NCBI GenBank assembly: GCA_965246945.1
Contig: CBDFFW010000001.1
Coordinates: 1,142,691 to 1,206,690 of the forward strand
DNA length: 64,000 bases
Direction of reading: 5' to 3'
Origin: Alphaproteobacteria bacterium
GTDB lineage: Bacteria > Pseudomonadota > Alphaproteobacteria > UBA11073
A model generated the notes under the pieces. That model was not told the DNA's origin, made no database searches, and saw only the letters and a list, made by a program, of their open reading frames with translations. Positions 1 to 64,000 of this stretch are shown one piece after another. Position numbers and translations under genes: made by a program. The number at the start of each line of letters is the position of its first letter. Within the stretch, counting starts at the first letter, position 1.

Positions 1-118
1 CATCATTGGTATGATTCCAGCCACCTGCGATACCGACATAAAAGCCTTTGGTATCGGCGGCCTGGGCCGTTGTAGCAATGGCTAAAGCAGCCAAACTGGT
101 TAATAGAATTTTGCGCAT
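1..118 (-). CDS. Outer-membrane beta-barrel (Omp25/OmpA-like porin family) protein; only the N-terminal fragment is in the window, and the gene continues past the left edge
   Basis: The minus strand reads MRKILLTSLAALAIATTAQA/ADTKGFYVGIAGGWNHTNDD. This is a classic Sec signal peptide with an AQA cleavage site followed by a GFY.G..GG beta-barrel start. A GGAGAT Shine-Dalgarno sits 5 nt upstream of the ATG at 118. Confidence 0.55.
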   Translation of the reverse strand, partial: MRKILLTSLAALAIATTAQAADTKGFYVGIAGGWNHTND

Positions 119-185
119 CGAATCTCCTTATTTAAGAAATTATTACGTTTTATGCATACAAACAATCTCAGAAAAAAAATCTTTA

Positions 186-1229
186 TCATTGTGCTTTGCT
201 AACCACAGCATCAACTGGCCAACGTGGCCGCACTGTGGCTTCCCTAATTGAATTTGCCATTTGTGCCCATTCAATGGCGCACCACCCAATCATTGCGGCA
301 TTATCGGTACATAATTGGGGGGCAGGGGCGATGAAGGTTAATTGCTGCTGTTCGCAAAGTTTGAGCAAAGCCTGGCGAATGGCCTGATTGGCCGCGACCC
401 CGCCCACTACCGCTAGACAGGCTGGGGATTGGCCATTGTCTTTTAATTGTTTGATAGCCTGGGCAAGGCGGTCAACAACTGTATTGGCAACCGCTTGCTG
501 CAAAGCGGCGCAGAGATCCGGAATATCGGCCGCAGCAATACCTTTTTTAATCAATTGGCTGGCGGCGGTTTTTAAACCGGAGAAAGAGAAATCAGCATGC
601 GCCTGCCCCAAAAAGGGCGATGGCAAAGTGAAGCGATTCGGATTGGTTGCTTGCTTAGCTTGTTGTTCGATTAGGGGACCGCCAGGCCAACCAAGCCCTA
701 ATAGTTTGGCAATTTTATCAAAACATTCACCGGCCGCATCGTCCCGTGTTTGGCCCAAAACTTGGCCAGTTTGCGGGCCGCAGACCCAGATAATTTGGGT
801 ATGGCCGCCCGATACCAGCAGGGCCATATAAGGATAGGCAATATTATCGGTCAGGCGCGGGGTTAACAAATGTCCCCAGAGGTGATTCACACCGATAAAT
901 GGTTTGTCAGCGGCATAGGCCAAACTTTGCGCCGTGGTCGCACCAACCAATAAGCCGCCAATCAAGCCAGGACCAATGGTGGCCGCGAATAAGTCGATAT
1001 CTTTCAGTGATAAATTGGCTTCCGCTAAAACCAATGGGATTATAGCAGGCAGGCGCTGAAGATGGGCACGGGCAGCTATTTCCGGCACCACGCCACCATA
1101 GATGCGGTGTTCATCCAACTGACTGTAAATTTGCTGAGCCAAAATGCGCCGCTCGTTATCGATAATGGCTACCGCAGTTTCATCACAGGAGGTTTCAATG
1201 GCCAGGCATTTCACGACTAATTTAAGCAT
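186..1229 (-). CDS. tsaD: tRNA N6-adenosine threonylcarbamoyltransferase TsaD
   Basis: The ORF 186..1277 contains CLAIETSCDETAVAI, LLVSGGHTQ and GPGLIGGLLVG, which are Kae1/TsaD hallmarks. The likely start is the MLKLVVKCLAIE ATG at 1229. Confidence 0.93.
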   Translation of the reverse strand: MLKLVVKCLAIETSCDETAVAIIDNERRILAQQIYSQLDEHRIYGGVVPEIAARAHLQRLPAIIPLVLAEANLSLKDIDLFAATIGPGLIGGLLVGATTAQSLAYAADKPFIGVNHLWGHLLTPRLTDNIAYPYMALLVSGGHTQIIWVCGPQTGQVLGQTRDDAAGECFDKIAKLLGLGWPGGPLIEQQAKQATNPNRFTLPSPFLGQAHADFSFSGLKTAASQLIKKGIAAADIPDLCAALQQAVANTVVDRLAQAIKQLKDNGQSPACLAVVGGVAANQAIRQALLKLCEQQQLTFIAPAPQLCTDNAAMIGWCAIEWAQMANSIREATVRPRWPVDAVVSKAQ

Positions 1230-1263
1230 GAAAGTTTTGACATAAGCAATGAATTGCCAGTGA

Positions 1264-1809
1264 ATGGATTCTTTCAAAAAAATTGTTGATCCGCTTTTGG
1301 CCAGAAAATATTATGACATTACGCTGAATCTAATTGAGGCATTGCATAATGCGCAATTATCCGTCAATGCGCTGCCGCGCGATTTTAATGCGCAAATCCA
1401 GTTTTTACGGCAGGCAAAACCTGAATATAAATTAGAGCTTAATATTGGCGCTTTATTTGCGATGGCTGGCTATGAAATCGTCACAGGCCCGACATTATCT
1501 TCTTTAAATCGGTTAACTGCGCGTATATCGCTGAACCAGAATTTGTTTCAAATTCATGGAAGCAAGAAACGCCGTGATTTTAAACGCCAGGCTGCAGCAA
1601 TTAACGAATTTCTAATAACTAGAAATCTGCCGCATCTACTCAGCCTGCTCAAGAGCCTTTATAAAGATATCGCCATCGGTGCGGTCACAATACCGCCGGA
1701 TACAACCAATTTAAGGCCATCTTCCACACTTAAATTGGCGGAGATGGCGGCATCGGCTTTCACATATAATAAAAAACCAGAAGTGGGTACCGGAGTGGTT
1801 GGCACATAA
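1264..1809 (+). CDS. Hypothetical protein; its 3' tail overlaps the convergent DUF502 gene by about 150 nt
   Basis: 181-aa ORF whose first ~390 nt are AT-richer than the flanks. No motif is recognised, and the last ~50 codons are antisense to a well-supported gene, so the true end or reality of the ORF is uncertain. Confidence 0.35.
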   Translation: MDSFKKIVDPLLARKYYDITLNLIEALHNAQLSVNALPRDFNAQIQFLRQAKPEYKLELNIGALFAMAGYEIVTGPTLSSLNRLTARISLNQNLFQIHGSKKRRDFKRQAAAINEFLITRNLPHLLSLLKSLYKDIAIGAVTIPPDTTNLRPSSTLKLAEMAASAFTYNKKPEVGTGVVGT

Positions 1810-2291
1810 ACGGCCAGCAAATTATCGGGCGCAATGGCGGACATCGCATTGCTTTCCACCTCGCCCGTCACAAAGCCCAAGGCCCAGCTATTGGCAGTGG
1901 GGAATTCAACCCATACCACGCGTTTAAAACTTTTGCCTTTTTCGCTGAGCAAAGTTTCGAGCAGTTGCTTGCTGGCACCATATAAAGTGCTTAGCAATGG
2001 CATTTTTGCCATCAGCAAATCGGCACTATGTACCACCTGCCGACCGAGAAAATTACGGGCCAACAAGCCGACTAAAGTGATGACCATCATAATAAAAATC
2101 AGGCCTGCGCCAGGGATACGAAAACCCAGCAATTCATGCGGAGAATAACCAACCGGTAAAATCCATTCAACAGCCGTATCCACCAAATTGACCAGGAAAT
2201 AAACCAAAAAACAGGTAAGGCCCAGCGGTATAGTGACGATGAGACCAGTCAGAAAATAACGCCGCAGACGTTTAAAAAGATTGTTTGGCAT
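1659..2291 (-). CDS. DUF502-family integral membrane protein
   Basis: 210 aa with two N-terminal TM helices (LTGLIVTIPLGLTCFLVYFLV, GAGLIFIMMVITLVGLL). The downstream stretch PLLSTLYGASKQL...VVWVEFP...LGFVTG...VYVPTTP.PTSGFLL is typical of DUF502. Confidence 0.8.
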   Translation of the reverse strand: MPNNLFKRLRRYFLTGLIVTIPLGLTCFLVYFLVNLVDTAVEWILPVGYSPHELLGFRIPGAGLIFIMMVITLVGLLARNFLGRQVVHSADLLMAKMPLLSTLYGASKQLLETLLSEKGKSFKRVVWVEFPTANSWALGFVTGEVESNAMSAIAPDNLLAVYVPTTPVPTSGFLLYVKADAAISANLSVEDGLKLVVSGGIVTAPMAISL

Positions 2292-2650
2292 TACGAATGC
2301 TTATATTTTGAAGTAGATGAATTTAAGTAAGTTTCTAAAGCGTTGCTCACCAAATGATTTAAGGTCACGCCATCCGCTTTCGCCCGCAAAGCTGCGCGCC
2401 GATGTAAATCACTCGCAGTGCGAATATTAAAGCTACCTTTAAATGGCTGTTCAGGTTTCTGTTTATTTATGGTGCAATATTCCAGATAATCATCAACTGC
2501 CGCTTCAAAAGCTTGTCTTAATCCTTTCGCATCTTCCGCTTCAAAAGTAACTAAACTGCGTATAAACTCCAATTTGCCGAAGAAGCAAATATCCGCGTCA
2601 CTATAATGCGCCGAACCGACATAACCACGATATTCCATAAAATCAATCAT
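2291..2650 (-). CDS. hicB: HicB-family antitoxin
   Basis: 119 aa with MEYRGYVGSAHYSDADICFFGKL...FEAEDAKGL..AFEAAVDDYLEYC and a C-terminal RHH-like SDLHRRAALRAKADGVTLNHLV. Its start overlaps the hicA stop (ATGA), and its stop shares 1 nt with the DUF502 start. Confidence 0.8.
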   Translation of the reverse strand: MIDFMEYRGYVGSAHYSDADICFFGKLEFIRSLVTFEAEDAKGLRQAFEAAVDDYLEYCTINKQKPEQPFKGSFNIRTASDLHRRAALRAKADGVTLNHLVSNALETYLNSSTSKYKHS

Positions 2651-2901
2651 ATCAAACCCGCTGCCTGCAAATGCTCTAAAACCAATTTTACTTGGTAAGC
2701 TTTTAAAATTTTTCGTGGATGTGGCTCATGCAAAAAAATAGGAGGGACAGTTGCATGATTGAACCGGCGGCGAGATCCGCTGGTTTTACCGGCATGCATT
2801 TCTGAATAGCCTAGCTGCTGCAAAACTGTTTCCAACTCTTTCCAGCTGAAATCTGTTGGTGCGGCTATTAACCGTGCCAATAATTTTTCAGCTTTACTCA
2901 T
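2647..2901 (-). CDS. hicA: HicA-family mRNA interferase toxin
   Basis: MSKAEKLLARL...LQQLGYSEMHAGKTSGSRRRFNH...FLHEPHP matches the YcfA/HicA pattern. The ATG at 2901 is preferred over the TTG-initiated longer ORF that ends at 2928. Confidence 0.75.
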   Translation of the reverse strand: MSKAEKLLARLIAAPTDFSWKELETVLQQLGYSEMHAGKTSGSRRRFNHATVPPIFLHEPHPRKILKAYQVKLVLEHLQAAGLI

Positions 2902-2924
2902 GCTACTTCTAAAACATTTATTTT

Positions 2925-2942
2925 GCAACTAAATTTAGTTGC
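2925..2942. promoter_or_regulatory. Perfect 18-bp palindrome GCAACTAAATTTAGTTGC upstream of hicA; candidate HicB operator
   Basis: Read directly from the sequence. It lies 24 nt upstream of the hicA ATG and immediately after the mdh stop codon. Confidence 0.4.
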
Positions 2943-3950
<1,008 letters not shown>

Positions 3951-4009
3951 CTAAAGATTTGCCTATGAAAGTTTTGCATTAATCAGCCAAAATGCTGCAA
4001 ATATCATAA

Positions 4010-5032
4010 ATGTATATTCACCGTCGTTATTATCCTGTTTTACCTTTATTGCTCTTACCTTCGCTTATTGGCTGCGGATTAAAAAAAACACCGGTTACTG
4101 CGGTTGCCACTCCATCACCGACAGCCGCGGCAATACCTGCAATTCCAAAAATGGTAGCGCCAAAACAAACAGAGGTTTCACTTAGACAAAATGCAAACGG
4201 CTTTCAAATTGGAACACCCGAAAAATGGATAGACTTAACAGATGGTAATATAGATAAGTATATTGAAAAATACCGTTATCGCAACAAACGTAACCAAGTA
4301 CCTTTTGATCAAAAATTTGATGAATATGTGTTGAAGCAAAAAGGTATTGGACAATTTTTAATCGATAGATACAAAGTATTATTCAACAAAAATGATTTTA
4401 TAAAAATATCAAAAGAAGTGAAAAATAAATGGAATAAAGCTTTTATTCAAGAAAAGGTTGTTTTAGCCGATACTGTACTAAAAGTTGTTGTTAAACATTT
4501 TGGCTTATCAGAATATCATCTGGAAAAAGGTAAAGGTGGCAAATCACCTGGTTTTCAATTATTGCAGGATAGAAATGTTATCCAATATACCAGTCTGGAT
4601 AAAATAGATGCTTCATTGGTCATACCAGCTTTATGTCACGAACTAACGCATGCTGTACAAGAGCGTTTATGTAAATATTTTACTCTTACAGGAATAAAAT
4701 ATCATAACAAACAACTCATAAATGATGTAATTGTTCTTTCTAGAAATATAGCTAATTATACGAATGATTCACAGGATATGACAAAATATCAGTTACAGCC
4801 AATGGAAGTCCAAGCAAACTGGATCTTTGTTTTTGTAGAATTTAATATGCACAGAAAATATTTACTTAATTTACCCCACAATAAAATGTTAGACCAAAAT
4901 GCATCTGCCATTCAATCATTTATGGAAGATCAAATTAAACAACCACTTATATCTAATTATACCCTGACTCCTGTAGAAACTTTAAAACTGTATTGGCAGC
5001 AACAAATTAGACCATCATTTTTCAAGCCTTAA
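4010..5032 (+). CDS. Orphan lipoprotein with a zincin-like HExxH motif (DUF4157-like HELTHAVQE)
   Basis: 340 aa with a lipobox LLLLPSLIG-C, a Pro/Ala linker, and then a Lys/Asn-rich body containing CHELTHAVQERL. The region is markedly AT-richer than the flanking mdh and rpsD. Confidence 0.65.
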   Translation: MYIHRRYYPVLPLLLLPSLIGCGLKKTPVTAVATPSPTAAAIPAIPKMVAPKQTEVSLRQNANGFQIGTPEKWIDLTDGNIDKYIEKYRYRNKRNQVPFDQKFDEYVLKQKGIGQFLIDRYKVLFNKNDFIKISKEVKNKWNKAFIQEKVVLADTVLKVVVKHFGLSEYHLEKGKGGKSPGFQLLQDRNVIQYTSLDKIDASLVIPALCHELTHAVQERLCKYFTLTGIKYHNKQLINDVIVLSRNIANYTNDSQDMTKYQLQPMEVQANWIFVFVEFNMHRKYLLNLPHNKMLDQNASAIQSFMEDQIKQPLISNYTLTPVETLKLYWQQQIRPSFFKP

Positions 5033-5174
5033 TTCAATCGTTTGACATTAATTAAATGATTATTGCATATAGATTTATTCCCTAAAATGTGGAGCAGATG
5101 GATTAGCCATTTGTTCCCGCCGTCAGGACTATAGGGACAACCACTAAGGCTTGGATTAACCAAGGAGATATAAT

Positions 5175-5789
5175 ATGGCAAAAAGAGAAGCCGCGAAACA
5201 TAAGATTGACCGCCGGTTGGGCGTCAACCTCTGGGGTCGGGCCAAAAGCCCGTTGAACCGCCGGAACACCAAACCAGGTCAACATGGCAGCGCCAATAAG
5301 AAATTGTCTGATTTTGGTCAGCAATTGCGCGCCAAACAAAAAATGAAAATGTATTATGGTGATATGGGCGAACGCATGTTCCGCCGTTATTACGAAGAAG
5401 CGGTGCGCCGCAAGGGTGACACTTCTGAAAATCTGATTAGCTTGCTTGAGCGCCGGTTAGACACTGTGGTTTACCGGGCCAAATTGGCGGCCACTATTTT
5501 TGGTGCGCGTCAGTTGGTTAATCACGGCCATGTATTGGTGAACGGTAAGCGCGTGAATATCCGTTCTTACGCAATCAAAGACAATGATGTGGTGACGTTG
5601 AAAGACAAAGCGCAGCGCTTAGAAGCTGTTTTGCTCGCGCAAAATAGCAAAGAGCGTGACGTGCCGGAATATTTGCAATTCGATGCCCGTGAATTGAAAG
5701 CCGTTTATTTGCGTGCCCCGAAATTTGCCGATGTGCCTTACCCAGTAACCATGGAACCAAACCTGGTTATCGAATATTATTCACGCTAA
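5175..5789 (+). CDS. rpsD: 30S ribosomal protein S4
   Basis: 204 aa with [14 protein letters not shown] and an S4 RNA-binding domain ([11 protein letters not shown]...[15 protein letters not shown]). An AAGGAGA Shine-Dalgarno lies upstream. Confidence 0.96.
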
Positions 5790-5855
5790 TTTTTTAACGG
5801 TTTGTTGCAGCTTGCTTTTGACAAGCTGCTAATGGCCTGCTTAAGTCTTTGAAGT

Positions 5856-5939
5856 GCCCTTGTGGCGGAATGGTAGACGCGGTAGACTCAAAATCTATTA
5901 TCGCAAGATGTGGGAGTTCGAGTCTCCCCGAGGGCACCA
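5856..5939 (+). tRNA. tRNA-Leu (anticodon CAA) with encoded CCA
   Basis: The acceptor stem GCCCTTG pairs with CGAGGGC. The anticodon stem-loop GTAGA-CTCAAAA-TCTAT gives anticodon CAA. A long variable arm and a GGTTCGAGTC-type T-arm (GGGAGTTCGAGTCTCCC) are present, followed by discriminator A and CCA. Confidence 0.9.
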
Positions 5940-6035
5940 AATTTCGCAATCATAAAACTAACATACTATTAGAATTTTATATGTTAATCTTAAATCGGCA
6001 TTTCTAATTTACTTGCGATCAGTCAATTTATTTAA

Positions 6036-6299
6036 ATGACTACATATAAAGTTTATGAAGCGTATTCCGCAAAACATAAAGACGTGCCTGAGATTGCTGT
6101 GATGGGTGCTGCCGCTGGTACTGCGGCAGGTGCCGGGGTGGGTTTTGCCGTGGGCGGACCTATCGGCGGTGCCATTGGTGCCGTGGTAGGTGCAATTAGT
6201 GGCGGTATGGGCGCATCAGCAACCATTAACGATGCGGATGATGTGGCCAAACAAATGGAAAACGAAATCTCTAACCAAGCAGGAGACAGCAATGTCTAA
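6036..6299 (+). CDS. Small glycine-zipper (GxxxG-repeat) membrane protein
   Basis: 87 aa with the core GAAAGTAAGAGVGFAVGGPIGGAIGAVVGAISGGMGA followed by an acidic tail. It lies just downstream of tRNA-Leu. Confidence 0.5.
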   Translation: MTTYKVYEAYSAKHKDVPEIAVMGAAAGTAAGAGVGFAVGGPIGGAIGAVVGAISGGMGASATINDADDVAKQMENEISNQAGDSNV

Positions 6300-6459
6300 T
6301 ACACAGCCGCCCAAAAAAGATACTGGCGTTGCTAATACCAATGACCCCAATGCGACCAATCCAAATGCTGGTTTACCCAGTAAGGAAAGTTCGGCAGCGG
6401 CTAATATGGAAGCGCATGCCTATACCAACCAAGCGGCCCAAGGCAAGCCGCAGCGTTAG
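6292..6459 (+). CDS. Small hydrophilic hypothetical protein (55 aa), translationally coupled to the preceding ORF
   Basis: The ATG at 6292 overlaps the upstream stop (ATGTCTAA) and is preceded by AGGAGA at 6281-6286. The product MSNTQPPKKDTGVANTNDPNATNPNAGLPSK... is low-complexity. Confidence 0.35.
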   Translation: MSNTQPPKKDTGVANTNDPNATNPNAGLPSKESSAAANMEAHAYTNQAAQGKPQR

Positions 6460-7583
6460 CGAGTGGTAGGTGTGGGGACGGTAATGGCAAGCGAACTAAG
6501 CGGTGCATGGGCGGCTGAGATTACATCTTCAGCTTTACCCTCATCTTCTTTTTCTTCGGTAACGTCTTCGTTACTAGTAATTGGAAAATCATTAGCATTT
6601 GCTGTGATTGGATTTGCGGCCGGTTTGCTGGCAATCGATGCGGGTACATTTACATTGATTGGTGTAATTGTGGGTTCAGTTTGTGCAATGGGCGCATTTT
6701 TTCTGCGGCCGATCATTACTGGCAAACCGTTGCGTGCCCGCAATTGCTGATCAACCATTGCCCAATCAATCTCCGCATCATCTGCCATCGTCTGAACACG
6801 GCTTAAAATATCAGCCGGCACTATCGTTTGCATGGGATAATCCATTTCAATCTGGTCGGCTTGATCCCGTTCGGGATGTGCTTCTAGCCACAAATCATTG
6901 CCTTCCCAATTTAATTTAATCGGCTGATAAACGACGCTAACGGGGGTGCCGATGGGCACCATGCCAAACAGTTCTTTGATTTGTTTGGGATATAACCGGA
7001 TACAGCCGGAACTGGTGCGGCGGCCAATGCCCCAGGATTTATTGGTGCCATGGATTAAATAGGCGGGCCAATCTAGATACATGGCGTGCGTGCCCAGCGG
7101 GTTGTCTTCACCAGCAGGCACGGATAAGGGCAAAGTGGGATCTTCTTCCAACATGCGCGGGGTTGGGTGCCAGGTTGGTCCCACCACTTTGCGCATAATT
7201 TTGGTTTGTCCGCGCGGCGTATCCAAACCCTCACGGCCAACACCGATAGCCATAACTTCGGGTGGAGCAGTGGGGCCAGATTTAAAATAATAAAGGCGCA
7301 TTTCGGCCAGATTAATCAGAATGCCGTTGTGGGCCCCATCCGGCACTAAAGACTGGGTGGGAATGCGGATTTCCTTGCCAGCGCCAGGCACCCAGGGGTC
7401 TAAATCTGGATTGGCGGCGCGTAAAGGCACAAAGCCGACATCAAACCGTTCGCCAATATCGGCAAAGGTATCATCTTCCTGTGCAGTGTAAACCAGCGGC
7501 TTACCAACCAAAGTGGCCTGGGCCGAGCCCATAGCAAATAAACCAACAGTTAAAGCGAAACACAGGGATCGACAGCGCGACAT
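6456..7583 (-). CDS. L,D-transpeptidase with LysM domain
   Basis: 375 aa with a signal peptide and a LysM-like segment (YTAQEDDTFADIGERFDVGFVPLRAANP). The YkuD catalytic region is LIHGTNKSWGIGRRTSSGCIRL. Confidence 0.88.
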   Translation of the reverse strand: MSRCRSLCFALTVGLFAMGSAQATLVGKPLVYTAQEDDTFADIGERFDVGFVPLRAANPDLDPWVPGAGKEIRIPTQSLVPDGAHNGILINLAEMRLYYFKSGPTAPPEVMAIGVGREGLDTPRGQTKIMRKVVGPTWHPTPRMLEEDPTLPLSVPAGEDNPLGTHAMYLDWPAYLIHGTNKSWGIGRRTSSGCIRLYPKQIKELFGMVPIGTPVSVVYQPIKLNWEGNDLWLEAHPERDQADQIEMDYPMQTIVPADILSRVQTMADDAEIDWAMVDQQLRARNGLPVMIGRRKNAPIAQTEPTITPINVNVPASIASKPAANPITANANDFPITSNEDVTEEKEDEGKAEDVISAAHAPLSSLAITVPTPTTR

Positions 7584-7605
7584 CGGTTTTCATAACATAG
7601 CAGCG

Positions 7606-8133
7606 ATGATTCCGCATCCTCTACGCGCAGCGATATGTTTGCTGATATTATTATCCAGTGTTTTATGCGGCCATGTGGCGCAGGCACAACATGAACAAAC
7701 CACATTACCGCAAGCCGATTTGATTGTGGTGCATAAAAAAGAACACGAACTTGAATTGTGGCGCGATGGCGAAACGATTTTAAAATATCCCATTGCTTTG
7801 GGCTTTAACCCAGTTGGCCATAAAATTTACCAGGGTGATGGCAAAACACCCGAAGGGGTTTATACCATTATCGAAAAAAAGCAAAATAGCGGTTTTCACC
7901 GCGCCTTAATGCTGAATTACCCGAATGAGGCGGATAAGCAAACTGCTGCGGCGCAAGGGTTAACCCCGGGTGCATATATCGCCATTCATGGCATGCCCAA
8001 TGGTCAAACGCCCGAAACGATGGAACATCCCAAACGGGACTGGACCGATGGCTGTGTCGCCTTAACCGATGCGCAAATAGACACCATCTGGGAACGCGTC
8101 GCGCCAGGGACACCGGTGTTGATTATGCCTTAA
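7606..8133 (+). CDS. L,D-transpeptidase family protein (YkuD/YafK-like)
   Basis: Contains IAIHG...HPKRDWTDGCVALTDAQIDTIW with a catalytic Cys. The likely start is MIPHPLRAAICLLILL (signal peptide) at 7606 within ORF 7513..8133. Confidence 0.85.
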   Translation: MIPHPLRAAICLLILLSSVLCGHVAQAQHEQTTLPQADLIVVHKKEHELELWRDGETILKYPIALGFNPVGHKIYQGDGKTPEGVYTIIEKKQNSGFHRALMLNYPNEADKQTAAAQGLTPGAYIAIHGMPNGQTPETMEHPKRDWTDGCVALTDAQIDTIWERVAPGTPVLIMP

Positions 8134-9226
8134 TTTTTAACCGCGTGGTTTTGGCGGTGAAGTTGAGTAGCGCGGGTGCCAGCCGGCATAGGTTAAATAG
8201 AATATTTTGTCCAAAAGGTTGAACCAGCATTTGTGATAATCGGGTTGCCACCCGAATTTTTAACGATAAATCAGCAAGCATTTTTTGCTGATACGTTTCG
8301 ATATCATGCTGCAAAAAACAGTTTACGGCGGTAGTTGCCGTATGCAGCGCAATTGACATGCCATTACCGACAAATGATGGAATGACCGCCATTTGATCGC
8401 CGAGCCGATATAAGTTAGGCAGATTATCAGCGCTAGATTGGTGAACCATACCATAAGGAATACCAAAAATGGCTAAGGGTTTAAGCCAGCAAGGTGTGGC
8501 ATCTTTTAAACGTGCAGCCAAGGCAGGAACTTTGAATAATTCAGCCAATAAGTGCGGCCAGCTTTTATTTAGTGCAGCAAAACGCGCTTTGGTGACGACC
8601 AAACATAAATTGATTAATCCGTCTTCTACATTTTCAATACCGGCATAACCACCGGCAAATAAAACAATATCCGTTTGCGCTACGGTATCTGGCACTGCTT
8701 TTTGAAAGTACATTTTAAAACCAATTAAATCATTTTGTAGGCCGGCCGGACGTGGCCAACCGCGCAAATCATGCTTGCCGGTCGCCAAAAAAACAGCCTT
8801 GGCTGCTAATGGCTTGTTTTGCGGGGCAACTTCAACTTGCCAGTGCGCATTTTCTTGCCAGAGCCGATTGGCGGATTGTCCGCGCCATATTTCCACCCCG
8901 CATTGCGTTGCACGCTGCAATAACGCTTCATCCAGACGGTAACGGGACAAGCTGTAAGCATGGAATGGCAAAGGATGCGTTACGGTTTTATCATACTGAA
9001 TTAATCTAACTTGGTCGATGCGTCTGGCACCCAAGCTAGGCAGTTCGATGCCCAATTGCGTTAGATAGTTTTGGGCTTCAATACTAATAAATTCGCCGCA
9101 AACTTTGTGATGTGCTTGCGCTTCTTTTTCAATTAATAGCACTTTTTGTTTAGCCTGCGCCAAGCCGATGGCGGCCGCGGTGCCTGCCAATCCGCCGCCA
9201 ATCACAATGGCATCATATACAGCCAT
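8123..9226 (-). CDS. FAD-dependent oxidoreductase/hydroxylase (geranylgeranyl-reductase-like flavoprotein), third gene of the type III PKS cluster
   Basis: Contains MAVYDAIVIGGGLAGTAAAIGL (a GxGxxG FAD fold). The start ATG shares 1 nt with the stop of the upstream methyltransferase (TGATG). Confidence 0.85.
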   Translation of the reverse strand: MAVYDAIVIGGGLAGTAAAIGLAQAKQKVLLIEKEAQAHHKVCGEFISIEAQNYLTQLGIELPSLGARRIDQVRLIQYDKTVTHPLPFHAYSLSRYRLDEALLQRATQCGVEIWRGQSANRLWQENAHWQVEVAPQNKPLAAKAVFLATGKHDLRGWPRPAGLQNDLIGFKMYFQKAVPDTVAQTDIVLFAGGYAGIENVEDGLINLCLVVTKARFAALNKSWPHLLAELFKVPALAARLKDATPCWLKPLAIFGIPYGMVHQSSADNLPNLYRLGDQMAVIPSFVGNGMSIALHTATTAVNCFLQHDIETYQQKMLADLSLKIRVATRLSQMLVQPFGQNILFNLCRLAPALLNFTAKTTRLKIKA

Positions 9227-9936
9227 CAGCGCCAGCGGTTCACACAGTAACGGAAAGGGAACCACCATCGAATGGCTGATTGCGCGGCTGGAATATTGGC
9301 TTGGTGCAGCAATGTTTGCCAGTCTTGTTTGACAAATGCACGTTCGATAGAAATTGGCCCATCATGTTTTACCATCGGATCAAGCGGCAGTGCAGCGAAC
9401 AAATATTTGACAAAATAGTAAGGGATTGGATGACGATGCAGATCGTTAATAAACCAGCCTTGTGTGGCATGCTGTTCCATCCAACCAATAAATTTCAGCA
9501 ATTCAGTGTTGTTGAGATGATGCGTGAAAAGCGAACTAATAACAAAATCCGCCTGCCGCGCCGCAGCAATTTGATAAATGTCTACTGTTTCAAAATGGAT
9601 TGGCGTTTCGACAGACGTATGTACTTTGGCCGATTGCTGGGCCAGCGGATTAATATCCATGCCATATAATTCCACCGCAACATTATAGCGCTTAGCCAAC
9701 CGCCAGATTTGCCGCAGCATATCTCCGCCGCCGCTGCCGATATCAAAAATCACAATCGGCCGCTGCGGTTTAAAATTATGAAAAATTTGTTTTAACCATT
9801 GCAAAGTTGGCCGGTAGGCCAGCGTGCCGATATTGACTTTGGTTAAATCTTTTAAACAATTATCGAAAGCGGCTGCCGTTACCGTGTCGGTATCCATCCA
9901 TTCCAATTGCTGACTGCGGGTAGCAAAATTAGGCAT
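9226..9936 (-). CDS. SAM-dependent methyltransferase
   Basis: 236 aa with motif I VIFDIGSGGGDM and a class I methyltransferase fold pattern. It overlaps the PKS gene by 8 nt. Confidence 0.85.
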   Translation of the reverse strand: MPNFATRSQQLEWMDTDTVTAAAFDNCLKDLTKVNIGTLAYRPTLQWLKQIFHNFKPQRPIVIFDIGSGGGDMLRQIWRLAKRYNVAVELYGMDINPLAQQSAKVHTSVETPIHFETVDIYQIAAARQADFVISSLFTHHLNNTELLKFIGWMEQHATQGWFINDLHRHPIPYYFVKYLFAALPLDPMVKHDGPISIERAFVKQDWQTLLHQANIPAAQSAIRWWFPFRYCVNRWR

Positions 9937-10972
9937 TGTGAAACATCATACTTTCCAGCGTAATACCTGGGCCGAACGCCATGGCGCAGCCTAAACCGGT
10001 TTTTCCTTCTGCCAATATACGCTGCAATACGAACATCAGTGTGGCGGATGACATATTACCGTATTCACGTAGCACAGCGCGTGAATGATCGAGGGCAGCA
10101 GGCGGCAAATCCAAATTTTCGGCGATGGCGTCCAAAATCGAACGGCCACCTGGATGAATGGCCCAATGGGTTATTTCAGCTTGTAAGTGGCCATGCAAAA
10201 TATCCGGCAATATAGCTGGCAAATTTTTAGTAATCGTTGGCGGCACCTGGCCGGAAAGCACCATATTGAAACCGGCTTGGCCAATATGCCAGGTAATGTG
10301 CTGCGCGCTATCGGGCAGTAAAGCGGCATAAAAACTTTGCAGTTTAAGTCCCTGAGGTTTGGCCGAAATAATACTGGCGGCACAGCCATCGGCAAAAATT
10401 AAAAATGATAAGACGCTTTCCAGATCTGCCGTATCTTGCAAATGTAATGTGCATAATTCCAAATTAATTACCGCAACTTTTGCAGCAGGCGTTGAGCGTG
10501 TAATGTGATAGGCCAATTTCAGGGCGTTAATTGCTGCATAGCAACCCATAAAACCGATGATGCTACGCTCGGTTGTTGATGGTAAGCCGTAATGCTGAAT
10601 GATTTGCAGGTCCAGGCCAGGGGCATAAAAGCCGGTGCAGCTGGTAATAATTAGATGGGTGACATCTTCCAAATCCAGTTGATCCAATGCCATTGTTGCG
10701 AGCGAAAAAGCATGCTGTTCATAAAACTGCATACGCGCGGCGGTATCTGGAAAATTATCCTTTTGATAAAAATTATCTCCGTCTAGTTGCTGAGCATCTT
10801 TGCCTGGTGAAAAAAAAGAATAGCGGTGATCAATTTGCGCACGCGCGGCCATGCGGCCAAATAATTTTTGCTGTTTATCACTGGTTAACAAGCTTGGCGC
10901 GTATGCCACAAATTGTTGATGAATATCATGCGGTGGTACGGCTGTCGCAATTTGATTAATAAAAACACCCAT
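9929..10972 (-). CDS. Type III polyketide synthase (chalcone/stilbene synthase superfamily)
   Basis: 347 aa with a Cys-His-Asn triad in the expected contexts: ITSCTGFYAPGLD, WAIHPGGRSIL and YGNMSSATLMFVL. The C-terminal GFGPG-like loop reads AFGPGITLE. Confidence 0.9.
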   Translation of the reverse strand: MGVFINQIATAVPPHDIHQQFVAYAPSLLTSDKQQKLFGRMAARAQIDHRYSFFSPGKDAQQLDGDNFYQKDNFPDTAARMQFYEQHAFSLATMALDQLDLEDVTHLIITSCTGFYAPGLDLQIIQHYGLPSTTERSIIGFMGCYAAINALKLAYHITRSTPAAKVAVINLELCTLHLQDTADLESVLSFLIFADGCAASIISAKPQGLKLQSFYAALLPDSAQHITWHIGQAGFNMVLSGQVPPTITKNLPAILPDILHGHLQAEITHWAIHPGGRSILDAIAENLDLPPAALDHSRAVLREYGNMSSATLMFVLQRILAEGKTGLGCAMAFGPGITLESMMFHNA

Positions 10973-10978
10973 ATAAAT

Positions 10979-12529
10979 TTAGCCGACGATCCCTTTCACC
11001 TTGCCGCTGAGGTCGGCTAGGGAGTAAGGTTTGGGTAAGAAATAAATGCCGTCTTCTTCATCAATTGGCATATTGAGTTTATCTTCGGTATAGCCGGATA
11101 CAAATAACACTTTCAACGTTGGGTAAGTTTCGCGCAGCTTTAGGAATAGTTGTGGACCATCCAGGCCGGGCATAATGACATCGGTAATTAGCAATTGGAT
11201 GGTTGGAATGTTATCGCCAGTCATGATGTCAATGGCCGCTTCACCATGCGCAGCTTCGATGACTTCATAACCTTTTAGTTTGAGGGCGCGGGCGCTGAAT
11301 TGGCGCACGGCATCTTCATCTTCCACCAATAAAATCGTTCCGGCACCGGTTAAATCCTGGGCAGGTTTTGGGGCTTTTGCTTCCTTAACTACGGGCGCTT
11401 CTTCAATAGCGGTATGCTCGGGCAGATAAAGTGTAAAGGTGGTACCAATGCCCATTTCGCTTTGCACGCCAATTTGGCCGCCGGATTGCTGGACAATACC
11501 GTAAACCGTCGCCAGGCCTAAGCCGGTGCCTTGCCCCAATGGTTTGGTGGTAAAAAACGGTTCGAAAATGCGGGCGAGATTTTCGGAGGAAATGCCGGTG
11601 CCGGTATCTCGCACACTCACCGCTTGCCAGCGGCCGGCGGGCAGTGTGGTTTGCGGGCCAATGGTTTCGGTGGCATCGCTGATATGCTGAAAAGTTTTAA
11701 TTTGGAGCTGGCCGCCCTTCGGCATGGCATCGCGCGCATTAACCGCCAGGTTGATAATTGCTTGTTCTAATTGGGTATGGTCGGCAAAAACCAAACCCAC
11801 ATCGCGCGAGTAATCCAGATGCAACGTAACTTTTTCGCCCAGCAGGCGTTTTAATAGATGAGCAAGCTCGCCCACCACTTCGATCAGATCAACGGATTTG
11901 GGCTGCAGGGTTTGCTGGCGTGAAAAGGCCAGAATCTGCCGCACCAGATTGGCCCCGCGCGAGGCATTTTGTTTGATCTGCATAATATCGCCAAAGCTGG
12001 GATCGCCCGCTTTGTGCCGCAGGGCGAGCAGATCGCAAAAGCCAATAATGGCGGTAAGCAAATTATTGAAATCATGGGCGATGCCACCGGCCAACTGGCC
12101 AACCGCCTGCATTTTTTGGGATTGCGCCAGCTGATCATCGGTCATCACCAATGGCGCGGGGGGCGGCGCGGCCGCCTGGGCGGTAATCATCACCGCATTC
12201 GTAAAACCGGCGGGGCGGTACCAATGAAGTTGCAAGCGTTGCTGGCCATGGGCCGTGGCGAATTCACCGGAATAACTGCGCGGTTCCACCGGCATAATCT
12301 GGCCGCGCGGCCAAAACTGCTCCCAGCCTTCGCCAGGTAGTAATGATTGCAGCGGGATAGCTTCGCTGCCACGGCTGGAATTGCTAATGCCAATCAACTG
12401 TTCGGCTTGCCTATTTGCCACCAAAACCTGCCCATCTGAACTGGTAAGCCAGGCGGCGAATGGCAGGCCATTGCATAATTGCTGGAAAAGCTGGGCAGGA
12501 TCAATTTTGGCCGGCTTGCGTTTAAACAT
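10979..12529 (-). CDS. Soluble hybrid sensor histidine kinase/response regulator (PAS-HisKA-HATPase-REC), CckA-like catalytic core
   Basis: 516 aa with no TM segment and an N-terminal PAS-like region. The H-box is GGIAHDFNNLLTAIIGF, the N box NLAVNARDAM, and the G boxes DTGTGI and GTGLGLATVYG. The C-terminal receiver reads ILLVEDEDAVR...DVIMPGLDG...KP. Confidence 0.88.
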   Translation of the reverse strand: MFKRKPAKIDPAQLFQQLCNGLPFAAWLTSSDGQVLVANRQAEQLIGISNSSRGSEAIPLQSLLPGEGWEQFWPRGQIMPVEPRSYSGEFATAHGQQRLQLHWYRPAGFTNAVMITAQAAAPPPAPLVMTDDQLAQSQKMQAVGQLAGGIAHDFNNLLTAIIGFCDLLALRHKAGDPSFGDIMQIKQNASRGANLVRQILAFSRQQTLQPKSVDLIEVVGELAHLLKRLLGEKVTLHLDYSRDVGLVFADHTQLEQAIINLAVNARDAMPKGGQLQIKTFQHISDATETIGPQTTLPAGRWQAVSVRDTGTGISSENLARIFEPFFTTKPLGQGTGLGLATVYGIVQQSGGQIGVQSEMGIGTTFTLYLPEHTAIEEAPVVKEAKAPKPAQDLTGAGTILLVEDEDAVRQFSARALKLKGYEVIEAAHGEAAIDIMTGDNIPTIQLLITDVIMPGLDGPQLFLKLRETYPTLKVLFVSGYTEDKLNMPIDEEDGIYFLPKPYSLADLSGKVKGIVG

Positions 12530-12603
12530 TTAGCGACCTTAAGCACATTTATTGGTGCTGTCATCTTAGCTAATATTTTAATAAATATCAAAAAAGATTT
12601 TTG

Positions 12604-12906
12604 CTAGTTCCAAAATTTTAATAGTGTCATAATGCCAGTTAATAAAGTAACTAGCGCAATCAAGCCAGCGCCCATTTTTATCTGCAAATCTTTTATTTGC
12701 GTCACTAACAGTAATTCCAACTGATGCAGATCACTTCGCAGCTCACTTTTAAAAACTTGTAGATCTTCTTTGAAAGCAAAATTACCATTATCGGTTTCTC
12801 GCATTTGGCCAGTAATTCGGACAATTGTTTCGGCTTGCGGTTCGGTAAAACCTTGCTCGCGCAGTTCTTTAATGAATTGATGCGTATCATAAACTGCAAC
12901 ATCCAT
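12604..12906 (-). CDS. DUF1640-family coiled-coil protein with C-terminal TM anchor
   Basis: 100 aa: VYDTHQFIKELREQGFTEPQAETIVR, then a coiled coil, then the hydrophobic tail GAGLIALVTLLTGIMTLL. Confidence 0.7.
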   Translation of the reverse strand: MDVAVYDTHQFIKELREQGFTEPQAETIVRITGQMRETDNGNFAFKEDLQVFKSELRSDLHQLELLLVTQIKDLQIKMGAGLIALVTLLTGIMTLLKFWN

Positions 12907-13073
12907 TTGGATACAACTTAAAATAGAAATTTTGCAATTTCAAGACATTAAAGATAAAAATCTTGACTTTAAAAGCTTAAGATTTGTTTTATTGAAGCAT
13001 CACTCACACCAGCGCGAACTCTCGTTGCGCATTTTGCGCTTAGGCTGGTGGCGGAACAAAACGGAGAATACTT

Positions 13074-13871
13074 ATGGCAATGCCAACTTTTACGTTGCGG
13101 CAGCTGATTGAAGCTGGCGTGCATTTTGGACATCACACCCGTCGCTGGAACCCTAAAATGGCTTCCTACATTTATGGTGTACGGAACAACATTCATATTA
13201 TCGATTTGGAACAAACCGTTCCCTTAATGTATCGCGGCTTACAAGCAATCCGTGATACGGTGGCCAAGGGTGGCCGAGTATTATTTGTGGCAACCAAACG
13301 CCAGGCACAAGGCGTGGTGGCGGAAGCGGCCCAAAAATGCGGTCAGTATTATGTGAACCATCGCTGGTTAGGCGGGATGATGACCAACTGGGCAACTGTT
13401 TCCAATTCCATCAAACGTTTGGGCGAATTGGAAGCCAGCCTGGTGGACGGCGAAGCGAACAACCTGACCAAAAAAGAACGCGGTAACCGCACGGCTGAAA
13501 TTGCGAAATTGACCCGCGCCATTGGCGGTATTCGCGAAATGGGCGGCACACCTGATATTCTTTTTGTGCTTGATACCAACAAGGAAGAAATTGCGATTAA
13601 AGAAGCCAACCGTTTGGGTATTCCAGTGGTGGCATTGGTGGATACCAATTCAAATCCGGAAAGCATTGATTTCCCAATTCCTGGTAACGATGATGCTTTG
13701 CGCGCCATTACCCTGTATTGCGATTTGGTGGTTGAAGCGGTCTTGGATGGTTTGCATGAAGAAATTAAAGCCTCTGGTTTTGATTTAGGGGCAGCGGAAG
13801 ATGTGCCGGCCGAAGATGTGTTAAAAGATACAGACGTCGCGGCCGAGTTGGATAAACCAACTGCTGCTTAA
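13074..13871 (+). CDS. rpsB: 30S ribosomal protein S2
   Basis: 265 aa with [30 protein letters not shown] and a conserved rpsB-tsf arrangement. Confidence 0.96.
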
Positions 13872-13939
13872 TGCCTTGTTAGTGCCGTGTATTGCACGGC
13901 ACCATTTGAATACTTACCTATACGATAACGGAGATTAAA

Positions 13940-14872
13940 ATGGCCGACATTACACCGATTATGGTTAAGAACCTGCGCGAACAAACGGGCGCGGGCATGA
14001 TGGATTGCAAAAAAGCATTGGGCGAAACCAATGGTGATTTTGAAGCAGCGGTTGACTGGTTGCGCAAAAAAGGTTTAGCGGCAGCGGCTAAAAAATCTGG
14101 CCGTGTGGCGGCTGAAGGTTTGGTGGCGGTGGCAGTGAGCGCTGATCAAAAAAGTGCGGCCATTGTGGAAGTGAATGCGGAAACCGATTTCGTGGCCCGC
14201 AACGATCAGTTTCAGCAATATGCACAAATGGCTGCCCAGCAGGCATTAAATGTGGATGGCAGTGATATCGAAAAATTAAAAGCTGCCGCTTATGGCAATG
14301 GCAAATCGGTGCAGGAACAATTAACTGAATTGATTGCCACCATCGGTGAAAATATGAACCTGCGCCGTTACGGCAAATTGGCTGTTAGCCAAGGGGTGGT
14401 GGCCGCGTATGTGCATTCGGCACTGGCGCCAAATTTAGGCAAAATCGGTGTATTGGTGGCGTTGGAAAGTGCTGCGCCTGTGGCCGATTTGCAAGTATTT
14501 GGCAAGCAAGTGGCAATGCATATTGCTGCGGCAAAACCGGATGCGTTGCATATTGAGCATGTCGACCAAGCCAATTTGGAGCGTGAGCGGGCCGTATTGC
14601 GTGAGCAGTCAGCGACCAGTGGCAAGCCAGCCGATATCATCGATAAAATGGTGGAAGGGCGTATTCGTAAATATTACGAAGAGGTCGTTCTACACGAACA
14701 ACCTTATGTGATTACCAGCGAAGGTAAAGTCAGCGAAGCTGTCACCAATAAAGGTAAAGAGTTGGGCGCTGATGTAAAAATCACTGGCTTCTTGCGCTTC
14801 CATTTAGGTGAAGGTATCGAAAAAGAAGCAACTGATTTTGCGGCCGAAGTAAAAGCGGTTTTGGCAAGCTAG
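13940..14872 (+). CDS. tsf: Translation elongation factor Ts
   Basis: 310 aa with [19 protein letters not shown] (a UBA-like N-terminus) and [15 protein letters not shown] Shine-Dalgarno lies upstream. Confidence 0.96.
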
Positions 14873-14887
14873 TTGTTTGCACCAATT

Positions 14888-14987
14888 CCTCTCCCCTTAC
14901 GGGAGAGGGTAGAAACACTTAGCGAAACGAAGTTGAGCTTAGTGTTTGGGTGAGGGGTTGTTGGACTGCCCTTTATACCCCTCACCC
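14888..14987. repeat. Compound palindromic repeat (family A): hairpins CCTCTCCC/GGGAGAGG, AAACACTTAGC/GCTTAGTGTTT and GGGTGAGGGG/CCCCTCACCC
   Basis: Three consecutive stem-loops can be read directly in the tsf - glycosyltransferase intergenic region. Confidence 0.7.
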
Positions 14988-15014
14988 ATTTTCTAAATTC
15001 GCACGTTGTGCTCA

Positions 15015-16007
15015 TTAAGAAAATTTACCCTCTCCCACAAGGAGAGAGGGATTTTCCTTCACCACATTATCTTCCCAAAAAATTGCTTTTTTGATGGTTT
15101 CCCACACGGGGGTGACTTGTAGATCAGCCAAATTCGGTTGTTGCAATATTGCAGTCATGCGGCCAACGGGTTTTGAATGTTGGGGGTTCGATGCGCCGGA
15201 AAATAAGGTTAGGGTTGGGCAACCCAATTGCGCAATTAAATGCATGGGTCCGGTATCATTACCGACTGCAACATGCGCCAGACGCGCCAGTGCGGCAATC
15301 TGTTTAAAATCGGTTTTATTGGTGAGGTCAATGGCGTCTTCACATGCGTTGATAATCGCCTGGTTTACTTCGGCATCAGCGGCAGTACCTAATAATACGG
15401 GCTGGATTCCGGCAACAATTAACCGGCGGCAAATCGAAATATAATTTTCGACTGGCCATCTTTTTTCCGGTCGCGCAGGTGCCGAGCCAGCGATAATTAA
15501 TGCGATCCGCGGCGGCAATGGTGGCAATTCGCCGTCCAGCCAATGGTAATCGACCGGCACCAAATTGATGATGCCCGCTTTGATTAATTGCTGCCGCCGT
15601 GATTCCTTGGCATGCAATGCATCGCGTTCCTGACCAAAATAACGGTGGCTGGCACCCGCAACATTGCCGGACCATTCAGGTGGTTGGCTGGGCCAGAACA
15701 ATTTAAAATAAGTGCCACTGCGATCGCTGGTTTGCAGATCGTAAATACGGGTAAAATTGCCGCGCCGCAATTTTTTGCGTAATTCCCACCAAGCGCTTAA
15801 CTGCCAAAATTTTGGTTTTCGGTCGGTCCAGACATCATCAAACCAAGGGGCAGATTTAGCGAGTTCAGCTAACGGTTTGGCGGTTAATAATGTAATGCGG
15901 GCATCTGTATGATGCGCACGAATCGCAGCAAATGCTTCAGTGCATAACCAAAAATCACCGATGGCCGATAATTTAATGACTAAAATTTGTGGCTTTGCAG
16001 CGTTCAT
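15015..16007 (-). CDS. Glycosyltransferase family 9 (LPS heptosyltransferase-like)
   Basis: 330 aa with ILVIKLSAIGDF at the N-terminus and a C-terminal GNDTGPMHLIA motif typical of RfaC/RfaF-type enzymes. The last ~13 codons are encoded by a family A hairpin. Confidence 0.85.
   Translation of the reverse strand: MNAAKPQILVIKLSAIGDFWLCTEAFAAIRAHHTDARITLLTAKPLAELAKSAPWFDDVWTDRKPKFWQLSAWWELRKKLRRGNFTRIYDLQTSDRSGTYFKLFWPSQPPEWSGNVAGASHRYFGQERDALHAKESRRQQLIKAGIINLVPVDYHWLDGELPPLPPRIALIIAGSAPARPEKRWPVENYISICRRLIVAGIQPVLLGTAADAEVNQAIINACEDAIDLTNKTDFKQIAALARLAHVAVGNDTGPMHLIAQLGCPTLTLFSGASNPQHSKPVGRMTAILQQPNLADLQVTPVWETIKKAIFWEDNVVKENPSLLVGEGKFS
15028..15050. repeat. Family A hairpin (CCCTCTC-N9-GAGAGGG) inside the 3' end of the GT9 gene
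   Basis: Same motif as at 14888-14908. It encodes the terminal ...NPSLLVGEGKFS. Confidence 0.6.
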
Positions 16008-16026
16008 AAAGTCACTTACTAAACAA

Positions 16027-16132
16027 CCTCATCCTGAGTAGCAACGAAGTTGCGTATCGAAGAATGTTCTAGCTGAATTTGCCAGTTAAATACCCTTCGA
16101 TACGGATGCTTTGCATCCTACTTAGGATGAGG
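16027..16132. repeat. Palindromic element, family B (CCTCATCCTGAG ... CTTAGGATGAGG, about 106 bp)
   Basis: The left arm is CCTCATCCTGAGTAGCAACGAAGTTGCGTATCGAAG and the right arm CTTCGATACGGATGCTTTGCATCCTACTTAGGATGAGG. The right end runs into the stop-proximal codons of the GT4 gene. Confidence 0.75.
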
Positions 16133-17309
16133 ATGAGGAGATAATTGATTGATAAACCCGCAACGTGTGGGCGGTCATTTGCGTCGTGGTGTAATCTCTG
16201 CCCACGCGCATCATACCGCGAATACCTAAATCACGGCGCTCATCCATTGTTAAGGCTAACGCTGCTTTCAAAGCATTAATCAAAGCCATTACATCATTTG
16301 GTGGCACCAGCCAGCCGGTAAAACTGGGATCTGGATAGGCCAGTACAGTTTCCAAGGCACCGCCATGATTGGTGGCGATAATTGGCTTGCCCAAGGCTTG
16401 CGCTTCAATCGGCACGCGGCCAAATGCTTCCGGCGAGAGCGAAGGGGCAAGCACGATATGTGCCAGTTGATATGCCGCTGGCATATCGCTGGTGGGCGGC
16501 AAAATACGCACACGTTCTTCCAAGCCGTGGTCGCTGATCAAAGTCTGTAATTCTTGCAGATAGGCAGGGTGTTGATCCTGTTCCCCCAGCATCACACATT
16601 GCCACGGCAAATCTTTAATCTGGGCCAGCGCCGTCAAGGCCCAGGCTTGGCCTTTCCAGCGGGTAATCCGCCCTGGTAATAAAATGATCGGCAGATGTTC
16701 AGCCACGCGCCATTCACGCAGTAAATTCAGTTGGCGTTCCTGACTAATTTTAAGTGGATCAAATTGGGCAATATCCACACCGCGTGGAATGGTGACAACT
16801 TTATCTTTGGCTTCCGGATAAATCTCACCGATGTGTTTGGCGATAAATTCCGAAATGGCGATGATCTTTTCGCCGCGGGTCATCACCGAATTATACCAAT
16901 GTTTAAACCGCCGCCACACGCCTTTACCAGTTTGATAGGTGCCGTGAAAAGTGGTGATAAATTGGATATTACGCTTTTCTTTTAATAGCGCTTGATACGC
17001 CCAATAAGCGCTCCATGCCGGTGCACGCGAACGCGCATGAATAATATTTACACTTTCTTTTTTTGCCACTGCCGCTAACAACCTTTGATTTTGCTTTAAA
17101 GCGAACGGATTTTTTTTATGCAGGGGCAGAGAGATATGTTCGATTTTATGGCGCTGAAATTGCGGCAGCATGGCACCGCCCGCGCTGGCCACAATCGGCC
17201 GCCAACCGGCTTCTTTTAACGCAAGGGCAACTTCAAAGGTGCCTTTGCTCACCCCGCTATGATCAACGCGGGGCAGCACTTGCAAAACGGTTGGCAGGTT
17301 CTCGGCCAT
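16122..17309 (-). CDS. Glycosyltransferase family 4 (group 1 glycosyltransferase)
   Basis: 395 aa with the GT-B C-terminal signature PSLSPEAFGRVPIEAQALGKPIIATNHGGALE. The C-terminal SSSSS tail derives from the family B repeat. Confidence 0.85.
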   Translation of the reverse strand: MAENLPTVLQVLPRVDHSGVSKGTFEVALALKEAGWRPIVASAGGAMLPQFQRHKIEHISLPLHKKNPFALKQNQRLLAAVAKKESVNIIHARSRAPAWSAYWAYQALLKEKRNIQFITTFHGTYQTGKGVWRRFKHWYNSVMTRGEKIIAISEFIAKHIGEIYPEAKDKVVTIPRGVDIAQFDPLKISQERQLNLLREWRVAEHLPIILLPGRITRWKGQAWALTALAQIKDLPWQCVMLGEQDQHPAYLQELQTLISDHGLEERVRILPPTSDMPAAYQLAHIVLAPSLSPEAFGRVPIEAQALGKPIIATNHGGALETVLAYPDPSFTGWLVPPNDVMALINALKAALALTMDERRDLGIRGMMRVGRDYTTTQMTAHTLRVYQSIISSSSS

Positions 17310-17318
17310 CGATAATCT

Positions 17319-18059
17319 TTAAACCACTTTTGCCAGGGTTAGCACAATAATCTGTTTGACCTTGGCGCGGCGCAGCATGCGGCAACACGCATCAATGGTT
17401 GCACCGGTGGTAAACACATCATCAATCAACACGACAGAGCTGTCCTTTAAAGTAGTGGCGTGTTTTTTATTAATGGCAAACGCGCCACGCATATTGGTCC
17501 AGCGGCGTTTGGCGGTTTGCTTGCCTTGGGATGGGGTGGCCCGCTTGCGCAGTAAAGCATCTGGCAAATATTGCGTCTGCGATAATCTGGCCAAGCGCTG
17601 GGCCAGCACCGCAGCCTGGTTATAGCGCCGCCAGGCCAGCCGCCGCCAATGCAATGGTACAGGAACAATCAGCGCATCGTGCGGGATAAATTCACGGCCA
17701 ATTTGCCACAGCCAGCGGCTAAGGCCAGGGACCAGGCTAAGTGCATCACTATGTTTGAGTTTGAGGATTAGCGGTTTGCTAATATCATCATAAGCCCAGA
17801 CCGCGCGGGCATGATTAAACTTCGGTTGGCGTTGTATACAGCGTGCGCACAATAAGTCGTTTTCAATAATATCATCATGCGGAAATGGTTGCCCGCAGCA
17901 ATGGCACAAGGGCGCTTGCAGGAAGTGAAAACGCGGCCAGCAAATGCTGCACAGTTGATGCGCATCGGCCGTGGCCGTTTGGCAATTCAAACAATGCGGC
18001 GGCAGAATGATATCCAAGGCTTTGCCGCCTGCCTTGCCAATGGCCCGCCATACATTCAT
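17319..18059 (-). CDS. comF: ComF-family protein (zinc-ribbon plus phosphoribosyltransferase domain)
   Basis: 246 aa with N-terminal CLNC...CSIC...CHCCG...CARC zinc-ribbon cysteines and a C-terminal PRTase motif VVLIDDVFTTGAT. Confidence 0.8.
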   Translation of the reverse strand: MNVWRAIGKAGGKALDIILPPHCLNCQTATADAHQLCSICWPRFHFLQAPLCHCCGQPFPHDDIIENDLLCARCIQRQPKFNHARAVWAYDDISKPLILKLKHSDALSLVPGLSRWLWQIGREFIPHDALIVPVPLHWRRLAWRRYNQAAVLAQRLARLSQTQYLPDALLRKRATPSQGKQTAKRRWTNMRGAFAINKKHATTLKDSSVVLIDDVFTTGATIDACCRMLRRAKVKQIIVLTLAKVV

Positions 18060-18152
18060 AGATAATTGGTTATAAGCAAAATTTTAGCCAATGACGAAAG
18101 TAATTGTTTTAACCATTAAAACAGGTTAGATCAGAAGCCGCAGCATACGGTC

Positions 18153-19085
18153 ATGAAAGTTCTAACTTGTAATAGCAACCGCCCGCTGGCCGACGCCGTC
18201 TGTGCGTATTTGAATATCGAGCCGACCAAGGCCAGTATTCGCCGTTTTAACGATATGGAAGTTTTCGTTGAAGTGATGGAACATGTGCGTGGCCGCGATG
18301 TGTTTGTGATGCAATCAACTTCATATCCGGCGAATGACCATTTAATGGAATTGTTGGTGACCATGGATGCGTTAAAGCGCGGTTCGGCCCGCCGCACCAC
18401 GGCGGTTATTCCCTATTTCGGTTATGCCCGGCAGGACCGTAAAACCGGCCCGCGCACGCCCATTTCGGCTAAACTGGTTTCCAATTTGATTACTATAGCG
18501 GGTGCCAACCGTGTTTTAACGGTTGATTTGCATGCCGCGCAAATTCAGGGCTTTTTTGATATTCCGACCGATAATCTGCAAGCCATGCCAGTTTTCCTGG
18601 ATGATATTCGCGCGCGTTATGATATAGAAAATTTGGTAATTGTTTCTCCTGATATTGGCGGGGTAGGGCGTGCGCGGGCGCATGCCAAGCGGTTGGGCTG
18701 CGATTTGGCAATTATTGATAAGCGCCGCGAAAAAGCGGGCGTGTCGGAAGTGATGAATGTAATCGGCGATGTGGCCGATAAAGACTGTATTCTGGCAGAT
18801 GATATTGTCGATACCGCGGGCACCTTGTGCAATGCCGCGGAAGCGCTGATGAATGCAGGGGCCAATAGCGTGGCGGCCTATGCCACGCACGGCGTTTTAA
18901 CCGGCGGGGCGGTGGCACGGATTGCGGCTTCACCGCTGAAAGAATTAGTAATAACTGATACAATTGCGCCAACCGAAGCCATTAAACTGTCGCCACATAT
19001 CCGCACCATTACGATTGCACCACTTATTGCTGAAGCTATTTTGCGGATTGCCGAAGACCGCTCAGTCAGTAGTCTTTTTGCTTAG
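18153..19085 (+). CDS. prs: Ribose-phosphate pyrophosphokinase
   Basis: 310 aa with [27 protein letters not shown] and the PRPP-binding loop [12 protein letters not shown]. Confidence 0.96.
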
Positions 19086-19171
19086 ATTAAGTGTATTTAA
19101 TATTTTTAATAAATTTTAACAATTAGTAACAAAATTGAAATTTAGGTATAGTATCTTTACAGGCAGTATTT

Positions 19172-20053
19172 ATGGGAAAAATTATGAAAAAATCTGACAT
19201 TATAACTTTACTACCACAAGCGCGCCACAGTGTTGCTGGTAGATTGGGACGCATAAAACGAAAAGTTCAAAGCATTGCAGAAGCAGATGCCAGATTGGCT
19301 GAATTAGATAAGCTAAAAACAGAAACAATTCCTGCTTTACAATATTTGGCAGCAAATGTGAGAGATATACCTATTGAATTTCGAAATATGAACAATCCTA
19401 TACCTAATGCTCCTGTATCTAGGGGTAGTGTATATATGGGTGATAAGCTTGAATTTTTCTTTGAAAACAAAGCTGTATCAAAACTAGTTACTGCCCATGC
19501 AGATAGTGTATTAAAAAAAGACCGCTGGTTTCTGCACACTCCTTATAATGAACAAACACCTCATGGATATTGTTACTACTTTCCTAGTTTTGAGGAATTA
19601 CTTGATTCATATGCCAGTCAAAGAACAATGGCAGCACAATCTGCTCAACAAGCTATCCCTCAATCTAATTGGGACGCGTTAACTGCATATGAAAGACCTA
19701 TCACAGCAAGGGACAATGCTGCATATCTTGTAAAATTAGAAGAATTGGTACTTAAAGCAATTAGTGGAACAATTGCTGAAACAGTGGCGCAGATTAAGGC
19801 TGATGCGCCTGCTTTAATTGAAACACGCCGTTTATTGGTCGAGAGAGAAATTCTATATAATGTGCAAAGACAATTGGAAGATGCAGATGCTGCAAAAGCT
19901 CTTTTATTTAGTGACTTTGATATTCAGCGGCCTGTTAGCGTTGCACCACGGAAAAGAGTTGCGCATAAAACTGGCAGTCCTTTAAATGATATTGCTGTCC
20001 GTAAATCGGCGCCAACAAGCCATGCAAGGAAATTAGCTAAGCATTCTCCTTAA
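19172..20053 (+). CDS. Orphan hypothetical protein (AT-rich)
   Basis: 293-aa ORF with no signal peptide or recognisable motif and a predicted helical C-terminal half. The start may instead be the ATG at 19184. The 3' end overlaps the nuoE stop region by 17 nt. Confidence 0.5.
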   Translation: MGKIMKKSDIITLLPQARHSVAGRLGRIKRKVQSIAEADARLAELDKLKTETIPALQYLAANVRDIPIEFRNMNNPIPNAPVSRGSVYMGDKLEFFFENKAVSKLVTAHADSVLKKDRWFLHTPYNEQTPHGYCYYFPSFEELLDSYASQRTMAAQSAQQAIPQSNWDALTAYERPITARDNAAYLVKLEELVLKAISGTIAETVAQIKADAPALIETRRLLVEREILYNVQRQLEDADAAKALLFSDFDIQRPVSVAPRKRVAHKTGSPLNDIAVRKSAPTSHARKLAKHSP

Positions 20054-20636
20054 AACTCACTGGTGCAGAAGTTTGGCGGCCGATTTGAGAGCCTGGTTTT
20101 GGGGTTTCGCCGCGCGCTAAAGCGTCGAGCAAGGCTGTTGTGTTTTCGGCGTTTAAATCCTCATAATACGTCGAAGTGGCGGCAGTATCGACCTGCATCA
20201 TCGGGGCATTGACACAAGCGCCGAGGCATTCAGCTTCTGCCAACGTGAATAGGCCATCGGCGGTGGTTTCGCCGAGGCCAATGCCCAATTTACTCTGGCA
20301 GGTTTTAACGATATCTTCGCTGCCGCGCAGCCAGCAGGGGGTGGTGGTGCAAATTTGCAGATAGTATTTGCCGACTGGGGCCAAGTTATACATCGTGTAA
20401 AAGGTCGCGACTTCATAAACGCGGATATGCGCCAGGCCTAACATATCGCCAACATAATCCATGGCGGCGCGGGGCAGCCAGTTTTCATGCTGCGATTGAG
20501 CCAGCGCCAGTAACGGCATCACGGCGCTGCGCTGTTGCCCATCCGGATATTTGGCGATAATTTTCTTTGCCTGGGCCAAGTTTTCTGATGTGAATTCAAA
20601 GCTGTTCGGTTGATGCGCGGCGAATAACTGCTTCAT
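20037..20636 (-). CDS. nuoE: NADH-quinone oxidoreductase subunit E (24-kDa, [2Fe-2S])
   Basis: 199 aa with SAVMPLL.LAQ, YEVATFYTMYNL.P.GKYYLQICTTTPCWLRG and ECLGACVNAPMMQV, giving four cluster cysteines. Confidence 0.92.
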   Translation of the reverse strand: MKQLFAAHQPNSFEFTSENLAQAKKIIAKYPDGQQRSAVMPLLALAQSQHENWLPRAAMDYVGDMLGLAHIRVYEVATFYTMYNLAPVGKYYLQICTTTPCWLRGSEDIVKTCQSKLGIGLGETTADGLFTLAEAECLGACVNAPMMQVDTAATSTYYEDLNAENTTALLDALARGETPKPGSQIGRQTSAPVSFKENA

Positions 20637-20716
20637 TACCTTGGTAAAATAGCGGAAACTGCGCCAAGCGCAAAAGCTTTTTGCGTTTTTTCACATAAGT
20701 CGCCAAAACAACAAGA

Positions 20717-22162
20717 ATGGCCCCGCAGATACTTCACCGTAAATTGCCAGCGGATTTAACCACGCCGGTGCGTGCCTTTGCCCAATTGGCGGGCACTGAG
20801 CCATCATGTGCCTGCTTGTTCGAATCGGTTGAAGGCGGGGTGCAATTAGGCCGGTATTCGATCATCGCATTGAAACCCGACAAAATTTGGGAAGCGCGTG
20901 GACATAAAGTTAGTTGTCATTCTCAGCCCGCAGGGCTGGGAATCCAAAATGGAGAAGATGGATCCCCAACGCTACGTGTTGAGGACGACAACCCTTTGGC
21001 ATCCTTGGCCGCCTTTATCGCCGCAAGCCAATTGCCGCGTCAGCCGGAATTACCGCCCATTGGTGGAGGGATTTTCGGTTATCTGGGTTTTGATACGGTG
21101 CGGTGGTATGAACCAGTGCTCGGTGCGTTGCCGCCGCACCCATTCGGCCTGCCGGATGGCTTGTGGTTTCGCCCACAATTGATTGTGGTATTTGATAATG
21201 TACTGCAAGATTTGTGGTTGCTGGCCCCCACTTATGGCGAAGTTATCACGGCAGAAAAATTATTGGCCTGGGCCGAAGCACAATTAAAAACGGAGCCGCC
21301 GGATTTTTTAAATGAAGCTGCGGTGGCGACTGGCAGCATTACCCCTGGCGGTAATGAAACAGCGGTGCGTTATGGCCAGATGGTGGATCAGGCCAAAGAA
21401 TATATTGCGGCCGGCGATATATTTCAGGTAGTGCCATCGCAGCGTTATTCTGTGCCGTATGCGGCCGAACCGTTTCAATTATACCGTGCCGTGCGGCGAC
21501 ATAACCCAGCCCCATTTATGGTGTTTATGCGGCTGCCGGATGCCGCCATTGTCGCGGCCAGCCCTGAAGTATTGGTGCGTGTGCGCGATGGTGAGGTGGC
21601 AGTGCGGCCAATCGCGGGTACACGCCCGCGCGGTAAAACACCCATTGAAGATCAAGCATTAGCCGATGAACTGATAAATGATCCGAAGGAACGGGCGGAG
21701 CATATGATGCTGCTGGATTTGGGCCGCAACGATGTCGGCCGTGTGAGTGAAATTGGCAGTGTGAATGTCATCACTCAAATGGTCATCGAACGTTATGCGC
21801 ATGTGATGCATATTGTTTCCGAAGTACGTGGAAAACTGCGCAAAGGGTTAACCGCACTCGATGCATTAATGGCAGGTTTTCCGGCGGGTACAGTAAGCGG
21901 GGCACCAAAAATTCGGGCCATCCAAATCATTAATGAATTAGAAAAATCACCACGCGGTTTATATGGCGGCGGCATTGGTTATTTTAATGCTTTTGGGGAT
22001 TTGGATAGCTGCATCGCGCTGCGTACCGGCATTGTAAAAGATGGTATGTTGCACGTTCAAGCGGGCGGCGGCATTGTGGCCGATAGCGATCCCGTGGCTG
22101 AACATCAGGAATCGATGAATAAAGCGAAAGCCTTGTTGCGCGCCATTGGCGCTAATTTTTAA
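20717..22162 (+). CDS. Chorismate-binding enzyme, anthranilate synthase component I / aminodeoxychorismate synthase family (TrpE/PabB); carries an in-frame repeat insertion
   Basis: 481 aa with LFESVEGG...GRYSIIA at the N-terminus. The C-terminal catalytic block reads PSQRYS, AGTRPRG, ERAEHMMLLDLGRNDVGRV, GTVSGAPKIRA, RGLYGGGIGYF and GGGIVADSDP. TrpE and PabB cannot be distinguished by eye. Confidence 0.88.
   Translation: MAPQILHRKLPADLTTPVRAFAQLAGTEPSCACLFESVEGGVQLGRYSIIALKPDKIWEARGHKVSCHSQPAGLGIQNGEDGSPTLRVEDDNPLASLAAFIAASQLPRQPELPPIGGGIFGYLGFDTVRWYEPVLGALPPHPFGLPDGLWFRPQLIVVFDNVLQDLWLLAPTYGEVITAEKLLAWAEAQLKTEPPDFLNEAAVATGSITPGGNETAVRYGQMVDQAKEYIAAGDIFQVVPSQRYSVPYAAEPFQLYRAVRRHNPAPFMVFMRLPDAAIVAASPEVLVRVRDGEVAVRPIAGTRPRGKTPIEDQALADELINDPKERAEHMMLLDLGRNDVGRVSEIGSVNVITQMVIERYAHVMHIVSEVRGKLRKGLTALDALMAGFPAGTVSGAPKIRAIQIINELEKSPRGLYGGGIGYFNAFGDLDSCIALRTGIVKDGMLHVQAGGGIVADSDPVAEHQESMNKAKALLRAIGANF
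20916..20989. repeat. Palindromic element, family C (degenerate GTCATTCTC ... GAGGACGAC), in frame inside the TrpE/PabB gene
   Basis: It encodes ...SCHSQPAGLGIQNGEDGSPTLRVEDD... between conserved blocks. The termini and internal GGGAATCC/GGATCCCC boxes match the other family C copies. Confidence 0.6.
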
Positions 22163-23435
22163 CGATCTGTGCGTAAAAATATAAGGAACCAGTTGCCAGT
22201 AATATATTTTGGGTATCACCAATTGTTTTTTGCCACTCAGTTAAATTTGTATAACATGGCAGGGTGGGGGCGATACCCTGAATAGTTTTTTGTAATTCAT
22301 TAGCTGGCCAGGCATTGGGTTGTTCTGGCATATCGACGCAAATTACACTGTCTAAATATGGCAATAAATGCGATAAAAACATTTTTGGATCGCGGTTATT
22401 TAACATCGCGAAATATAAATGAATGGGCTGTGCTTTTTTCCACACCTGTAACTGCGCGGCCAATGCCATGGCACCACTTTCATTATGCGCGCCATCGAAC
22501 CATAAAGCAGTTGTTGACGGTAAGTTTGTCCATATCACGCCGCGTGTAATCTGCTCTAACCGCCCTGGCCAATAGGCGGTTTGTAAGCCTTGTTGGATGG
22601 CAGCAGTGGTAATCGCTGAATGGTGTAATTGCCTTAAACATTCAATGGCAACGCTGGCATTTATTTGTTGATGCGGTCCGACAAGGGCTAATTTATGCGT
22701 GTCATCCCAGTGCAAACTGGGATCTAGTCCTGCTTTTAAGTTAGCAAAATGATTTGTCTGTCTGGATCCCAGCTTACGCTGGGATGACGCTGATAGTAAC
22801 GAGCATCCTACCAACGCAGCCTGTGTTTCCAAAACAGCCATCACTTCTGGCGCTTGCGGTGCCACCGCGCATGGTATATTTGCTTTCATAATGCCGGCTT
22901 TTTCTAGCGCGATTTTGGTTAAGGTGTCTCCCAAAAATTCGGTATGATCAATACCAATTGGCGTGATGGCGGTGACGGCCGGTATTAGCACATTAGTAGC
23001 ATCCAACCGGCCGCCAAGGCCAACTTCCAACAGCAATAAATCAGCTGGTTGCTGGGCGAATAACCAAAACGCAGCGGCCGTTGTGCTTTCAAAAAAGGTA
23101 ATGGGATCACCAGCATTGATGGCAGTGACATGGCCTAATGCTGCGCATAATTCCGCATCGCTGACTTCCTGCCCTGCCAACACAATGCGTTCATTAAAAC
23201 GCACTAAATGCGGCGAGGTATAAATATGTGCCTTAAGCCCAGCTGCTTCAGCTATGCTGCGCATAAAAGCGATGGTTGAACCTTTACCATTGGTACCCGC
23301 CACATGAATGGTGGGCGGCATGCGCTGTTCTGGATTGCCCAATTTATCCAGTAACCGCTGCATACGTCCCAAAGACAGATCAATCTTTTTGGGATGCAGT
23401 AATTCCAGTTCTTTAAGCAAACTATTCAGCGGCAT
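22152..23435 (-). CDS. folC: Bifunctional folylpolyglutamate synthase / dihydrofolate synthase; carries an in-frame repeat insertion
   Basis: 427 aa with the P-loop HVAGTNGKGST, plus YTSPHLVRFNERI and GIDHTEFLG. Confidence 0.92.
   Translation of the reverse strand: MPLNSLLKELELLHPKKIDLSLGRMQRLLDKLGNPEQRMPPTIHVAGTNGKGSTIAFMRSIAEAAGLKAHIYTSPHLVRFNERIVLAGQEVSDAELCAALGHVTAINAGDPITFFESTTAAAFWLFAQQPADLLLLEVGLGGRLDATNVLIPAVTAITPIGIDHTEFLGDTLTKIALEKAGIMKANIPCAVAPQAPEVMAVLETQAALVGCSLLSASSQRKLGSRQTNHFANLKAGLDPSLHWDDTHKLALVGPHQQINASVAIECLRQLHHSAITTAAIQQGLQTAYWPGRLEQITRGVIWTNLPSTTALWFDGAHNESGAMALAAQLQVWKKAQPIHLYFAMLNNRDPKMFLSHLLPYLDSVICVDMPEQPNAWPANELQKTIQGIAPTLPCYTNLTEWQKTIGDTQNILLATGSLYFYAQIVKN
22701..22789. 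repeat. Palindromic element, family C (GTCATCCCAG..CTGGGATC ... GGATCCCAG..CTGGGATGAC), in frame inside folC
   Basis: Two terminal hairpins in inverted orientation can be read directly. The translated insert is ...SQRKLGSRQTNHFANLKAGLDPSLHWDD... Confidence 0.8.
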
Positions 23436-24489
23436 TGCTTTGTAAACCTAACCATAAATCCACCATTTCTTTGGTGGCAGCAACATCATGCACGCGCAGC
23501 AATTGCACGCCCTCACTGAGCGCATATTGGGCGGCGGCGACCGAGCCAATTGTGCGGTTTTTATATTCGACCACACCGGTTAGCGTACCAGTTATGCCTT
23601 TGCGTGAAATACCGAGCATCACACCCACGCCAAGGCCCTGATACAATGCAAGTTGCTGCATAATATCCAGATTATGTTGCAACGATTTACCAAAACCAAT
23701 GCCTGGGTCAATCACAATATCGGCGGGTTGCAAACCGCGCTCCAAGCACAATTGCACACGGTTAAACAAATAATCGTAAACTTCCAGGGCGGCATGTTCA
23801 TAATGCGGATTATTCTGCATTGTCACCGGCTCACCCTGTTTATGGGTGAGGATAACTGGCGTGCCGGTGCGGTGAATGAAATCAAGCGCGAGCGGATCAT
23901 CTTCCAGCGCGGAAACATCATTCACAATATGCGCACCGGCACCCATGGCGGCTTCCATCACCATCACGCGGCGCGTGTCGATACTGATTTTAGCACCGCG
24001 TGCGTTTACCAGGTCAGCAATGGCGCGAATAACTGGCACAACACGGCGAATTTCTTCTTCCACTTCCGGCGGCAAAGCCCCAGGGCGAGTACTTTCCCCG
24101 CCCACATCGATAATTTGTGCACCTTCATCCAGCATGGTTTGCGCTCGGGCGATAACGGCATCCAAATTGGCGTAATCACCACCATCAGAAAAACTATCGG
24201 GCGTGGCATTTAAAATGCCCATGATGATGGGTTTGTCTAACGATAAGCCGGCAAATGCACCGCGTGGGGCGCTGAATTTTTGTAATAGATTAGCGTGGTT
24301 TTGGGCCAACTGCTGAAGCGCTAAGGTATCAAAAAAATGGGATTGCAAACCATCCTCACTCCATTGTGTGCCGTAAGCATTGGTAAAAGCGATCGCATGA
24401 TTGGCCAATGGCCAAGCCTGCTGTGTCGCTACTAATGTTGCGGCCAATGGGCCTGACACCAAGCCGGTCGGAAGCAGATATTCTCGCAT
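23422..24489 (-). CDS. folP: Dihydropteroate synthase with an N-terminal extension of about 87 aa
   Basis: The pterin-binding domain IIMGILNATPDSFSDGG ... DVGGESTRPG ... NDVSAL ... DPGIGFGK begins about 88 residues after the MREYLL start (ATG 24489), which lies 1 nt after the folK stop. Confidence 0.92.
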   Translation of the reverse strand: MREYLLPTGLVSGPLAATLVATQQAWPLANHAIAFTNAYGTQWSEDGLQSHFFDTLALQQLAQNHANLLQKFSAPRGAFAGLSLDKPIIMGILNATPDSFSDGGDYANLDAVIARAQTMLDEGAQIIDVGGESTRPGALPPEVEEEIRRVVPVIRAIADLVNARGAKISIDTRRVMVMEAAMGAGAHIVNDVSALEDDPLALDFIHRTGTPVILTHKQGEPVTMQNNPHYEHAALEVYDYLFNRVQLCLERGLQPADIVIDPGIGFGKSLQHNLDIMQQLALYQGLGVGVMLGISRKGITGTLTGVVEYKNRTIGSVAAAQYALSEGVQLLRVHDVAATKEMVDLWLGLQSNAAE

Positions 24490-24490
24490 G

Positions 24491-25348
24491 CTATATTTTT
24501 TGAATATTAGTGCAATCCGCGCAAGCGGCAATTAGTTGCTTAATTGTTTGGCCCTTTTGGGGGTGCTGCCATTCGGGCGCAATATCGTGCAACGGCAGTA
24601 GGACAAAAGCCCGCTCCGCCAAATAGGGATGCGGGACAGTGAGCATTTCATTTTGGATAATTTTATTGCCCCAGGCAATGATATCGATATCCAAAGTGCG
24701 GGAGGCATTTTTAACACTGCGCTGCCGCCCGAATTGTGTTTCGATAGCAATGATCGCTTCCATTACTTCAGCGGGTAAAAGCACTGTTTTAACGGCTACC
24801 ACGGCATTAATGTAATCCGGTTGTTCCATGCCGAGCCAGGGCGGTGATTGGTAAAAAGGAGAAACGGTTTGCACGTGAATATTATGCTGTGGCAACACGG
24901 CAATTGCCTGCTCCAGCGTGGCAACGGGAAGCTGGTTTTGCCAAGGCAAATTCGCGCCTAATCCTAAATATATTACCCCTTTGTCATCCCGGGCTTGTCC
25001 CGGGATCCATGCCGAAGCTTGCTTGAGCTTTGGCTCAAAATTGCTAAGCTGAATTTCAATTAAATTCTCAGCCAAATCTTGCCAGGATGGATTTTGCTTT
25101 TCGATTAAGTTATATTTATACTCACGCTTATAATGCTTAATTTGTTTTTCACGATGGATAGCCTGATCAATATAGTTGAAAACTTCATAGTAAACTAATT
25201 GATTGAGGCTATATTTTTTAGTAAATCCTTCAATCTGCTTTTGTTTATGCGCCCTAATCCGTTGTTCAAGATTACTAGTTACCCCTGTATAAAGTGTGCC
25301 ATATTTTTTGTTTGTTAAAATATAAACGAAATATTCATGATTTTTCAT
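24491..25348 (-). CDS. folK: Single 285-codon ORF fusing an N-terminal GIY-YIG nuclease domain (residues ~1-97) to HPPK/FolK (residues ~125-285) through repeat-encoded linker codons
   Basis: The N-terminal part FVYILTNKKYGTLYTGVTSNLEQRIRAH...YYE is a YhbQ/UPF0213-type GIY-YIG domain. The C-terminal part IYLGLGANLPW...RTLDIDII...VPHPYLAERAFVLLPL is 2-amino-4-hydroxy-6-hydroxymethyldihydropteridine diphosphokinase. No ATG, GTG or TTG lies near the start of the FolK domain; the codons there are AAA GGG GTA ATA TAT TTA. Confidence 0.8.
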   Translation of the reverse strand: MKNHEYFVYILTNKKYGTLYTGVTSNLEQRIRAHKQKQIEGFTKKYSLNQLVYYEVFNYIDQAIHREKQIKHYKREYKYNLIEKQNPSWQDLAENLIEIQLSNFEPKLKQASAWIPGQARDDKGVIYLGLGANLPWQNQLPVATLEQAIAVLPQHNIHVQTVSPFYQSPPWLGMEQPDYINAVVAVKTVLLPAEVMEAIIAIETQFGRQRSVKNASRTLDIDIIAWGNKIIQNEMLTVPHPYLAERAFVLLPLHDIAPEWQHPQKGQTIKQLIAACADCTNIQKI

Positions 25349-25384
25349 TTGTCACCGCAGATCCCGGGACAAGCCCGGGATGAC
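24983..25384 (-). mobile_element. Candidate autonomous family C element: GIY-YIG ORF bracketed by perfect 25-bp terminal inverted repeats
   Basis: GTCATCCCGGGCTTGTCCCGGGATC at 24983-25007 is the exact reverse complement of GATCCCGGGACAAGCCCGGGATGAC at 25360-25384. The same TTGTCATCC.../...GGATGACAA termini end the short family C elements. The segment is AT-richer than folK. Confidence 0.6.
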
Positions 25385-25417
25385 AATAGAAAAATCAAAT
25401 GAAAAGTGCAAATAAAG

Positions 25418-25572
25418 CCAGGTGGGCGATGGATATTGATTATCCCTGCGGCCCTTGATTAAGGTGGGCGCCGTATGTCTGCAGCCACGGCCACAGCCAG
25501 GAACAGCTCCCTTGCAGTGATACGAGTATCGGCTCGGGGGATGAATGCATCCTGTCGCGCCACCCAGCCATG
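25418..25572 (-). ncRNA. ssrS: Probable 6S RNA (ssrS)
   Basis: A non-coding stretch of about 155 nt lies immediately downstream of zapA, the conserved proteobacterial zapA-ssrS synteny. The 5' end (GGGUGGCGCGACAGGAUGCAUUCAUCCC) and 3' end (GGGAUAAUCAAUAUCCAUCGCCCACC) can form a long, interrupted closing helix around a GC-rich central region. The ends are approximate. Confidence 0.55.
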
Positions 25573-25578
25573 AATAGT

Positions 25579-25890
25579 TTACGCCTTTGGCAGGCTTTCT
25601 GCAATCTCTTCGATTTCCAGGCGCAATTCGTTTACTTCATCAGTTAACTGCTGTTCCTGGCTTTGATATTGCTGCAGGCTTTGCCGTAAATTCCACACTT
25701 CATCCGTTGCCATCAAGCTATATAGCACTAAAATATGCGCATCGGTAACAGTGGGGTTATCAACTTGTTTGGCCAGTTGTTTAACCTTTTGATCAATCGC
25801 CACACCTAACTGCCGAATTCGCTCTTCCTCGCCGGCTTGGCAAGAAATTGAATAGGGGCGGTCGTTGATGGTGAGCGAAAGTAAAGGCAT
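25579..25890 (-). CDS. zapA: Cell division protein ZapA
   Basis: 103 aa: LTINDRPYSISCQAGEEERIRQLG..IDQKVKQL followed by a C-terminal coiled coil. Confidence 0.88.
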   Translation of the reverse strand: MPLLSLTINDRPYSISCQAGEEERIRQLGVAIDQKVKQLAKQVDNPTVTDAHILVLYSLMATDEVWNLRQSLQQYQSQEQQLTDEVNELRLEIEEIAESLPKA

Positions 25891-25893
25891 TTA

Positions 25894-26091
25894 TTAAGCC
25901 GCTACGCGCGTTTCAACTCGGCTATCTGGTGTCAGCTGGGCAATAATCCGGTCAATCCGGTCATTCACCGCTTGCCGGTAAGCATGATCATTGGCCGGTT
26001 GGGCAATTTCGGCAGTAGGCATGGCCAGCTGTATTTTTAATGTGGCAAGATCGGCTTTTAACGCCGCAATGGCTTCAGCAAGTTGATTCAT
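25894..26091 (-). CDS. Small coiled-coil protein (DUF4164-like) upstream of zapA
   Basis: 65 aa, helical, 3 nt from the zapA start. This small gene commonly precedes zapA in alphaproteobacteria (from memory). Confidence 0.6.
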   Translation of the reverse strand: MNQLAEAIAALKADLATLKIQLAMPTAEIAQPANDHAYRQAVNDRIDRIIAQLTPDSRVETRVAA

Positions 26092-26140
26092 GCAAGCATT
26101 TTAGGTTAATCCAACCGTATGAACAACTATTGTTCTTTAG

Positions 26141-26914
26141 CTAAATTAATGCCCCAGCATTTCTGAGAATTTCGGTTGCTGCTACTGTTGGTTGACCATC
26201 GGCATCATAAAGCAACAAGCCTGGATGCATGATGGCAGGAGATTTACGGTCCTTTTGGGCGCGAATAATCACGCGTTTGGCTGGCACGCCTGGCTTTGGC
26301 CAAATGGGAATAAACGTGATATTGCCAAAACCGGTTAGGGCAGCGATTAACTCGGGCAGCCGGTCGGCCCGATAAATAACGGTTAGCCAGCCGCCCTGTT
26401 TGAGCTGGCGGCGGCAGAAGCCGAGCCAGTCTTTTAATGGGATATCGGTTAAAAAAGCAGTGGCCCGTGTTGCATCCTGGGGTTGCGACGATTCGCTTTT
26501 GCTCAAATAGGGTGGGTTGGTCATTACCTGGTCAAACTGATTGCCAGGCAAAGTTGATTGTTTTTGCATAATATCGTTAGCAATAAACTGTATATCAAAT
26601 TGATTTAAAATGGCATTTTCTTGCGCCAAAGCGATCATCTCGCTTTGAATATCTATGCCGGTGATGCGCAGTTGCGGCAGCCGTGCCTGCAAACATAGGC
26701 TAGCAGTGCCTACCCCACAACCAACATCCAGTACCTGCGTCAGATCGGTTTCACGTGAAACTATTCCTATTTTAGGGTGCTTTTGGTTGCTTATGGGTGC
26801 AAAAGGTTGCACAGCCGCCGCCAGCAAAACTGCATCCAAACCTGCCCGATAGCCAACAGCATTTTGTTTAATTTGCAGTCGCTCACCCAATAAATAATCT
26901 GTTTCAGTCAACAT
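26141..26914 (-). CDS. N6-adenine-specific methyltransferase, tRNA1(Val) m6A37 (TrmN6/YfiC)-like
   Basis: Contains GYRAGLDAVLLAA, SAM motif I VLDVGCGVGTASL, and the catalytic NPPY in VMTNPPYLS. The likely start is MLTETDYLLGE at 26914 inside ORF 26141..27007. Confidence 0.82.
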   Translation of the reverse strand: MLTETDYLLGERLQIKQNAVGYRAGLDAVLLAAAVQPFAPISNQKHPKIGIVSRETDLTQVLDVGCGVGTASLCLQARLPQLRITGIDIQSEMIALAQENAILNQFDIQFIANDIMQKQSTLPGNQFDQVMTNPPYLSKSESSQPQDATRATAFLTDIPLKDWLGFCRRQLKQGGWLTVIYRADRLPELIAALTGFGNITFIPIWPKPGVPAKRVIIRAQKDRKSPAIMHPGLLLYDADGQPTVAATEILRNAGALI

Positions 26915-27072
26915 ATATTGTATTTTAACATAAAAGATGGATTTCATTACGCAAGTTATACTGTGCAAATTAACTGCAACAATTTTGTAACATGAAAGTT
27001 TTTGCAATAAGGCTGTAATACACAGAAAATGATATCAGGAATTACATCCTGCTGCCTTACTTAGGAGATACT

Positions 27073-27582
27073 ATGCAACCTTATACCATTAATCCTGCAC
27101 AACGTCTTGCTCAAGCGGCTGGATTTGATCATGCTCATCAGCTACTTGCAGCTATTCACCATTTACCAAATGAAGCTCGGCCTTTTAAAGGTGCATTTGC
27201 TGCTTTAATTAAATCATTAGCAACACTAGAACAAATGAAGTTCGTTATAGTCGAAGGTAATATTTTCCTTGTTGGCTCTTCTGGTGAATTAAAAGCTTTG
27301 CAAGCAATTCCGGCTCAGATGGGTACACTTGCAGACGTTTTTAGCAAGCCAACGGCAGAAGGTACATTCTTAAAGGATTATTTAAATTTAGGTGGTTGGG
27401 TCAAGAATGCTGCTGCTACCATAGCTGCAAGTTCAGATCTTTTAGAAGGCATAAGCATAGGAACAGCGACAACCCCTGAATTTACGCAAGCAACGCTTGA
27501 TGCTTTAAAAGGTGAGAAAGTGGAAGCAACATCTGCTTCTTATACAGTTGTTCCATCACCTTTAGCCTGCGCCTATGCATAG
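27073..27582 (+). CDS. Orphan hypothetical protein
   Basis: 169-aa ORF with an AGGAGA Shine-Dalgarno 6 nt upstream. No signal peptide and no recognised motif. It lacks the E-A-M-K-M motif, so it is not a biotin carboxyl carrier protein. Confidence 0.55.
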   Translation: MQPYTINPAQRLAQAAGFDHAHQLLAAIHHLPNEARPFKGAFAALIKSLATLEQMKFVIVEGNIFLVGSSGELKALQAIPAQMGTLADVFSKPTAEGTFLKDYLNLGGWVKNAAATIAASSDLLEGISIGTATTPEFTQATLDALKGEKVEATSASYTVVPSPLACAYA

Positions 27583-27633
27583 AATGCTTTTAGTTTGCTT
27601 CCATCTCTCTGCCTAACCCGCTAAAAGAGAGAT

Positions 27634-29010
27634 ATGTTTCAAAAGATTCTGATCGCCAATCGCGGTGAAGTGGCCTTGCGGATTCACCGCGCTTGCCGTG
27701 AATTAGGGATTAAAACCGTGGCGGTGCATTCCACGGCCGATGCCAACGCCATGCATGTGCGGCTGGCTGATGAAAGCGTGTGCATTGGCCCGCCAGCTTC
27801 GAAAGAATCCTACCTGAATATGGCCGCGCTAATTTCGGCGGCCGAAATTACCGGCGCGGATGCCATTCACCCAGGCATCGGATTTTTATCTGAAAATGCC
27901 AAATTCGCGGAAATGGTGGAAGAACATGGGCTGATTTTTATCGGTCCAACGCCAGAACATATTCGTCTGATGGGCGATAAAGCGGTGGCCAAGAAAACCG
28001 TTTCGGGTTTGGGTCTGCCGGTTATTCAAGGTTCGGAAGGCGTGGTCGCTTCAGTGGAAGAGGCCAAACAGATTGCGGCCAAAGCCGGTTATCCGGTGCT
28101 GTTGAAAGCCAAAGCGGGCGGCGGCGGCAAGGGCATGAAAGCGGTGATGCAAGAATCCGAAATGGCAGAGGCTTTCAGCCTAGCCAGCGGCGAAGCCAAA
28201 GCCGCATTCGGCGATGGCGATTTGTATATGGAGCAATATCTGGTCAACCCGCGCCATATTGAAATTCAATTGCTCGGCGATATGCATGGCAATGTGGTGC
28301 ATTTTGGAGAACGCGATTGTTCTATCCAGCGCCGTCACCAAAAGGTGATTGAAGAGGGGCCATCGCCCATTTTATCACCGGAAGAACGGCAAAAGGTCGG
28401 GCAGCTTGCTGCCCGTACTGCTAAATTAATGGGTTATCGCGGCCTCGGCACAATCGAATTTCTATATGAAAACGGCCAGTTTTATTTCATGGAAATGAAC
28501 ACGCGGTTGCAGATTGAACATCCGGTCACCGAAATGATTACGGGCGTGGATTTGGTGCGCGAGCAGATTAAGGTCGCCGCCGGCATGCCGCTGCCATTTA
28601 AACAGGAAGATATTAAAATTAGCGGCCATGCGATTGAATGCCGGTTGAATGCGGAAGACCCAGAAACCTTTATGCCAAGCCCTGGCAAAATTACCGATCT
28701 ACATGCGCCAGGCGGGTTAGGCGTCCGGTTTGATAGCGCCGTTTATGCCGGTTACACTGTGCCACCTTATTATGATTCGATGATTGCCAAACTAATTGTG
28801 CATGGCAGCAACCGTGTGGATTGCATGTTACGCCTCAAACGCGCCTTGGAAGAAACCGTGATTGACGGCGTGAAAACCACGTTGCCGCTGCACCTGCAAA
28901 TCTTGCAAGACCAGGATTTTATCGATGGTGATTACACGATTAAATGGTTGGAAGCATGGCTAGAAAAACGGCAACATTTAGCAGTCGCGACAAAAGAAGA
29001 AGCGGCTTAG
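27634..29010 (+). CDS. accC: Acetyl-CoA carboxylase biotin carboxylase subunit
   Basis: 458 aa with [14 protein letters not shown], an ATP-grasp GGGGKGM loop, [15 protein letters not shown] and [10 protein letters not shown]. Confidence 0.96.
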
Positions 29011-29015
29011 CATTG

Positions 29016-29056
29016 TCCTTATTCTGAGGAGCCAAATAGTGGCGTCTCGAAGAATG
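29016..29056. repeat. Half copy of the family B palindromic element
   Basis: TCCTTATTCTGAGGAGCCAAATAGTGGCGTCTCGAAGAATG parallels the left arm of the ileS copy (CCTCATCCTGAGGAGCGTTTGCAGAACGCGTCTCGAAGGATA). Confidence 0.5.
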
Positions 29057-29062
29057 CGGTTT

Positions 29063-29320
29063 TTAATCTTCGTAAATATCTTTACGATGTTTAATGGCAA
29101 TGATGATTACTTGCTCGCCATCAATCCGGAATACGATGCGGTAATCACCCACGCGTAAACGCCGATGGCCTTTTAAGCTGTATTGGAGTGGTTTGCCAAA
29201 ACCGATGGGGTCGGTGGTTAAACGTTCTTCAACTGCGCGTTTGATGCGTGTTCGCATCGTTTTAGGTAACGCTGGAATATCGTGATTAATTACAGCTTTC
29301 AGATAAGCGATTTTATACAT
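29063..29320 (-). CDS. RelE/ParE-family type II toxin
   Basis: MYKIAY...LPKTMRTRIKRAVEERL..DP...GKPL...LKGHRRLRVGDYRIVFRIDGEQVIIIAIKHRKDIY is the RelE/StbE pattern. The ATG shares 1 nt with the antitoxin stop (TAATG). Confidence 0.82.
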   Translation of the reverse strand: MYKIAYLKAVINHDIPALPKTMRTRIKRAVEERLTTDPIGFGKPLQYSLKGHRRLRVGDYRIVFRIDGEQVIIIAIKHRKDIYED

Positions 29321-29547
29321 TATTTCCAAGCATCAGCATGGCTGATATGCTTTGCATTCGGTTGATCTCGTTTATCCGCTAGTTTACTTAACGCCATATC
29401 TTCACGCCGTTCGAGCGCTTCAAACACCAATTCTTTAGCCAAGCCAGCCACTGTTTTTTGTTCCAGCGCTGCCAAATTTGCCAGCTGCGCCACAGAAGCA
29501 GCATCAAAAGTGAGGCCAATGCGGCGATATTCGGAATTATCTAACAT
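29320..29547 (-). CDS. Cognate antitoxin (ribbon-helix-helix/RelB-like, putative)
   Basis: 75-aa ORF immediately upstream of and coupled to the toxin, with an N-terminal beta-strand/helix pattern RIGLTFDAASVAQLANLAALEQKTVAGLAKELV. Confidence 0.7.
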   Translation of the reverse strand: MLDNSEYRRIGLTFDAASVAQLANLAALEQKTVAGLAKELVFEALERREDMALSKLADKRDQPNAKHISHADAWK

Positions 29548-29581
29548 TGTATAAGAGTAACAAAATTGTTACTCTTATACA
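29548..29581. promoter_or_regulatory. Perfect 34-bp palindrome (16-bp arms, 2-nt centre) abutting the antitoxin start; candidate TA operator
   Basis: TGTATAAGAGTAACAA-AA-TTGTTACTCTTATACA can be read directly. It begins at the nucleotide next to the ATG. Confidence 0.5.
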
Positions 29582-29590
29582 AGTGACAAA

Positions 29591-29899
29591 CTAAGCAGCT
29601 TCAGCAGTAGGGGCAGCAATAGAAAAATTCTGCTCTGCGGCTGGTTTTGGCTCGGCAAAAGTTAAAGATGCAGCGGAGGCAGCCAATGACATTGTGGCAG
29701 CATTGACAATCTGACGACCACCCAAGAATTCTTCGCTACCTTTGCTAAGTTGAATAGGGTTAACGCAAAATTGAGGTGCCAATGAATCTGCATCGGCAAT
29801 AAATTTGGTTGGCTTCTGTACCCAAGTTACAGTTGCAAAATGTGCTGGTGGTGGCTGAATAAACATTGCTAAATCCTTAATGATGACTTTCTTGAACAC
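29591..29899 (-). CDS. Hypothetical protein
   Basis: 102-aa ORF (alternative start MFIQPPP) with no recognised motif and an Ala-rich C-terminus. Confidence 0.4.
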   Translation of the reverse strand: MFKKVIIKDLAMFIQPPPAHFATVTWVQKPTKFIADADSLAPQFCVNPIQLSKGSEEFLGGRQIVNAATMSLAASAASLTFAEPKPAAEQNFSIAAPTAEAA

Positions 29900-29964
29900 A
29901 TTTTCATCAAAATTCGGCCCTTATTGCAATAGTTACATATAATTTTTGTGTAAATTACTTGGAT

Positions 29965-31419
29965 TTAACCTTTTAACAGCTCTTGCAGCACGTCATTCAC
30001 TATAGTTGGGTTGGCGGTGCCGCCAGTGGCTTTCATCATTTGGCCGACGAAAAAACCAAAGAGCTTGTCTTTACCGCTACGGAATTCGGTCACTTTATCC
30101 ATATTGGCATCAATGATTTTTTGCGCGGCGGCGCGGATTGCGGCTGGATCGCTATTTTGTTTAAGGCCTTTGCTTTCGACAATGGCTATTGCACCCTTGC
30201 CACTAGTCAGCATTTCGGCAAAAACATCTTTTGCAATTTTACCGCTGATGGTGCCATCGCCCATTAAATCTAGCAATTCACCAAAAGCGGCGGGGGTGAT
30301 GGGGGAGGCGGACAGTGCCGTGCCGATTTTGTTCAAGGCGCCGAGCAATTCGGTGATCAACCAATTGGCCGCCTGTTTGGCATCCCGCTTATTGTTCATC
30401 AGTGCATCGAAATAAATCGCGCGTTCCGGTTCCGCCACCAGCACATCGGCATCATATGCGGAGAGGCCAAGGGCTATATAACGCGCTTTTTTTGCATCCG
30501 GCAATTCCGGCAAATCGGCTTTGATTTTTGCGATGAATGCATCTTCCAAAACTAGTGGCAGCAAATCGGGATCGGGGAAGTAACGGTAATCATGCGCTTC
30601 TTCCTTGCTGCGCAGTGAACGGGTTTCGCCTTTCACCGCATCAAACAAACGGGTTTCCTGCACCACGGTACCGCCGTCTTCAATCAGCTCAATCTGGCGT
30701 TCTACTTCATAGGCAATTGCCTGGCCCATGAAACGGACCGAATTAACATTTTTCACTTCGCAGCGTGTGCCAAGTGCACCGCCTAGTTTGCGCACGGAAA
30801 CGTTGATATCGCAGCGCATGCTACCTTCTTCCATATTACCGTCACAGGTACCAAGGTACAAAAGAATATTACGCAGCTTTTTGACATAAGCGGCGGCTTC
30901 GTCAGCGCTACGCATATCAGGCTTGGAGACAATTTCCATCAGCGCAACACCGGAGCGGTTGAGATCGACAAAGGTTTTGCTGGGATGCTGATCGTGCAAC
31001 GATTTACCGGCGTCTTGCTCCAGATGCAAACGTTCGATCCCAATATCTTTATTGCTGCCATCCGGCAGATCGATATTCAAAATGCCCTCGCCAACAATCG
31101 GATGTTGGAATTGCGAGATTTGATAACCTTGCGGTAGATCGGGATAAAAATAATTTTTGCGTTCAAATACCGAACGTTTGTTGATTTTGGCATTGAGGCC
31201 CAGGCCGGTTTTCACCGCCTGCGCCACACAATATTCATTCAATACCGGCAGCATGCCAGGCATCGCCGCATCGACCAGTGACACATTTTCATTGGGGGTA
31301 GCGCCGTAAGTGGCAGGTGCACCGGAAAACAATTTGGAATTGGCAATCACCTGGGCATGCACTTCCAGCCCAATCACAATTTCCCATTCACCCGTCCGAC
31401 CTTGTGCCAATTGCGCCAT
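29965..31419 (-). CDS. gatB: Asp/Glu-tRNA amidotransferase subunit B
   Basis: Contains [36 protein letters not shown] and a C-terminal YqeY-like domain. The true start is [13 protein letters not shown] at 31419. The 53 upstream codons of the ORF are an AT-rich Phe/Leu artefact. Confidence 0.95.
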
Positions 31420-31528
31420 AATATCTTTGTAATCACAAAAAAATAATCTGCCAAGCGTTGAAAAGCTGAAAAAAATTGTGTTATGTGTACTTTCAAGTAT
31501 TAAAATAAAATTATTAAAGAGGAAGACA

Positions 31529-31769
31529 ATGAAAAAAAAATCTAAATAATATAAGAAGAAGAGATAAAAATTTTTCACAACGTGAAGCGAAAACTCATAT
31601 TATTCGTTGTGATTTTGTACAAAAAGTTGCAATTGGAGAAAAAGATAAAGCTACAGCGATCAAAGTCTTGCGTGATCATGGTCTTACAAGGCAGCAAGCT
31701 AGACAGCTTTTAAAAGCACAAGGTGCAGTTAATAAAATTTATAACACAAATTACCAATTAGGAATATAG
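31529..31769 (+). pseudogene. Small ORF (about 79 codons) interrupted by a frameshift in an A9 tract right after its start codon
   Basis: AAGAGGAAG Shine-Dalgarno, then ATG at 31529, then A9. As written the frame stops after 6 codons. Removing one A gives [79 protein letters not shown] with a stop at 31767-31769. Confidence 0.4.
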
Positions 31770-31802
31770 CATAAAATATGATGCAATCTTTGTTACTGAA
31801 GT

Positions 31803-32475
31803 CTACCAATATAGCCCCCCATCGATATTTAAAACAGTGCCAGTGATGTAGCTAGCTTCCGCGCTAGAAAGGCAACCGCTTGGGCCACTTCTGCAGCAGT
31901 GCCGAGGCGGTGCATGGCGATACCGGCCATGTAACCTGCCATCCGTTCGGCTGGAATGCGCGCGGCCATATCGGTCCAGGTGCGACGGCGTTGACGCGGA
32001 TGTTATGCGGGGCAAGGGCCTTGGCCAGGCTTTTGGTCATCGCCAGCACCGCGCCTTTTGATGCGCCGTAAGCGATATCATGTGAACCGTTTTGGCCAGT
32101 CACCGAGCTCATATTTACGATACTGCCAGGCAGTTGTTGGGCAATCAACGCTTTGGCAAATAATTGGCTCAGCAAAAATTGAGCGCGGGTGTTAACCGCG
32201 ATGGTTTGATCAAAATCAGCCGCCGTTAATTGATCCCACGCTTTAACCAGATAGATACCAGCGTTATTCACCAAAATTTGCGGCGGGCCGAATTGTTACA
32301 ACACTTCGGCAAACGCTGCCGTGATTTGATTAGGATCGGCTAAATCACAGGCAATGGTTTCGTGATCACTGCTATTCAGATCAATCCCTATAATCTGATG
32401 GCCGGCCGCGGTTAAAGTCTGCTTAATCGCCAAACCAATGCCGCGGGCGGTGCCAGTAACCAATGCGAGTGTCAT
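31803..32475 (-). pseudogene. Inactivated short-chain dehydrogenase/reductase (FabG-like SDR)
   Basis: The N-terminus MTLALVTGTARGIGLAI... (ATG 32475) runs into an in-frame TAA near 32297. It then continues as VNNAGI...SSVTGQNGSHDIAYGASKGAV...RVNAVAPGPI. At least one frameshift is needed to reach the C-terminal ...ASYITGTVLNIDGGLYW, which lies in the separate ORF 31803..32015. Confidence 0.8.
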
Positions 32476-32514
32476 ATACGTTTTGCATAGCTTAGCAGCA
32501 ACAAAGTGCCAAGG

Positions 32515-33756
32515 CTATTGCAGCGCGGCGATCTGCTTGGACAGATGCGCCAAATCGATTGGCAGCAAACCCCAAGCACCTTTTTTCATGCCCGCCAAAA
32601 TAAGGGTAATTTGCTGGGCCGTGAATGGCAGTTGGCACAATGGCCCCAAGCATTGATCCCGCAACCAGGGCAGCACGGGGTTATGCGATTGAAAAAACGG
32701 GGTTAGCAAATGGCTGAGCAGTTGATAATACTGCGAGCTGCCGCGGCGCTGCTGATCATATTGTTGAATGGCTTTAGCCATATCACTTTGTTGCTGCAAA
32801 GCCTGCACCAAAGCGCTGACATCCAATAAGGCCATATTGGCCCCTTGCCCCAATTGCGGGCTGGTGCCATGTGCGGCATCGCCCAACCAAACTAGGCGGC
32901 CGTGATAGTAGCGCTTTAAAGCAGCGTGATTATAACGGGCATAGGTTAGTTGATGGTGCTGAGTAAACTGCTGCATAATTTCACCTGCCAATGGCCAACG
33001 CTTTGCCACTTGCTGATGCCATGCGCTTAAATGGGTCTGCTGCCAAATGGGATAGGCGGCAGGCGGCATGCTCCAGAAAAAGGCAATTTCGGTGGTGCCA
33101 TCGGCTTGGGGTTTACCGATAGGAAGCAAACCAATCATTTCACGCGCGGTATGATATTGCTGCCAAAGCGTATCGCTGGTTAGGCTGTTTGCAGGTAGTT
33201 GCGCGATACCCCAAATGGCGCCAAAGGGATATGGCTTGTTGCAAATGATTTGAGCATATTGGCGCTGCAAAGTGGAATAACTGCCACTGGCATCAATCAC
33301 CAAATCAAACGGGCCATATGTCTGATCATTTTGATCATAAAGATGAATGGTGGATGCCTGTAGATCACTTGCCCTTGTAATTTTGCAATCGGTTACCAGC
33401 GTTTTCAAATAAGGTGCGGCCTTGGTTAATAATGCCGCAAACAAGCGGCCGCGATGGGTGCCCAGGCCGGTGATATGCGGATAGCCCAAACGCGCATATT
33501 GTAAGTCTAAAATAATGCCGCCGGTTTTAACATTGATGCCTAGCAACCGGTGAATAACGGCGCTTTCAGAATAAATCTTTTCCAATAAACCGAGCTCCGC
33601 CAGCACCCCTAAACCGGTAGGTTGTAACAATAAACCAGCACCTTTAGGCCCAAGTGTTTGGGCTTGTTCGAATAAAGTGATTTCCGCACCTTGCCGACCA
33701 AGCAGGGTGGTGGCCGCCAAGCCGCCGATCCCCGCGCCGATAATAGCAATCCGCAT
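32515..33756 (-). CDS. FAD-dependent monooxygenase (UbiH/salicylate-hydroxylase-like class A flavoprotein)
   Basis: Contains MRIAIIGAGIGGLAA (GxGxxG), DLVIDASGSYS and GDAAHGTSPQLGQGANMALLD. The start at 33756 avoids overlap with the ileS stop at 33765. Confidence 0.85.
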   Translation of the reverse strand: MRIAIIGAGIGGLAATTLLGRQGAEITLFEQAQTLGPKGAGLLLQPTGLGVLAELGLLEKIYSESAVIHRLLGINVKTGGIILDLQYARLGYPHITGLGTHRGRLFAALLTKAAPYLKTLVTDCKITRASDLQASTIHLYDQNDQTYGPFDLVIDASGSYSTLQRQYAQIICNKPYPFGAIWGIAQLPANSLTSDTLWQQYHTAREMIGLLPIGKPQADGTTEIAFFWSMPPAAYPIWQQTHLSAWHQQVAKRWPLAGEIMQQFTQHHQLTYARYNHAALKRYYHGRLVWLGDAAHGTSPQLGQGANMALLDVSALVQALQQQSDMAKAIQQYDQQRRGSSQYYQLLSHLLTPFFQSHNPVLPWLRDQCLGPLCQLPFTAQQITLILAGMKKGAWGLLPIDLAHLSKQIAALQ

Positions 33757-33764
33757 CGCTTTAT

Positions 33765-36700
33765 TTATGCAGCCGTTGTCACTTGCCCAACCACACTTGC
33801 GCAGCGCTGGCACAAGCAATCAGTGACTTCGGGCAAAACCTTCCAACAGCGTTCGCATTTATTGCCTTCTGTCACTTTAGTAACATCTGTTTGCCACTGT
33901 CCAATATCGCTTGTGTAATTATCCAAAATGTCTAGTTGCGATATAATACAAATGTCTTTAAACTCAAATTTCTGCAAAATAGCCTTTTCATTTGAGGATT
34001 TTACGTGAACTGCAACTTTCAGCTCTAATGAAGAGCCGATTAATTTTTGTGCTCTCATTTGCTCGGCATTTTGTGTCACGCTACTTCTTATGTTTTTGAC
34101 AAATTCCCATTCATCGGCGAGCGCTTGGTTTTGCCAAGCAGTCGACAGCGTAGGCAATAAACGCAGATGCACGGATTGTACAGTGCTTTTATGCGGGTAT
34201 TGCTGCCAGGCTTCTTCGGCGGTGAAGCAGATGAAGGGGGCGAGCCAGGCGGTGAGACATTCGAAAACCTGGATCATCACAGCTTGCGTGGCGATGCGCG
34301 CAGGATCATCAGCGGCATCACAATATAAGCGGTCTTTGCGGATATCGAAAAACAGGGCGGAAAGGTCTTGAGCACAGAAGTCATGCAGGTCTTTTAACAA
34401 TGCATTAAGCTGATTTAATTTAGCAGGATCGCCGACCGTATTGTGCACGGCTTCGCCGAGTTCATAAAGGCGATGTAATACCCATTGTTCGAGTTGCGGC
34501 AGTTCAGCAATCGTTTTCGCATCGGTTAAATCCAATGCTTTGGCAGCTTCAGAGTTATACAAAGCACCGAGTAGATAGCGCAACGTGTTGCGCAAGCGGC
34601 GGTACAAATCGGCTTGTTGATTCAAGATTTCTTTGCTGATGCGGACATCTTCCTGGTAATCGGAATTGCACACCCACAGCCGCAAAATATCGGCGCCCGA
34701 TTGATCGGTCACCTGCTGCGGGGCGACGACATTGCCTAATGATTTGGACATTTTGCGACCTTGTTCATCCAGCACAAACCCGTGGGTTAATACGGCTTTA
34801 AATGGCGCGCGGCCGCGCGTGCCGCAGCTTTCCAGCAACGAAGATTGGAACCAGCCACGATGCTGGTCGGACCCTTCGAGATATAAATCGGCGGGCGATT
34901 GCAGTTCGGGGCGGTCTTCCAGCACAAAGGCATGCGTGGAACCCGATTCAAACCAAACATCAACGATATCGAAAATTTGCTCGTAATTTTCGGCTTGATA
35001 TTGGTCGCCTAAAAAATCTTGTGCGGGGCGAGCATACCAGGCATCGCTGCCTTCGGTTTTAAAAATTTCAACGATGCGGTTGCACACCGCTTCATCGCGC
35101 AGCGGCTGGCCGGTCTGCCGGTCGACAAAAATCGCAATCGGCACGCCCCAGGCGCGCTGGCGGCTGATACACCAATCCGGCCGGCTTTCCACCATTGCGC
35201 GAATACGGTTTTCACCCGCTGGCGGTACCCATTGGGTATTAGATATCGCTTGTAGAGCAACTTGTCGTAATGTTTTACCAACGGCCTCATCCTGAGGAGC
35301 GTTTGCAGAACGCGTCTCGAAGGATACTCCAGCTGAATCCCCAAGTTTAATATCCTTCGAGACGCCGCGCTGCGGCTCCTCAGGATGAGGTTGGGTGAAA
35401 GATATATCCATCGCAATGAACCATTGGGGCGTGGTGCGGAAAATTAGTGGCGCTTTGGAACGCCAGGAATGCGGGTAGGAGTGGCGCAACTGTCCGCGCG
35501 CAACGAGGTTTCCGGCTGCTTGCAATGCAGCCACTACGCGCTTATTGGCATCACCCTTTTTGCCATCGGGATTATAAACCCGTGCGCCTTCAAAGCCTGG
35601 GGCCTGGCTGGTGTAAACACCTTTGCCATCGACAGTTAGTGGGATTGGAAGGTCATGCTGCTTACCTAAATTAAAATCGTCCAAGCCATGCGATGGCGCG
35701 ATATGGACGAAGCCGGTCCCGGCATCATCAGTGACGAATTCAGCAGGGAGGAGTGGAACTTCAAATTGATAATTATTAACGTCATCCCAGCGAAAGCTGG
35801 GATCCAAGCCTGCTTCTAAGCTAGAATTTTGGTGCCGGTCTGAATTCCCGCTTTCGCGGGAATGACGCGGAGAGAGACCGCGCAATGGGTGAGAACAAAC
35901 TGTGCCAGCAAGCTCGCTACCTTTGAAGTCACTTTCCAACACCCAATCGGTAATTTGGGCGGCAGTTTTTACCTGCTCGCTTAATGCTTTGGCGACCGCA
36001 TAGCGTGTACCAGCTTTCACCATGCTGCCATCGGCCACGGCATTCACGCGGTATACGGCGTAATCAAAATCTTCACCATAAGCGATGGCGCGGTTGGCTG
36101 GCATGGTCCAGGGGGTGGTGGTCCAGATGATGATGGAAGCGCCTTGCAGGGCTGGCAAGTTACTTTTTGATACTGGGAACGCAACATGCACGGTATCGGA
36201 AGTCAGTTCGTGGTATTCAATTTCGGCATCGGCCAGGGCGGTTTGTTCGACGACCGACCACATGACCGAGCGTTCGCCGCGATACAGCAAGCCATTTAAC
36301 AAGAATTTGTGGATCTCGGCAGCGATGCGCGCTTCGGCGGGTAAAGTCATCGTTAGATAAGGCTTGGCCCAATTGCCGATAATGCCCAGGCGCTGAAATT
36401 CGGCGGATTGAATTTTAACCCATTCGGCGGCAAAGGCGCGGCATTCGGCGCGGAAATCGAGGATCGGTATATCGTCTTTATTCTGTTTTTTGGCGCGGTA
36501 TTTTTCTTCGATTTTCCATTCAATCGGTAGGCCATGGCAATCCCAACCCGGGACATAGGCAATGCGTTTGCCGAGCATGGCCTGCGCGCGGCTCACGACA
36601 TCTTTCAAAATTTTATTGGTCGCATGGCCGATATGGATATTGCCATTGGCATAGGGCGGGCCATCATGCAGCACATAGGTCGCGGCGGCGCGGTTACGAA

Positions 36701-36824
36701 ACTGCCCGGCCAGATCAATCTCCTGCCAGAACTTTAACCATTCCGGCTCCTTGTTCGGCAAATTTCCGCGCATGGGAAAGTCAGTCTGCGGCAGGATGAC
36801 CGTGTCTTTATAATCAGTTGTCAT
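33765..36824 (-). CDS. ileS: Isoleucine--tRNA ligase; carries two in-frame palindromic-element insertions
   Basis: 1019 aa with HIGH (PYANGNIHIGH), KMSKS (RKMSKSLGN), a CP1 editing region and a C-terminal zinc finger CERCW...CLCQRC. Confidence 0.96.
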   Translation of the reverse strand: MTTDYKDTVILPQTDFPMRGNLPNKEPEWLKFWQEIDLAGQFRNRAAATYVLHDGPPYANGNIHIGHATNKILKDVVSRAQAMLGKRIAYVPGWDCHGLPIEWKIEEKYRAKKQNKDDIPILDFRAECRAFAAEWVKIQSAEFQRLGIIGNWAKPYLTMTLPAEARIAAEIHKFLLNGLLYRGERSVMWSVVEQTALADAEIEYHELTSDTVHVAFPVSKSNLPALQGASIIIWTTTPWTMPANRAIAYGEDFDYAVYRVNAVADGSMVKAGTRYAVAKALSEQVKTAAQITDWVLESDFKGSELAGTVCSHPLRGLSPRHSRESGNSDRHQNSSLEAGLDPSFRWDDVNNYQFEVPLLPAEFVTDDAGTGFVHIAPSHGLDDFNLGKQHDLPIPLTVDGKGVYTSQAPGFEGARVYNPDGKKGDANKRVVAALQAAGNLVARGQLRHSYPHSWRSKAPLIFRTTPQWFIAMDISFTQPHPEEPQRGVSKDIKLGDSAGVSFETRSANAPQDEAVGKTLRQVALQAISNTQWVPPAGENRIRAMVESRPDWCISRQRAWGVPIAIFVDRQTGQPLRDEAVCNRIVEIFKTEGSDAWYARPAQDFLGDQYQAENYEQIFDIVDVWFESGSTHAFVLEDRPELQSPADLYLEGSDQHRGWFQSSLLESCGTRGRAPFKAVLTHGFVLDEQGRKMSKSLGNVVAPQQVTDQSGADILRLWVCNSDYQEDVRISKEILNQQADLYRRLRNTLRYLLGALYNSEAAKALDLTDAKTIAELPQLEQWVLHRLYELGEAVHNTVGDPAKLNQLNALLKDLHDFCAQDLSALFFDIRKDRLYCDAADDPARIATQAVMIQVFECLTAWLAPFICFTAEEAWQQYPHKSTVQSVHLRLLPTLSTAWQNQALADEWEFVKNIRSSVTQNAEQMRAQKLIGSSLELKVAVHVKSSNEKAILQKFEFKDICIISQLDILDNYTSDIGQWQTDVTKVTEGNKCERCWKVLPEVTDCLCQRCASVVGQVTTAA
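35285..35390. repeat. Family B palindromic element in frame inside ileS
   Basis: CCTCATCCTGAGGAGC...GCTCCTCAGGATGAGG with an inner GTCTCGAAGGATA/TATCCTTCGAGAC pair. The translated insert is ...PHPEEPQRGVSKDIKLGDSAGVSFETRSANAPQDEA... Confidence 0.8.
35781..35866. repeat. Family C palindromic element in frame inside ileS
   Basis: GTCATCCCAGCGAAAGCTGGGATCC ... GAATTCCCGCTTTCGCGGGAATGAC. The translated insert ...SPRHSRESGNSDRHQNSSLEAGLDPSFRWDD... shares AGLDPS(F/L)(R/H)WDD with the folC insert. Confidence 0.8.
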
Positions 36825-36976
36825 TTGGCAACCATTCCACCGCGATTAATGGGGAAGATCAAGTAATTCAGGAATTAGCCCAAGTTATCAATGGCTAACC
36901 ATCTTATATTAAATTTGTTTGATTTAACTTAATTGCAAATGGTATAAAGCTATTCGATTATGCATAGGAGAAAAAC

Positions 36977-37384
36977 ATGGATGTTCAAAAAGATACCTTA
37001 TTAGAAATGCAACTAGCGGTAAAAGCCGGTAATGCTTTCTTTGTCATTAACCCAGCCCGTACTGTTTTGATTGGTGACATTACTGAAGCTGAGATTAAAA
37101 ACCATGCGGCACCGCTTAGCCCATTAGGGCCGGTAACGGCTGCAGTTTTAACGGCGCTTAATCCAAATGTTGTTTATGTAACTGGCCGCGATCCCAATAA
37201 AGGGAATGGCGATGGAAAATCTTTGGAAGATATGTTAGGGCCAGAAGGTGCCAATTCACCGCGTGTGGCTTGTAATGGTTCGACAATTGGTTTACCAGAT
37301 GCCAATGGTAAAATTGTTGACGTTGTTGAAGGGCCAGCAATGCCGGTTGAACAAGTAGAAGCTTTTGAAGCGCTTGCCAGCTAA
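36977..37384 (+). CDS. Orphan hypothetical protein (first of a two-gene cassette)
   Basis: 135-aa ORF with an AGGAGA Shine-Dalgarno upstream, no signal peptide and no recognised motif. Confidence 0.55.
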   Translation: MDVQKDTLLEMQLAVKAGNAFFVINPARTVLIGDITEAEIKNHAAPLSPLGPVTAAVLTALNPNVVYVTGRDPNKGNGDGKSLEDMLGPEGANSPRVACNGSTIGLPDANGKIVDVVEGPAMPVEQVEAFEALAS

Positions 37385-37396
37385 CATAAAGGTGTT

Positions 37397-37891
37397 GTGA
37401 TTAACAAAAAGCCTGATGCAACCAGTACTGTTACTATTTGTTTCAACGGTTCGAATGTATCACCTGATGATTGGAAAGATGCAGCTGACGCAGCGATTGC
37501 ATTATTTACAAAAAGTGGAGCCGGTAATTTTATCGCTAAACGTAAAGATGATGATAAAATTATTGAATTTATTTTGAACCCGGAAGCGGGCGTGTCGAGA
37601 GCCAACGGTGTTCTAAAAGCATTACAGTCATTGCAAGTGCCAACAACTAAAGTCATCTTTGTGATTGGTTACGATGCAGATCCTGCTTTAGATGCCGGTA
37701 TTGCACCTGTGTTAATCAGAAATAATTACGTTACCCGTGATATTTCTGTAGGCGCCAAAGCTTATGGTCATGTTAATTATGCGACGGCACAAGATTTTAA
37801 AGAAAATCTTTTATACCCTGCCTTGGGTATTAACCCAACTGCCGTTTTAGCAGCAAACGCTGAAAAAGCACCGGTTATCGGTGGTCAATAA
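37397..37891 (+). CDS. Orphan hypothetical protein (second of a two-gene cassette)
   Basis: 164-aa ORF that appears to start at GTG, 12 nt after the preceding stop, with AAAGGTG upstream. No recognised motif. Confidence 0.5.
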   Translation: MINKKPDATSTVTICFNGSNVSPDDWKDAADAAIALFTKSGAGNFIAKRKDDDKIIEFILNPEAGVSRANGVLKALQSLQVPTTKVIFVIGYDADPALDAGIAPVLIRNNYVTRDISVGAKAYGHVNYATAQDFKENLLYPALGINPTAVLAANAEKAPVIGGQ

Positions 37892-37912
37892 ATAGCGTTT
37901 AACTTTCAGTTT

Positions 37913-37950
37913 AAAAGGCATTCAGCAACTTGTTGAATGCCTTTTTTTTA
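37913..37950. terminator. Bidirectional rho-independent terminator between the orphan cassette and flhA
   Basis: AAAA-GGCATTCA-GCAACTTGT-TGAATGCC-TTTTTTTT: an 8-bp stem flanked by an A-run and a T-run. Confidence 0.7.
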
Positions 37951-40050
37951 TACTTGCCCCACCGTCCGGATTTTCGCTTTCGGGTGAATCTCATTCTGGC
38001 TCATCACCGTGGTTTGGGCGCGGAAGCGTTCGATGATGGAGCGGACATAGGGGCGGATGCCAGGGGAGGTGAGTAAGACCGGGTTTTCGCCGGCTTCCAT
38101 CTGCCGCTGATAGGTTTCACGCACTTTGACGATAAATTCCTGCAGGCGGCGCGGGGCCATGGAGAGCTGTTTATCCTCATTCGGGCCGGTCAGGCTTTCC
38201 CCAAATTCCTGTTCCCATTCGGGCGAGAGGGTGAGCAGGGTCACATAACCCTGTTCATTGGCGTGACTATCGCATAATTGGCGCGCGAGGCGGGAGCGAA
38301 TATGTTCGGTCATTGCGCCTAAGTTGCGGGTGAAGCCAACCGCTTCGGCCACGCCTTCTAAAATCGCCGGTAGATCGCGGATTGAGACGCGCTCGGCCAA
38401 TAAACCTTGCAACACGCGCTGTAAGCTGGCCACACTGATTTGCGCGGGGATGAGATCAGCCACCAGTTTTTGGTATTCGACCGGCAGATTATCGAGCAGT
38501 TTTTGCGTTTCGCTATAGGTCAGTAAATCGGAAAGATTTTCGCGCACCGCTTCGGTTAAATGCGTGGTGATGACCGAGGGCGGATCGACCACGGTATAGC
38601 CGCGGAACAGCGCTTCCTCGCGTTTGCTGTCATCAATCCATTTGGCGGGCAGACCGAAGGTTGGCTCGGTTGTTGCTTCGCCGTCAACTTGGATAGCTTG
38701 CCCGCGCGGGTCCATGGCCAGTAATTGGCCCAAGCGTAATTTGCCGCGGCCGGCATCGATTTCTTTGATCTTCAACACATATTCATCGGGGCCGAGCTGC
38801 AAATTATCCTGAATACGCACGGAGGGCAGTACAAAGCCAAGCTCGCTCGCCAATTGGCGGCGCAGGCCCTTGATTTGATTGGTCAGGCGTTGATCACTTT
38901 CACCGCTGACCAGGCCGAGCAGGGCATAGCCCAGTTCCAAGCGGATATTATCAATCGCCAGCGCGGTGCTGATGGGTTCATCGGCCGGCGCGGCTGGGGC
39001 AGCCGCCACTTTTGAAGCATCCGATGCCGCCAATTCTTTAATAAATTTACGCTGCGAATGCAGTTTATAAGACAGCCAACCGGCACCACTGGCCAATAAC
39101 AAAAAGGGCGGCATGGGCATGCCAGGCAGAAATGACACCGTGAGCATCACAAAGCTAACAATGCCAAGACCCGCCGGATGGGCGGTAATTTGGCCAACAA
39201 TGGCTTTTTGCACTGAGCCAGTTACGCCGGCTTTGGTGACAATCACGCCCGAGGCGAACGAGATAATGAGGGCAGTAATTTGGCCAACCAGGCCCTCCCC
39301 GATGGTCAGCAAAGTATAATTTTTGGCGGCTTCGCCGACATCCATGCCATGTTGCAAAGTGCCGATAATGAGACCGCCAATGACGTTGATGAAAGTAATC
39401 AGTAAACCGGCCACGGCATCCCCGCGCACGAATTTGGCGGCCCCATCCATGGCGCCGTAAAAACCGCTTTCTTCTTCCAATTCTTTGCGCCGCGTTTTGG
39501 CGACATCTTCGGTGACCAGGCCGGCCGATAAATCGGCATCAATCGCCATTTGTTTGCCAGGCATGGCATCCAAGCTGAAGCGCGCGGCCACTTCCGCAAT
39601 TCGGCCGGAACCTTTGGTGATGACAATAAAATTAACGGTGACGATGATGGCAAAAACCACCACACCGATCACAAAATTGCCGGCCATTAACTGGCCAAAC
39701 GCATGCACAATGCTGCCGGCCGCCTGGGTGCCTTCATGCCCGTTGGAGAGAATAAGACGGGTGGCGGCGATATTCAGGGCGAGCCGAAACATGGTGACGA
39801 CTAGCAGCACGGTGGGGAATGATGTGAATTCAAGTGGTTTTTCAATAAATAACGCCGTCATTAAAATGGCCACGGCCAGCATCATTGAGGTGGCCAGCAG
39901 CATATCGATCAGCCATTTGGGGACAGGGAAAAAGATGAGGATGAGAATGGCAAAAACGCCAACCGCGAACATGGTAGGCCCAGCCCGCGCACCGGCGATA
40001 AAATCGCCGAAGATATTGCTGCCTTGCTCAATGGTAACGGGTGTCGACAA
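37948..40050 (-). CDS. flhA: Flagellar type III export apparatus protein FlhA (FHIPEP family)
   Basis: 700 aa with FSLDAMPGKQMAIDADLSAGL and GAMDGAAKFVRGDAVAG. The KFVRGDA form favours flagellar FlhA over injectisome SctV. There are 8 TM segments and a C-terminal cytoplasmic ring domain. Confidence 0.9.
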   Translation of the reverse strand: MSTPVTIEQGSNIFGDFIAGARAGPTMFAVGVFAILILIFFPVPKWLIDMLLATSMMLAVAILMTALFIEKPLEFTSFPTVLLVVTMFRLALNIAATRLILSNGHEGTQAAGSIVHAFGQLMAGNFVIGVVVFAIIVTVNFIVITKGSGRIAEVAARFSLDAMPGKQMAIDADLSAGLVTEDVAKTRRKELEEESGFYGAMDGAAKFVRGDAVAGLLITFINVIGGLIIGTLQHGMDVGEAAKNYTLLTIGEGLVGQITALIISFASGVIVTKAGVTGSVQKAIVGQITAHPAGLGIVSFVMLTVSFLPGMPMPPFLLLASGAGWLSYKLHSQRKFIKELAASDASKVAAAPAAPADEPISTALAIDNIRLELGYALLGLVSGESDQRLTNQIKGLRRQLASELGFVLPSVRIQDNLQLGPDEYVLKIKEIDAGRGKLRLGQLLAMDPRGQAIQVDGEATTEPTFGLPAKWIDDSKREEALFRGYTVVDPPSVITTHLTEAVRENLSDLLTYSETQKLLDNLPVEYQKLVADLIPAQISVASLQRVLQGLLAERVSIRDLPAILEGVAEAVGFTRNLGAMTEHIRSRLARQLCDSHANEQGYVTLLTLSPEWEQEFGESLTGPNEDKQLSMAPRRLQEFIVKVRETYQRQMEAGENPVLLTSPGIRPYVRSIIERFRAQTTVMSQNEIHPKAKIRTVGQV

Positions 40051-40100
40051 ACCGCAATCAGCCTAGCAAAGATTCGAGAGGGGGCGATGATTGTTTACTT

Positions 40101-40126
40101 GTCATCCCAGCGCAGGCCGGGATGAC
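40101..40126. repeat. Solo family C hairpin (GTCATCCCAGCGCAGGCCGGGATGAC)
   Basis: It has the same TTGTCATCCC / GGGATGACAA termini as the longer copies and lies between the giant ORF and flhA. Confidence 0.65.
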
Positions 40127-40134
40127 AATAAAAA

Positions 40135-43100
40135 TTATGCAACTGCTTTTACGGTCGGCAATTGCTGGTGATCTAACGCCGCTGCCAAATAGCTGTAAAG
40201 CTTGCCAATATCTGAAGTCATTAAGGTGGAGGCGAGTAAATCAGCCGTGTCCAACTGTAATGCTTGCCCGAATAACTCCTCAAACTGGCGCAGATATTTC
40301 ATGACCGCACCACGGAAATCGGCATTTTGCCAGTATTTTTCGCGGATTTTTTGGGCCGGAATATCGTCTTTAATGCCAACCAAACGTCTGGTAAAGGTGC
40401 CCAAATCGCCTTTGGCAATCGCTTGCCAATCCTGGTTGGGGCCAATGGGGTCTAAGGCTTTGGTGAGATCGATTGACAGGCTGTGCAAACCTTCAATCAC
40501 CTGTTTGGCATTGTTCAAAAAGACTTCACGGCGGCTGCGGGTTTCTTGATTTTGCAGTTTCTCCGTTTGGCTGACTGCTTCCTGGGTAACTACCTGCATT
40601 TCGCTCAGTTGACGACCAAGTAATTCGACCAAGCCTTGGCCGCGTTGGTTGGCCGTATTCATGGCTTTCAAGGTTTGATCGGCTTGCTGCACCAATGATT
40701 GACCGGCTTGCAGCAACACAGTTTGGGCGGCCGCAACGGCTGATTTAATGCTATCAACCTGTGTATTTAATTGCGTGCCGGTTTGCTGCAATTGGCCGGC
40801 GGCTTGCTGTTGTTGCTGCTGCAAACCTTGCCATTGCTGCTGGGCCGCTTGACCTGCTTGCGCCATGGCTTGCAGATTTTGCTGCGTGCCCTGGACCATT
40901 TGTTGTTGAGTCTGGCCTAGTTTAACCTGCTGTTGGTTAAATTCACCCACTGTGGTTTGCGCCGTTTGGGCCAATTGCTGCGCCATTTGGCGGAGCTGTT
41001 CCACTTCGGCCATCACTGTACTGCGGGCTTGCTGGCTATGGCTGCTGACGGCATCTAATTGTTGCTGTTGCAAGGCGCTGGCGGCCTGCATGGTCTGACT
41101 AATTTGCGCACCCTGTTTGGAGACAATTTGCGCTTGGTCCATTAAGTGCTGCGCGGCATGCGCAATCTGTGCCGTGGTTTCTGTGGCGGTGGCCAGCACT
41201 TCCTGGCTGGTTTGGCTGAGTTGTTGTTTGATGCCGTAAACCTTTTGGATGGCTTGATCGGTAATTAACCCCATATCCACGCCGGTGCTCTGCATTTGCT
41301 GTTCAACGGCATATAATTGCTGTTGGGTCGCTTGCGCGCGGGCGGTAATATCCTGATGGATTTGCTGTGCTTGCTGCTGCAATTGGGTTAATTGCTCGAT
41401 ATTAGAGTTACTGCCACTGGCCATGGCTTGATACGCATTTTGCAAGCTGCGGGATAATTCACCTAATTCATCATGGGTACGGAAGGCCAGGGAAGAGACT
41501 TCCAAGCCCATTTCGCGCATATGGTCGATCGCAGTTTGGTAGATTTGAGTGGCAGCGGTTCCACGCTCCATCAAACTTTGGGTTTCTTGGGCAGCCACAC
41601 GGGCCACATGCTGCAGCGCTGCAGTACCGCTGATGGCTTGGCTTTGTAAGGCTGCGGTTTGCTCGGCGGCAATATCAGCGGCTTTGCGGATGGTGGCGGT
41701 GGTTTGTTCGCCGGTTTGTTCAATTTTATTGCCGGCACCATCTAATAAATCGGCCAACCAAATAATATCCTTAGCACTGCGATCGGTAAGTAATGAAATT
41801 TCACTGCCTTCAGTTTTCAGCATTTGCATTGATTGATTTAGCTGCTGCAATAACTGTTGATGATCAGCGCCCAGGGTTTGGTTAAACTGACGGTAATTCG
41901 CCAGCGCTTCATCACTTTGTTGCGCAACCTGGCCGGCAGCGACGGCGATTTCCTGGCTTTGCTGACGCAAGCCGGTTTGCAATGAATGTGCATCGGCGAC
42001 CAAGCGTCCAGCGCTTTCATCCAATTGCGCCACCCCTTCGTCAACACTTTGCGTTAAAGTGGCTGCGGCTGCCTTGGCCACTTCGCCCACATTTTTAAAT
42101 TGATCTAACCGTTCGGTTGAACTGCTAATCACATCGCCTAATTCGGTTTTCAAGCTATGGATCGCCTGGCCAAAACCGCCTAATTGTGTGGATAGACTGC
42201 CTTGGGCTTGGTCCAATGTTTTAGTGGCATGTTCCAACACAGCCCGCTCGGCGCGCATATCTTGGGTAATATCCCGCAGATGCTGCACGTTGCTGGCACC
42301 AGCGGTGTAAAGATCCGCGCCTTCGCGCGTTAATTCGCCAAGCATGTTTTCCAGCATGCTCATCGCGCCGCTTAGCTCTTCACGCAATTGGGCGGTATCG
42401 CGGCCCAGAGTCTGGCTGATAATTTCGCTTTGCACGCGGGCGGCCGCCGTGGCTTCCACCAAATCACCGGCCATGCGTTCAACATTCGTGCCGACTTTAT
42501 CCGCGTGGTACGACATTTGATCATGCAGGCCGCGGGCCAGACCGATATGGTTCACCATTTGTGCCTGAAAGTGCTGATTTTGTTCGGCAGCAATGTCGGA
42601 AGCATCCCGCATATCAATGATGCGCTGCGCGACTGAGGCATTCAGTTGCATAATGCGTTCAACCGTGCGGTCGGTCGCTTGGCGCGCGACGACGGATAGG
42701 CCTTCAATCGTGCCAGCCAATTCGCCATGGAAATCTTTAAGATCTTTTTGGGCAGTTTGCGCTGACTCGGTGAAGCCATCGCGCAGGCCATGTAACTGAC
42801 CAGCCAGCGTGCCAACTGCTTGCCGCACAGTATTGGCCGCTTGATCGCCCATGCTGTTGGCGATGCGATCCAGGCTTTGCAGTGATTGGCCCAATTGATC
42901 TTCAATGGCCGCAATTTGCTGGCGCGTGGCTTGGCCCGTTTGCGCAAAACGCATTTCGATGTTCAGCAACTGGCGGGTTACCTCGTTCATGATCTCTTTG
43001 ATCATGTCCGGAGTGGTGGAAGCCGCGTCGGCCAAACGCTCTTGCAGTGTGATTAAGCGGCTTTCAAATTGCTGGTCAAACCCTTGAATTTGGGTAAGGG

Positions 43101-44421
43101 CCTGGCCGGCTGAGCGATCTAAAGTTGCCTGTACTTCATGGGAACGCGCGGTGAAATTTTCGCTCAAGTTACGGATTTGCGCCATCGCCTGAATAACCAC
43201 TGATTCAGCTGATTCACGGAAATCGCGAACCGATCCGCCAATTTCAGAGCCCATGCCGCCGAAGCGTTCCATCAGCTGCGTCATATCTGCAAATTGCTGA
43301 CCAAATTGCTTTTCCAATTTCAGCATTTGATCTTCAATTTTCACGCTGGCATCGCCCATGGCTTTTTCATGCGCAGAAAAACGGGCGGAGACATCGCCAA
43401 ACATATTGGCGGCATTAGCTGCACCGGATTCGAAAGCATGCATGCGTGCACCCAGTTCGTCCGCCACTTGGATCATGCGGCCATTGGCGGTGTGCAGACT
43501 GGAAACAGAACCAGTGATTTGCTGTTCAAAACGCTGAGTCGCTTCAGCAGCGCGCGCAATCATCGCATCGACAATTTTTTCCAAGGTTACAGAACCATCT
43601 AAAGCGTTTTGCTGAATGTTATTAATCCGGCCATCCAAAAGCTCAGATAATTTGGCCATTTGGCTGGTGCGTTCAACCAGAATAGTACTGGTGTCTTCCA
43701 AACGGGTGCTGGTGCCGTTCATCATTTTCTGCATGGCGGCAGCTTCGGCACGTAAGGCGCCGCGCGCCCGGCCAATAGTGCTTTCCACCTTTTCGGCCGC
43801 GGCGGTAAGTTCGCTTGCCTGCGCTTTTAAAGAATCGGTCAAAGCCCGTACGCGTGCTTCACTATCTTTGGCGGGATAAGTCAGCATTTTTAACTGATCG
43901 ACAACTGGTTGCAGATACGCGCGGAAATCATCATTACGCTGGATATGCGCCAACACCATCCACAATAAAGCAGGCGGGGCAGCCAAACCGGCAATCACAC
44001 TGCCCAGTTGATGCAATGGCATATGGATCAACCCGGACCAGCCAGTGGTCGAACTGATAAAATAGGTGGCAGTGGCCAGCCAACTGGCGCTGGCGACGGC
44101 ACCAATTTTTGAAACGGACCATTTAAATGGTGCCTGAATACCAGGCTTGTCATTCACATTGGCTGGTGCACTAGGCAGCGTGACAGTGCGTTTAATCGAA
44201 TCAGCGGCATTCTGCATCCGGCGAAAACTGCTGGGTGCCTGCGGGGCAGGGCGCATGGCTGGCGTCGGATGGGCGACTGTTTTCAGACTGTCGCGCAATG
44301 CCTGCAGGCGATCTTCAACCGTTTTTACCCGTTCATCAAAGCTTTCACGCGTTGGATTAGCATCCTCCGTCGCAGCGTCGCGCACTGCCTGGCCTTGATT
44401 ATTGATATTGTAAACAGTCAT
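40135..44421 (-). CDS. Giant membrane-anchored coiled-coil protein (1428 aa), TipN/GPR-like architecture
   Basis: A cytoplasmic N-terminus of about 105 aa is followed by two TM helices (IGAVASASWLATATYFISS, LGSVIAGLAAPPALLWMVLAHI). More than 1000 aa of Ala/Gln/Leu-rich heptad-like sequence follow, with poly-Q stretches near residue 1180. A non-repetitive C-terminal domain of about 150 aa ends the protein (FLNNAKQVIEGLHSLSIDL...FTRRLVG...YWQNADFRGAVMKYL). Co-directional with flhA, 84 nt upstream of it. Confidence 0.8.
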   Translation of the reverse strand: MTVYNINNQGQAVRDAATEDANPTRESFDERVKTVEDRLQALRDSLKTVAHPTPAMRPAPQAPSSFRRMQNAADSIKRTVTLPSAPANVNDKPGIQAPFKWSVSKIGAVASASWLATATYFISSTTGWSGLIHMPLHQLGSVIAGLAAPPALLWMVLAHIQRNDDFRAYLQPVVDQLKMLTYPAKDSEARVRALTDSLKAQASELTAAAEKVESTIGRARGALRAEAAAMQKMMNGTSTRLEDTSTILVERTSQMAKLSELLDGRINNIQQNALDGSVTLEKIVDAMIARAAEATQRFEQQITGSVSSLHTANGRMIQVADELGARMHAFESGAANAANMFGDVSARFSAHEKAMGDASVKIEDQMLKLEKQFGQQFADMTQLMERFGGMGSEIGGSVRDFRESAESVVIQAMAQIRNLSENFTARSHEVQATLDRSAGQALTQIQGFDQQFESRLITLQERLADAASTTPDMIKEIMNEVTRQLLNIEMRFAQTGQATRQQIAAIEDQLGQSLQSLDRIANSMGDQAANTVRQAVGTLAGQLHGLRDGFTESAQTAQKDLKDFHGELAGTIEGLSVVARQATDRTVERIMQLNASVAQRIIDMRDASDIAAEQNQHFQAQMVNHIGLARGLHDQMSYHADKVGTNVERMAGDLVEATAAARVQSEIISQTLGRDTAQLREELSGAMSMLENMLGELTREGADLYTAGASNVQHLRDITQDMRAERAVLEHATKTLDQAQGSLSTQLGGFGQAIHSLKTELGDVISSSTERLDQFKNVGEVAKAAAATLTQSVDEGVAQLDESAGRLVADAHSLQTGLRQQSQEIAVAAGQVAQQSDEALANYRQFNQTLGADHQQLLQQLNQSMQMLKTEGSEISLLTDRSAKDIIWLADLLDGAGNKIEQTGEQTTATIRKAADIAAEQTAALQSQAISGTAALQHVARVAAQETQSLMERGTAATQIYQTAIDHMREMGLEVSSLAFRTHDELGELSRSLQNAYQAMASGSNSNIEQLTQLQQQAQQIHQDITARAQATQQQLYAVEQQMQSTGVDMGLITDQAIQKVYGIKQQLSQTSQEVLATATETTAQIAHAAQHLMDQAQIVSKQGAQISQTMQAASALQQQQLDAVSSHSQQARSTVMAEVEQLRQMAQQLAQTAQTTVGEFNQQQVKLGQTQQQMVQGTQQNLQAMAQAGQAAQQQWQGLQQQQQQAAGQLQQTGTQLNTQVDSIKSAVAAAQTVLLQAGQSLVQQADQTLKAMNTANQRGQGLVELLGRQLSEMQVVTQEAVSQTEKLQNQETRSRREVFLNNAKQVIEGLHSLSIDLTKALDPIGPNQDWQAIAKGDLGTFTRRLVGIKDDIPAQKIREKYWQNADFRGAVMKYLRQFEELFGQALQLDTADLLASTLMTSDIGKLYSYLAAALDHQQLPTVKAVA

Positions 44422-44660
44422 GGATATGTGTCTCGTGCGGCGCGTGGGTGCTGATTCGTTAATAAGACGTTAACATGCTAAATTAACATGCCAACAGACT
44501 TTCTCTTAAAGGTTGTCAAAAAACTGTAAAGGGGTGAAATTTGGTCACACTATATAAAATGCAGTTGCGAAAAAATTCGGGTGATTATTCAGCAGGCAGT
44601 TTTAAAAATTTCATCAATAAATAATTTCAAATTATAAGGTTGCATCCATTACAATAAATT

Positions 44661-46067
44661 ATGGGGTTGCCGCGTACATTATATCAGAAAATCTGGGACC
44701 GGCATGTGGTGCATCAATATGATGATGGCACGTGTTTAATTTATATCGACCGGCATTTAGTACATGAGGTGACAAGCCCGCAAGCTTTTGAAGGGCTACG
44801 TATTGCCGGGCGTGGCTTGCGGCGGACAGGTGCCACATTAGCCACCGCCGACCATAACGTGCCGACCGCGGCGCGTAAATTCGGGATTAAAGATCCGGAA
44901 AGCAAATTACAAGTCGATACGCTGGAACAAAACGTTGCCGAATTCGGTGTGACCTATTTCGGGCTCAACGATGTACGGCAGGGCATTGTGCATGTCATCG
45001 GGCCGGAGCAGGGGTTGACCCAGCCGGGGATGACGCTGGTTTGCGGCGATAGCCATACCTCCACCCACGGCGCGTTCGGCGCGCTGGCCTTTGGCATCGG
45101 CACCTCGGAGGTGGAGCATGTGATGGCCACGCAAACGCTGCTCATGAAACCGGCCAAGACGATGAATATTCAGGTGAATGGCACGCTCGGCTTCGGCGTG
45201 ACGGCCAAGGACATCATCATGGCCATTATTGGCGAAATTGGCACGGCGGGCGGCACAGGGTATGTGCTGGAATATACCGGCGAAGCGATCCGCGCTTTAG
45301 ATATGGCTGGACGTATGACCATTTGTAATATGAGCATTGAAGCGGGCGCGCGTGCCGGACTGATTGCGCCAGATGAAACCACGTTTGAATTTCTGCAAGG
45401 CCGCGCGATGGCCCCACCTGCCGAAATGTTTGCCGCAGCTGTCGCCGATTGGCAAACCATGCCGAGCGATGCCGGCGCGGTTTACGATAAAACCGTGGTG
45501 CTGAATGCGGATGACATCGCCCCGCTCGTCACTTGGGGCACCAGCCCGCAGGATGTCGCGCCAATTACCGGGCAAGTGCCAGACCCTGCCATGGCGCGCG
45601 ATGAAGCGCACCGCGCCGCCATGCAACGCGCGCTCGATTATATGGGCCTGCAGGCGGGGCAAAAATTGCAGGATGTCACCATCGATAAAGTTTTCATCGG
45701 TTCTTGCACCAATGCGCGAATTGAAGATTTACGCGCGGTCGCCGCTGTGGTGGAGGGCAAACATATTGCCGCTAATATCTATGCGATGATTGTGCCCGGT
45801 TCCGGCCTGGTCAAAGAACAGGCGGAGCGCGAGGGCCTGGCCGAGATTTTCACCAAAGCAGGGTTTGACTGGCGTGAAGCCGGTTGTTCGATGTGCCTAG
45901 GCATGAATGAAGACCGGTTATTGCCCGGCGAGCGCTGCGCCAGCACCAGCAACCGCAACTTCGAAGGCCGCCAGGGGAGAGGCGGCCGCACGCATCTATT
46001 GTCTCCCGCGATGGCGGCGGCGGCGGCGCTGACAGGAAGGCTGACGGATGTGCGGGAATTATTGTAA
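44661..46067 (+). CDS. leuC: 3-isopropylmalate dehydratase large subunit
   Basis: 468 aa with [29 protein letters not shown], and the aconitase-family Fe-S cysteines ([19 protein letters not shown]). Confidence 0.95.
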
Positions 46068-46119
46068 TTGCTTGTGCTTTAAATGGGTTGGTTTATAATC
46101 ACTGACAGGAGTTAATATT

Positions 46120-46302
46120 ATGCTTTATGAAGATTATTTATTACAATCAAATGGCCCCCGAATAGTAACTGAAGCAGGTAACATTGATGCGGACGGGAAA
46201 CGCATTGTTCATTTCAGTATTTACAAGCGAGATGGAATAAATAGCGTAAATTTAAAGCTTACTCAAACGCCTAAAAAAACATCTGTTAACGAGCCAAAAT
46301 AA
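46120..46302 (+). CDS. Small hypothetical protein (60 aa)
   Basis: AT-rich ORF with an AGGAG Shine-Dalgarno. It occupies the position where leuD would normally follow leuC but is not leuD-like. Confidence 0.3.
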   Translation: MLYEDYLLQSNGPRIVTEAGNIDADGKRIVHFSIYKRDGINSVNLKLTQTPKKTSVNEPK

Positions 46303-46306
46303 AGTA

Positions 46307-46678
46307 TCATTTATGATGCGCAGTCTGCCATTGCTGCATAAATTTAATTTCTTTTTCCTGCGCATCAATAATGCTTTGCGCGAATTTCTTTAATTCTGGG
46401 TCCTTGCCGTATTGTAATTCGACCTTGGCCATATCCACTGCACCTTGATGGTGGGGGATCATACCGTTCACAAAATCACGGTCGGCATCGCCGGTCATGG
46501 GCTGCATCATATCGTGGTGCATTTTGGTATTGGCGGCAGCAAAAGCAGCATCGGCGGGATTAACCGGTTTTTGCGCCGACATATTCATGCTAGCCATTGG
46601 CATATCGGCAGCGATAACAGCGGTCGCTGCGAAACAGGTAAATAGGGCAAAAGTGAAAGCTTTAATCATAATTGCCAT
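46307..46678 (-). CDS. DUF305-family periplasmic protein
   Basis: Signal peptide MIKAFTFALFTCFAATAVIA followed by FVNGMIPHHQGAVDMAK...FAQSIIDAQEKEIKFMQQW (the DUF305 H-H-x-x-A-x-x-M pattern). The longer ORF to 46966 is an antisense artefact over rsmA. Confidence 0.8.
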   Translation of the reverse strand: MAIMIKAFTFALFTCFAATAVIAADMPMASMNMSAQKPVNPADAAFAAANTKMHHDMMQPMTGDADRDFVNGMIPHHQGAVDMAKVELQYGKDPELKKFAQSIIDAQEKEIKFMQQWQTAHHK

Positions 46679-46736
46679 ATAGTTGATCTCATCAGGAAAG
46701 CAAAAACTAACTTCCCTATTCAGGATAAGGGTAGGG

Positions 46737-47588
46737 ATGTTTCGACAAATGCTTGAAAGCACGATACACAAAGCCATCGATACCCGTGCCGCCCCATTGC
46801 CAGCACCGCTGCCTTCGACCAAAGCGTTGGGGCAGCATTTTTTGCTGGATCTCAACATCACACGTAAAATCACACGCGTGGTGGGAGATTTAACGGGTAA
46901 AAATGTGTTGGAAGTTGGGCCTGGCCCAGGTGGTTTGACGGCTGCGTTGCTGGAAACCGAACTCACCAGCCTGCAGGTGATTGAATTGGATGAGCGCTGT
47001 TTGCCGCCCCTGCAAAAGCGTGCAAAGATCGATCCACGTTTACTTGTGCATCACGCCGATGCCATGAAATTATCCTTTGATGATCTACAACCGCGCCCCA
47101 CCCATGTGGTCGCCAATCTGCCGTATAATGTCGGTACCGCATTATTGATTCAATGGCTGATTCGTTTTGATGAAATTCAAAATATCACCGTGATGCTGCA
47201 AAAAGAGGTGGTCGACCGGCTGGTGGCCAAAGCAGGCGGCAAGGTTTACGGCCGCCTATCCGTCATGGCCCAAGCGTTCTGGCAGGTCAAAAAAATATTT
47301 GATGTGCCGGCCAGCGCTTTTGTGCCGCCGCCGAAGGTGACTTCCAGCATTGTGCAACTCGTGCCGCGTGCGCAACCAGCAGATATTTCTTGGGAAAAGT
47401 TAGAAAAAGTCGTCGCTATGACTTTTAACCAGCGCCGCAAAATGATCCGCAAAACGCTGCTGCCGTTAACCTGGGGCGATGAAGCAAGATTGGCTACTTT
47501 ACTTGATACGGTTGGCCTTGCGCCAACGCTGAGGCCAGAAGAACTAACAGTAGCGCAGTTTGTGCAATTAGCGAAAACCTCATCCTAA
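46737..47588 (+). CDS. rsmA: 16S rRNA (adenine1518/1519-N6)-dimethyltransferase
   Basis: Contains LGQHFLLD, VLEVGPGPGGLT, VVANLPYNVGT and FNQRRK. The likely start is MFRQMLE at 46737. Confidence 0.93.
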   Translation: MFRQMLESTIHKAIDTRAAPLPAPLPSTKALGQHFLLDLNITRKITRVVGDLTGKNVLEVGPGPGGLTAALLETELTSLQVIELDERCLPPLQKRAKIDPRLLVHHADAMKLSFDDLQPRPTHVVANLPYNVGTALLIQWLIRFDEIQNITVMLQKEVVDRLVAKAGGKVYGRLSVMAQAFWQVKKIFDVPASAFVPPPKVTSSIVQLVPRAQPADISWEKLEKVVAMTFNQRRKMIRKTLLPLTWGDEARLATLLDTVGLAPTLRPEELTVAQFVQLAKTSS

Positions 47589-47600
47589 ACTGAAGTGCCT

Positions 47601-47632
47601 AGTTAAGCATCCTTCGACAAGCTCAGGATGAG
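47601..47632. repeat. Half copy of the family B palindromic element
   Basis: AGTTAAGCATCCTTCGACAAGCTCAGGATGAGG is identical over 33 nt to 63451-63483. Confidence 0.75.
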
Positions 47633-47647
47633 GTCGTATAAGTTACT

Positions 47648-48706
47648 ATGATTAAATCCACCCGTCCGCTCGCCTACTGGCTGTTTGTTTGCGCCGTGAT
47701 GGTGTGGTTGATGGCGATTATCGGGGCGGCGACGCGGTTGACGGAATCGGGCTTGTCGATTGTCGATTGGCGGCCGGTCAGCGGGATAATGCCGCCGCTT
47801 AGCGACAGCGATTGGGCAGGGGAATTCGCTAAATACCAAACCAGCCCGCAATATCAACAGGTCAATCGCGGCATGGAATTGGCCGAGTTTAAAAAAATTT
47901 ACTGGTGGGAGTGGGTGCACCGCTTTTGGGGCCGGTTAATCGGCCTTGTATTTGCCGTGCCATTGGCGTTTTTCTGGCTGCGTAAAATGATCCCGGCCGA
48001 TTACAAACTGCCGATGCTGGGTGTGCTGGCGCTTGGCGGCAGCCAAGGAGTGTTGGGCTGGGCGATGGTGGCCAGCGGGTTGGTGGATGAACCCGCAGTC
48101 AGCCATTATCGTTTGGCGTCGCATTTGATATTGGCGGCGATAATTTATGCCACGTTGCTGTGGTTTGCCTTGAAATTCTGGCGCTTCAACCGCTTGGCAA
48201 CACCGGTGCCGGCTGGCTTGCGCAAACATGCTATTGCGATGTTGTGTGTGCTGCTGATCACAATGTTTTGGGGTTCGATGGTCGCGGGTTTGCGGGCTGG
48301 ATTAATTTATAATGAATTTCCCTTGATGGGCGGGCAGGTGCTGCCGCCGGAGATGTGGCATATGCAGCCGGTGTGGCTGAACTTTTTTGCCAATCACGCT
48401 GCGGTGCAATTCACCCATCGTTGCCTAGGGATTTTAACCGCATTAATGGGTTTAGGATTAGCGACGCGCGGTTGGTTTAAGGTAATACAGCCAAGCATTC
48501 GTAAATTGAGTTTAGCCATTGGCGCAACGGCGCTGATTCAAGCCAGTTTTGGGGTGGTTACTTTGTTATCGCAGGTGCAGCTGCATGTGGCAGTGGCGCA
48601 TCAGGCAGTGGCGTTTGTGTTGCTGGGCTTACTGGTGGCGTGGTTACGCTTAACCACAGCAGAATTGCCGCTCCCAGCACAATCCGGTACCAGCCAAAGG
48701 GCGTGA
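47648..48706 (+). CDS. ctaA: Heme A synthase (COX15/CtaA)
   Basis: 352 aa, multi-TM, with RLTESGLSIVDW.P..G..PP and the conserved His pairs (WEWVHR, QFTHR, VAVAHQ). Confidence 0.9.
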   Translation: MIKSTRPLAYWLFVCAVMVWLMAIIGAATRLTESGLSIVDWRPVSGIMPPLSDSDWAGEFAKYQTSPQYQQVNRGMELAEFKKIYWWEWVHRFWGRLIGLVFAVPLAFFWLRKMIPADYKLPMLGVLALGGSQGVLGWAMVASGLVDEPAVSHYRLASHLILAAIIYATLLWFALKFWRFNRLATPVPAGLRKHAIAMLCVLLITMFWGSMVAGLRAGLIYNEFPLMGGQVLPPEMWHMQPVWLNFFANHAAVQFTHRCLGILTALMGLGLATRGWFKVIQPSIRKLSLAIGATALIQASFGVVTLLSQVQLHVAVAHQAVAFVLLGLLVAWLRLTTAELPLPAQSGTSQRA

Positions 48707-49439
48707 AGCCATGTTTTTGAATAAAGCCAATCAATACTTTAACGACCATTAAAGCGACAATAAATGCTGTGATAAAACCCACGGCGATCAGGTTAAAACC
48801 AGCAAACGAAATTTCATGTCGTGCTTTGTATATTGTGTAGGCGCTGGCACCCAACATAGTTGGGATGGCTAAAAAAAATGAAAACTCGGCAGCGGCTCGG
48901 CGCGATAAGCCCAGCAGGGTGCCACCAATAATGGTGGCACCGGAACGCGAAGTGCCAGGGATCATTGCCAAAATTTGAAACAAACCAATTTTGAAAGCGG
49001 TGCCAGGCGTAATGTCATCCACCGTTGGCATGCGATCGACAGGATCGAACTGCTTTTCAATAACAATGATCGCAATGCCGCCAATAATCAGGGCCAGCGC
49101 CACCGTTAAGGGTGAAAACAGATATTGGGTGATGAAATGCGCCAGCAACACACCGGCAATGCCAGCTGGCAAAAAGGCGATCATGATATTGGCAGTAAAA
49201 ATTTGCGCTTGGCGATACTGCGGTAAAAACCGGATGGTTTGCCATAATTTGCGCCAATACAAAACACAAACGGCTAAAATGGCCCCCAGTTGAATCACGA
49301 TTTCAAACAATTTACCAGGCGTATGTAAACCGCCAAAAAATTGTTCGGCCAGAATTAAATGGCCGGTGGAGGAAACCGGCAAAAATTCGGTTAATCCTTC
49401 AACAATACCCAGCAAAATGGCGTTTAGATAATCGTGCAT
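48558..49439 (-). CDS. uppP: Undecaprenyl-diphosphate phosphatase (BacA/UppP)
   Basis: 293 aa with EGLTEFLPVSSTGHL and PGTSRSGATI. The Pro-rich C-terminal tail of about 30 aa is antisense to the 3' end of ctaA, giving a 149-nt convergent overlap. Confidence 0.9.
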   Translation of the reverse strand: MHDYLNAILLGIVEGLTEFLPVSSTGHLILAEQFFGGLHTPGKLFEIVIQLGAILAVCVLYWRKLWQTIRFLPQYRQAQIFTANIMIAFLPAGIAGVLLAHFITQYLFSPLTVALALIIGGIAIIVIEKQFDPVDRMPTVDDITPGTAFKIGLFQILAMIPGTSRSGATIIGGTLLGLSRRAAAEFSFFLAIPTMLGASAYTIYKARHEISFAGFNLIAVGFITAFIVALMVVKVLIGFIQKHGFTPFGWYRIVLGAAILLWLSVTTPPVSPATQTPLPDAPLPHAAAPAITK

Positions 49440-49557
49440 GTCTTTGCTTTAACTGCTTTGCGTCTGGCTGGCCATAGTCATCCAAAATTTTTATAAAAAT
49501 GACGTGGTGGGCATGTGCATTTTAGTATGCAGCGCTTATCATCAATAAGAATCATTT

Positions 49558-50229
49558 ATGCGACTGCTTTACCATTTTCCGCTATGGCCTGGCTGCCGGC
49601 TGGTGCGGCTGGTGCTGGCTGAGAAAAAACTGCAATTTAAAGCTGAAGCGGTTGATCCGGTGCATTTATCGTCAGCACTGTTAAATTATTGCCCGCGCGG
49701 CGAATTACCGACATTATTGGATGAAGATAAACGGCCATTTAGCGGTGCTGGCGCCATTGTGGAATATTTGGAAGAACAATTTCCATTGGAAGCCAAGTTG
49801 TTGGGCAATGATTCATATACCCGTGCATATCTGCGCGGCTTGGCCGGTTGGTGGCGGGAGCAATTTGCGTTTGAGGTGACCAATAAATTATTTGGTGAGA
49901 AGTTGCTAAAGCGAATTATGCGCACGGGTTCGCCCAGTTCCGGTGCGATTCGTGAGGGCAAGGAGCGTTTGCCTTATTATTTGCGGCTGATTGAAGAAAC
50001 CATGCAAAATCACCGCTGGCTCACCGGTGAGCAATTAACGCTGGTTGATTTTGAAGCTGCTGCCCAATTTTCGGTGATTGATTATTTAGGCGATGTACCG
50101 TGGGAGCAATTTCCTGAGGCGAAAATGTGGTATATGCGTTTGAAATCGCGGCCTAGTTTCCGGCCATTATTGGAAGATCGTTATATTGGCTTGGCACCGG
50201 CACCGCATTATAGTGAAATTGATTTTTAA
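49558..50229 (+). CDS. Glutathione S-transferase family protein
   Basis: 223 aa with an N-terminal thioredoxin-like GST fold (LYHFPLWPGCRLVRLVLAEK, GELPTL) and a helical C-terminal domain. Confidence 0.75.
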   Translation: MRLLYHFPLWPGCRLVRLVLAEKKLQFKAEAVDPVHLSSALLNYCPRGELPTLLDEDKRPFSGAGAIVEYLEEQFPLEAKLLGNDSYTRAYLRGLAGWWREQFAFEVTNKLFGEKLLKRIMRTGSPSSGAIREGKERLPYYLRLIEETMQNHRWLTGEQLTLVDFEAAAQFSVIDYLGDVPWEQFPEAKMWYMRLKSRPSFRPLLEDRYIGLAPAPHYSEIDF

Positions 50230-50256
50230 AGGAGAGACCAGGGATGCGTTTAGCAA

Positions 50257-50970
50257 TTGTTATTTTTAATGCTTATCGGCGGCTTGTTGCCGGTTACCGC
50301 CCAGGCGCAGCAAATGGCGCCTTATAAGCCGGATGATCAAATTGTTTTACGCTTGAGCCAAGAAGATTATGTAACCGCTAAAACCGCGCGGGTAACATTG
50401 AATGTTACCGCGGCGCAAAAGGGCAGCGATGCTGGTAAAATTCGGGCCGATATGTTGGTTGTTGTGGCTAAAGTGAATAAGGATGCCAATTGGCGTGTCA
50501 TTAGTTTTGATCAAAGTAAAGATGATGCGGGGTTGGTGCGTTGGAATGCGCAATTGGAAGCCCGTTTGCCGGAAACGGCCTTGGGTAAGCTGGATGAAAC
50601 CGTGCAAAGTATCAGCAAACCAGGCGTGCAATTTAAAGTTGGGGAGATTGATTTCTCACCAACTTTAGCCGAACAAGAAGCTGGCTATGCCAAATTGCGT
50701 GAGCAGATTTATCAGCGGGCGCAAGAAGAATTGGCTCGGATTAATACACAATTCAAAGGGCGCACTTACCGCATTGCCCGTGTCGATTTTGCCTCCAATT
50801 ATGGTATGTCGCGGCCAATGATGGCCAAAGCCATGCGCGCGCCAATGGCTGATGCAGAAATGTCGGTGGCAGGCTCAGCCGGAATGTCCAGCAGTACAGC
50901 GGGCGGAATGTCCGTTGATCAAAAAATCATATTAGATGCGACAGCGACTTTTGCCGTGACATCGCCATAA
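50257..50970 (+). CDS. Secreted hypothetical protein (possibly SIMPL/DUF541-like); 5' end uncertain
   Basis: 237-aa ORF whose N-terminus is the back half of a signal peptide (LMLIGGLLPVTAQA/QQ). A well-placed ATG at 50244 behind AGGAGA is in a different frame, which suggests a frameshift or sequencing error near the T5 run at 50260-50266. Confidence 0.55.
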   Translation: MLFLMLIGGLLPVTAQAQQMAPYKPDDQIVLRLSQEDYVTAKTARVTLNVTAAQKGSDAGKIRADMLVVVAKVNKDANWRVISFDQSKDDAGLVRWNAQLEARLPETALGKLDETVQSISKPGVQFKVGEIDFSPTLAEQEAGYAKLREQIYQRAQEELARINTQFKGRTYRIARVDFASNYGMSRPMMAKAMRAPMADAEMSVAGSAGMSSSTAGGMSVDQKIILDATATFAVTSP

Positions 50971-51773
50971 ACCCGAATATGGGTGGCTGCGGGGATGGGC
51001 TTGTTATCATTACTCGCCCAGCGTTTGGAAAGACTTTGAATATCAAGAAATTGCACAACACTTTCTTGTCTTAAAAAATTTAAAAGCTTGGTTAAAAACT
51101 GCCAACTAGCATTATCCATAACCAAATGATGGGACATAATACCGATAGGTTTATCAAATTGTTGATCGGTGCGGCGCTGCTTTAATTGTTTAAGAATTGC
51201 TTTAATTGTCCGCGTTGTCCCGCGAAATTTAGGGTATTTGCGCCAGCGTAAGATATCGATATGGACATTCAATTGTTTAAATTTGGACGGCATTTGATTG
51301 GCCGCACCATCATGGAAAGAAACCAAATCATACTGATCAAATTCCGGCCAATGCTTGGCTGCTAAATTATTCCAAGGCGCCACAAAGCCAGTGACAAATT
51401 GTTTCGCAAACATGGCCTTTAATAAATTGCGGCCAGTTCTTAACTCCTGGCGAATAATTTCAGAATCGCGGGAGGAGCCAAATTCAGAAAAAGGCTGTTC
51501 AGGTAATTCATAATTTCGGTGTTGCCAGCCATGTTGCAGAATAGAAATTTGCGGTAAATTTTTAATTTGCTGCAACAATGTGACATGCGCGAATTTCGGA
51601 ATCACAGACAGCGCCACGGGAATTTTGGTTTGTTGATGTAAATCGATTAATTTCTGCAAAGCAGGTGTATCCTGAGTTGCGTCATCATCACGCCACCAAA
51701 AATGGCATTGTTGGCCGTTTTGCTGCCACAGAGAGAGCTCTTTTTTAATGGCGGCAAAAAGATTCGTTCGCAT
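50919..51773 (-). CDS. Hypothetical protein, possibly polysaccharide-deacetylase-like
   Basis: 284-aa ORF with WWRDDDA...IPVALSVIP...HGWQH reminiscent of NodB-fold or DUF2334-type deacetylases. This is a weak, by-eye assignment. It overlaps the convergent upstream gene by 52 nt. Confidence 0.45.
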   Translation of the reverse strand: MRTNLFAAIKKELSLWQQNGQQCHFWWRDDDATQDTPALQKLIDLHQQTKIPVALSVIPKFAHVTLLQQIKNLPQISILQHGWQHRNYELPEQPFSEFGSSRDSEIIRQELRTGRNLLKAMFAKQFVTGFVAPWNNLAAKHWPEFDQYDLVSFHDGAANQMPSKFKQLNVHIDILRWRKYPKFRGTTRTIKAILKQLKQRRTDQQFDKPIGIMSHHLVMDNASWQFLTKLLNFLRQESVVQFLDIQSLSKRWASNDNKPIPAATHIRVYGDVTAKVAVASNMIF

Positions 51774-51903
51774 TCAGACTATTATAAAGCCTTTACACAA
51801 AATTTATAGTATTAGTTTAAATGTGATAATATATATTATGTTAAATTATCGACGGTTCATTTAACTTATTGCCAATTATCAGTTTTTCAATAAATTAGCG
51901 GTC

Positions 51904-52347
51904 ATGACCGACACAAAACCATCTATTCTCGAAGAATTCAAAGCTTTTATTACCCGTGGTAATGTGATGGATTTGGCGGTCGGCGTGATCATTGGTGCCG
52001 CGTTTACCTCGATTGTTGATTCGCTGGTTAAAGATATTTTCAGCCCGCTGATCGGTTTGGCCACCGGCAAAATCGATTTTTCAGATTTGTTTGTGTCGTT
52101 GGATGCTGGTAGTTACGCCAATCTTACAGCAGCCAGAACCGCTGGTGCGCCGGTTATTGCTTATGGTTTATTTTTAAATGCGATTATCAAATTTTTGATT
52201 GTAGCCCTGGTTGTTTTTTTTCTGGTAAGGCAAATCAATAAATTATTACGTACCCAAAAAGCTGTTGATGCTTTCGCTGCGCCACCACGCCAAGAAGTTT
52301 TGCTGCAAGAAATTCGCGATGCCATTCGGCAAAAACCAAATGTTTAA
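51904..52347 (+). CDS. mscL: Large-conductance mechanosensitive channel
   Basis: 147 aa with EFKAFITRGNVMDLAVGVIIGAAFTSIV and GLFLNAIIKFLIVALVVFFLV. Confidence 0.95.
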   Translation: MTDTKPSILEEFKAFITRGNVMDLAVGVIIGAAFTSIVDSLVKDIFSPLIGLATGKIDFSDLFVSLDAGSYANLTAARTAGAPVIAYGLFLNAIIKFLIVALVVFFLVRQINKLLRTQKAVDAFAAPPRQEVLLQEIRDAIRQKPNV

Positions 52348-53637
52348 TTAAGCCGCACGATGGCCGATATCTTTACGGTAAAAGCCATCTGGCCAGTTGA
52401 TTTTGCTGATTGCCTGATATGCCGCTGCTTTAGCAGCTGTTAAATCTGCGCCTAGACCCACAATATTCAATACACGACCGCCATATGCTTGGAGCTGACC
52501 ATTCACCTGCGTAGTACCAGCATGAAATAGCAAGCTATCGGGTGTAAGCTGTAAATTATCAGCACCTTGAATAACAGTGTTTTTAACATAATCCCCTGGA
52601 TAACCGTTGGCGGCATAAACAATGCAAACAGCGGCTTGATCGGTGAAAGTGAGCGGCGTGGTTGGCAGATGCCCGCGGGCCGCTTGGTCAAACAAGGCCA
52701 ATAAATCATCCTGCAAACGCGGCAAAATCACTTGGGTTTCGGGATCGCCAAAACGGGTATTAAATTCGAGTAGTTTCATTGCCGGTATGGTGTTAATGCG
52801 ATCGATCATCAAACCGGCAAATAAAATGCCAGTGAATGGTGTGCCGCGCATGGCCATCGCATCTAATGTCGGTTGCACCATGGTTTCCAATGCTTGTTGT
52901 TCCAATTCTGCATTCCACCAGGGCACGGGCGCATAAGTACCCATACCGCCGGTATTGGGACCTTGATCGCCATCAAAGGCACGTTTGTGATCCTGAGCAG
53001 CACCAATGGCTACGGTTGAACGGCCGCTGCATAAAGCAAAGAAACTGATTTCTTCACCAGCCAAAAATTCTTCGATGACAATTTCGCTGCCTGCGGCACC
53101 AAATTCCAAATCCACCAGCATTATATGCACAGCGGCCTGTGCTTCCGCTTTGGTTTGGGCGATAATCACGCCCTTACCAGCCGCCAAACCATCGGCTTTA
53201 ATGACCGCCGGCATGGGATGGTTTTCCAAATACGCTTGGGCCGCTGCTACATCGGTAAAGCGGGCATAACGCGCCGTTGGCACCCCTGCTCGACTGCATA
53301 AATCTTTCATGAAAACTTTGGATGATTCTAATTGTGCACCGGCCTGATCCGGACCAAAGGCGCGGATACCCACAACACGTAGCGTATCCACTAAACCTGC
53401 CGCCAATGGTATTTCAGGGCCAACAACCACTAAATCAATTTGCAGTTTTTGCGTTAGGGCGACCAAACCAGTAATATCATCTGCTTTGACCGTGTGGCAT
53501 TGTGCATGCTGGCCAATACCTGGATTACCTGGTGCCGCATGTAATTCAGCCAGCAATGGCGATTGGCTGATTTTCCAGCAAATAGCGTGTTCCCGCCCAC
53601 CGCTGCCGATCACTAAAACCTTTAATTTATCTGCCAT
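52348..53637 (-). CDS. purD: Phosphoribosylamine--glycine ligase
   Basis: 429 aa with KVLVIGSGGREHA, VVGPE.PL, an ATP-grasp AAGKGV loop, and EFN.RFGDPETQ. Confidence 0.96.
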   Translation of the reverse strand: MADKLKVLVIGSGGREHAICWKISQSPLLAELHAAPGNPGIGQHAQCHTVKADDITGLVALTQKLQIDLVVVGPEIPLAAGLVDTLRVVGIRAFGPDQAGAQLESSKVFMKDLCSRAGVPTARYARFTDVAAAQAYLENHPMPAVIKADGLAAGKGVIIAQTKAEAQAAVHIMLVDLEFGAAGSEIVIEEFLAGEEISFFALCSGRSTVAIGAAQDHKRAFDGDQGPNTGGMGTYAPVPWWNAELEQQALETMVQPTLDAMAMRGTPFTGILFAGLMIDRINTIPAMKLLEFNTRFGDPETQVILPRLQDDLLALFDQAARGHLPTTPLTFTDQAAVCIVYAANGYPGDYVKNTVIQGADNLQLTPDSLLFHAGTTQVNGQLQAYGGRVLNIVGLGADLTAAKAAAYQAISKINWPDGFYRKDIGHRAA

Positions 53638-53682
53638 TTAATAAGGTTAAATAATATATTAAAGTATCGCAAGATTCGTTAA

Positions 53683-53937
53683 TCAATAGTGAAATTTACA
53701 TTGCGCAATAGTGATTGTGTCGCCATCAACTTCATAAACTAAACGATGCTCGTCATCAATTCGGCGTGACCAAAACCCACTATATTCATATTTAAGCGCT
53801 TCTGGTTTGCCAATACCAATATAGGGATTGCGCTGAATATCTTTAATTAATGCGTTTATTTTTTGAAATTTCTTTTTATCAAAAAGACCAAATTCCATAT
53901 AAGCTTTGAGCGCTTTGTCTTCAAATTTAACGGGCAT
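53683..53937 (-). CDS. yoeB: YoeB/Txe-family type II toxin
   Basis: Contains KINALIKDIQRNPY.GIGKPEALKYEYSGFWSRRIDDEHRLVYEV.GD.I.I..CKFHY. The start shares 1 nt with the yefM stop. Confidence 0.88.
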   Translation of the reverse strand: MPVKFEDKALKAYMEFGLFDKKKFQKINALIKDIQRNPYIGIGKPEALKYEYSGFWSRRIDDEHRLVYEVDGDTITIAQCKFHY

Positions 53938-54242
53938 CAACTATCTGTTTTCTTTTTTTCTGCTTCAGTTTCGGCAAAAGCAATTGCATCTTCCAAAGTG
54001 TTAAAGGTAGTTAAATTCCGATTGGCTTTTACATCGGCAATTGCTTCTTTTAAAGCCTTACGATTGGCTTCCGTACTCATTAAATAAGCGGTTTCTTCAT
54101 AAGAAGAAAACTGATCAAGCGACATAATAACAAGAGGTTTTTTATTACCACGCGTTAATAACATTGGCGTATAATCTTGCTCTACTTGATCAGCCGCTTT
54201 GGCAGTATGCTTGCGAAATTCTGTAATTGTCATATGGTGCAT
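53937..54242 (-). CDS. yefM: Phd/YefM-family antitoxin
   Basis: 101 aa with ITEFRKHTAKAADQVEQDYTPMLLTRGNKKPLVIMSLDQFSSYEETAYL. Confidence 0.85.
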   Translation of the reverse strand: MHHMTITEFRKHTAKAADQVEQDYTPMLLTRGNKKPLVIMSLDQFSSYEETAYLMSTEANRKALKEAIADVKANRNLTTFNTLEDAIAFAETEAEKKKTDS

Positions 54243-54248
54243 ATTAAA

Positions 54249-54274
54249 TACATTATAACGTATTCAATAATGTA
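54249..54274. promoter_or_regulatory. Inverted repeat TACATTAT-N10-ATAATGTA upstream of yefM; candidate operator
   Basis: Read directly, 7-32 nt upstream of the yefM ATG. It contains the GTAC core known from E. coli yefM-yoeB operators (from memory). Confidence 0.4.
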
Positions 54275-54302
54275 CGTCAATAAGTATTAGCAGGCATATA
54301 AA

Positions 54303-55418
54303 TTAACCCATTACCCGCATTGGCATTAGTACAAAAAGACTGTTTTCATTATCCTTATCGCGGATAATGGCGGGTTGGGAGCCATCGGCCAGGCGGATGG
54401 TGCAGGTTTCGCCATCAATCTGGCTAGTGATATCTTGTAAGTAGCGCGCATTGAAGCCGATTTCGATGGGCGGGCCGGCATATTGAATTTCGACTTCTTC
54501 CACTGCCGAGCCGCTTTCCGGACTTTGCGCCGACAGGGTCATCGTTGCGCCATCAATGGTCATTTTAATGGTGCGGGTCTTATCGGTTGCGACTGTGGAA
54601 ACGCGGTCAACGGCCGCGGCCAAATCCTTGGTTAATACTTCCAGCATGTTTTCGTTCGCAGCTGGAATCACACGTTCGTAATCCGGATAAGTGCCATCAA
54701 TTAATTTTGAAGTGAGTCGCACATTACCGAATTTGAATTGAATTTTAGCTGCTGAAACCGCGACCTCGACTGAAGACGCATTTTCATCCAACAATTTACG
54801 TAATTCAGTAACTGTTTTACGCGGGATAATCACGCCTGGAATTTCAGATGCGCCATCCGGCAAGCTCATTTCAATGCGTGCGAGGCGGTGACCATCGGTC
54901 GCCACAGTCCGTAAAAATGAACCGGTCGCCGCATGCATATACATGCCGTTTAAATAATACCTTGTTTCCTCGGTCGACATGGCGAATTTTGCACGGTCGA
55001 TCAAGCCTTTAAGTTCAGTTGGTGACAGCGTGAAACGCATAGCCAGATCATCACCGCTTAATTGCGGGAAATCGGCCACGGGCAAACAGCCGAGTTTAAA
55101 GTTCGAGCGACCCGCAGTCAGCGTGAGCATGGAGGCATTATTGCCGCCAGCCAAATCAATCATCACGCCATCCGGCAATTTGCGGACGATATCGTATAAA
55201 GTATGAGCCGGTGTGGTGGTCGCGCCGCCCTGGCTAACTTTCGCGCTAATACTCTCAACAACCTGTAGGTCCATATCAGTTGCAGAGAGCGATAAATTAT
55301 CGCCATCCGCTTGCAATAAGACATTGGCAAGTATGGGAATGGTGTTCCGTTTTTCAACAATTGATTGCACATGAGCGAGTGCTTTAACGAGCGTGGCGCG
55401 GTCGATACTGAGTTTCAT
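54303..55418 (-). CDS. dnaN: DNA polymerase III beta sliding clamp
   Basis: 371 aa with MKLSIDR..L......V....E.RNTIPIL.NVLL, ATDGHRLA, and the C-terminal LMPMRV. Confidence 0.95.
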   Translation of the reverse strand: MKLSIDRATLVKALAHVQSIVEKRNTIPILANVLLQADGDNLSLSATDMDLQVVESISAKVSQGGATTTPAHTLYDIVRKLPDGVMIDLAGGNNASMLTLTAGRSNFKLGCLPVADFPQLSGDDLAMRFTLSPTELKGLIDRAKFAMSTEETRYYLNGMYMHAATGSFLRTVATDGHRLARIEMSLPDGASEIPGVIIPRKTVTELRKLLDENASSVEVAVSAAKIQFKFGNVRLTSKLIDGTYPDYERVIPAANENMLEVLTKDLAAAVDRVSTVATDKTRTIKMTIDGATMTLSAQSPESGSAVEEVEIQYAGPPIEIGFNARYLQDITSQIDGETCTIRLADGSQPAIIRDKDNENSLFVLMPMRVMG

Positions 55419-55661
55419 TTCATGCGGACACTAGCGTAACCTTAGACGCGGAGCAAGCAGCAGAATACTATTGGCCACAAAATATCGTGTGGTGTGTCTG
55501 CTAAAAAAAGAGTCGTGAGGCCGGTCAACCAAAAATATTTTTCTGTGGGTAATTTTAGAGCGCTGTGGAAGAGTGTTTTAAACAGCTGAATTTATAGAAA
55601 ATTAACCATTAATTTGGCTGCCTTTTGAAAAACCTTATCAAAAACTTTTTTATTGTATGTA

Positions 55662-55707
55662 ACAAAATATGGTATTCTTATAGAGAGACAGACACAATCT
55701 GTTGTGC
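55662..55707. promoter_or_regulatory. Possible tandem NrdR boxes upstream of nrdA
   Basis: ACACAATCTGTTGTGC (55692-55707) matches 13/16 positions of the remembered NrdR consensus ACACwAtATaTwGTGT. A weaker ACAAAATATGGTATTC lies 30 nt upstream. Both are about 105-150 nt before the nrdA ATG. Confidence 0.3.
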
Positions 55708-55811
55708 ATGGTTACTTTTTAGCTTTCTTGTTTGAAGGTTAATAATGCCCCTAGACAGGGCGTTGAAAAAGCGCCAATTGTGTGTACCTTTGTTAAAGCC
55801 TGGAGGCCAAA

Positions 55812-57722
55812 ATGTTCGATGTCATGCAAGTGGAAAGCGGAACCCGTATTCGGGTGGATCATACCCGCAATGATTTGCTAACCGCATTTGGTAAGGCCAC
55901 TTTGGCTGACCGGTATCTGCTGCCCGAAGATGAATCCTTTCAGGATGTTTTTGCGCGCGTTGCGACTTATTATTCCGATGATAGTGCGCATGCCCAGCGG
56001 TTATATGATTATATCAGCAATTTGTGGTTTATGCCGTCCACGCCTGTCCTTTCCAATGGCGGAACCGAACGTGGTTTGCCGATTTCGTGTTTTTTGAACG
56101 AAGCGCGCGATAGCCTTGAAGGCATTGTCGGCTTATGGAATGAAAATGTGTGGCTGGCGGCACGCGGTGGCGGGATTGGCAGCTATTGGGGTAATTTGCG
56201 CGGGATTGGTGAAAGTGTGCGCGGCGCGGGTAAAACCAGTGGAATTGTGCCGTTTATTAAAGTGATGGACAGCCAGACATTGGCGATTTCACAAGGCTCT
56301 CTCCGCCGCGGCTCGGCGGCGGTTTATCTGCCGATCACGCATCCGGAAATTGAAGAATTTATTGAAATTCGTCGGCCAACCGGTGGTGACCCGAACCGGA
56401 AAGCGCTTAACCTGCATCATGCGGTGGTGATCACTGATGCCTTTATGCGGGCGGTCGCTAATGATGATGAATGGGCGCTGACCTCGCCCAAAGACGGCCA
56501 GGTGATGGAGCGTGTTTCTGCCCGCGGGTTATGGATTAGAATTCTGACTGCCCGCGTGGAAACAGGTGAACCGTATATTTTATATATCGACCATGTCAAC
56601 CGCGCGATTCCGGAGCATCATAAGCTCGCGGGTTTGAATGTGAAAATGTCAAACCTGTGCAGCGAAATTACGTTGCCGACTGGCGTTGATCAATTTGGTA
56701 AAGAAAGGACAGCCGTGTGTTGCTTGTCTTCATTGAATTTAGAAAAATTCCTGGAATGGCAAGACCATCCAACTTTTGTCGAAGATTGCCTGCGTTTCCT
56801 CGATAACGTGCTCGAAGACTTTATTAAAAAAGCGCCGGATGATATGTGGCGTGCCAAATATGCGGCGCAGCGGGAACGCTCGGTCGGGCTTGGCGTGATG
56901 GGTCTACACAGCTTCCTGCAAAGCCAAAGCGTGCCAATTGAATCGGTGATGGCCAAAGTTTGGAACAACCGGATTTTCCAACAAATTAAACGCCAGGCCG
57001 ATGCCGCAAGCGTGAAACTGGCACATGAGCGTGGCCCCTGCCCGGATGCGGCGGATTACGGCATTATGGAACGCTTTTCTAATAAAATGGCGATTGCCCC
57101 AACTGCGTCAATTTCGATTATTACGGGCGGAACTTCGCCAGGGATTGAACCGATTGCCGCTAATGTGTTTACGCATAAAACGCTGTCGGGCTCATTTGAA
57201 GTGAGGAATGAAAGCTTGCAGCGGTTATTGGCCGAAAAAGGTGAAGACAAACCGGAAACCTGGCATTCGATTACCGTCAATGGTGGTTCCGTCCAGCATC
57301 TGGATTTCATGAGTGAGCATGAAAAAATGGTTTATAAAACGGCGTTTGAATTAGATCAGCGCTGGTTGATCGAGTTGGCCGGTGACCGCACGCCATTTAT
57401 TTGCCAGGCGCAATCGCTGAATATTTTCTTGCCGGCGGATGTGCATAAACGGGATTTGCACAAAATCCATTTTATGGCCTGGGAACGCGGCATTAAATCG
57501 CTGTATTACTGCCGGTCACTGTCGATCCAACGCGCTGAAAGTTCGGATGCGAGTAGCGAGAAAAATCTGGCTTCGCACCGCGCCGCGGTCGACCAAGTGC
57601 CTGGTGAGGCAGAAAAAATGACTGGCCAAGTGCCACCATTATCCGGCGAATTTGAACCACGCCTGCCGTTATCGATGCCGCAGGAAGTGGCAAATTACGA
57701 AGAATGCTTGGCTTGCCAGTAA
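55812..57722 (+). CDS. nrdA: Class I ribonucleoside-diphosphate reductase alpha subunit (short form, no ATP-cone)
   Basis: 636 aa with the active site SNLCSEI (Asn-Cys-Glu), PISCFL, MAIAPTASIS, and a C-terminal redox pair C-L-A-C-Q. Confidence 0.9.
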   Translation: MFDVMQVESGTRIRVDHTRNDLLTAFGKATLADRYLLPEDESFQDVFARVATYYSDDSAHAQRLYDYISNLWFMPSTPVLSNGGTERGLPISCFLNEARDSLEGIVGLWNENVWLAARGGGIGSYWGNLRGIGESVRGAGKTSGIVPFIKVMDSQTLAISQGSLRRGSAAVYLPITHPEIEEFIEIRRPTGGDPNRKALNLHHAVVITDAFMRAVANDDEWALTSPKDGQVMERVSARGLWIRILTARVETGEPYILYIDHVNRAIPEHHKLAGLNVKMSNLCSEITLPTGVDQFGKERTAVCCLSSLNLEKFLEWQDHPTFVEDCLRFLDNVLEDFIKKAPDDMWRAKYAAQRERSVGLGVMGLHSFLQSQSVPIESVMAKVWNNRIFQQIKRQADAASVKLAHERGPCPDAADYGIMERFSNKMAIAPTASISIITGGTSPGIEPIAANVFTHKTLSGSFEVRNESLQRLLAEKGEDKPETWHSITVNGGSVQHLDFMSEHEKMVYKTAFELDQRWLIELAGDRTPFICQAQSLNIFLPADVHKRDLHKIHFMAWERGIKSLYYCRSLSIQRAESSDASSEKNLASHRAAVDQVPGEAEKMTGQVPPLSGEFEPRLPLSMPQEVANYEECLACQ

Positions 57723-57727
57723 ATTTT

Positions 57728-57806
57728 GTCATCCTCAATCGACCAACGAGAAGCTGGAGATCCATATCTCAATTATGTGGATCCCCGCGCTGTGCGCGAG
57801 GATGAC
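57728..57806. repeat. Family C palindromic element immediately after the nrdA stop
   Basis: GTCATCCTCAATCGACC...GGAGATCC ... GGATCCCCGCGCTGTGCGCGAGGATGAC with TTGTCATCC / GGATGACAA termini. Confidence 0.7.
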
Positions 57807-58132
57807 AACAAAGAGTAATTTGTATATTTAAGATTTAATGAAACTCATTACCGATAACCAAGGCCGTGTTATTGCGCTGAGCAATTTCCTGTTCCCGCCC
57901 TGGCAAATAAGTTACCGCAATTATTTTTAAAAGATCTACTAACTATTCCGATTGGTTTGATCTTCATTTGTGTATTTATGCGTAGTTTTCTGCCAGTGCA
58001 TATCAGCATTTGGCCAGATTTTTCGGTGGTGACCCATGTCTCGCACTATAGTGATAAGACAAATGCTTATTTGATTATTTTAGACAAGGCGGCTTTTCAA
58101 AATGCGACGGCTCAACAGGGCACTAAAAAATT

Positions 58133-58483
58133 TTAAAATTTAATACCAATTTTTGGCAGCAAATAAGTTGTGCCTACATAAAGTAATGCCGTAATCACAC
58201 AGCAAATGGCCAAGGCAAAATAGAAGTTAATTCCGGCATTTAATAAGCGCGGCAAGATCAAAAACATGGGAAGCGATGGCAACACTAACCAAAATGTTGC
58301 TTCCGAATGCAGTGCCAGCCTTTTTGAGTCTTTCGTTTCCTGCCATAACCAAATCATACCCAACACCGAAACAACCGGTAGTGAAGCAACCAAGGCACCG
58401 AAAGCAGCATTGCGTTTGGCGACTTCAGAAATCAGCAGCACGATAATGCCGGAAATGAAACTTTTTAAAACGAGGTAGGCCAT
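58133..58483 (-). CDS. DUF3147-family small membrane protein
   Basis: 116 aa with four predicted TM helices. The pattern (FISGIIVLLISEVAKRN...GALVASLP) is recalled from DUF3147. Confidence 0.6.
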   Translation of the reverse strand: MAYLVLKSFISGIIVLLISEVAKRNAAFGALVASLPVVSVLGMIWLWQETKDSKRLALHSEATFWLVLPSLPMFLILPRLLNAGINFYFALAICCVITALLYVGTTYLLPKIGIKF

Positions 58484-58494
58484 TATACGGTCAA

Positions 58495-59397
58495 TTAATT
58501 GGCGGCTGTTGTTTCAACTGGCTTTATCCGGCGGACGCGCAGGCGTTTGACGCGGCGGTTATCGGCTTCTAGAATATCGAAAGCAATGCCATTGGGATGT
58601 TCGACTGTTTCGCCGCGTTTGGGGACGCGGTCGTGCAAGGCCATCACTAAACCGGCCAGCGTGTCTGCCTCTTCATATTCGGCATCGGACAGAATATTAT
58701 CGCCAACGGTGCGGGCAAAATCGTCTAAGGACAGACGCGCATCGCTTAGCCAAATGCCATCACCCAGCGCGATCATTTTTGGCTGCGCATGATCCCGTTC
58801 ATCTTCAATATCGCCGACGATTTGTTCAAGCAGATCTTCAATGGTTACTAAGCCATCAATCCCGCCATATTCATCGATCACCATCGCCATATGCACGCGG
58901 GTTTGCCGCATTTCTAGTAGCAGGTCCAAAACCGGCATAGACGGCACTACGAATTTGGTATCACGGATCACACGGCCCAAATCAAAATTCTGCTCAGTAA
59001 CCAGGCTATCCAAAATATCCTTGATATGCACCACGCCGATCACTTCATCCAATTCGCCGCGGTAAACTGGCAGACGGCTGAAAGGATGCTCGACAATTAT
59101 TTTGAGTAAATCCTGCAAACCGCAATTAAGCTCAACGGCGATGATATCCGCCCGCGGGGTCATCACATCAACCACGGTAAGTTCATGTAGATCGAGCAGT
59201 TTTTCGGATAAAATAGCCTGCTGGGTTTGTTCTTCGGCTGGCATATCCCCTTCTGTCCCACGGCTATCATTCAATGCTGGTTCAGGCTGCCATAATTTTT
59301 GCAGCCAGGCACGCCAGGGTTGTGCCTTGGCAAGTGGTGTTCCGTTCGGCTTATACGGACTAAACGGTTCAGGGGATTCGGGTTCGGGGTTATTCAT
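58495..59397 (-). CDS. corC: CBS-pair plus CorC_HlyC domain protein (CorC/TlyC family)
   Basis: 300 aa with V.DVMTPR.DI, a CBS pair, and the C-terminal transporter-associated domain (GLVMALHDRVPKRGE...F.ILEAD.RRVKRLRV). It overlaps ybeY by 8 nt, the canonical ybeY-corC order. Confidence 0.85.
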   Translation of the reverse strand: MNNPEPESPEPFSPYKPNGTPLAKAQPWRAWLQKLWQPEPALNDSRGTEGDMPAEEQTQQAILSEKLLDLHELTVVDVMTPRADIIAVELNCGLQDLLKIIVEHPFSRLPVYRGELDEVIGVVHIKDILDSLVTEQNFDLGRVIRDTKFVVPSMPVLDLLLEMRQTRVHMAMVIDEYGGIDGLVTIEDLLEQIVGDIEDERDHAQPKMIALGDGIWLSDARLSLDDFARTVGDNILSDAEYEEADTLAGLVMALHDRVPKRGETVEHPNGIAFDILEADNRRVKRLRVRRIKPVETTAAN

Positions 59398-59884
59398 CGT
59401 TTAAGTAAGGGAGATAGGGATTGGGTGCACCAGCTTGGCTCAAGATTTCAATTTCCCAATTATGCATGATTTCAGTGTCTGTGTCACCATCATGCGTAAA
59501 ACCCAGTAAATGCAAGGTGCCATGCACCACAAGATGCTGAATATGGGCCAGTGGCAATATGCCCAGCGTTTGGGCCTCGGCAGCAATGGTTTCATAGGCC
59601 AGCACCAAATCACCTAACGGGATTTCAGATAAAAAATCTGGCGGGTTTTCCAGATAACCGGCTGGGAAAGATAGAATATTGGTAGGCTTATCCTTGCCGC
59701 GCCATTGGGTATTTAACTGTTGGATTTCAGCGTTATTGGTCCACAAAATATCAACTGTTAAACGTGGCGGCAGGTTTTCTTTGGCCATGGTGGTTAATAC
59801 TAGTAGCCGTTGCAAGCCTGGCCGCTGTCCGGCCAATAAAGGGCGCCAGGCTGGATTTTTAACCCGATGTGTGACTTTTATCAT
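59390..59884 (-). CDS. ybeY: rRNA maturation endoribonuclease YbeY
   Basis: 164 aa with the zinc motif HLVVHGTLHLLGFTH and TNILSFP. Confidence 0.92.
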   Translation of the reverse strand: MIKVTHRVKNPAWRPLLAGQRPGLQRLLVLTTMAKENLPPRLTVDILWTNNAEIQQLNTQWRGKDKPTNILSFPAGYLENPPDFLSEIPLGDLVLAYETIAAEAQTLGILPLAHIQHLVVHGTLHLLGFTHDGDTDTEIMHNWEIEILSQAGAPNPYLPYLNDE

Positions 59885-59982
59885 ACGCTTATACCACTAT
59901 AAGCAGTAAATTACGGCAGGCAAAGCCTGGCGAAGGGGCAGAGATTGCCAAATCAGCGCAACAACCGCTATCGGTAAAATGG

Positions 59983-62304
59983 ATGCGCCAAAAATTGGCA
60001 TGGATGGTGGGTTTGGCGGGCTTGGGATTATTCCTCAGCGTGGCACCAACTTACGCCGCCATTCAAGGCAAAACCCCGATTGAATTTACCAAACCGACCG
60101 ATACCGATTACCTGTTATGGGCCGATGAAGTTGAAACGCTAAGCCAAGGCCATGTGGTGATTGCGCGCGGCACTGTGCAAATTGTGAATCAGCCTTATAC
60201 GTTGCTGGCCGATGAAGTTGAATACCACCAGGATACCGGCGAAATTTACGCGCGCGGCCATGTGCGGTTGGTGCAGGATACCGGCGAAATGGTGGTTGCG
60301 GATGAGTTAGAGTTGAACAAACAGCTGGGCGTGGGTAATGCGTCCCAATTCGGGATGTTGTTTAAAGATAAATCGCGGCTATTAGCGCGGGAAGCGCATC
60401 GGGAACATACGGATGATGGCAAAACACTAACTGTGCTGGAGCGCGGAACATTCACTTCATGCGAATTGTGCAAGGAAGATCCCAGCCGACCGCCCATTTG
60501 GCAATTGCATGCCAAAGAAATCCGCCGTGATGAAACAGATCAGCGGATTATTTATCACGATGCGTGGATGGACATGTGGGGCCTGCCGATTTTTTATACG
60601 CCCTATTTTTCGCATCCGGATCCCAGTATCAAACAGAAAAGCGGGTTTTTACCGCCCAGATTTGTTGAACGGAGCGATATCGGCTTTGTCTCACGTGGTT
60701 ATTACTATGATGCCATTGCGCCTGATCAAGATGCCACATTTGAATTAGGCAATGCCAGCAAACAAGGTCCATTGGGCGGTGTGCAATGGCGGCGGCGGTA
60801 TCGGAATGGTATTATCAGTTTAGGCGGCAGCGCCGCTGAAGGCGATATCGCCACCAATAAAGGCACGATTTATGATACCGAGCGCTGGCAATATAATGGT
60901 CAGGGCCGTTTCGATTTATCGAATACCTGGCGCACGGGTTTTGAAGTTGCCCGCACCAGCGATGATAACTTTTTGCGGCAATATAATTATAAGTATACCG
61001 ATGTGTTGCGTAACCGGGCATTCGCCGAACGTTTTACAGAGCGCAGCTGGTTGAGTATTGAAGGTTATCAATTCCAGGATTTGCGGATTATTACGCCAGG
61101 CACCCAGCCCAATATTTTACCCTGGGTGCGGTATAGTGCCACGGGCAAAGCTGGCCAGACTTTTGGCGGGCGATGGAGTTTGGATGGCAGTTTCCTGGGC
61201 ATTGCGCGCTCAGATGATTTGCAGGATGTGCAGCGGAGTTCGGGCAATTTAGGTTGGCAGCGGCAGGATATTAACCGCGCGACCGGTTTGGTCAGCCGGT
61301 GGGATGCCAATATACGCGCTGATAATTATTGGGTACAAAATGCCGATCCAGCCTTGGGCGGTTCCATCACGGATAACAACTATAACGCTAGCCGGTTAAT
61401 ACCATTGGCGCGTTATGGTTTAAGCTATCCATTGCAGCAGTTAAGCGCGAATAAAAAGCTAACTTATGTGTTAACACCGGAGATTGCCCTGCAAACCATG
61501 CCGCGCTTGCGCAACAACGATATCCCTGATGAAGACAGCCAAAACCCAGAGATTGAGGCGACCAATTTATTTAGCACCAATCGCTATCAAGGCTTGGACC
61601 GCGTTGAAGACGGCACGCGCGTGACTTACGGCGCACGGGTAGCGGCTTACCACAATCGCATGGGCAGCAATGCTTCCTTTATGTTCGGGCAAAGTTACCA
61701 ATTGGCAGGCCGTGAAAATTATCCGATTAATTCCGGTTTAACCGATCATCAATCCGATTGGGTTGGCCAATTTTTGGCGATGCATAAAGACGAGGTTGAT
61801 ATCGATTACCGGTTCCGCTTAAACGGTGATAATTTTACTTCCGAACGGCATGAAGTTAATTGGGGCTTGGGGCGCGGCATTTTGCGGTGGAGCGGTACTT
61901 ATTTGCTGAATAATAACATTGCCAATAATACGGCCACAACCAGCACGGCAACGACAACCGATGCCAGCACTTTCCCAACCACGCATGAACAATTGCATAA
62001 TCAGTTCACGACTAGAATTAATAAACAATGGGCCTCCACTTTTTACGATTTGCGCGATTTGGGCGGCGGCAGTTATGAAAGTGGTTTATTAAACCGCGGT
62101 ATTCAGTTTACGTATGATGATGAATGCTTTTCATTCCATATCAGCGCGCAACGGGATTACACCTCACGCCGCGGAGAATCTTCCGGTGATACTTTCTCGT
62201 TCACGCTAAGCTTTAAAAACTTGGGCGATGTTTCAAGTCCAACCCTGTCGCCGGATGATATTAACAACGGTACGAGCGGTAATTTAACTAACTTTAGAAA
62301 ATAA
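59983..62304 (+). CDS. lptD: LPS-assembly outer-membrane protein LptD
   Basis: 773 aa with a signal peptide, an N-terminal OstA-like domain (ADEVEY....G...A.G.V.L), and PIFYTPYFSHPDPS...KSGFL.P followed by a large beta-barrel. Confidence 0.9.
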   Translation: MRQKLAWMVGLAGLGLFLSVAPTYAAIQGKTPIEFTKPTDTDYLLWADEVETLSQGHVVIARGTVQIVNQPYTLLADEVEYHQDTGEIYARGHVRLVQDTGEMVVADELELNKQLGVGNASQFGMLFKDKSRLLAREAHREHTDDGKTLTVLERGTFTSCELCKEDPSRPPIWQLHAKEIRRDETDQRIIYHDAWMDMWGLPIFYTPYFSHPDPSIKQKSGFLPPRFVERSDIGFVSRGYYYDAIAPDQDATFELGNASKQGPLGGVQWRRRYRNGIISLGGSAAEGDIATNKGTIYDTERWQYNGQGRFDLSNTWRTGFEVARTSDDNFLRQYNYKYTDVLRNRAFAERFTERSWLSIEGYQFQDLRIITPGTQPNILPWVRYSATGKAGQTFGGRWSLDGSFLGIARSDDLQDVQRSSGNLGWQRQDINRATGLVSRWDANIRADNYWVQNADPALGGSITDNNYNASRLIPLARYGLSYPLQQLSANKKLTYVLTPEIALQTMPRLRNNDIPDEDSQNPEIEATNLFSTNRYQGLDRVEDGTRVTYGARVAAYHNRMGSNASFMFGQSYQLAGRENYPINSGLTDHQSDWVGQFLAMHKDEVDIDYRFRLNGDNFTSERHEVNWGLGRGILRWSGTYLLNNNIANNTATTSTATTTDASTFPTTHEQLHNQFTTRINKQWASTFYDLRDLGGGSYESGLLNRGIQFTYDDECFSFHISAQRDYTSRRGESSGDTFSFTLSFKNLGDVSSPTLSPDDINNGTSGNLTNFRK

Positions 62305-62307
62305 GCG

Positions 62308-63402
62308 CTAATTTAAAACGGTGCGGACTAAATCAGTTGGCACATTTTTAACCATTTGCGCAGAGCCAATTTTATTTAACAGGATGAAATTTAATTGGCC
62401 ATCAGTGGTTTTTTTATCGCGTTGCATACAAGCCAAAACATCAGCAGCAGAAAAATTTCCGAATAGTTTAGGATCGGTTGGTAAGCCGGTATTTTGTAGA
62501 TGGGTGTGAATACGTTGCACCACAGTTTCATCGCACAAACCCATGATTTGTGATAATTTAGCTGCTTGGATTAAGCCCAATGCTACCGCTTCACCATGCA
62601 GCAATTTATCGCTATAACCGCATAAGGCTTCATAAGCATGGCCAAAAGTGTGGCCGAGATTGAGCAGTGCACGTTCGCCGCTTTCTTCAAATTCATCTGT
62701 GCCAACAATTTGCGCTTTGCTGTGACAGGAAATTTCGATGGCGTGCTGTAAAGCAATTATATCTTTGTTCAGCAACTTTTTGCCGTGCGCTTCGCACCAG
62801 GCAAAAAAGTCTGGATCCTTAATCAGCCCATATTTGATGATTTCAGCATAACCCGCCCGCATTTCGCGTGGTGAGAGTGTTTGCAACGTATCAATATCAA
62901 TGATCACTGCTTTAGGCTGATAAAAAGCACCAACGAGGTTTTTGCCCTGCGGCGTGTTGATGCCCGTTTTACCCCCTACGCTGCTATCCACCATGGCAAG
63001 CAAGCTGGTTGGCACTTGAATAAATGGCAGACCGCGTAAAATACTGGCGGCGGCAAAACCGGCTAAATCACCAATGACTCCGCCGCCCAGGGCGATGACC
63101 ATTGTCTGGCGATCGATTCCAAATCCCAAAACTTGCTCGCAAACAGATTGGAAGGTGGCAAAGTTTTTGCTACCCTCCCCCGCTGCTACCGTCACTATTC
63201 CTTTTAAAATTACACCACTTTGCTGAAGTGAATCCTGGATCGCTGCCGCATAAAGCGGCTCTACATTTTGATCGGTAATAATAACCGCTTGTTTGGTTGC
63301 TAATCGCCCTAAATATTGCCCGGTTTGCGCCAATAATCCTTGCCCAATATCGATTGCATAGCTGCGTGCACCTAATTCTACCGTAACTGTTTTTGTTTTC
63401 AT
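62308..63402 (-). CDS. aroB: 3-dehydroquinate synthase
   Basis: 364 aa with GGGVIGDLAGFAAA, VPTSLLA.VDSSVGGKTG.N, and LNLGHTFGHA...HGEAV. Confidence 0.95.
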   Translation of the reverse strand: MKTKTVTVELGARSYAIDIGQGLLAQTGQYLGRLATKQAVIITDQNVEPLYAAAIQDSLQQSGVILKGIVTVAAGEGSKNFATFQSVCEQVLGFGIDRQTMVIALGGGVIGDLAGFAAASILRGLPFIQVPTSLLAMVDSSVGGKTGINTPQGKNLVGAFYQPKAVIIDIDTLQTLSPREMRAGYAEIIKYGLIKDPDFFAWCEAHGKKLLNKDIIALQHAIEISCHSKAQIVGTDEFEESGERALLNLGHTFGHAYEALCGYSDKLLHGEAVALGLIQAAKLSQIMGLCDETVVQRIHTHLQNTGLPTDPKLFGNFSAADVLACMQRDKKTTDGQLNFILLNKIGSAQMVKNVPTDLVRTVLN

Positions 63403-63408
63403 TATGCT

Positions 63409-63483
63409 ACCTCATCTTGAGCTTGTCGAAGGATGCTCCAGCTAACATCCAAGTTAAGCATCCTTCGACAAGCTCAGGATGAG
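63409..63483. repeat. Full family B palindromic element (75 bp) between aroB and tilS
   Basis: CCTCATCTTGAGCTTGTCGAAGGATGC ... GCATCCTTCGACAAGCTCAGGATGAGG. The right arm is identical to 47601-47632. Confidence 0.8.
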
Positions 63484-63520
63484 GAAAGTTAGAATATCTA
63501 CTGTTTTTTGGCTATCATTT

Positions 63521-64000
63521 TTGAAAGTGACGGAATCACTCACCCCTGTTGAATTTGCCGATTGTATGGCAGCGCTGGCCCCGTATGAACCAGCGCCAGT
63601 GTTAGCTATGGGTGTATCAGGAGGTGGTGACAGCATGGCATTGTTGTGCCTGGCTGATTTTTGGGCACGGCCCCAGGGCGGGCGGGTTATTGCCTTAACG
63701 GTTGATCATCAATTACGTGTTGAAAGCGCGGCGGAAGCCAAGCAGGTAGCTCAGTGGTGCCAAGCATTGGGGATCGAACATCATATTTTAAATTGGGCAG
63801 GCAACAAGCCTACTACTGCTATTCAAGCCAATGCTCGCCAAGTGCGGTATGATTTATTGGAAACATTTTGCCGGCAGCAGCACATTTTGCATTTGCTAAC
63901 CGCCCATCACCAAGATGATCAGGCTGAAACCGTTTTTTTACGTTTTATTAAAGGCAGCAGTTTGATTGGCCTGGCCGGTATGCAAGCGGTCAACTATCGT
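63521..64000 (+). CDS. tilS: tRNA(Ile)-lysidine synthase, 5' part; continues beyond the window
   Basis: The open frame to the window edge contains the PP-loop LAMGVSGGGDSMALL, then LTVDHQLR and TAHHQDDQAET. The start is ambiguous: TTG 63521, GTG 63527, or an in-frame ATG at 63479 inside the repeat. Confidence 0.85.
   Translation, partial: MKVTESLTPVEFADCMAALAPYEPAPVLAMGVSGGGDSMALLCLADFWARPQGGRVIALTVDHQLRVESAAEAKQVAQWCQALGIEHHILNWAGNKPTTAIQANARQVRYDLLETFCRQQHILHLLTAHHQDDQAETVFLRFIKGSSLIGLAGMQAVNYR

Follow-up and report, generated by a model that had tools for sequence, protein, structure and literature searches.

The minus strand of a 64,000-nucleotide stretch of alphaproteobacterial DNA (hereafter, the window) carries, between the 6S RNA gene and folK, a short AT-rich segment in which a GIY-YIG nuclease gene is enclosed by inverted repeats and reads on into folK. 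This locus raises the question of what the segment is, how it relates to the small palindromic elements scattered around it, and how FolK is made. The segment most probably (a rough probability of 80%) represents a 406-bp SRM-ssn-SRM cassette of the Ssn family, in which the window hairpins are, by analogy with characterized homologues, the predicted substrates of the enzyme and the nuclease reading frame continues into folK.

The Ssn family, described by Chenal et al. (2025, PMC11893778), comprises single-domain GIY-YIG nucleases of ~94 amino acids whose cleavage sites in single-stranded DNA lie immediately 5' of SRM hairpins. These hairpins typically lie on the flanks of ssn and are also spread over the genome, and SRM-rich genomes include those of Rickettsia and Wolbachia. 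Hairpin-directed cleavage of single-stranded DNA was demonstrated for four homologues; 3 nt ahead of the palindrome count for cutting and a C behind it for binding. The enzymes are small single-domain monomers, and the only role demonstrated for them is restriction of incoming single-stranded DNA in transformation. The same study drew the analogy to IS and REP/RAYT systems and raised the hypothesis of mobility (all PMC11893778). The association of nuclease and hairpin, already published in 2025, is not new here.

The features of the locus are collected in Table 1. The cassette arms, TTGTCATCCCGGGCTTGTCCCGGGATC at 24981-25007 and its reverse complement at 25360-25386, are 27 nt long, 100% complementary and separated by 352 nt; no other pair of inverted repeats within 1.5 kb is as long anywhere in the window. 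The original prediction of exact inverted repeats around an AT-rich segment of ~350 bp with a GIY-YIG ORF as its only gene is borne out, each arm extending 2 nt farther outward than first given. This ORF is the one GIY-YIG copy within the window. Each arm is composed of an 8-bp stem and a 5-nt loop, with a DNA fold of -9 kcal/mol (z -3.2 and -3.9), and the 5' hairpin has GTC ahead of the stem and C after it. With a GC content of 0.29-0.36, the interior is below the window as a whole (0.48), which suggests a foreign origin. The ssrS gene ends 24 nt upstream of the cassette and probably supplies read-through transcription into it. The cassette hairpin was also considered as an intrinsic terminator of the 6S RNA and rejected, since no T-run follows the hairpin and no terminator is predicted on the minus strand.

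Table 1. Features of the cassette, its neighbours and the short hairpin elements, in window coordinates
Feature	Position	Strand	Remarks
SRM-ssn-SRM cassette	24981..25386	-	406 bp, low GC; ends set by 27-nt perfect inverted repeats
5' SRM hairpin	25357..25386	-	reads TTGTCATCCCGGGCTTGTCCCGGGATCTGC; published-pattern match 25357-25385; -9 kcal/mol, z -3.9
3' SRM hairpin, inverted orientation	24981..25010	+	published-pattern match 24982-25010; folds; ORF translation WIPGQARDDK
ssn, GIY-YIG nuclease domain (aa 1-97)	25058..25348	-	PF01541 at aa 6-80, E 3.8e-13
Read-through linker (aa 98-123)	24982..25057	-	stop codon of homologues absent
folK (HPPK) domain (aa 124-285)	24491..24981	-	PF01288, TIGR01498
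Out-of-frame four-codon mini-ORF, ATG ACA AAG GGG TAA	24973..24987	-	read from the sequence; ATG in hairpin end (GGATGACAA)
6S RNA gene (ssrS), complete	25411..25573	-	Rfam RF00013, 51.8 bits (gathering 46.4), model 1-187/187
Short paired-hairpin element, in frame in pabB-like gene	20914..20991		gene named by its Chorismate_bind domain
Short paired-SRM element, in frame in folC	22701..22788		42-nt spacer; SRM matches 22700 (+), 22762 (-); fold z -6.0
Short paired-SRM element, in frame in ileS	35781..35866		33-aa insert
Single 30-nt palindromic SRM, intergenic	40099..40128		GTCATCCC... on both strands; -11 kcal/mol, z -5.5
Short paired-hairpin element just past ribonucleotide reductase gene	57726..57808		SRM match 57777-57807 (-)

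The nuclease domain keeps all 15 invariant residues of the homologue alignment, including Y9, Y20 and E67. The spacing of these three (11 and 47 residues) is that of Y6, Y17 and E64 in SsnA of Neisseria meningitidis, the catalytic residues mutated in the published work (PMC11893778). Free-standing homologues number ~8000 (~95-97 aa), the closest one found being at most 63% identical; nearly all of the 120 homologues listed measure 93-122 aa, and P0004, P0044 and P0057 among them also match T5orf172 (PF10544). Close homologues from Sphingomonadaceae, Rickettsiales and Legionella bear the same hairpins. The earlier label of a 'YhbQ-type' enzyme turns out to be imprecise: the UPF0213 structure (BH0048, PDB code: 1zg2) scores 29.5 bits (E 8.9e-06), compared with 113-130 bits for Ssn-like proteins among the matches listed. 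UPF0213/YhbQ is alike in superfamily fold and size, but the match is distant and the subfamily a different one; no NCBIfam equivalog matched the nuclease domain.

The likeness to SsnA (NMV_0044/NMB0047; CDD cd10448) extends from the ~95-aa GIY-YIG domain and the Tyr/Tyr/Glu spacing to the surroundings of the gene. As in the Neisseria Ssn/NTS system, SRM-pattern matches flank the gene on both sides in inverted orientation, with GTC before the palindrome, C after it and further hairpins nearby. The locus has the GIY-YIG domain of ~94-100 aa and the flanking hairpins of the family, but the window copy lacks a stop codon and is in frame with FolK, so that the ORF runs on into a full HPPK domain to reach 285 aa. 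This departure from the single-domain Ssn proteins comes from the missing stop codon, the nuclease domain itself being no different. By analogy with its characterized relatives, this copy probably shares their cleavage activity and specificity.

The published SRM pattern, HGTCWYN(0-2)YYVSBRHN(0-5)WNVSBRGN(0-2)RNCYNB, matches the window at 5 sites, whereas 100 shuffles gave 0.13 on average; these matches comprise both cassette arms, in inward orientation, and three arms of short elements. The sequence TTGTCATCC is found 26 times at one mismatch or fewer, against 13.9 +/- 3.9 in shuffled sequence, and no shuffle reached 26. A sample of 80 ssn-homologue loci from many phyla (L001-L080) was used to assess recurrence. 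Loosely defined inward-facing hairpins are present on both flanks at 51 of the 80 loci and at 3 of 327 control positions. Strict SRM matches occur on both flanks at 20 of the loci, and at 59 the gene is spanned by an inverted repeat of 10 nt or more, often with the structure TGTCATTCC-stem-loop-stem-GGAATCCA. Terminal inverted repeats around the enzyme gene have arms of 27/27 nt here and of at least 17 nt at 24 homologue loci. The repeat-bounded units at homologues span 345-580 bp, a range that includes the window cassette. The pattern matches on both arms and the recurrence of the architecture across phyla support the proposal that nuclease gene and hairpin termini form one unit.

If the enzyme behaves as its four tested homologues do, it would bind the hairpin only as a single strand, and only on the GTCAT-stem-loop-stem-C strand, and would cut a few nucleotides 5' of it. 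Given the inward-pointing arms, cutting is predicted immediately beyond either end of the cassette, on opposite strands; the other hairpins of the window would be further putative substrates of the same enzyme. A presumably foreign cassette, judged by its composition and position, would have come to sit between the 6S RNA gene and folK, its end 4 nt from the Met-aligned codon, now GTA.

The cassette might instead be a long-resident, domesticated host gene, whose hairpins are regulatory or self-recognition sites and whose adjacency to folK is ancestral. Domestication has been proposed in Neisseria and other symbionts (PMC11893778), and the nuclease keeps all of its conserved residues. In a palindrome at 25338-25405, moreover, the region of the ssn start can pair with sequence outside the cassette, and the hairpin adjacent to the start codon becomes part of a larger fold with a possible role in translational control; the start codon is buried in this strong local palindrome, which would limit translation of a fusion. 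However, the start-codon palindrome was found at only 1 of 59 loci at p <= 0.05, and it was rejected as a feature of the family. A GC content 15 points under that of the surroundings likewise speaks against long residence, and the identity of the 27-nt arms indicates recent origin or homogenization. The cassette also parts folK from its earlier upstream sequence, and the FolK homologues examined are free-standing. Domestication is on this evidence improbable.

ORF 24491..25348 on the minus strand encodes 285 aa, in which the GIY-YIG domain is followed in frame by a complete FolK domain. The latter, at aa 127-258, covers the entire PF01288 profile (1-116/116, E 1.4e-33), scores 126.5 bits with TIGR01498 (folK) and keeps 24 of 24 invariant FolK residues in the alignment. 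Most ssn homologues end at about aa 95-100 of the alignment; as the stop is absent here and the hairpin is read in frame, the ORF continues into folK through a linker that includes ...QASAWIPGQAR, the stretch spanning the fusion being ...KQASAWIPGQARDDKGVIYLG... Two homologues, P0051 (..WIPSQAGNDKL) and P0329 (..AWIPAFAGMTK), translate their own hairpins in the frame used here. It had been noted originally that the frame passes through the left repeat (WIPGQARDDK) into FolK and that no start codon is found near the FolK domain, and both observations hold. There is no in-frame ATG, GTG or TTG between codon 92 (TTG, 25075) and codon 134 (TTG, 24949), that is, none from codon 93 to codon 133, and codon 134 is beyond the conserved GxGxN motif of FolK. 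The codon that aligns with the start Met of the homologues (MIYLGLGANLP, in the window VIYLGLGANLP) is a GTA at 24976-24978, 4 nt from the repeat end.

Three routes to FolK are conceivable: a fusion protein, initiation at a non-canonical codon, or use of the out-of-frame ATG in the hairpin. The preferred reading, to which we give about an even chance, is that FolK would form the C-terminal half of a single 285-aa protein with Ssn, expressed by read-through transcription from ssrS. Separate synthesis of FolK, for which the odds fall a little short of even, would begin at the hairpin-end ATG (24985-24987) or at a near-cognate GTA/ATA at 24971-24978. The mini-ORF that starts at this ATG is one base off the folK frame, and contains both a G4 run (24976-24979) and the heptamer A_AAG_GGG (24976-24982), which has the X_XXY_YYZ form of a slippery site and is followed by a stop. 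The ATG route requires either five G at 24976-24979, and hence an error in the assembly, or a -1 slip on A_AAG_GGG before the TAA; one extra G or such a slip would give MTKGVIYLGLGAN. The slippery site is, however, a pattern match on one sequence, and the window holds no other evidence of indel errors: its coding fraction is 0.89, and there is no sign of a frameshift-ridden assembly. The hairpin ATG also lacks a Shine-Dalgarno sequence and sits in the hairpin stem. As to the near-cognate codons, the GTA is placed exactly at the Met of the homologues, several of which have 2-5 extra N-terminal residues. An AAGGGG lies only 0-2 nt from GTA/ATA and is too close to serve those starts, and to our knowledge GTA is not a recognized start codon.

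Separate synthesis draws further support from the rarity of the arrangement. No other Ssn-FolK fusion was found among 1.84 billion representative proteins, so the arrangement is a one-off, and may reflect a mistake in the assembly or a gene in decay. The only two-stretch match to Ssn and FolK, P0242, was rejected as a chimeric artefact containing the sequence SEEHTSELQSR... All aligned FolK homologues are free-standing, and nearly all of the 120 listed are 150-192 aa long with the HPPK domain only; the best are at most 50% identical, and the folK context of one of them (P0123; AFG1 - folK - gcrA) differs from that of the window. The geometry of the Ssn-FolK fusion, with a domain of ~125 aa ahead of HPPK, is nevertheless that of natural FolB-FolK fusions, as in P0281, which has 291 aa with HPPK at 129-255 compared with 285 aa and 127-258 here. 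In those proteins the partner is a folate enzyme, whereas here it is the nuclease of a repeat-associated cassette. The fusion might impair nuclease, kinase or both.

The hairpin termini of the cassette recur, as was first proposed, at each of the short elements in Table 1. The folC element is composed of two inward-facing hairpins, and the insert is present in the FolC translation. The 33-aa insert of IleS is missing from all 14 aligned homologues, from which it follows that short elements do insert. Their presence in frame in ileS, folC and the pabB-like gene resembles that of Rickettsia palindromic elements (RPEs), inserts of 80-150 bp that are tolerated in frame inside housekeeping genes (PMC10969869). 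The likeness rests on the in-frame placement; the host is no Rickettsia: for IleS and FolK alike, the best matches (~50% identity) come from Rhodospirillales-like alphaproteobacteria. A literature search for reports tying GIY-YIG nucleases to MITE or palindromic elements, or RPEs to a nuclease, found nothing relevant.

The window hairpins, which are single or in inward-facing pairs, are also comparable to the NTS/dRS3 repeats of Neisseria; NTS, the sites that SsnA recognizes, account for about half of all dRS3 copies (PMC11893778). The pairs share with dRS3 repeats and NIMEs (intergenic mosaic elements) the arrangement of short spacers bounded by inverted hairpins of the ATTCCC-N8-GGGAAT type. 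NIMEs are intergenic, however, whereas several pairs in the window are in frame within essential genes. Similarly, only 2% of NTS in N. meningitidis are intragenic (PMC11893778), compared with three window hairpin elements inside genes.

The recurrence of these termini bears on whether the cassette moves. We consider it unlikely that the cassette is an active autonomous transposon moved by its GIY-YIG nuclease, with the short RPE-like elements as deleted derivatives in the manner of REPINs and RAYT. Such a transposon, a possibility raised also in PMC11893778, would account for terminal inverted hairpins at the ends of a unit whose size holds constant from phylum to phylum, for the same termini on the short elements, for the IleS insert that is absent from the homologues and for the low GC of the cassette. 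The derivation of the short elements by internal deletion, part of the original prediction, holds up weakly. When the interiors of four short elements were compared with the subterminal regions of the long element, similarity beyond the hairpin emerged for the ileS copy (p = 0.003 before correction, a value that fails correction for the 24 tests made) and for none of the other three. No target-site duplication is seen at the window cassette (flanks tttttcta and aggggtaa) or in 24 other units, and there is no second copy in the window. Some transposon families also lack target-site duplications.

Multiple copies and varied contexts elsewhere could conceivably be signs of transposition. Three ssn copies are found in tandem at one locus (L005) and two at another (L069), with 96-97% identity, but the duplicated unit reaches beyond the repeats. 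As sequence outside the repeats was included, these copies point to unequal recombination rather than transposition, and were rejected as evidence for the latter. Identical Ssn proteins with different neighbours (P0024, and likewise P0113) were rejected as evidence of mobility as well, since the breakpoints lie within hairpin arrays that vary, rather than at clean element ends. The one demonstrated role of Ssn, in restriction, also counts against a transposon.

The enzyme itself presents a further difficulty. GIY-YIG enzymes hydrolyse DNA without a covalent intermediate, which makes strand joining by the enzyme alone impossible. REP/REPIN-RAYT and IS200/IS605 systems are alike in having an enzyme gene flanked by hairpin repeats found genome-wide, and share with Ssn the recognition of hairpins in single-stranded DNA and the absence of target-site duplications. 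RAYT (TnpA-REP) and TnpA, however, belong to the HUH Y1 enzymes, which become covalently linked to DNA through a 5'-phosphotyrosine and rejoin the strands, whereas Ssn, a GIY-YIG hydrolase, is not known to join strands. In its boldest form, which we regard as quite unlikely, the proposal would make SRM-ssn-SRM units the smallest autonomous bacterial mobile elements (~350-450 bp), moving through single-stranded DNA intermediates and leaving no target-site duplication, with the paired hairpins as passengers and the fusion to folK locking the element in place. If true, a unit would have landed 4 nt from the folK start, after which folK would have lost its own start, leaving this essential folate enzyme to be translated only as a nuclease fusion; the non-autonomous passengers of SRM-ssn-SRM units would include the RPE-like inserts read in frame in essential genes.

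The reading of the locus as an SRM-ssn-SRM cassette of the Ssn family amounts to the rediscovery, from raw sequence, of an association published in 2025, which means that the pattern of nuclease and hairpins is strong enough to be picked out by eye. It extends the Ssn/SRM association to a deep-branching alphaproteobacterium without a close relative in public collections. Two local features, the Ssn-FolK fusion and the in-frame hairpin inserts, go beyond the published description (PMC11893778), and the novelty specific to this locus is the fusion. If real, the fusion would be a natural test of the tolerance of Ssn for a C-terminal partner, and a case of a host gene made dependent on a repeat-associated cassette. 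The in-frame hairpin pairs in ileS, folC and the pabB-like gene tie the SRM hairpins to the question of what spreads RPE-like elements.

The AT-rich segment carrying the nuclease ORF is bracketed by paired repeats, as had been predicted: the two arms are fully complementary over 27/27 nt, lie 352 nt apart and form the longest inverted repeat (arms within 1.5 kb) in the whole window, and the GC content between them is 0.29–0.36 versus 0.48 window-wide. Because each arm can fold back on itself as a hairpin (ATCCCGGG / CTTGT / CCCGGGAT; ssDNA fold of −9 kcal/mol for each, z = −3.2 and −3.9), the stem fits in both orientations, and the opposite polarity of the arms is set by the loop and the flanking TTGTC...C. 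A longer palindrome encloses the 5′ cassette hairpin, its outside flank pairing with the ribosome-binding region and start codon of ssn. A comparable start-region palindrome was found at 1 of 59 homologue loci and is not a family feature; the window example may be a local inverted duplication or chance. Coordinates are collected in the table.

Features of the cassette and its surroundings (window positions)
Feature	Position	Strand	Remarks
Nuclease–FolK ORF	25348-24491	-	285 aa; sole long ORF of the enclosed segment
Left arm	24981-25007		27 nt
Right arm	25360-25386		27 nt
SRM match, left arm	24982-25010	+
SRM match, right arm	25357-25385	-
GTA at homologous folK start	24976-24978
ATG at hairpin end	24985-24987
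Start-region palindrome	25338-25405		fold −20.6 kcal/mol, z −6.45, alignment p 0.03
zapA	25890-25579	-	first in minus-strand order zapA, 6S RNA gene, cassette, folK, folP, folC
6S RNA gene (ssrS), complete	25411-25573	-	RF00013, 51.8 bits
folP ORF	23422-24531	-
Paired SRM element, in frame in ileS	35781-35866		ORF 33765-36824 (-); 33-aa insert LSPRHSRESGNSDRHQNSSLEAGLDPSFRWDDV
Paired SRM element, in frame in folC	22701-22788		ORF 22152-23435 (-)
Paired SRM element, in frame in pabB-like gene	20914-20991		ORF 20717-22162 (+)
Second palindromic family, within ileS	35280-35390		encodes PHPEEPQRGVSKD...SFETRSANAPQDE
Second palindromic family, intergenic	63410-63484
Third inverted-repeat element	14884-15053		28-nt arms, 86% complementary (AATTCCTCTCCCCTTACGGGAGAGGGTA ...), 114 nt between
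ORF adjoining flhA	40135-44421	-	1428 aa

The GIY-YIG domain occupies residues 6–80 of the ORF, and a search of the protein collection gave about 8000 homologues; among the matches listed, nearly all are free-standing proteins of about 95–97 aa, from many phyla and with at most 63% identity. All 15 residues invariant among 31 aligned homologues are present in the window nuclease, and its Y9, Y20 and E67 have the spacing of Y6, Y17 and E64, the catalytic residues mutated in Chenal et al. The label ‘YhbQ-type’ proved imprecise, the UPF0213 structure 1zg2 matching only distantly (29.5 bits).

Members of the Ssn family (CDD cd10448) are about 94 aa long and consist of a single GIY-YIG domain (Chenal et al., Nat Commun 2025, PMC11893778). 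Four of them, N. meningitidis SsnA included, bind their own hairpin solely as ssDNA, on one strand only, and cleave a few nucleotides upstream of it; the GTC before the palindrome is critical for cutting and the C after it for binding (PMC11893778). The SsnA hairpin (NTS, CGTCATTCCCGCGMAVGCGGGAATCYRG), a superset of dRS3, was widened into the degenerate SRM pattern, which lies near 71% of homologues and on both sides in 42%, Rickettsia and Wolbachia being among the SRM-rich genomes (PMC11893778). The demonstrated neisserial role is restriction of incoming ssDNA in transformation, and NTS-ssnA-NTS has been likened to an insertion sequence and to the REP/RAYT relationship (PMC11893778).

The cassette hairpins likewise carry GTC before the palindrome and C after it. 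The published pattern fits both cassette arms and has five matches in the window versus 0.13 expected, the other three being short-element arms. Among 80 homologue loci drawn from one-genome-per-species contigs, an inverted repeat of at least 10 nt spans the gene in 59, and arms of the form (T)GTCAT(T/C)CC-stem-loop-stem-GG(A/G)ATCC occur in Flavobacteriia, Nitrospirae, Dehalococcoidia, Ignavibacteria, Alpha- and Gammaproteobacteria. A loose detector (GTCWY with a hairpin after it) places inward-facing hairpins on both sides of the gene at 51 of the 80 loci, versus 3 of 327 positions chosen at random within those loci. The repeat-bounded units measure 345–580 bp around homologues and 406 bp in the window. 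The SRM fit of both arms and the paired hairpins at homologue loci uphold the nuclease–hairpin unit of the original prediction, an association that had been published in 2025 (PMC11893778). The window copy is a divergent, previously undescribed Ssn/SRM member.

Mobilisation of the unit by the nuclease is unproven. No target-site duplication was seen at the repeat-bounded units of the window and the homologue loci. No close relative of the window's genome was found in the collections: Rhodospirillales-like alphaproteobacteria, at about 50% identity, give the highest-ranking matches for both FolK and IleS, and the one FolK homologue whose context was examined lies in a non-syntenic neighbourhood. 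The multi-copy loci L005 and L069 are tandem duplications in which sequence beyond the repeats is co-duplicated. Three tandem hairpin-ssn-hairpin units are present in L005 (Flavivirga, 9940–11380) and two in L069 (9900–11000), with 96–97% identity; an in-frame stop interrupts the third copy in L005. Genes for an identical Ssn protein (P0024) lie beside differing neighbours, the differences mapping to paired-hairpin arrays of variable copy number. Upstream of the P0024 gene in locus L093 (1–2500) and the related L094–L102, paired hairpins recur in tandem as units of about 95 bp (GTGTCATTGCGAGGCAC...GGAATGACAGATTA), and their copy number varies between metagenome contigs. Strand joining is not known among GIY-YIG enzymes, which are hydrolases, and host functions would therefore be required for any mobilisation.

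The five predicted short elements with cassette-type termini are real. They are lone hairpins or inward-facing SRM pairs with spacers of about 20–45 nt; the inner stem positions vary among copies with pairing retained, and GTCATYCC and GGRATC are constant. That they could be internally deleted derivatives of the nuclease element is neither shown nor excluded, because similarity to its subterminal sequence beyond the hairpin is confined to the ileS copy (p = 0.003 uncorrected, one of 24 comparisons). The three that lie in frame within housekeeping genes resemble the Rickettsia palindromic elements in this behaviour; the host is not a Rickettsia. The IleS insert is lacking in 14 of 14 aligned homologues, which is protein-level evidence for the putative insertion. 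A second palindromic family has termini CCTCATCYTGAG...CTCAGGATGAGG; an IleS homologue from a 3.4-Mb contig (P0427) carries a similar insert at the same IleS position as the second-family copy. Both arms of the third inverted-repeat element are individually hairpins.

The 6S RNA gene follows zapA directly and ends 24 nt before the cassette, with the folate genes folK-folP-folC coming next; a pabB-like gene adjoins folC on the opposite strand. The order zapA-ssrS-cassette-folK on the minus strand makes read-through from ssrS the probable source of transcription for the cassette and folK. The folP ORF shares 41 nt with the 3′ end of folK. Its first start codon would give FolP about 90 extra N-terminal residues; an alternative candidate start is the ATG at codon 15 (MREYLL...). 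The long ORF adjoining flhA has no Pfam matches at E <= 1e-5.

The stop found in homologues after about residue 97 is missing from the window nuclease ORF, and ribosomes starting at the ssn ATG would therefore continue directly into FolK. Both earlier observations on this junction were borne out. The frame continues through the left arm, translated as WIPGQARDDK, into a complete HPPK/FolK domain (residues 127–258) with all 24 alignment-invariant FolK residues present, and a codon scan found no in-frame ATG, GTG or TTG between codons 92 and 134, the latter already beyond the conserved FolK N-terminal strand. We assign a probability of about 0.5 to FolK being made as a nuclease–FolK fusion. HPPK does tolerate N-terminal domains of such size, as in the FolB-FolK protein P0281 (291 aa, HPPK at 129–255). 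A search for a two-domain Ssn and FolK protein among 1.84 billion representatives found none, the best score (137 bits) being to FolK alone.

Routes to FolK other than fusion, taken jointly, fall somewhat short of even odds. The hairpin end has its own ATG (ATG ACA AAG GGG TAA), one base off the folK frame, and by direct reading MTKGVIYLGLGAN... would result if the G4 run were one G longer or if the ribosome slipped by −1 on A_AAG_GGG ahead of the stop. The long ORFs of the window are intact and its coding fraction is 0.89, so a frameshift-prone assembly is not indicated. Initiation from a near-cognate codon, GTA or ATA, is also conceivable: the homologue FolK start MIYLGLGANLP... aligns with VIYLGLGANLP in the window, and the GTA at the homologous start position is 4 nt off the hairpin end. 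Decay of folK is unlikely, taking the small share that is left.

The C-terminal tails of the homologues P0051 (..WIPSQAGNDKL) and P0329 (..AWIPAFAGMTK) are hairpins of the same type, translated in the frame used in the window ORF. Tails or leaders in these two proteins and in P0302 and P0048 are translated SRM hairpins. The sole unusual local feature of the window copy is its in-frame junction with a folK that lacks its own start codon. Peptide motifs such as WIPAFAGMT, CHSGLDPES and GFPDQVGE flag read-through or mis-called starts at SRM repeats.

Follow-up and report, generated by a model that had tools for sequence, protein, structure and literature searches.

The open reading frame at positions 40135 to 44421 on the minus strand of the window (the whole 64,000-nucleotide stretch that was analysed) encodes a 1428-aa protein which, on sequence grounds, is a distant relative of GPR and RgsE: both of its end modules are homologous to theirs, and the rod that joins them is built differently. 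It would belong to a superfamily that includes Agrobacterium GPR and Sinorhizobium RgsE, giant cytoplasmic scaffolds of Alphaproteobacteria that are anchored in the inner membrane and are almost entirely alpha-helical, and we consider it fairly probable that it acts as a membrane-anchored scaffold at the pole or the division site. The frame, which runs from an ATG for 4.3 kb without interruption, is, judging from its conservation, real and far above chance: a 71%-identical homologue exists and homologues from dozens of genomes align colinearly with the entire protein, in agreement with the original prediction of a genuine continuous gene. The layout that had been described, with two N-terminal membrane helices, a helical stretch of more than 1000 residues and a distinct C-terminal domain, was likewise borne out, and can be broken down as follows.

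40135 to 44421, minus strand: whole open reading frame, 1428 aa; distant GPR/RgsE-family protein by sequence, subfamily B.
44122 to 44421, minus strand: N-terminal cytoplasmic tail, aa 1-100, with 10 prolines; its length is variable family-wide and its conservation is limited to the closest relative.
43864 to 44121, minus strand: membrane module, aa 101-186; predicted TM1 at ~105-127, short loop, TM2 at ~139-160, juxtamembrane helix.
43189 to 43863, minus strand: rod segment 1, aa 187-411; ~9 repeats of 25 residues (period 25/7), phase roughly constant.
42652 to 43188, minus strand: rod insert, aa 412-590; ~170-180 residues, missing from the clade with a 938-residue rod.
40540 to 42651, minus strand: rod segment 2, aa 591-1294; ~28 repeats of 25 residues, constant phase, no proline.
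40138 to 40539, minus strand: C-terminal domain, aa 1295-1428; predicted all-alpha, common to GPR/RgsE, conserved core at ~aa 1304-1415.

The suggested resemblance to GPR proves to be one of true homology, carried by the C-terminal domain and the membrane module. A BLASTP comparison with GPR, whose sequence was taken from Fig. S3 of PMC8262873, aligned aa 1304-1415 of the present protein with residues 1984-2094 of GPR at 34% identity (E=2e-14). The domain is a distinct one, as had been claimed, with a size of ~120-134 aa instead of the ~150 aa first given, and its model contains seven helices (pLDDT 85, pTM 0.81). This domain, common to the 1428-aa protein and GPR/RgsE, has no prior Pfam or NCBIfam model and no relative of solved fold, and it falls in no well-known unrelated family. 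A profile search with it through 1.84 billion representatives returned 2,116 clusters, 1,606 of them at E<1e-10; in nearly all full-length matches the domain lies at the extreme C-terminus of a protein of 1,100-1,900 aa, and most full-length matches also display two hydrophobic segments at ~aa 100-250.

At the other end of the protein, the two charge-free hydrophobic segments (~aa 105-127 and ~139-160) are conserved family-wide, with family-mean hydropathy peaks of 1.6 for the first and 2.0 for the second, even though the hydrophobicity of TM1 in the 1428-aa protein is only moderate. TM2 is followed by a juxtamembrane helix with a conserved R..D that terminates at a conserved proline (aa 182), and the AlphaFold2 model of the module displays a helix-loop-helix followed by a single continuous helix (aa 182-334). 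Conservation and modelling together show a two-helix hairpin that is predicted to anchor the protein in the inner membrane. The HHalign comparison of the protein's group with the GPR group covers 148 columns of the membrane module at 97.3% probability (E=1.8e-11), a score to be read with the caveat that common composition can inflate HHalign scores between membrane segments. A hairpin with a loop of ~10 residues leaves both ends of the protein on the same side of the membrane, and there is no signal peptide; both observations speak against a secreted or surface protein that interacts with a host or prey. Such a function might be imagined for a large repetitive protein with many relatives in predatory Micavibrio-like bacteria, but it is highly improbable, since its homologues GPR and RgsE reside in the cytoplasm (PMC8262873, PMC7327166) and the wider family of proteins with the C-terminal domain also occurs in free-living Rhizobiales.

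Between the end modules, the protein is devoid of proline from ~aa 200 to ~1300, the rod itself amounting to ~1,108 proline-free residues. The earlier description of this middle part as rich in Ala, Gln, Leu and Thr, with poly-Q runs, was accurate (A 13.9%, Q 13.0%, L 9.4% and T 7.3% in the 1428-aa protein; longest runs Q6 at aa 1201 and Q4 at aa 1118), and glutamine makes up 28% of the final 294 rod residues; the repeats, however, are not heptads but units of 25 residues with a 7-7-11 spacing. The hydrophobic period is 3.57, or 25/7, with a power of ~390-460 against ~9 in shuffled sequences, and autocorrelation peaks at 25, 50 and 75 residues. In total, the rod comprises ~37 of these repeats and one insert of ~170 residues (aa 412-590), in which the local period is ~3.62-3.64 with a drifting phase and a weak ApoLp-III match lies at aa 429-562.

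Weak matches to the Apolipoprotein (PF01442, E=4.5e-4) and ApoLp-III (PF07464) models raise the alternative of an apolipoprotein-like lipid binder, whose long amphipathic helix would lie along the surface of the inner membrane or of lipid bodies, organising lipids rather than proteins. GPR itself is grouped with the apolipoprotein-domain proteins, and a function related to lipids has been suggested for it (PMC8262873). In addition, the gene is often followed in the Micavibrio-like clade by genes for a patatin-like phospholipase and an MsbA-like ABC exporter, a synteny that is limited to this one clade and is missing in the window. The scores of the 1428-aa protein are nevertheless far from the cut-offs (20.4 bits against 90 for PF01442, 17.1 bits against a gathering cut-off of 36.3 for PF07464), whereas the controls GPR and the GPR-like protein P0002 reach 136.7 and 130.8 bits with PF01442. 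The rod period also departs from the 3.67 of the 11/22-residue lipid-binding repeats, a value that only the ~170-aa insert comes near, and the core positions form Leu/Ile/Ala stripes, seven per 25 residues, which are typical of helix-helix packing. A lipid-organising function of this type thus seems unlikely.

The length of the rod is nearly fixed in the group of the 1428-aa protein and widely variable in the GPR group. In Micavibrio-like relatives it measures exactly 938 residues in 52 species, gap-free at a median identity of 45%, and the rod of the 1428-aa protein is colinear with the model built from these Micavibrio-like homologues (E=4.5e-56). Length changes cluster at one hotspot, at model positions ~145-235, where P0124 (-72), L006 (-150) and the 1428-aa protein (~+170) differ; because the indels sit at this single site, an extended rod is favoured over a fold-back hairpin. 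A very long rod without indels, with a weak match to SMC_prok_B (E=3.5e-4), could also suggest a general cytoskeletal filament or an SMC-like arm that folds back or polymerises along the cell body, without a specific function at the pole. SMC arms are also indel-free, their two strands having to match, and Scy and FilP, which form filaments in bacteria, also show a non-heptad periodicity. We find this explanation hard to favour: the SMC match (TIGR02168) stays at 18.4 bits, where the cut-off is 567, and concerns the coiled-coil region only, there are no ATPase head domains, the length changes between clades occur at a single site and are not paired, the phase of the 938-residue rod is unbroken throughout and hinge-free, and the membrane anchor and conserved terminal domain are common to a known pole-ring protein.

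The gene neighbourhood had suggested a link with the flagellum, and contains the following features.

44452 to 44478, minus strand: upstream footprint GCATGTTAACGTCTTATTAACGAATCA, which holds the CtrA-box-like TTAA-N7-TTAAC, 37-52 nt 5' of the ATG.
40099 to 40128, minus strand: 13-bp stem-loop right after the stop codon of the 1428-aa frame, without U-tract, unique in the window.
37948 to 40050, minus strand: flhA, 700 aa, intact; downstream neighbour, position not conserved.
37913 to 37945, strand not assigned: 15-bp hairpin just past the flhA stop codon, scanned as terminator-like on the plus strand with a T-run after it.

The flhA gene, which scores 866 bits with TIGR01398 and 831 bits with FHIPEP, is on the same strand as the 1428-aa frame, and the gap of 84 nt that had been reported applies if its start is the TTG at 40050. 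It is also, as originally stated, the sole flagellar gene in the window among the ORFs of at least 150 aa that were scanned (Pfam; all but two or three). The gap contains no canonical intrinsic terminator, and TTAA-N7-TTAA is found neither there nor elsewhere near flhA, the sole nearby CtrA-like box being located 5' of the 1428-aa frame. In Caulobacter, flhA belongs to the class II genes that depend on CtrA, so that the present flhA, which has no CtrA-like box of its own, could be read from the promoter of the 1428-aa frame. Moreover, the majority of the relatives found are labelled Micavibrio or related, and Micavibrio bears a single polar flagellum. Taken with the fact that TipN has a matching overall layout and is required for flagellum placement (PMC4085708), these elements would fit a TipN-like landmark that marks the new pole, is co-transcribed with flhA and places the flagellar export gate there. 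The suggested likeness to TipN does match the published description, as a resemblance of architecture only, and no database match to the family of the 1428-aa protein is named TipN.

The related loci argue against such a landmark. A tblastn search with FlhA gave zero matches at 80 related loci, three further loci are also without FlhA, and the homologues are not linked to genes of the flagellum or of polarity. In the closest relative (L081, 70% nucleotide identity), the similarity extends no further than the stop codon of the large gene and a response regulator lies downstream; the two next-closest relatives carry a phage integrase at this place. Furthermore, a stable 13-bp hairpin stands between the 1428-aa frame and flhA, there is no other flagellar gene and no TipF-like (EAL) gene among the window ORFs scanned (Pfam; at least 150 aa), and TipN works through TipF and switch proteins, not FlhA (PMC4085708). 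The proposed scaffold function in placing the flagellar export gate is therefore not borne out, and we regard a flagellar landmark of this kind as improbable. The adjacency of flhA would rather be a lineage-specific accident than a conserved functional coupling, with co-transcription possible in this genome, and transcription of the flhA unit may end at the 15-bp hairpin. The 27-nt upstream footprint is identical in the window and in the closest relative, the rest of the spacer having diverged; since the CtrA-like box is kept in that relative without flhA downstream, it would serve the large gene, the expression of which may be controlled by the cell cycle through this putative site. The box is not family-wide, its frequency of 2 in 62 loci being that of the background.

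For the GPR-family scaffold that we favour, we propose that the rod would form an extended, parallel and weakly supercoiled coiled coil of ~165 nm beneath the membrane, as suggested by the periodicity, and that the C-terminal domain would dock partners or further copies. By such docking, several molecules could make an arc or ring of fixed size at the new pole or the division site, as GPR does. It can be speculated, with considerably more reserve, that the rod is a molecular ruler, in which a coiled coil of 25-residue repeats and of fixed length sets a fixed dimension, for example the ring size, of the structure at the pole or division site; the ruler would measure ~139 nm in the 938-residue form (indel-free, 52 species) and ~165 nm in the 1,108-residue form. 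Under this speculation, the whole subfamily would correspond, outside Rhizobiales, to the growth-pole ring, and could be a missing evolutionary link to TipN-type landmarks of the new pole. GPR and RgsE are the sole studied members of a very large family (>2,000 clusters at 50% identity), and they have so far been read through their apolipoprotein-like repeats and the polar growth of Rhizobiales. The present locus belongs to a sister group, named here solely from Micavibrio-like and other non-Rhizobiales alphaproteobacteria (the named relatives are labelled Micavibrio, Rhodospirillales, Rickettsiales or unclassified (alpha)proteobacterial, and none Rhizobiales), which has kept both end modules and replaced the rod by 25-residue repeats whose total length hardly varies. 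The core that is conserved for function would accordingly consist of the anchor, the tail domain and the length of the rod, and not of repeats that bind lipids, and the tempting link of the 1428-aa protein to the flagellar export gate is removed.

Several known scaffold proteins can be compared with the 1428-aa protein. Scy and FilP of Streptomyces (Actinobacteria) are very long coiled-coil scaffolds with regular non-heptad repeats that are tied to polar organisation; unlike the 1428-aa protein, they are soluble, with a 51-residue repeat and no membrane hairpin, and they are not homologous to it. TipN of Caulobacter crescentus (882 aa), a landmark of the new pole and division site (PMC4085708) that was termed "analogous" to GPR in a 2026 paper (PMC13170164), likewise has two membrane helices at its N-terminus and a large coiled-coil region in the cytoplasm, but it is shorter and exerts its flagellar role via TipF and PflI, not FlhA. 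RgsE of Sinorhizobium meliloti (SMc00190), which is orthologous to GPR (42% identity), has the architecture of the 1428-aa protein in a chain of 2,089 aa that carries as many as ten apolipoprotein domains, and has RgsA, RgsS and TolQ as interaction partners in the polar-growth machine. Distant RgsE homologues outside Rhizobiales are already known and another role has been proposed for them (PMC8262873, PMC7327166); those of Emcibacterales and Rhodospirillales occur without the other Rgs proteins, none of which is reported from outside Rhizobiales (PMC7327166). GPR of Agrobacterium tumefaciens (Atu1348) differs by its length of 2,115 aa, by a rod that matches PF01442 (136.7 bits against 20.4) with a period of ~3.65 instead of 3.57, and by a Pro-rich linker before the C-terminal domain, where the 1428-aa protein has no linker and a Gln-rich rod. 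Since the rod fails the apolipoprotein model of GPR and its period differs, the working part of the molecule is not conserved; and since the polar growth served by GPR is a Rhizobiales trait, the cellular role of the 1428-aa protein may differ, as is also suggested in PMC7327166. GPR and RgsE are localised at the pole and required for rod shape, the C-terminus of GPR being indispensable for its function (PMC8262873, PMC7327166), and GPR forms a hexameric 200-nm ring at the growth pole, the loss of which leads to round cells (PMC8262873). With this ring protein, the 1428-aa protein has in common two N-terminal membrane helices in a homologous membrane module, more than 1,000 residues of predicted continuous helix (its period being coherent along the rod, and aa 182-334 being modelled with AlphaFold2) and, at its very C-terminus, a homologous domain of ~115 aa.

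The features encoded by the big ORF are as follows.

40135..44421, minus strand: big ORF, ATG start, 1428 aa (the window protein)
aa 1-100: N-terminal tail, proline-containing
~aa 105-127 and 139-160: two charge-free hydrophobic segments separated by a loop of ~10 residues
~aa 1295-1428: C-terminal domain (C-domain), distinct and all-alpha, with seven helices (pLDDT 85, pTM 0.81)

The ORF and the layout set out in the original prediction, namely two membrane segments, a long helical rod and a separate C-domain, are confirmed. An exact database look-up of the window protein returned no record. Its composition is dominated by Ala (13.9%), Gln (13.0%), Leu (9.4%) and Thr (7.3%); proline is missing from ~aa 200 to 1300, and the two longest stretches of Gln are Q6 (aa 1201) and Q4 (aa 1118). 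The first hydrophobic segment is only moderately hydrophobic in the window protein, and both segments are conserved throughout the family. The AlphaFold2 model of the membrane module (14 family sequences, pLDDT 79) forms a helix-loop-helix that breaks at a conserved Pro (aa 182) and then runs on as one uninterrupted helix for the remainder of the model. A secreted role conflicts with this topology. No model in Pfam or NCBIfam covers the C-domain. Its sequence gave only chance hits against the PDB (E>0.3), and a Foldseek comparison of its modelled fold with PDB structures reached nothing significant (best E=1.3, TM scores ≤0.42).

A word-index search with the full window protein retrieved one close homologue of equal length (P0001, 71% identity) and one distant protein (P0002), whose C-terminus has a clear motif in common with that of the window protein; the same search with the C-domain alone gave no match. 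The C-domain profile, searched exhaustively against 1.84 billion representative proteins, matched 2,116 clusters, with E<1e-10 for 1,606. The domain lies at the extreme C-terminus of a protein of 1,100-1,900 aa in nearly every full-length match, and most of these carry two hydrophobic segments at ~aa 100-250. Two groups are discernible in this family: group A, which is GPR-like and has Rhizobiales-type sources (Pseudolabrys, Xanthobacteraceae and Rhodoplanes among the names), and group B, which includes the window protein. Two short members, P0087 (650 aa, L083:6001-7953) and P0134 (922 aa, L082:6001-8769), share the pair of membrane helices and the C-domain; both are complete, so the family spans ~650 to >2,100 aa, a range that includes the size of TipN, the new-pole landmark of Caulobacter. 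The sequence of the growth-pole-ring protein GPR of Agrobacterium (Atu1348) was taken from Fig. S3 of PMC8262873, from which 2,099 of 2,115 residues were recovered. By BLASTP, window aa 1304-1415 align with GPR 1984-2094 (34% identity, E=2e-14), and nothing outside the C-domain is aligned. The membrane modules of group B and group A, GPR included, match in profile-profile comparison (97.3% probability, E=1.8e-11, 148 columns) over both helices and the juxtamembrane segment. Because of these two matches, both end modules of the window protein are shown, at the level of sequence and profile comparison, to be homologous to those of GPR; the resemblance to GPR originally noted thus reflects homology.

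GPR is defined by near-continuous Pfam apolipoprotein (PF01442) domains (PMC8262873), and an apolipoprotein-like lipid role might be imagined for the window protein as well. When all proteins were scored in one test with a cut-off of 90 bits, GPR reached 136.7 bits and P0002 of group A 130.8 bits, as against 20.4 bits for the window protein, 16.6 bits for P0011 of group B and no match at E<=0.01 for the group B proteins L019 and P0057. Both groups show a sharp and globally coherent peak in Fourier analysis of hydropathy, at different periods: ~3.65, hendecad-like, in group A including GPR, and 3.57 (25/7) in every group B protein. The power is ~390-460 in the window rod, compared with ~9 in shuffles, and exceeds 1,000 in Micavibrio-like homologues. 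In the autocorrelation, maxima fall at 25, 50 and 75 residues; the homologues show them out to 250. Folded on 25, the rod has seven core positions per repeat, spaced 3-4-4-3-4-3-4, the two strongest being 96% and 87% Leu/Ile/Val/Met/Phe. Judged from its sequence, the window rod has a heptad-heptad-hendecad coiled-coil pattern. The plain heptad rod assumed in the original prediction is ruled out by the 25/7 period and the 25-residue folding, and "heptad-like" gives way to 25-residue (7-7-11) repeats. The same period led us to reject an 11/22-residue lipid-binding pattern, and a lipid role fits poorly with the periodicity and the Pfam scores of the rod. Tandem Repeats Finder detected no DNA-level tandem repeats in the big ORF, which indicates that the 25-residue repeats are ancient and diverged. 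A literature search on 25-residue coiled repeats found no match.

The rod length was taken as the distance from the membrane module to the C-domain, both located with HMMs. Exactly 938 residues separate the two in 52 proteins of group B; for 46 of these the gene lies in a locus of the genome scan, each locus representing a different species (for example L019:6488-10411, among the Micavibrio-like loci L007-L080). The 52 rods align without a gap at a median pairwise identity of 45% (minimum 22%), with the 25/7 phase constant across all 938 residues, whereas better-conserved neighbour genes of the same genomes (59-66% identity) do carry indels, a control that is rough because some of these ORFs are cut at locus ends. 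The 938-residue rods are thus under a striking length constraint. Group A rods range from ~850 to >1,700 residues, and those of the window clade (six proteins) measure 1,108-1,112 residues; four of the six are only 28% identical to the window rod. The latter is colinear with the 938-residue model (full-sequence E=4.5e-56), with the following correspondence.

Window aa 195-386: aligned with model positions 9-200
Window aa 488-1293: aligned with model positions 133-937
Window ~aa 412-590: insert, ~170 extra residues

The insert has a local period of up to ~3.63, a drift in phase and a weak ApoLp-III match. Other length variants also change at one place, near model positions 145-235. As length changes are confined to a single site and the phase is unbroken, an extended parallel rod is favoured over an SMC-like fold-back; neither the indel pattern nor the domain content supports an SMC-like role or that of a general filament. 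If fully extended, the window rod would measure ~165 nm and the 938-residue form ~139 nm. We do not claim a quantised rod length, since the rods of different clades do not differ by exact multiples of 25. The near-invariant rod length of the subfamily, together with its 25/7 repeat, is in our view its most interesting property, and goes beyond what was originally proposed.

The genes next to the big ORF bear on the proposal that the protein is a scaffold placing the flagellar export gate.

37948..40050, minus strand: flhA, 84 nt downstream of the big ORF, intact (TIGR01398 866 bits, FHIPEP 831 bits)
Upstream of the big ORF, divergent: leuC

Almost all of the remaining window ORFs of at least 150 aa were scanned against Pfam; the scans returned housekeeping genes only (including ileS, gatB, accC, folP/folK, dnaN, nrd, purD, lptD, rpsB and tsf) and no flagellar gene, so that flhA is the sole recognisable flagellar gene in the window. 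For the genome scan, the alignment of mixed subfamilies (A2) was too diverse and the narrower A3 was used; the 80 loci of relatives so obtained, mostly flanked by up to 10 kb per side, are therefore biased towards the window's subfamily. They mostly bear Micavibrio or related labels or come from unclassified alphaproteobacterial MAGs, and the window's own species is absent, the best C-domain identity being 55%. Among them, L023 carries the homologue of Micavibrio aeruginosavorus, which can be cultivated, and L002 belongs to OZ251979.1. A tblastn search with the window FlhA matched none of the 80. The two closest loci, L001 and L002, keep the divergent leuC upstream and have a phage-type integrase downstream (L001:5305-6528; L002:11986-13161), a hint that the site just 3' of the homologue is a hot spot for integration. 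In L081, the contig of P0001 (~70% nucleotide identity), the order is leuC, big gene, response regulator; nucleotide similarity to the window ends with the big gene's stop codon, and the regulator (L081:5809-6822, 337 aa, a receiver domain followed by ~200 aa without Pfam match) has no window counterpart. The conserved neighbours in the Micavibrio-like clade are an Na:Ala symporter, a HAD-like hydrolase, a patatin-like lipase, an MsbA-like ABC exporter and miaB, with no flagellar or known polarity gene among them; flagellar neighbours are also lacking in three further loci of shorter family members. In L005-L080 the homologue is usually followed by the HAD-like hydrolase, the patatin-like phospholipase and the MsbA-like ABC exporter, a lipid-related set of neighbours that could be significant or fortuitous. 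Since FlhA and flagellar neighbours are missing from the relatives' loci, the adjacency of the big ORF and flhA is specific to the window genome. The coupling to flhA is consequently not borne out, and a role in placing the flagellar gate is not supported, its one ground being this non-conserved adjacency.

The 84-nt gap between the big ORF and flhA holds no canonical intrinsic terminator. A perfect 13-bp stem-loop, unique in the window and devoid of a U-tract, lies directly 3' of the big ORF stop codon (-30.4 kcal/mol, z = -2.35 for the 101-nt stretch containing it), and read-through into flhA would be possible. In the spacer upstream of the big ORF, the window and L081 share an identical 27-nt block amid diverged sequence. 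It holds TTAA-N7-TTAAC (44458-44473), which we take to be the consensus of the Caulobacter CtrA box. TTAA-N7-TTAA occurs five times in the window, where 2.4 sites would be expected, and never near flhA. Conservation of the TTAA-N7-TTAAC motif in L081, which lacks a downstream flhA, assigns it to the big gene, and it suggests possible cell-cycle control of that gene in the window lineage. Across the family the box is not enriched in front of the gene: it was present in 2 of 62 loci, which equals the 2.5% background. A direct repeat, TGGCATG...GCATG, stands beside the motif (window 44452-44500), both being conserved in L081; we dropped our own sigma-54 reading of these repeats, as the spacing is unfit.

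Several other features of the window were recorded.

25411-25573, minus strand: 6S RNA gene (Rfam RF00013, 51.8 bits)
5856-5939: tRNA-Leu(CAA)
24491-25348, minus strand: 285-aa ORF adjoining folP, N-terminal GIY-YIG nuclease domain plus HPPK (folK), an unusual fusion
8123-12529, minus strand: type III polyketide synthase (chalcone-synthase-like), methyltransferase and FAD oxidoreductase in tandem, adjoined by a hybrid histidine kinase
36977-37384 and 37397-37891, plus strand: ORFs of 135 and 164 aa between ileS and flhA

The polyketide synthase row is a candidate for a small cluster of the alkylresorcinol or pyrone type. The 135-aa and 164-aa ORFs have no Pfam or NCBIfam match and are convergent with flhA, with which the 164-aa ORF shares a terminator hairpin (37913-37945).

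The best-supported reading, drawn from sequence and by analogy, is that the window protein would be a GPR-superfamily scaffold. We propose that the membrane hairpin anchors the protein, that the long coiled coil extends beneath the membrane, and that the C-domain may serve as a docking or self-association domain. By analogy with GPR and its Sinorhizobium meliloti orthologue RgsE (PMC8262873, PMC7327166, PMC9239152), assembly would take place at the new pole or the site of division; we infer the extension of the rod, the oligomerisation and the localisation of the protein. Distant RgsE/GPR homologues without other Rgs proteins are known in Emcibacterales and Rhodospirillales, and a different role has been suggested for them (PMC7327166). 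TipN, described as analogous to GPR (PMC13170164), has the same layout as the window protein (PMC4085708), a likeness of layout only.
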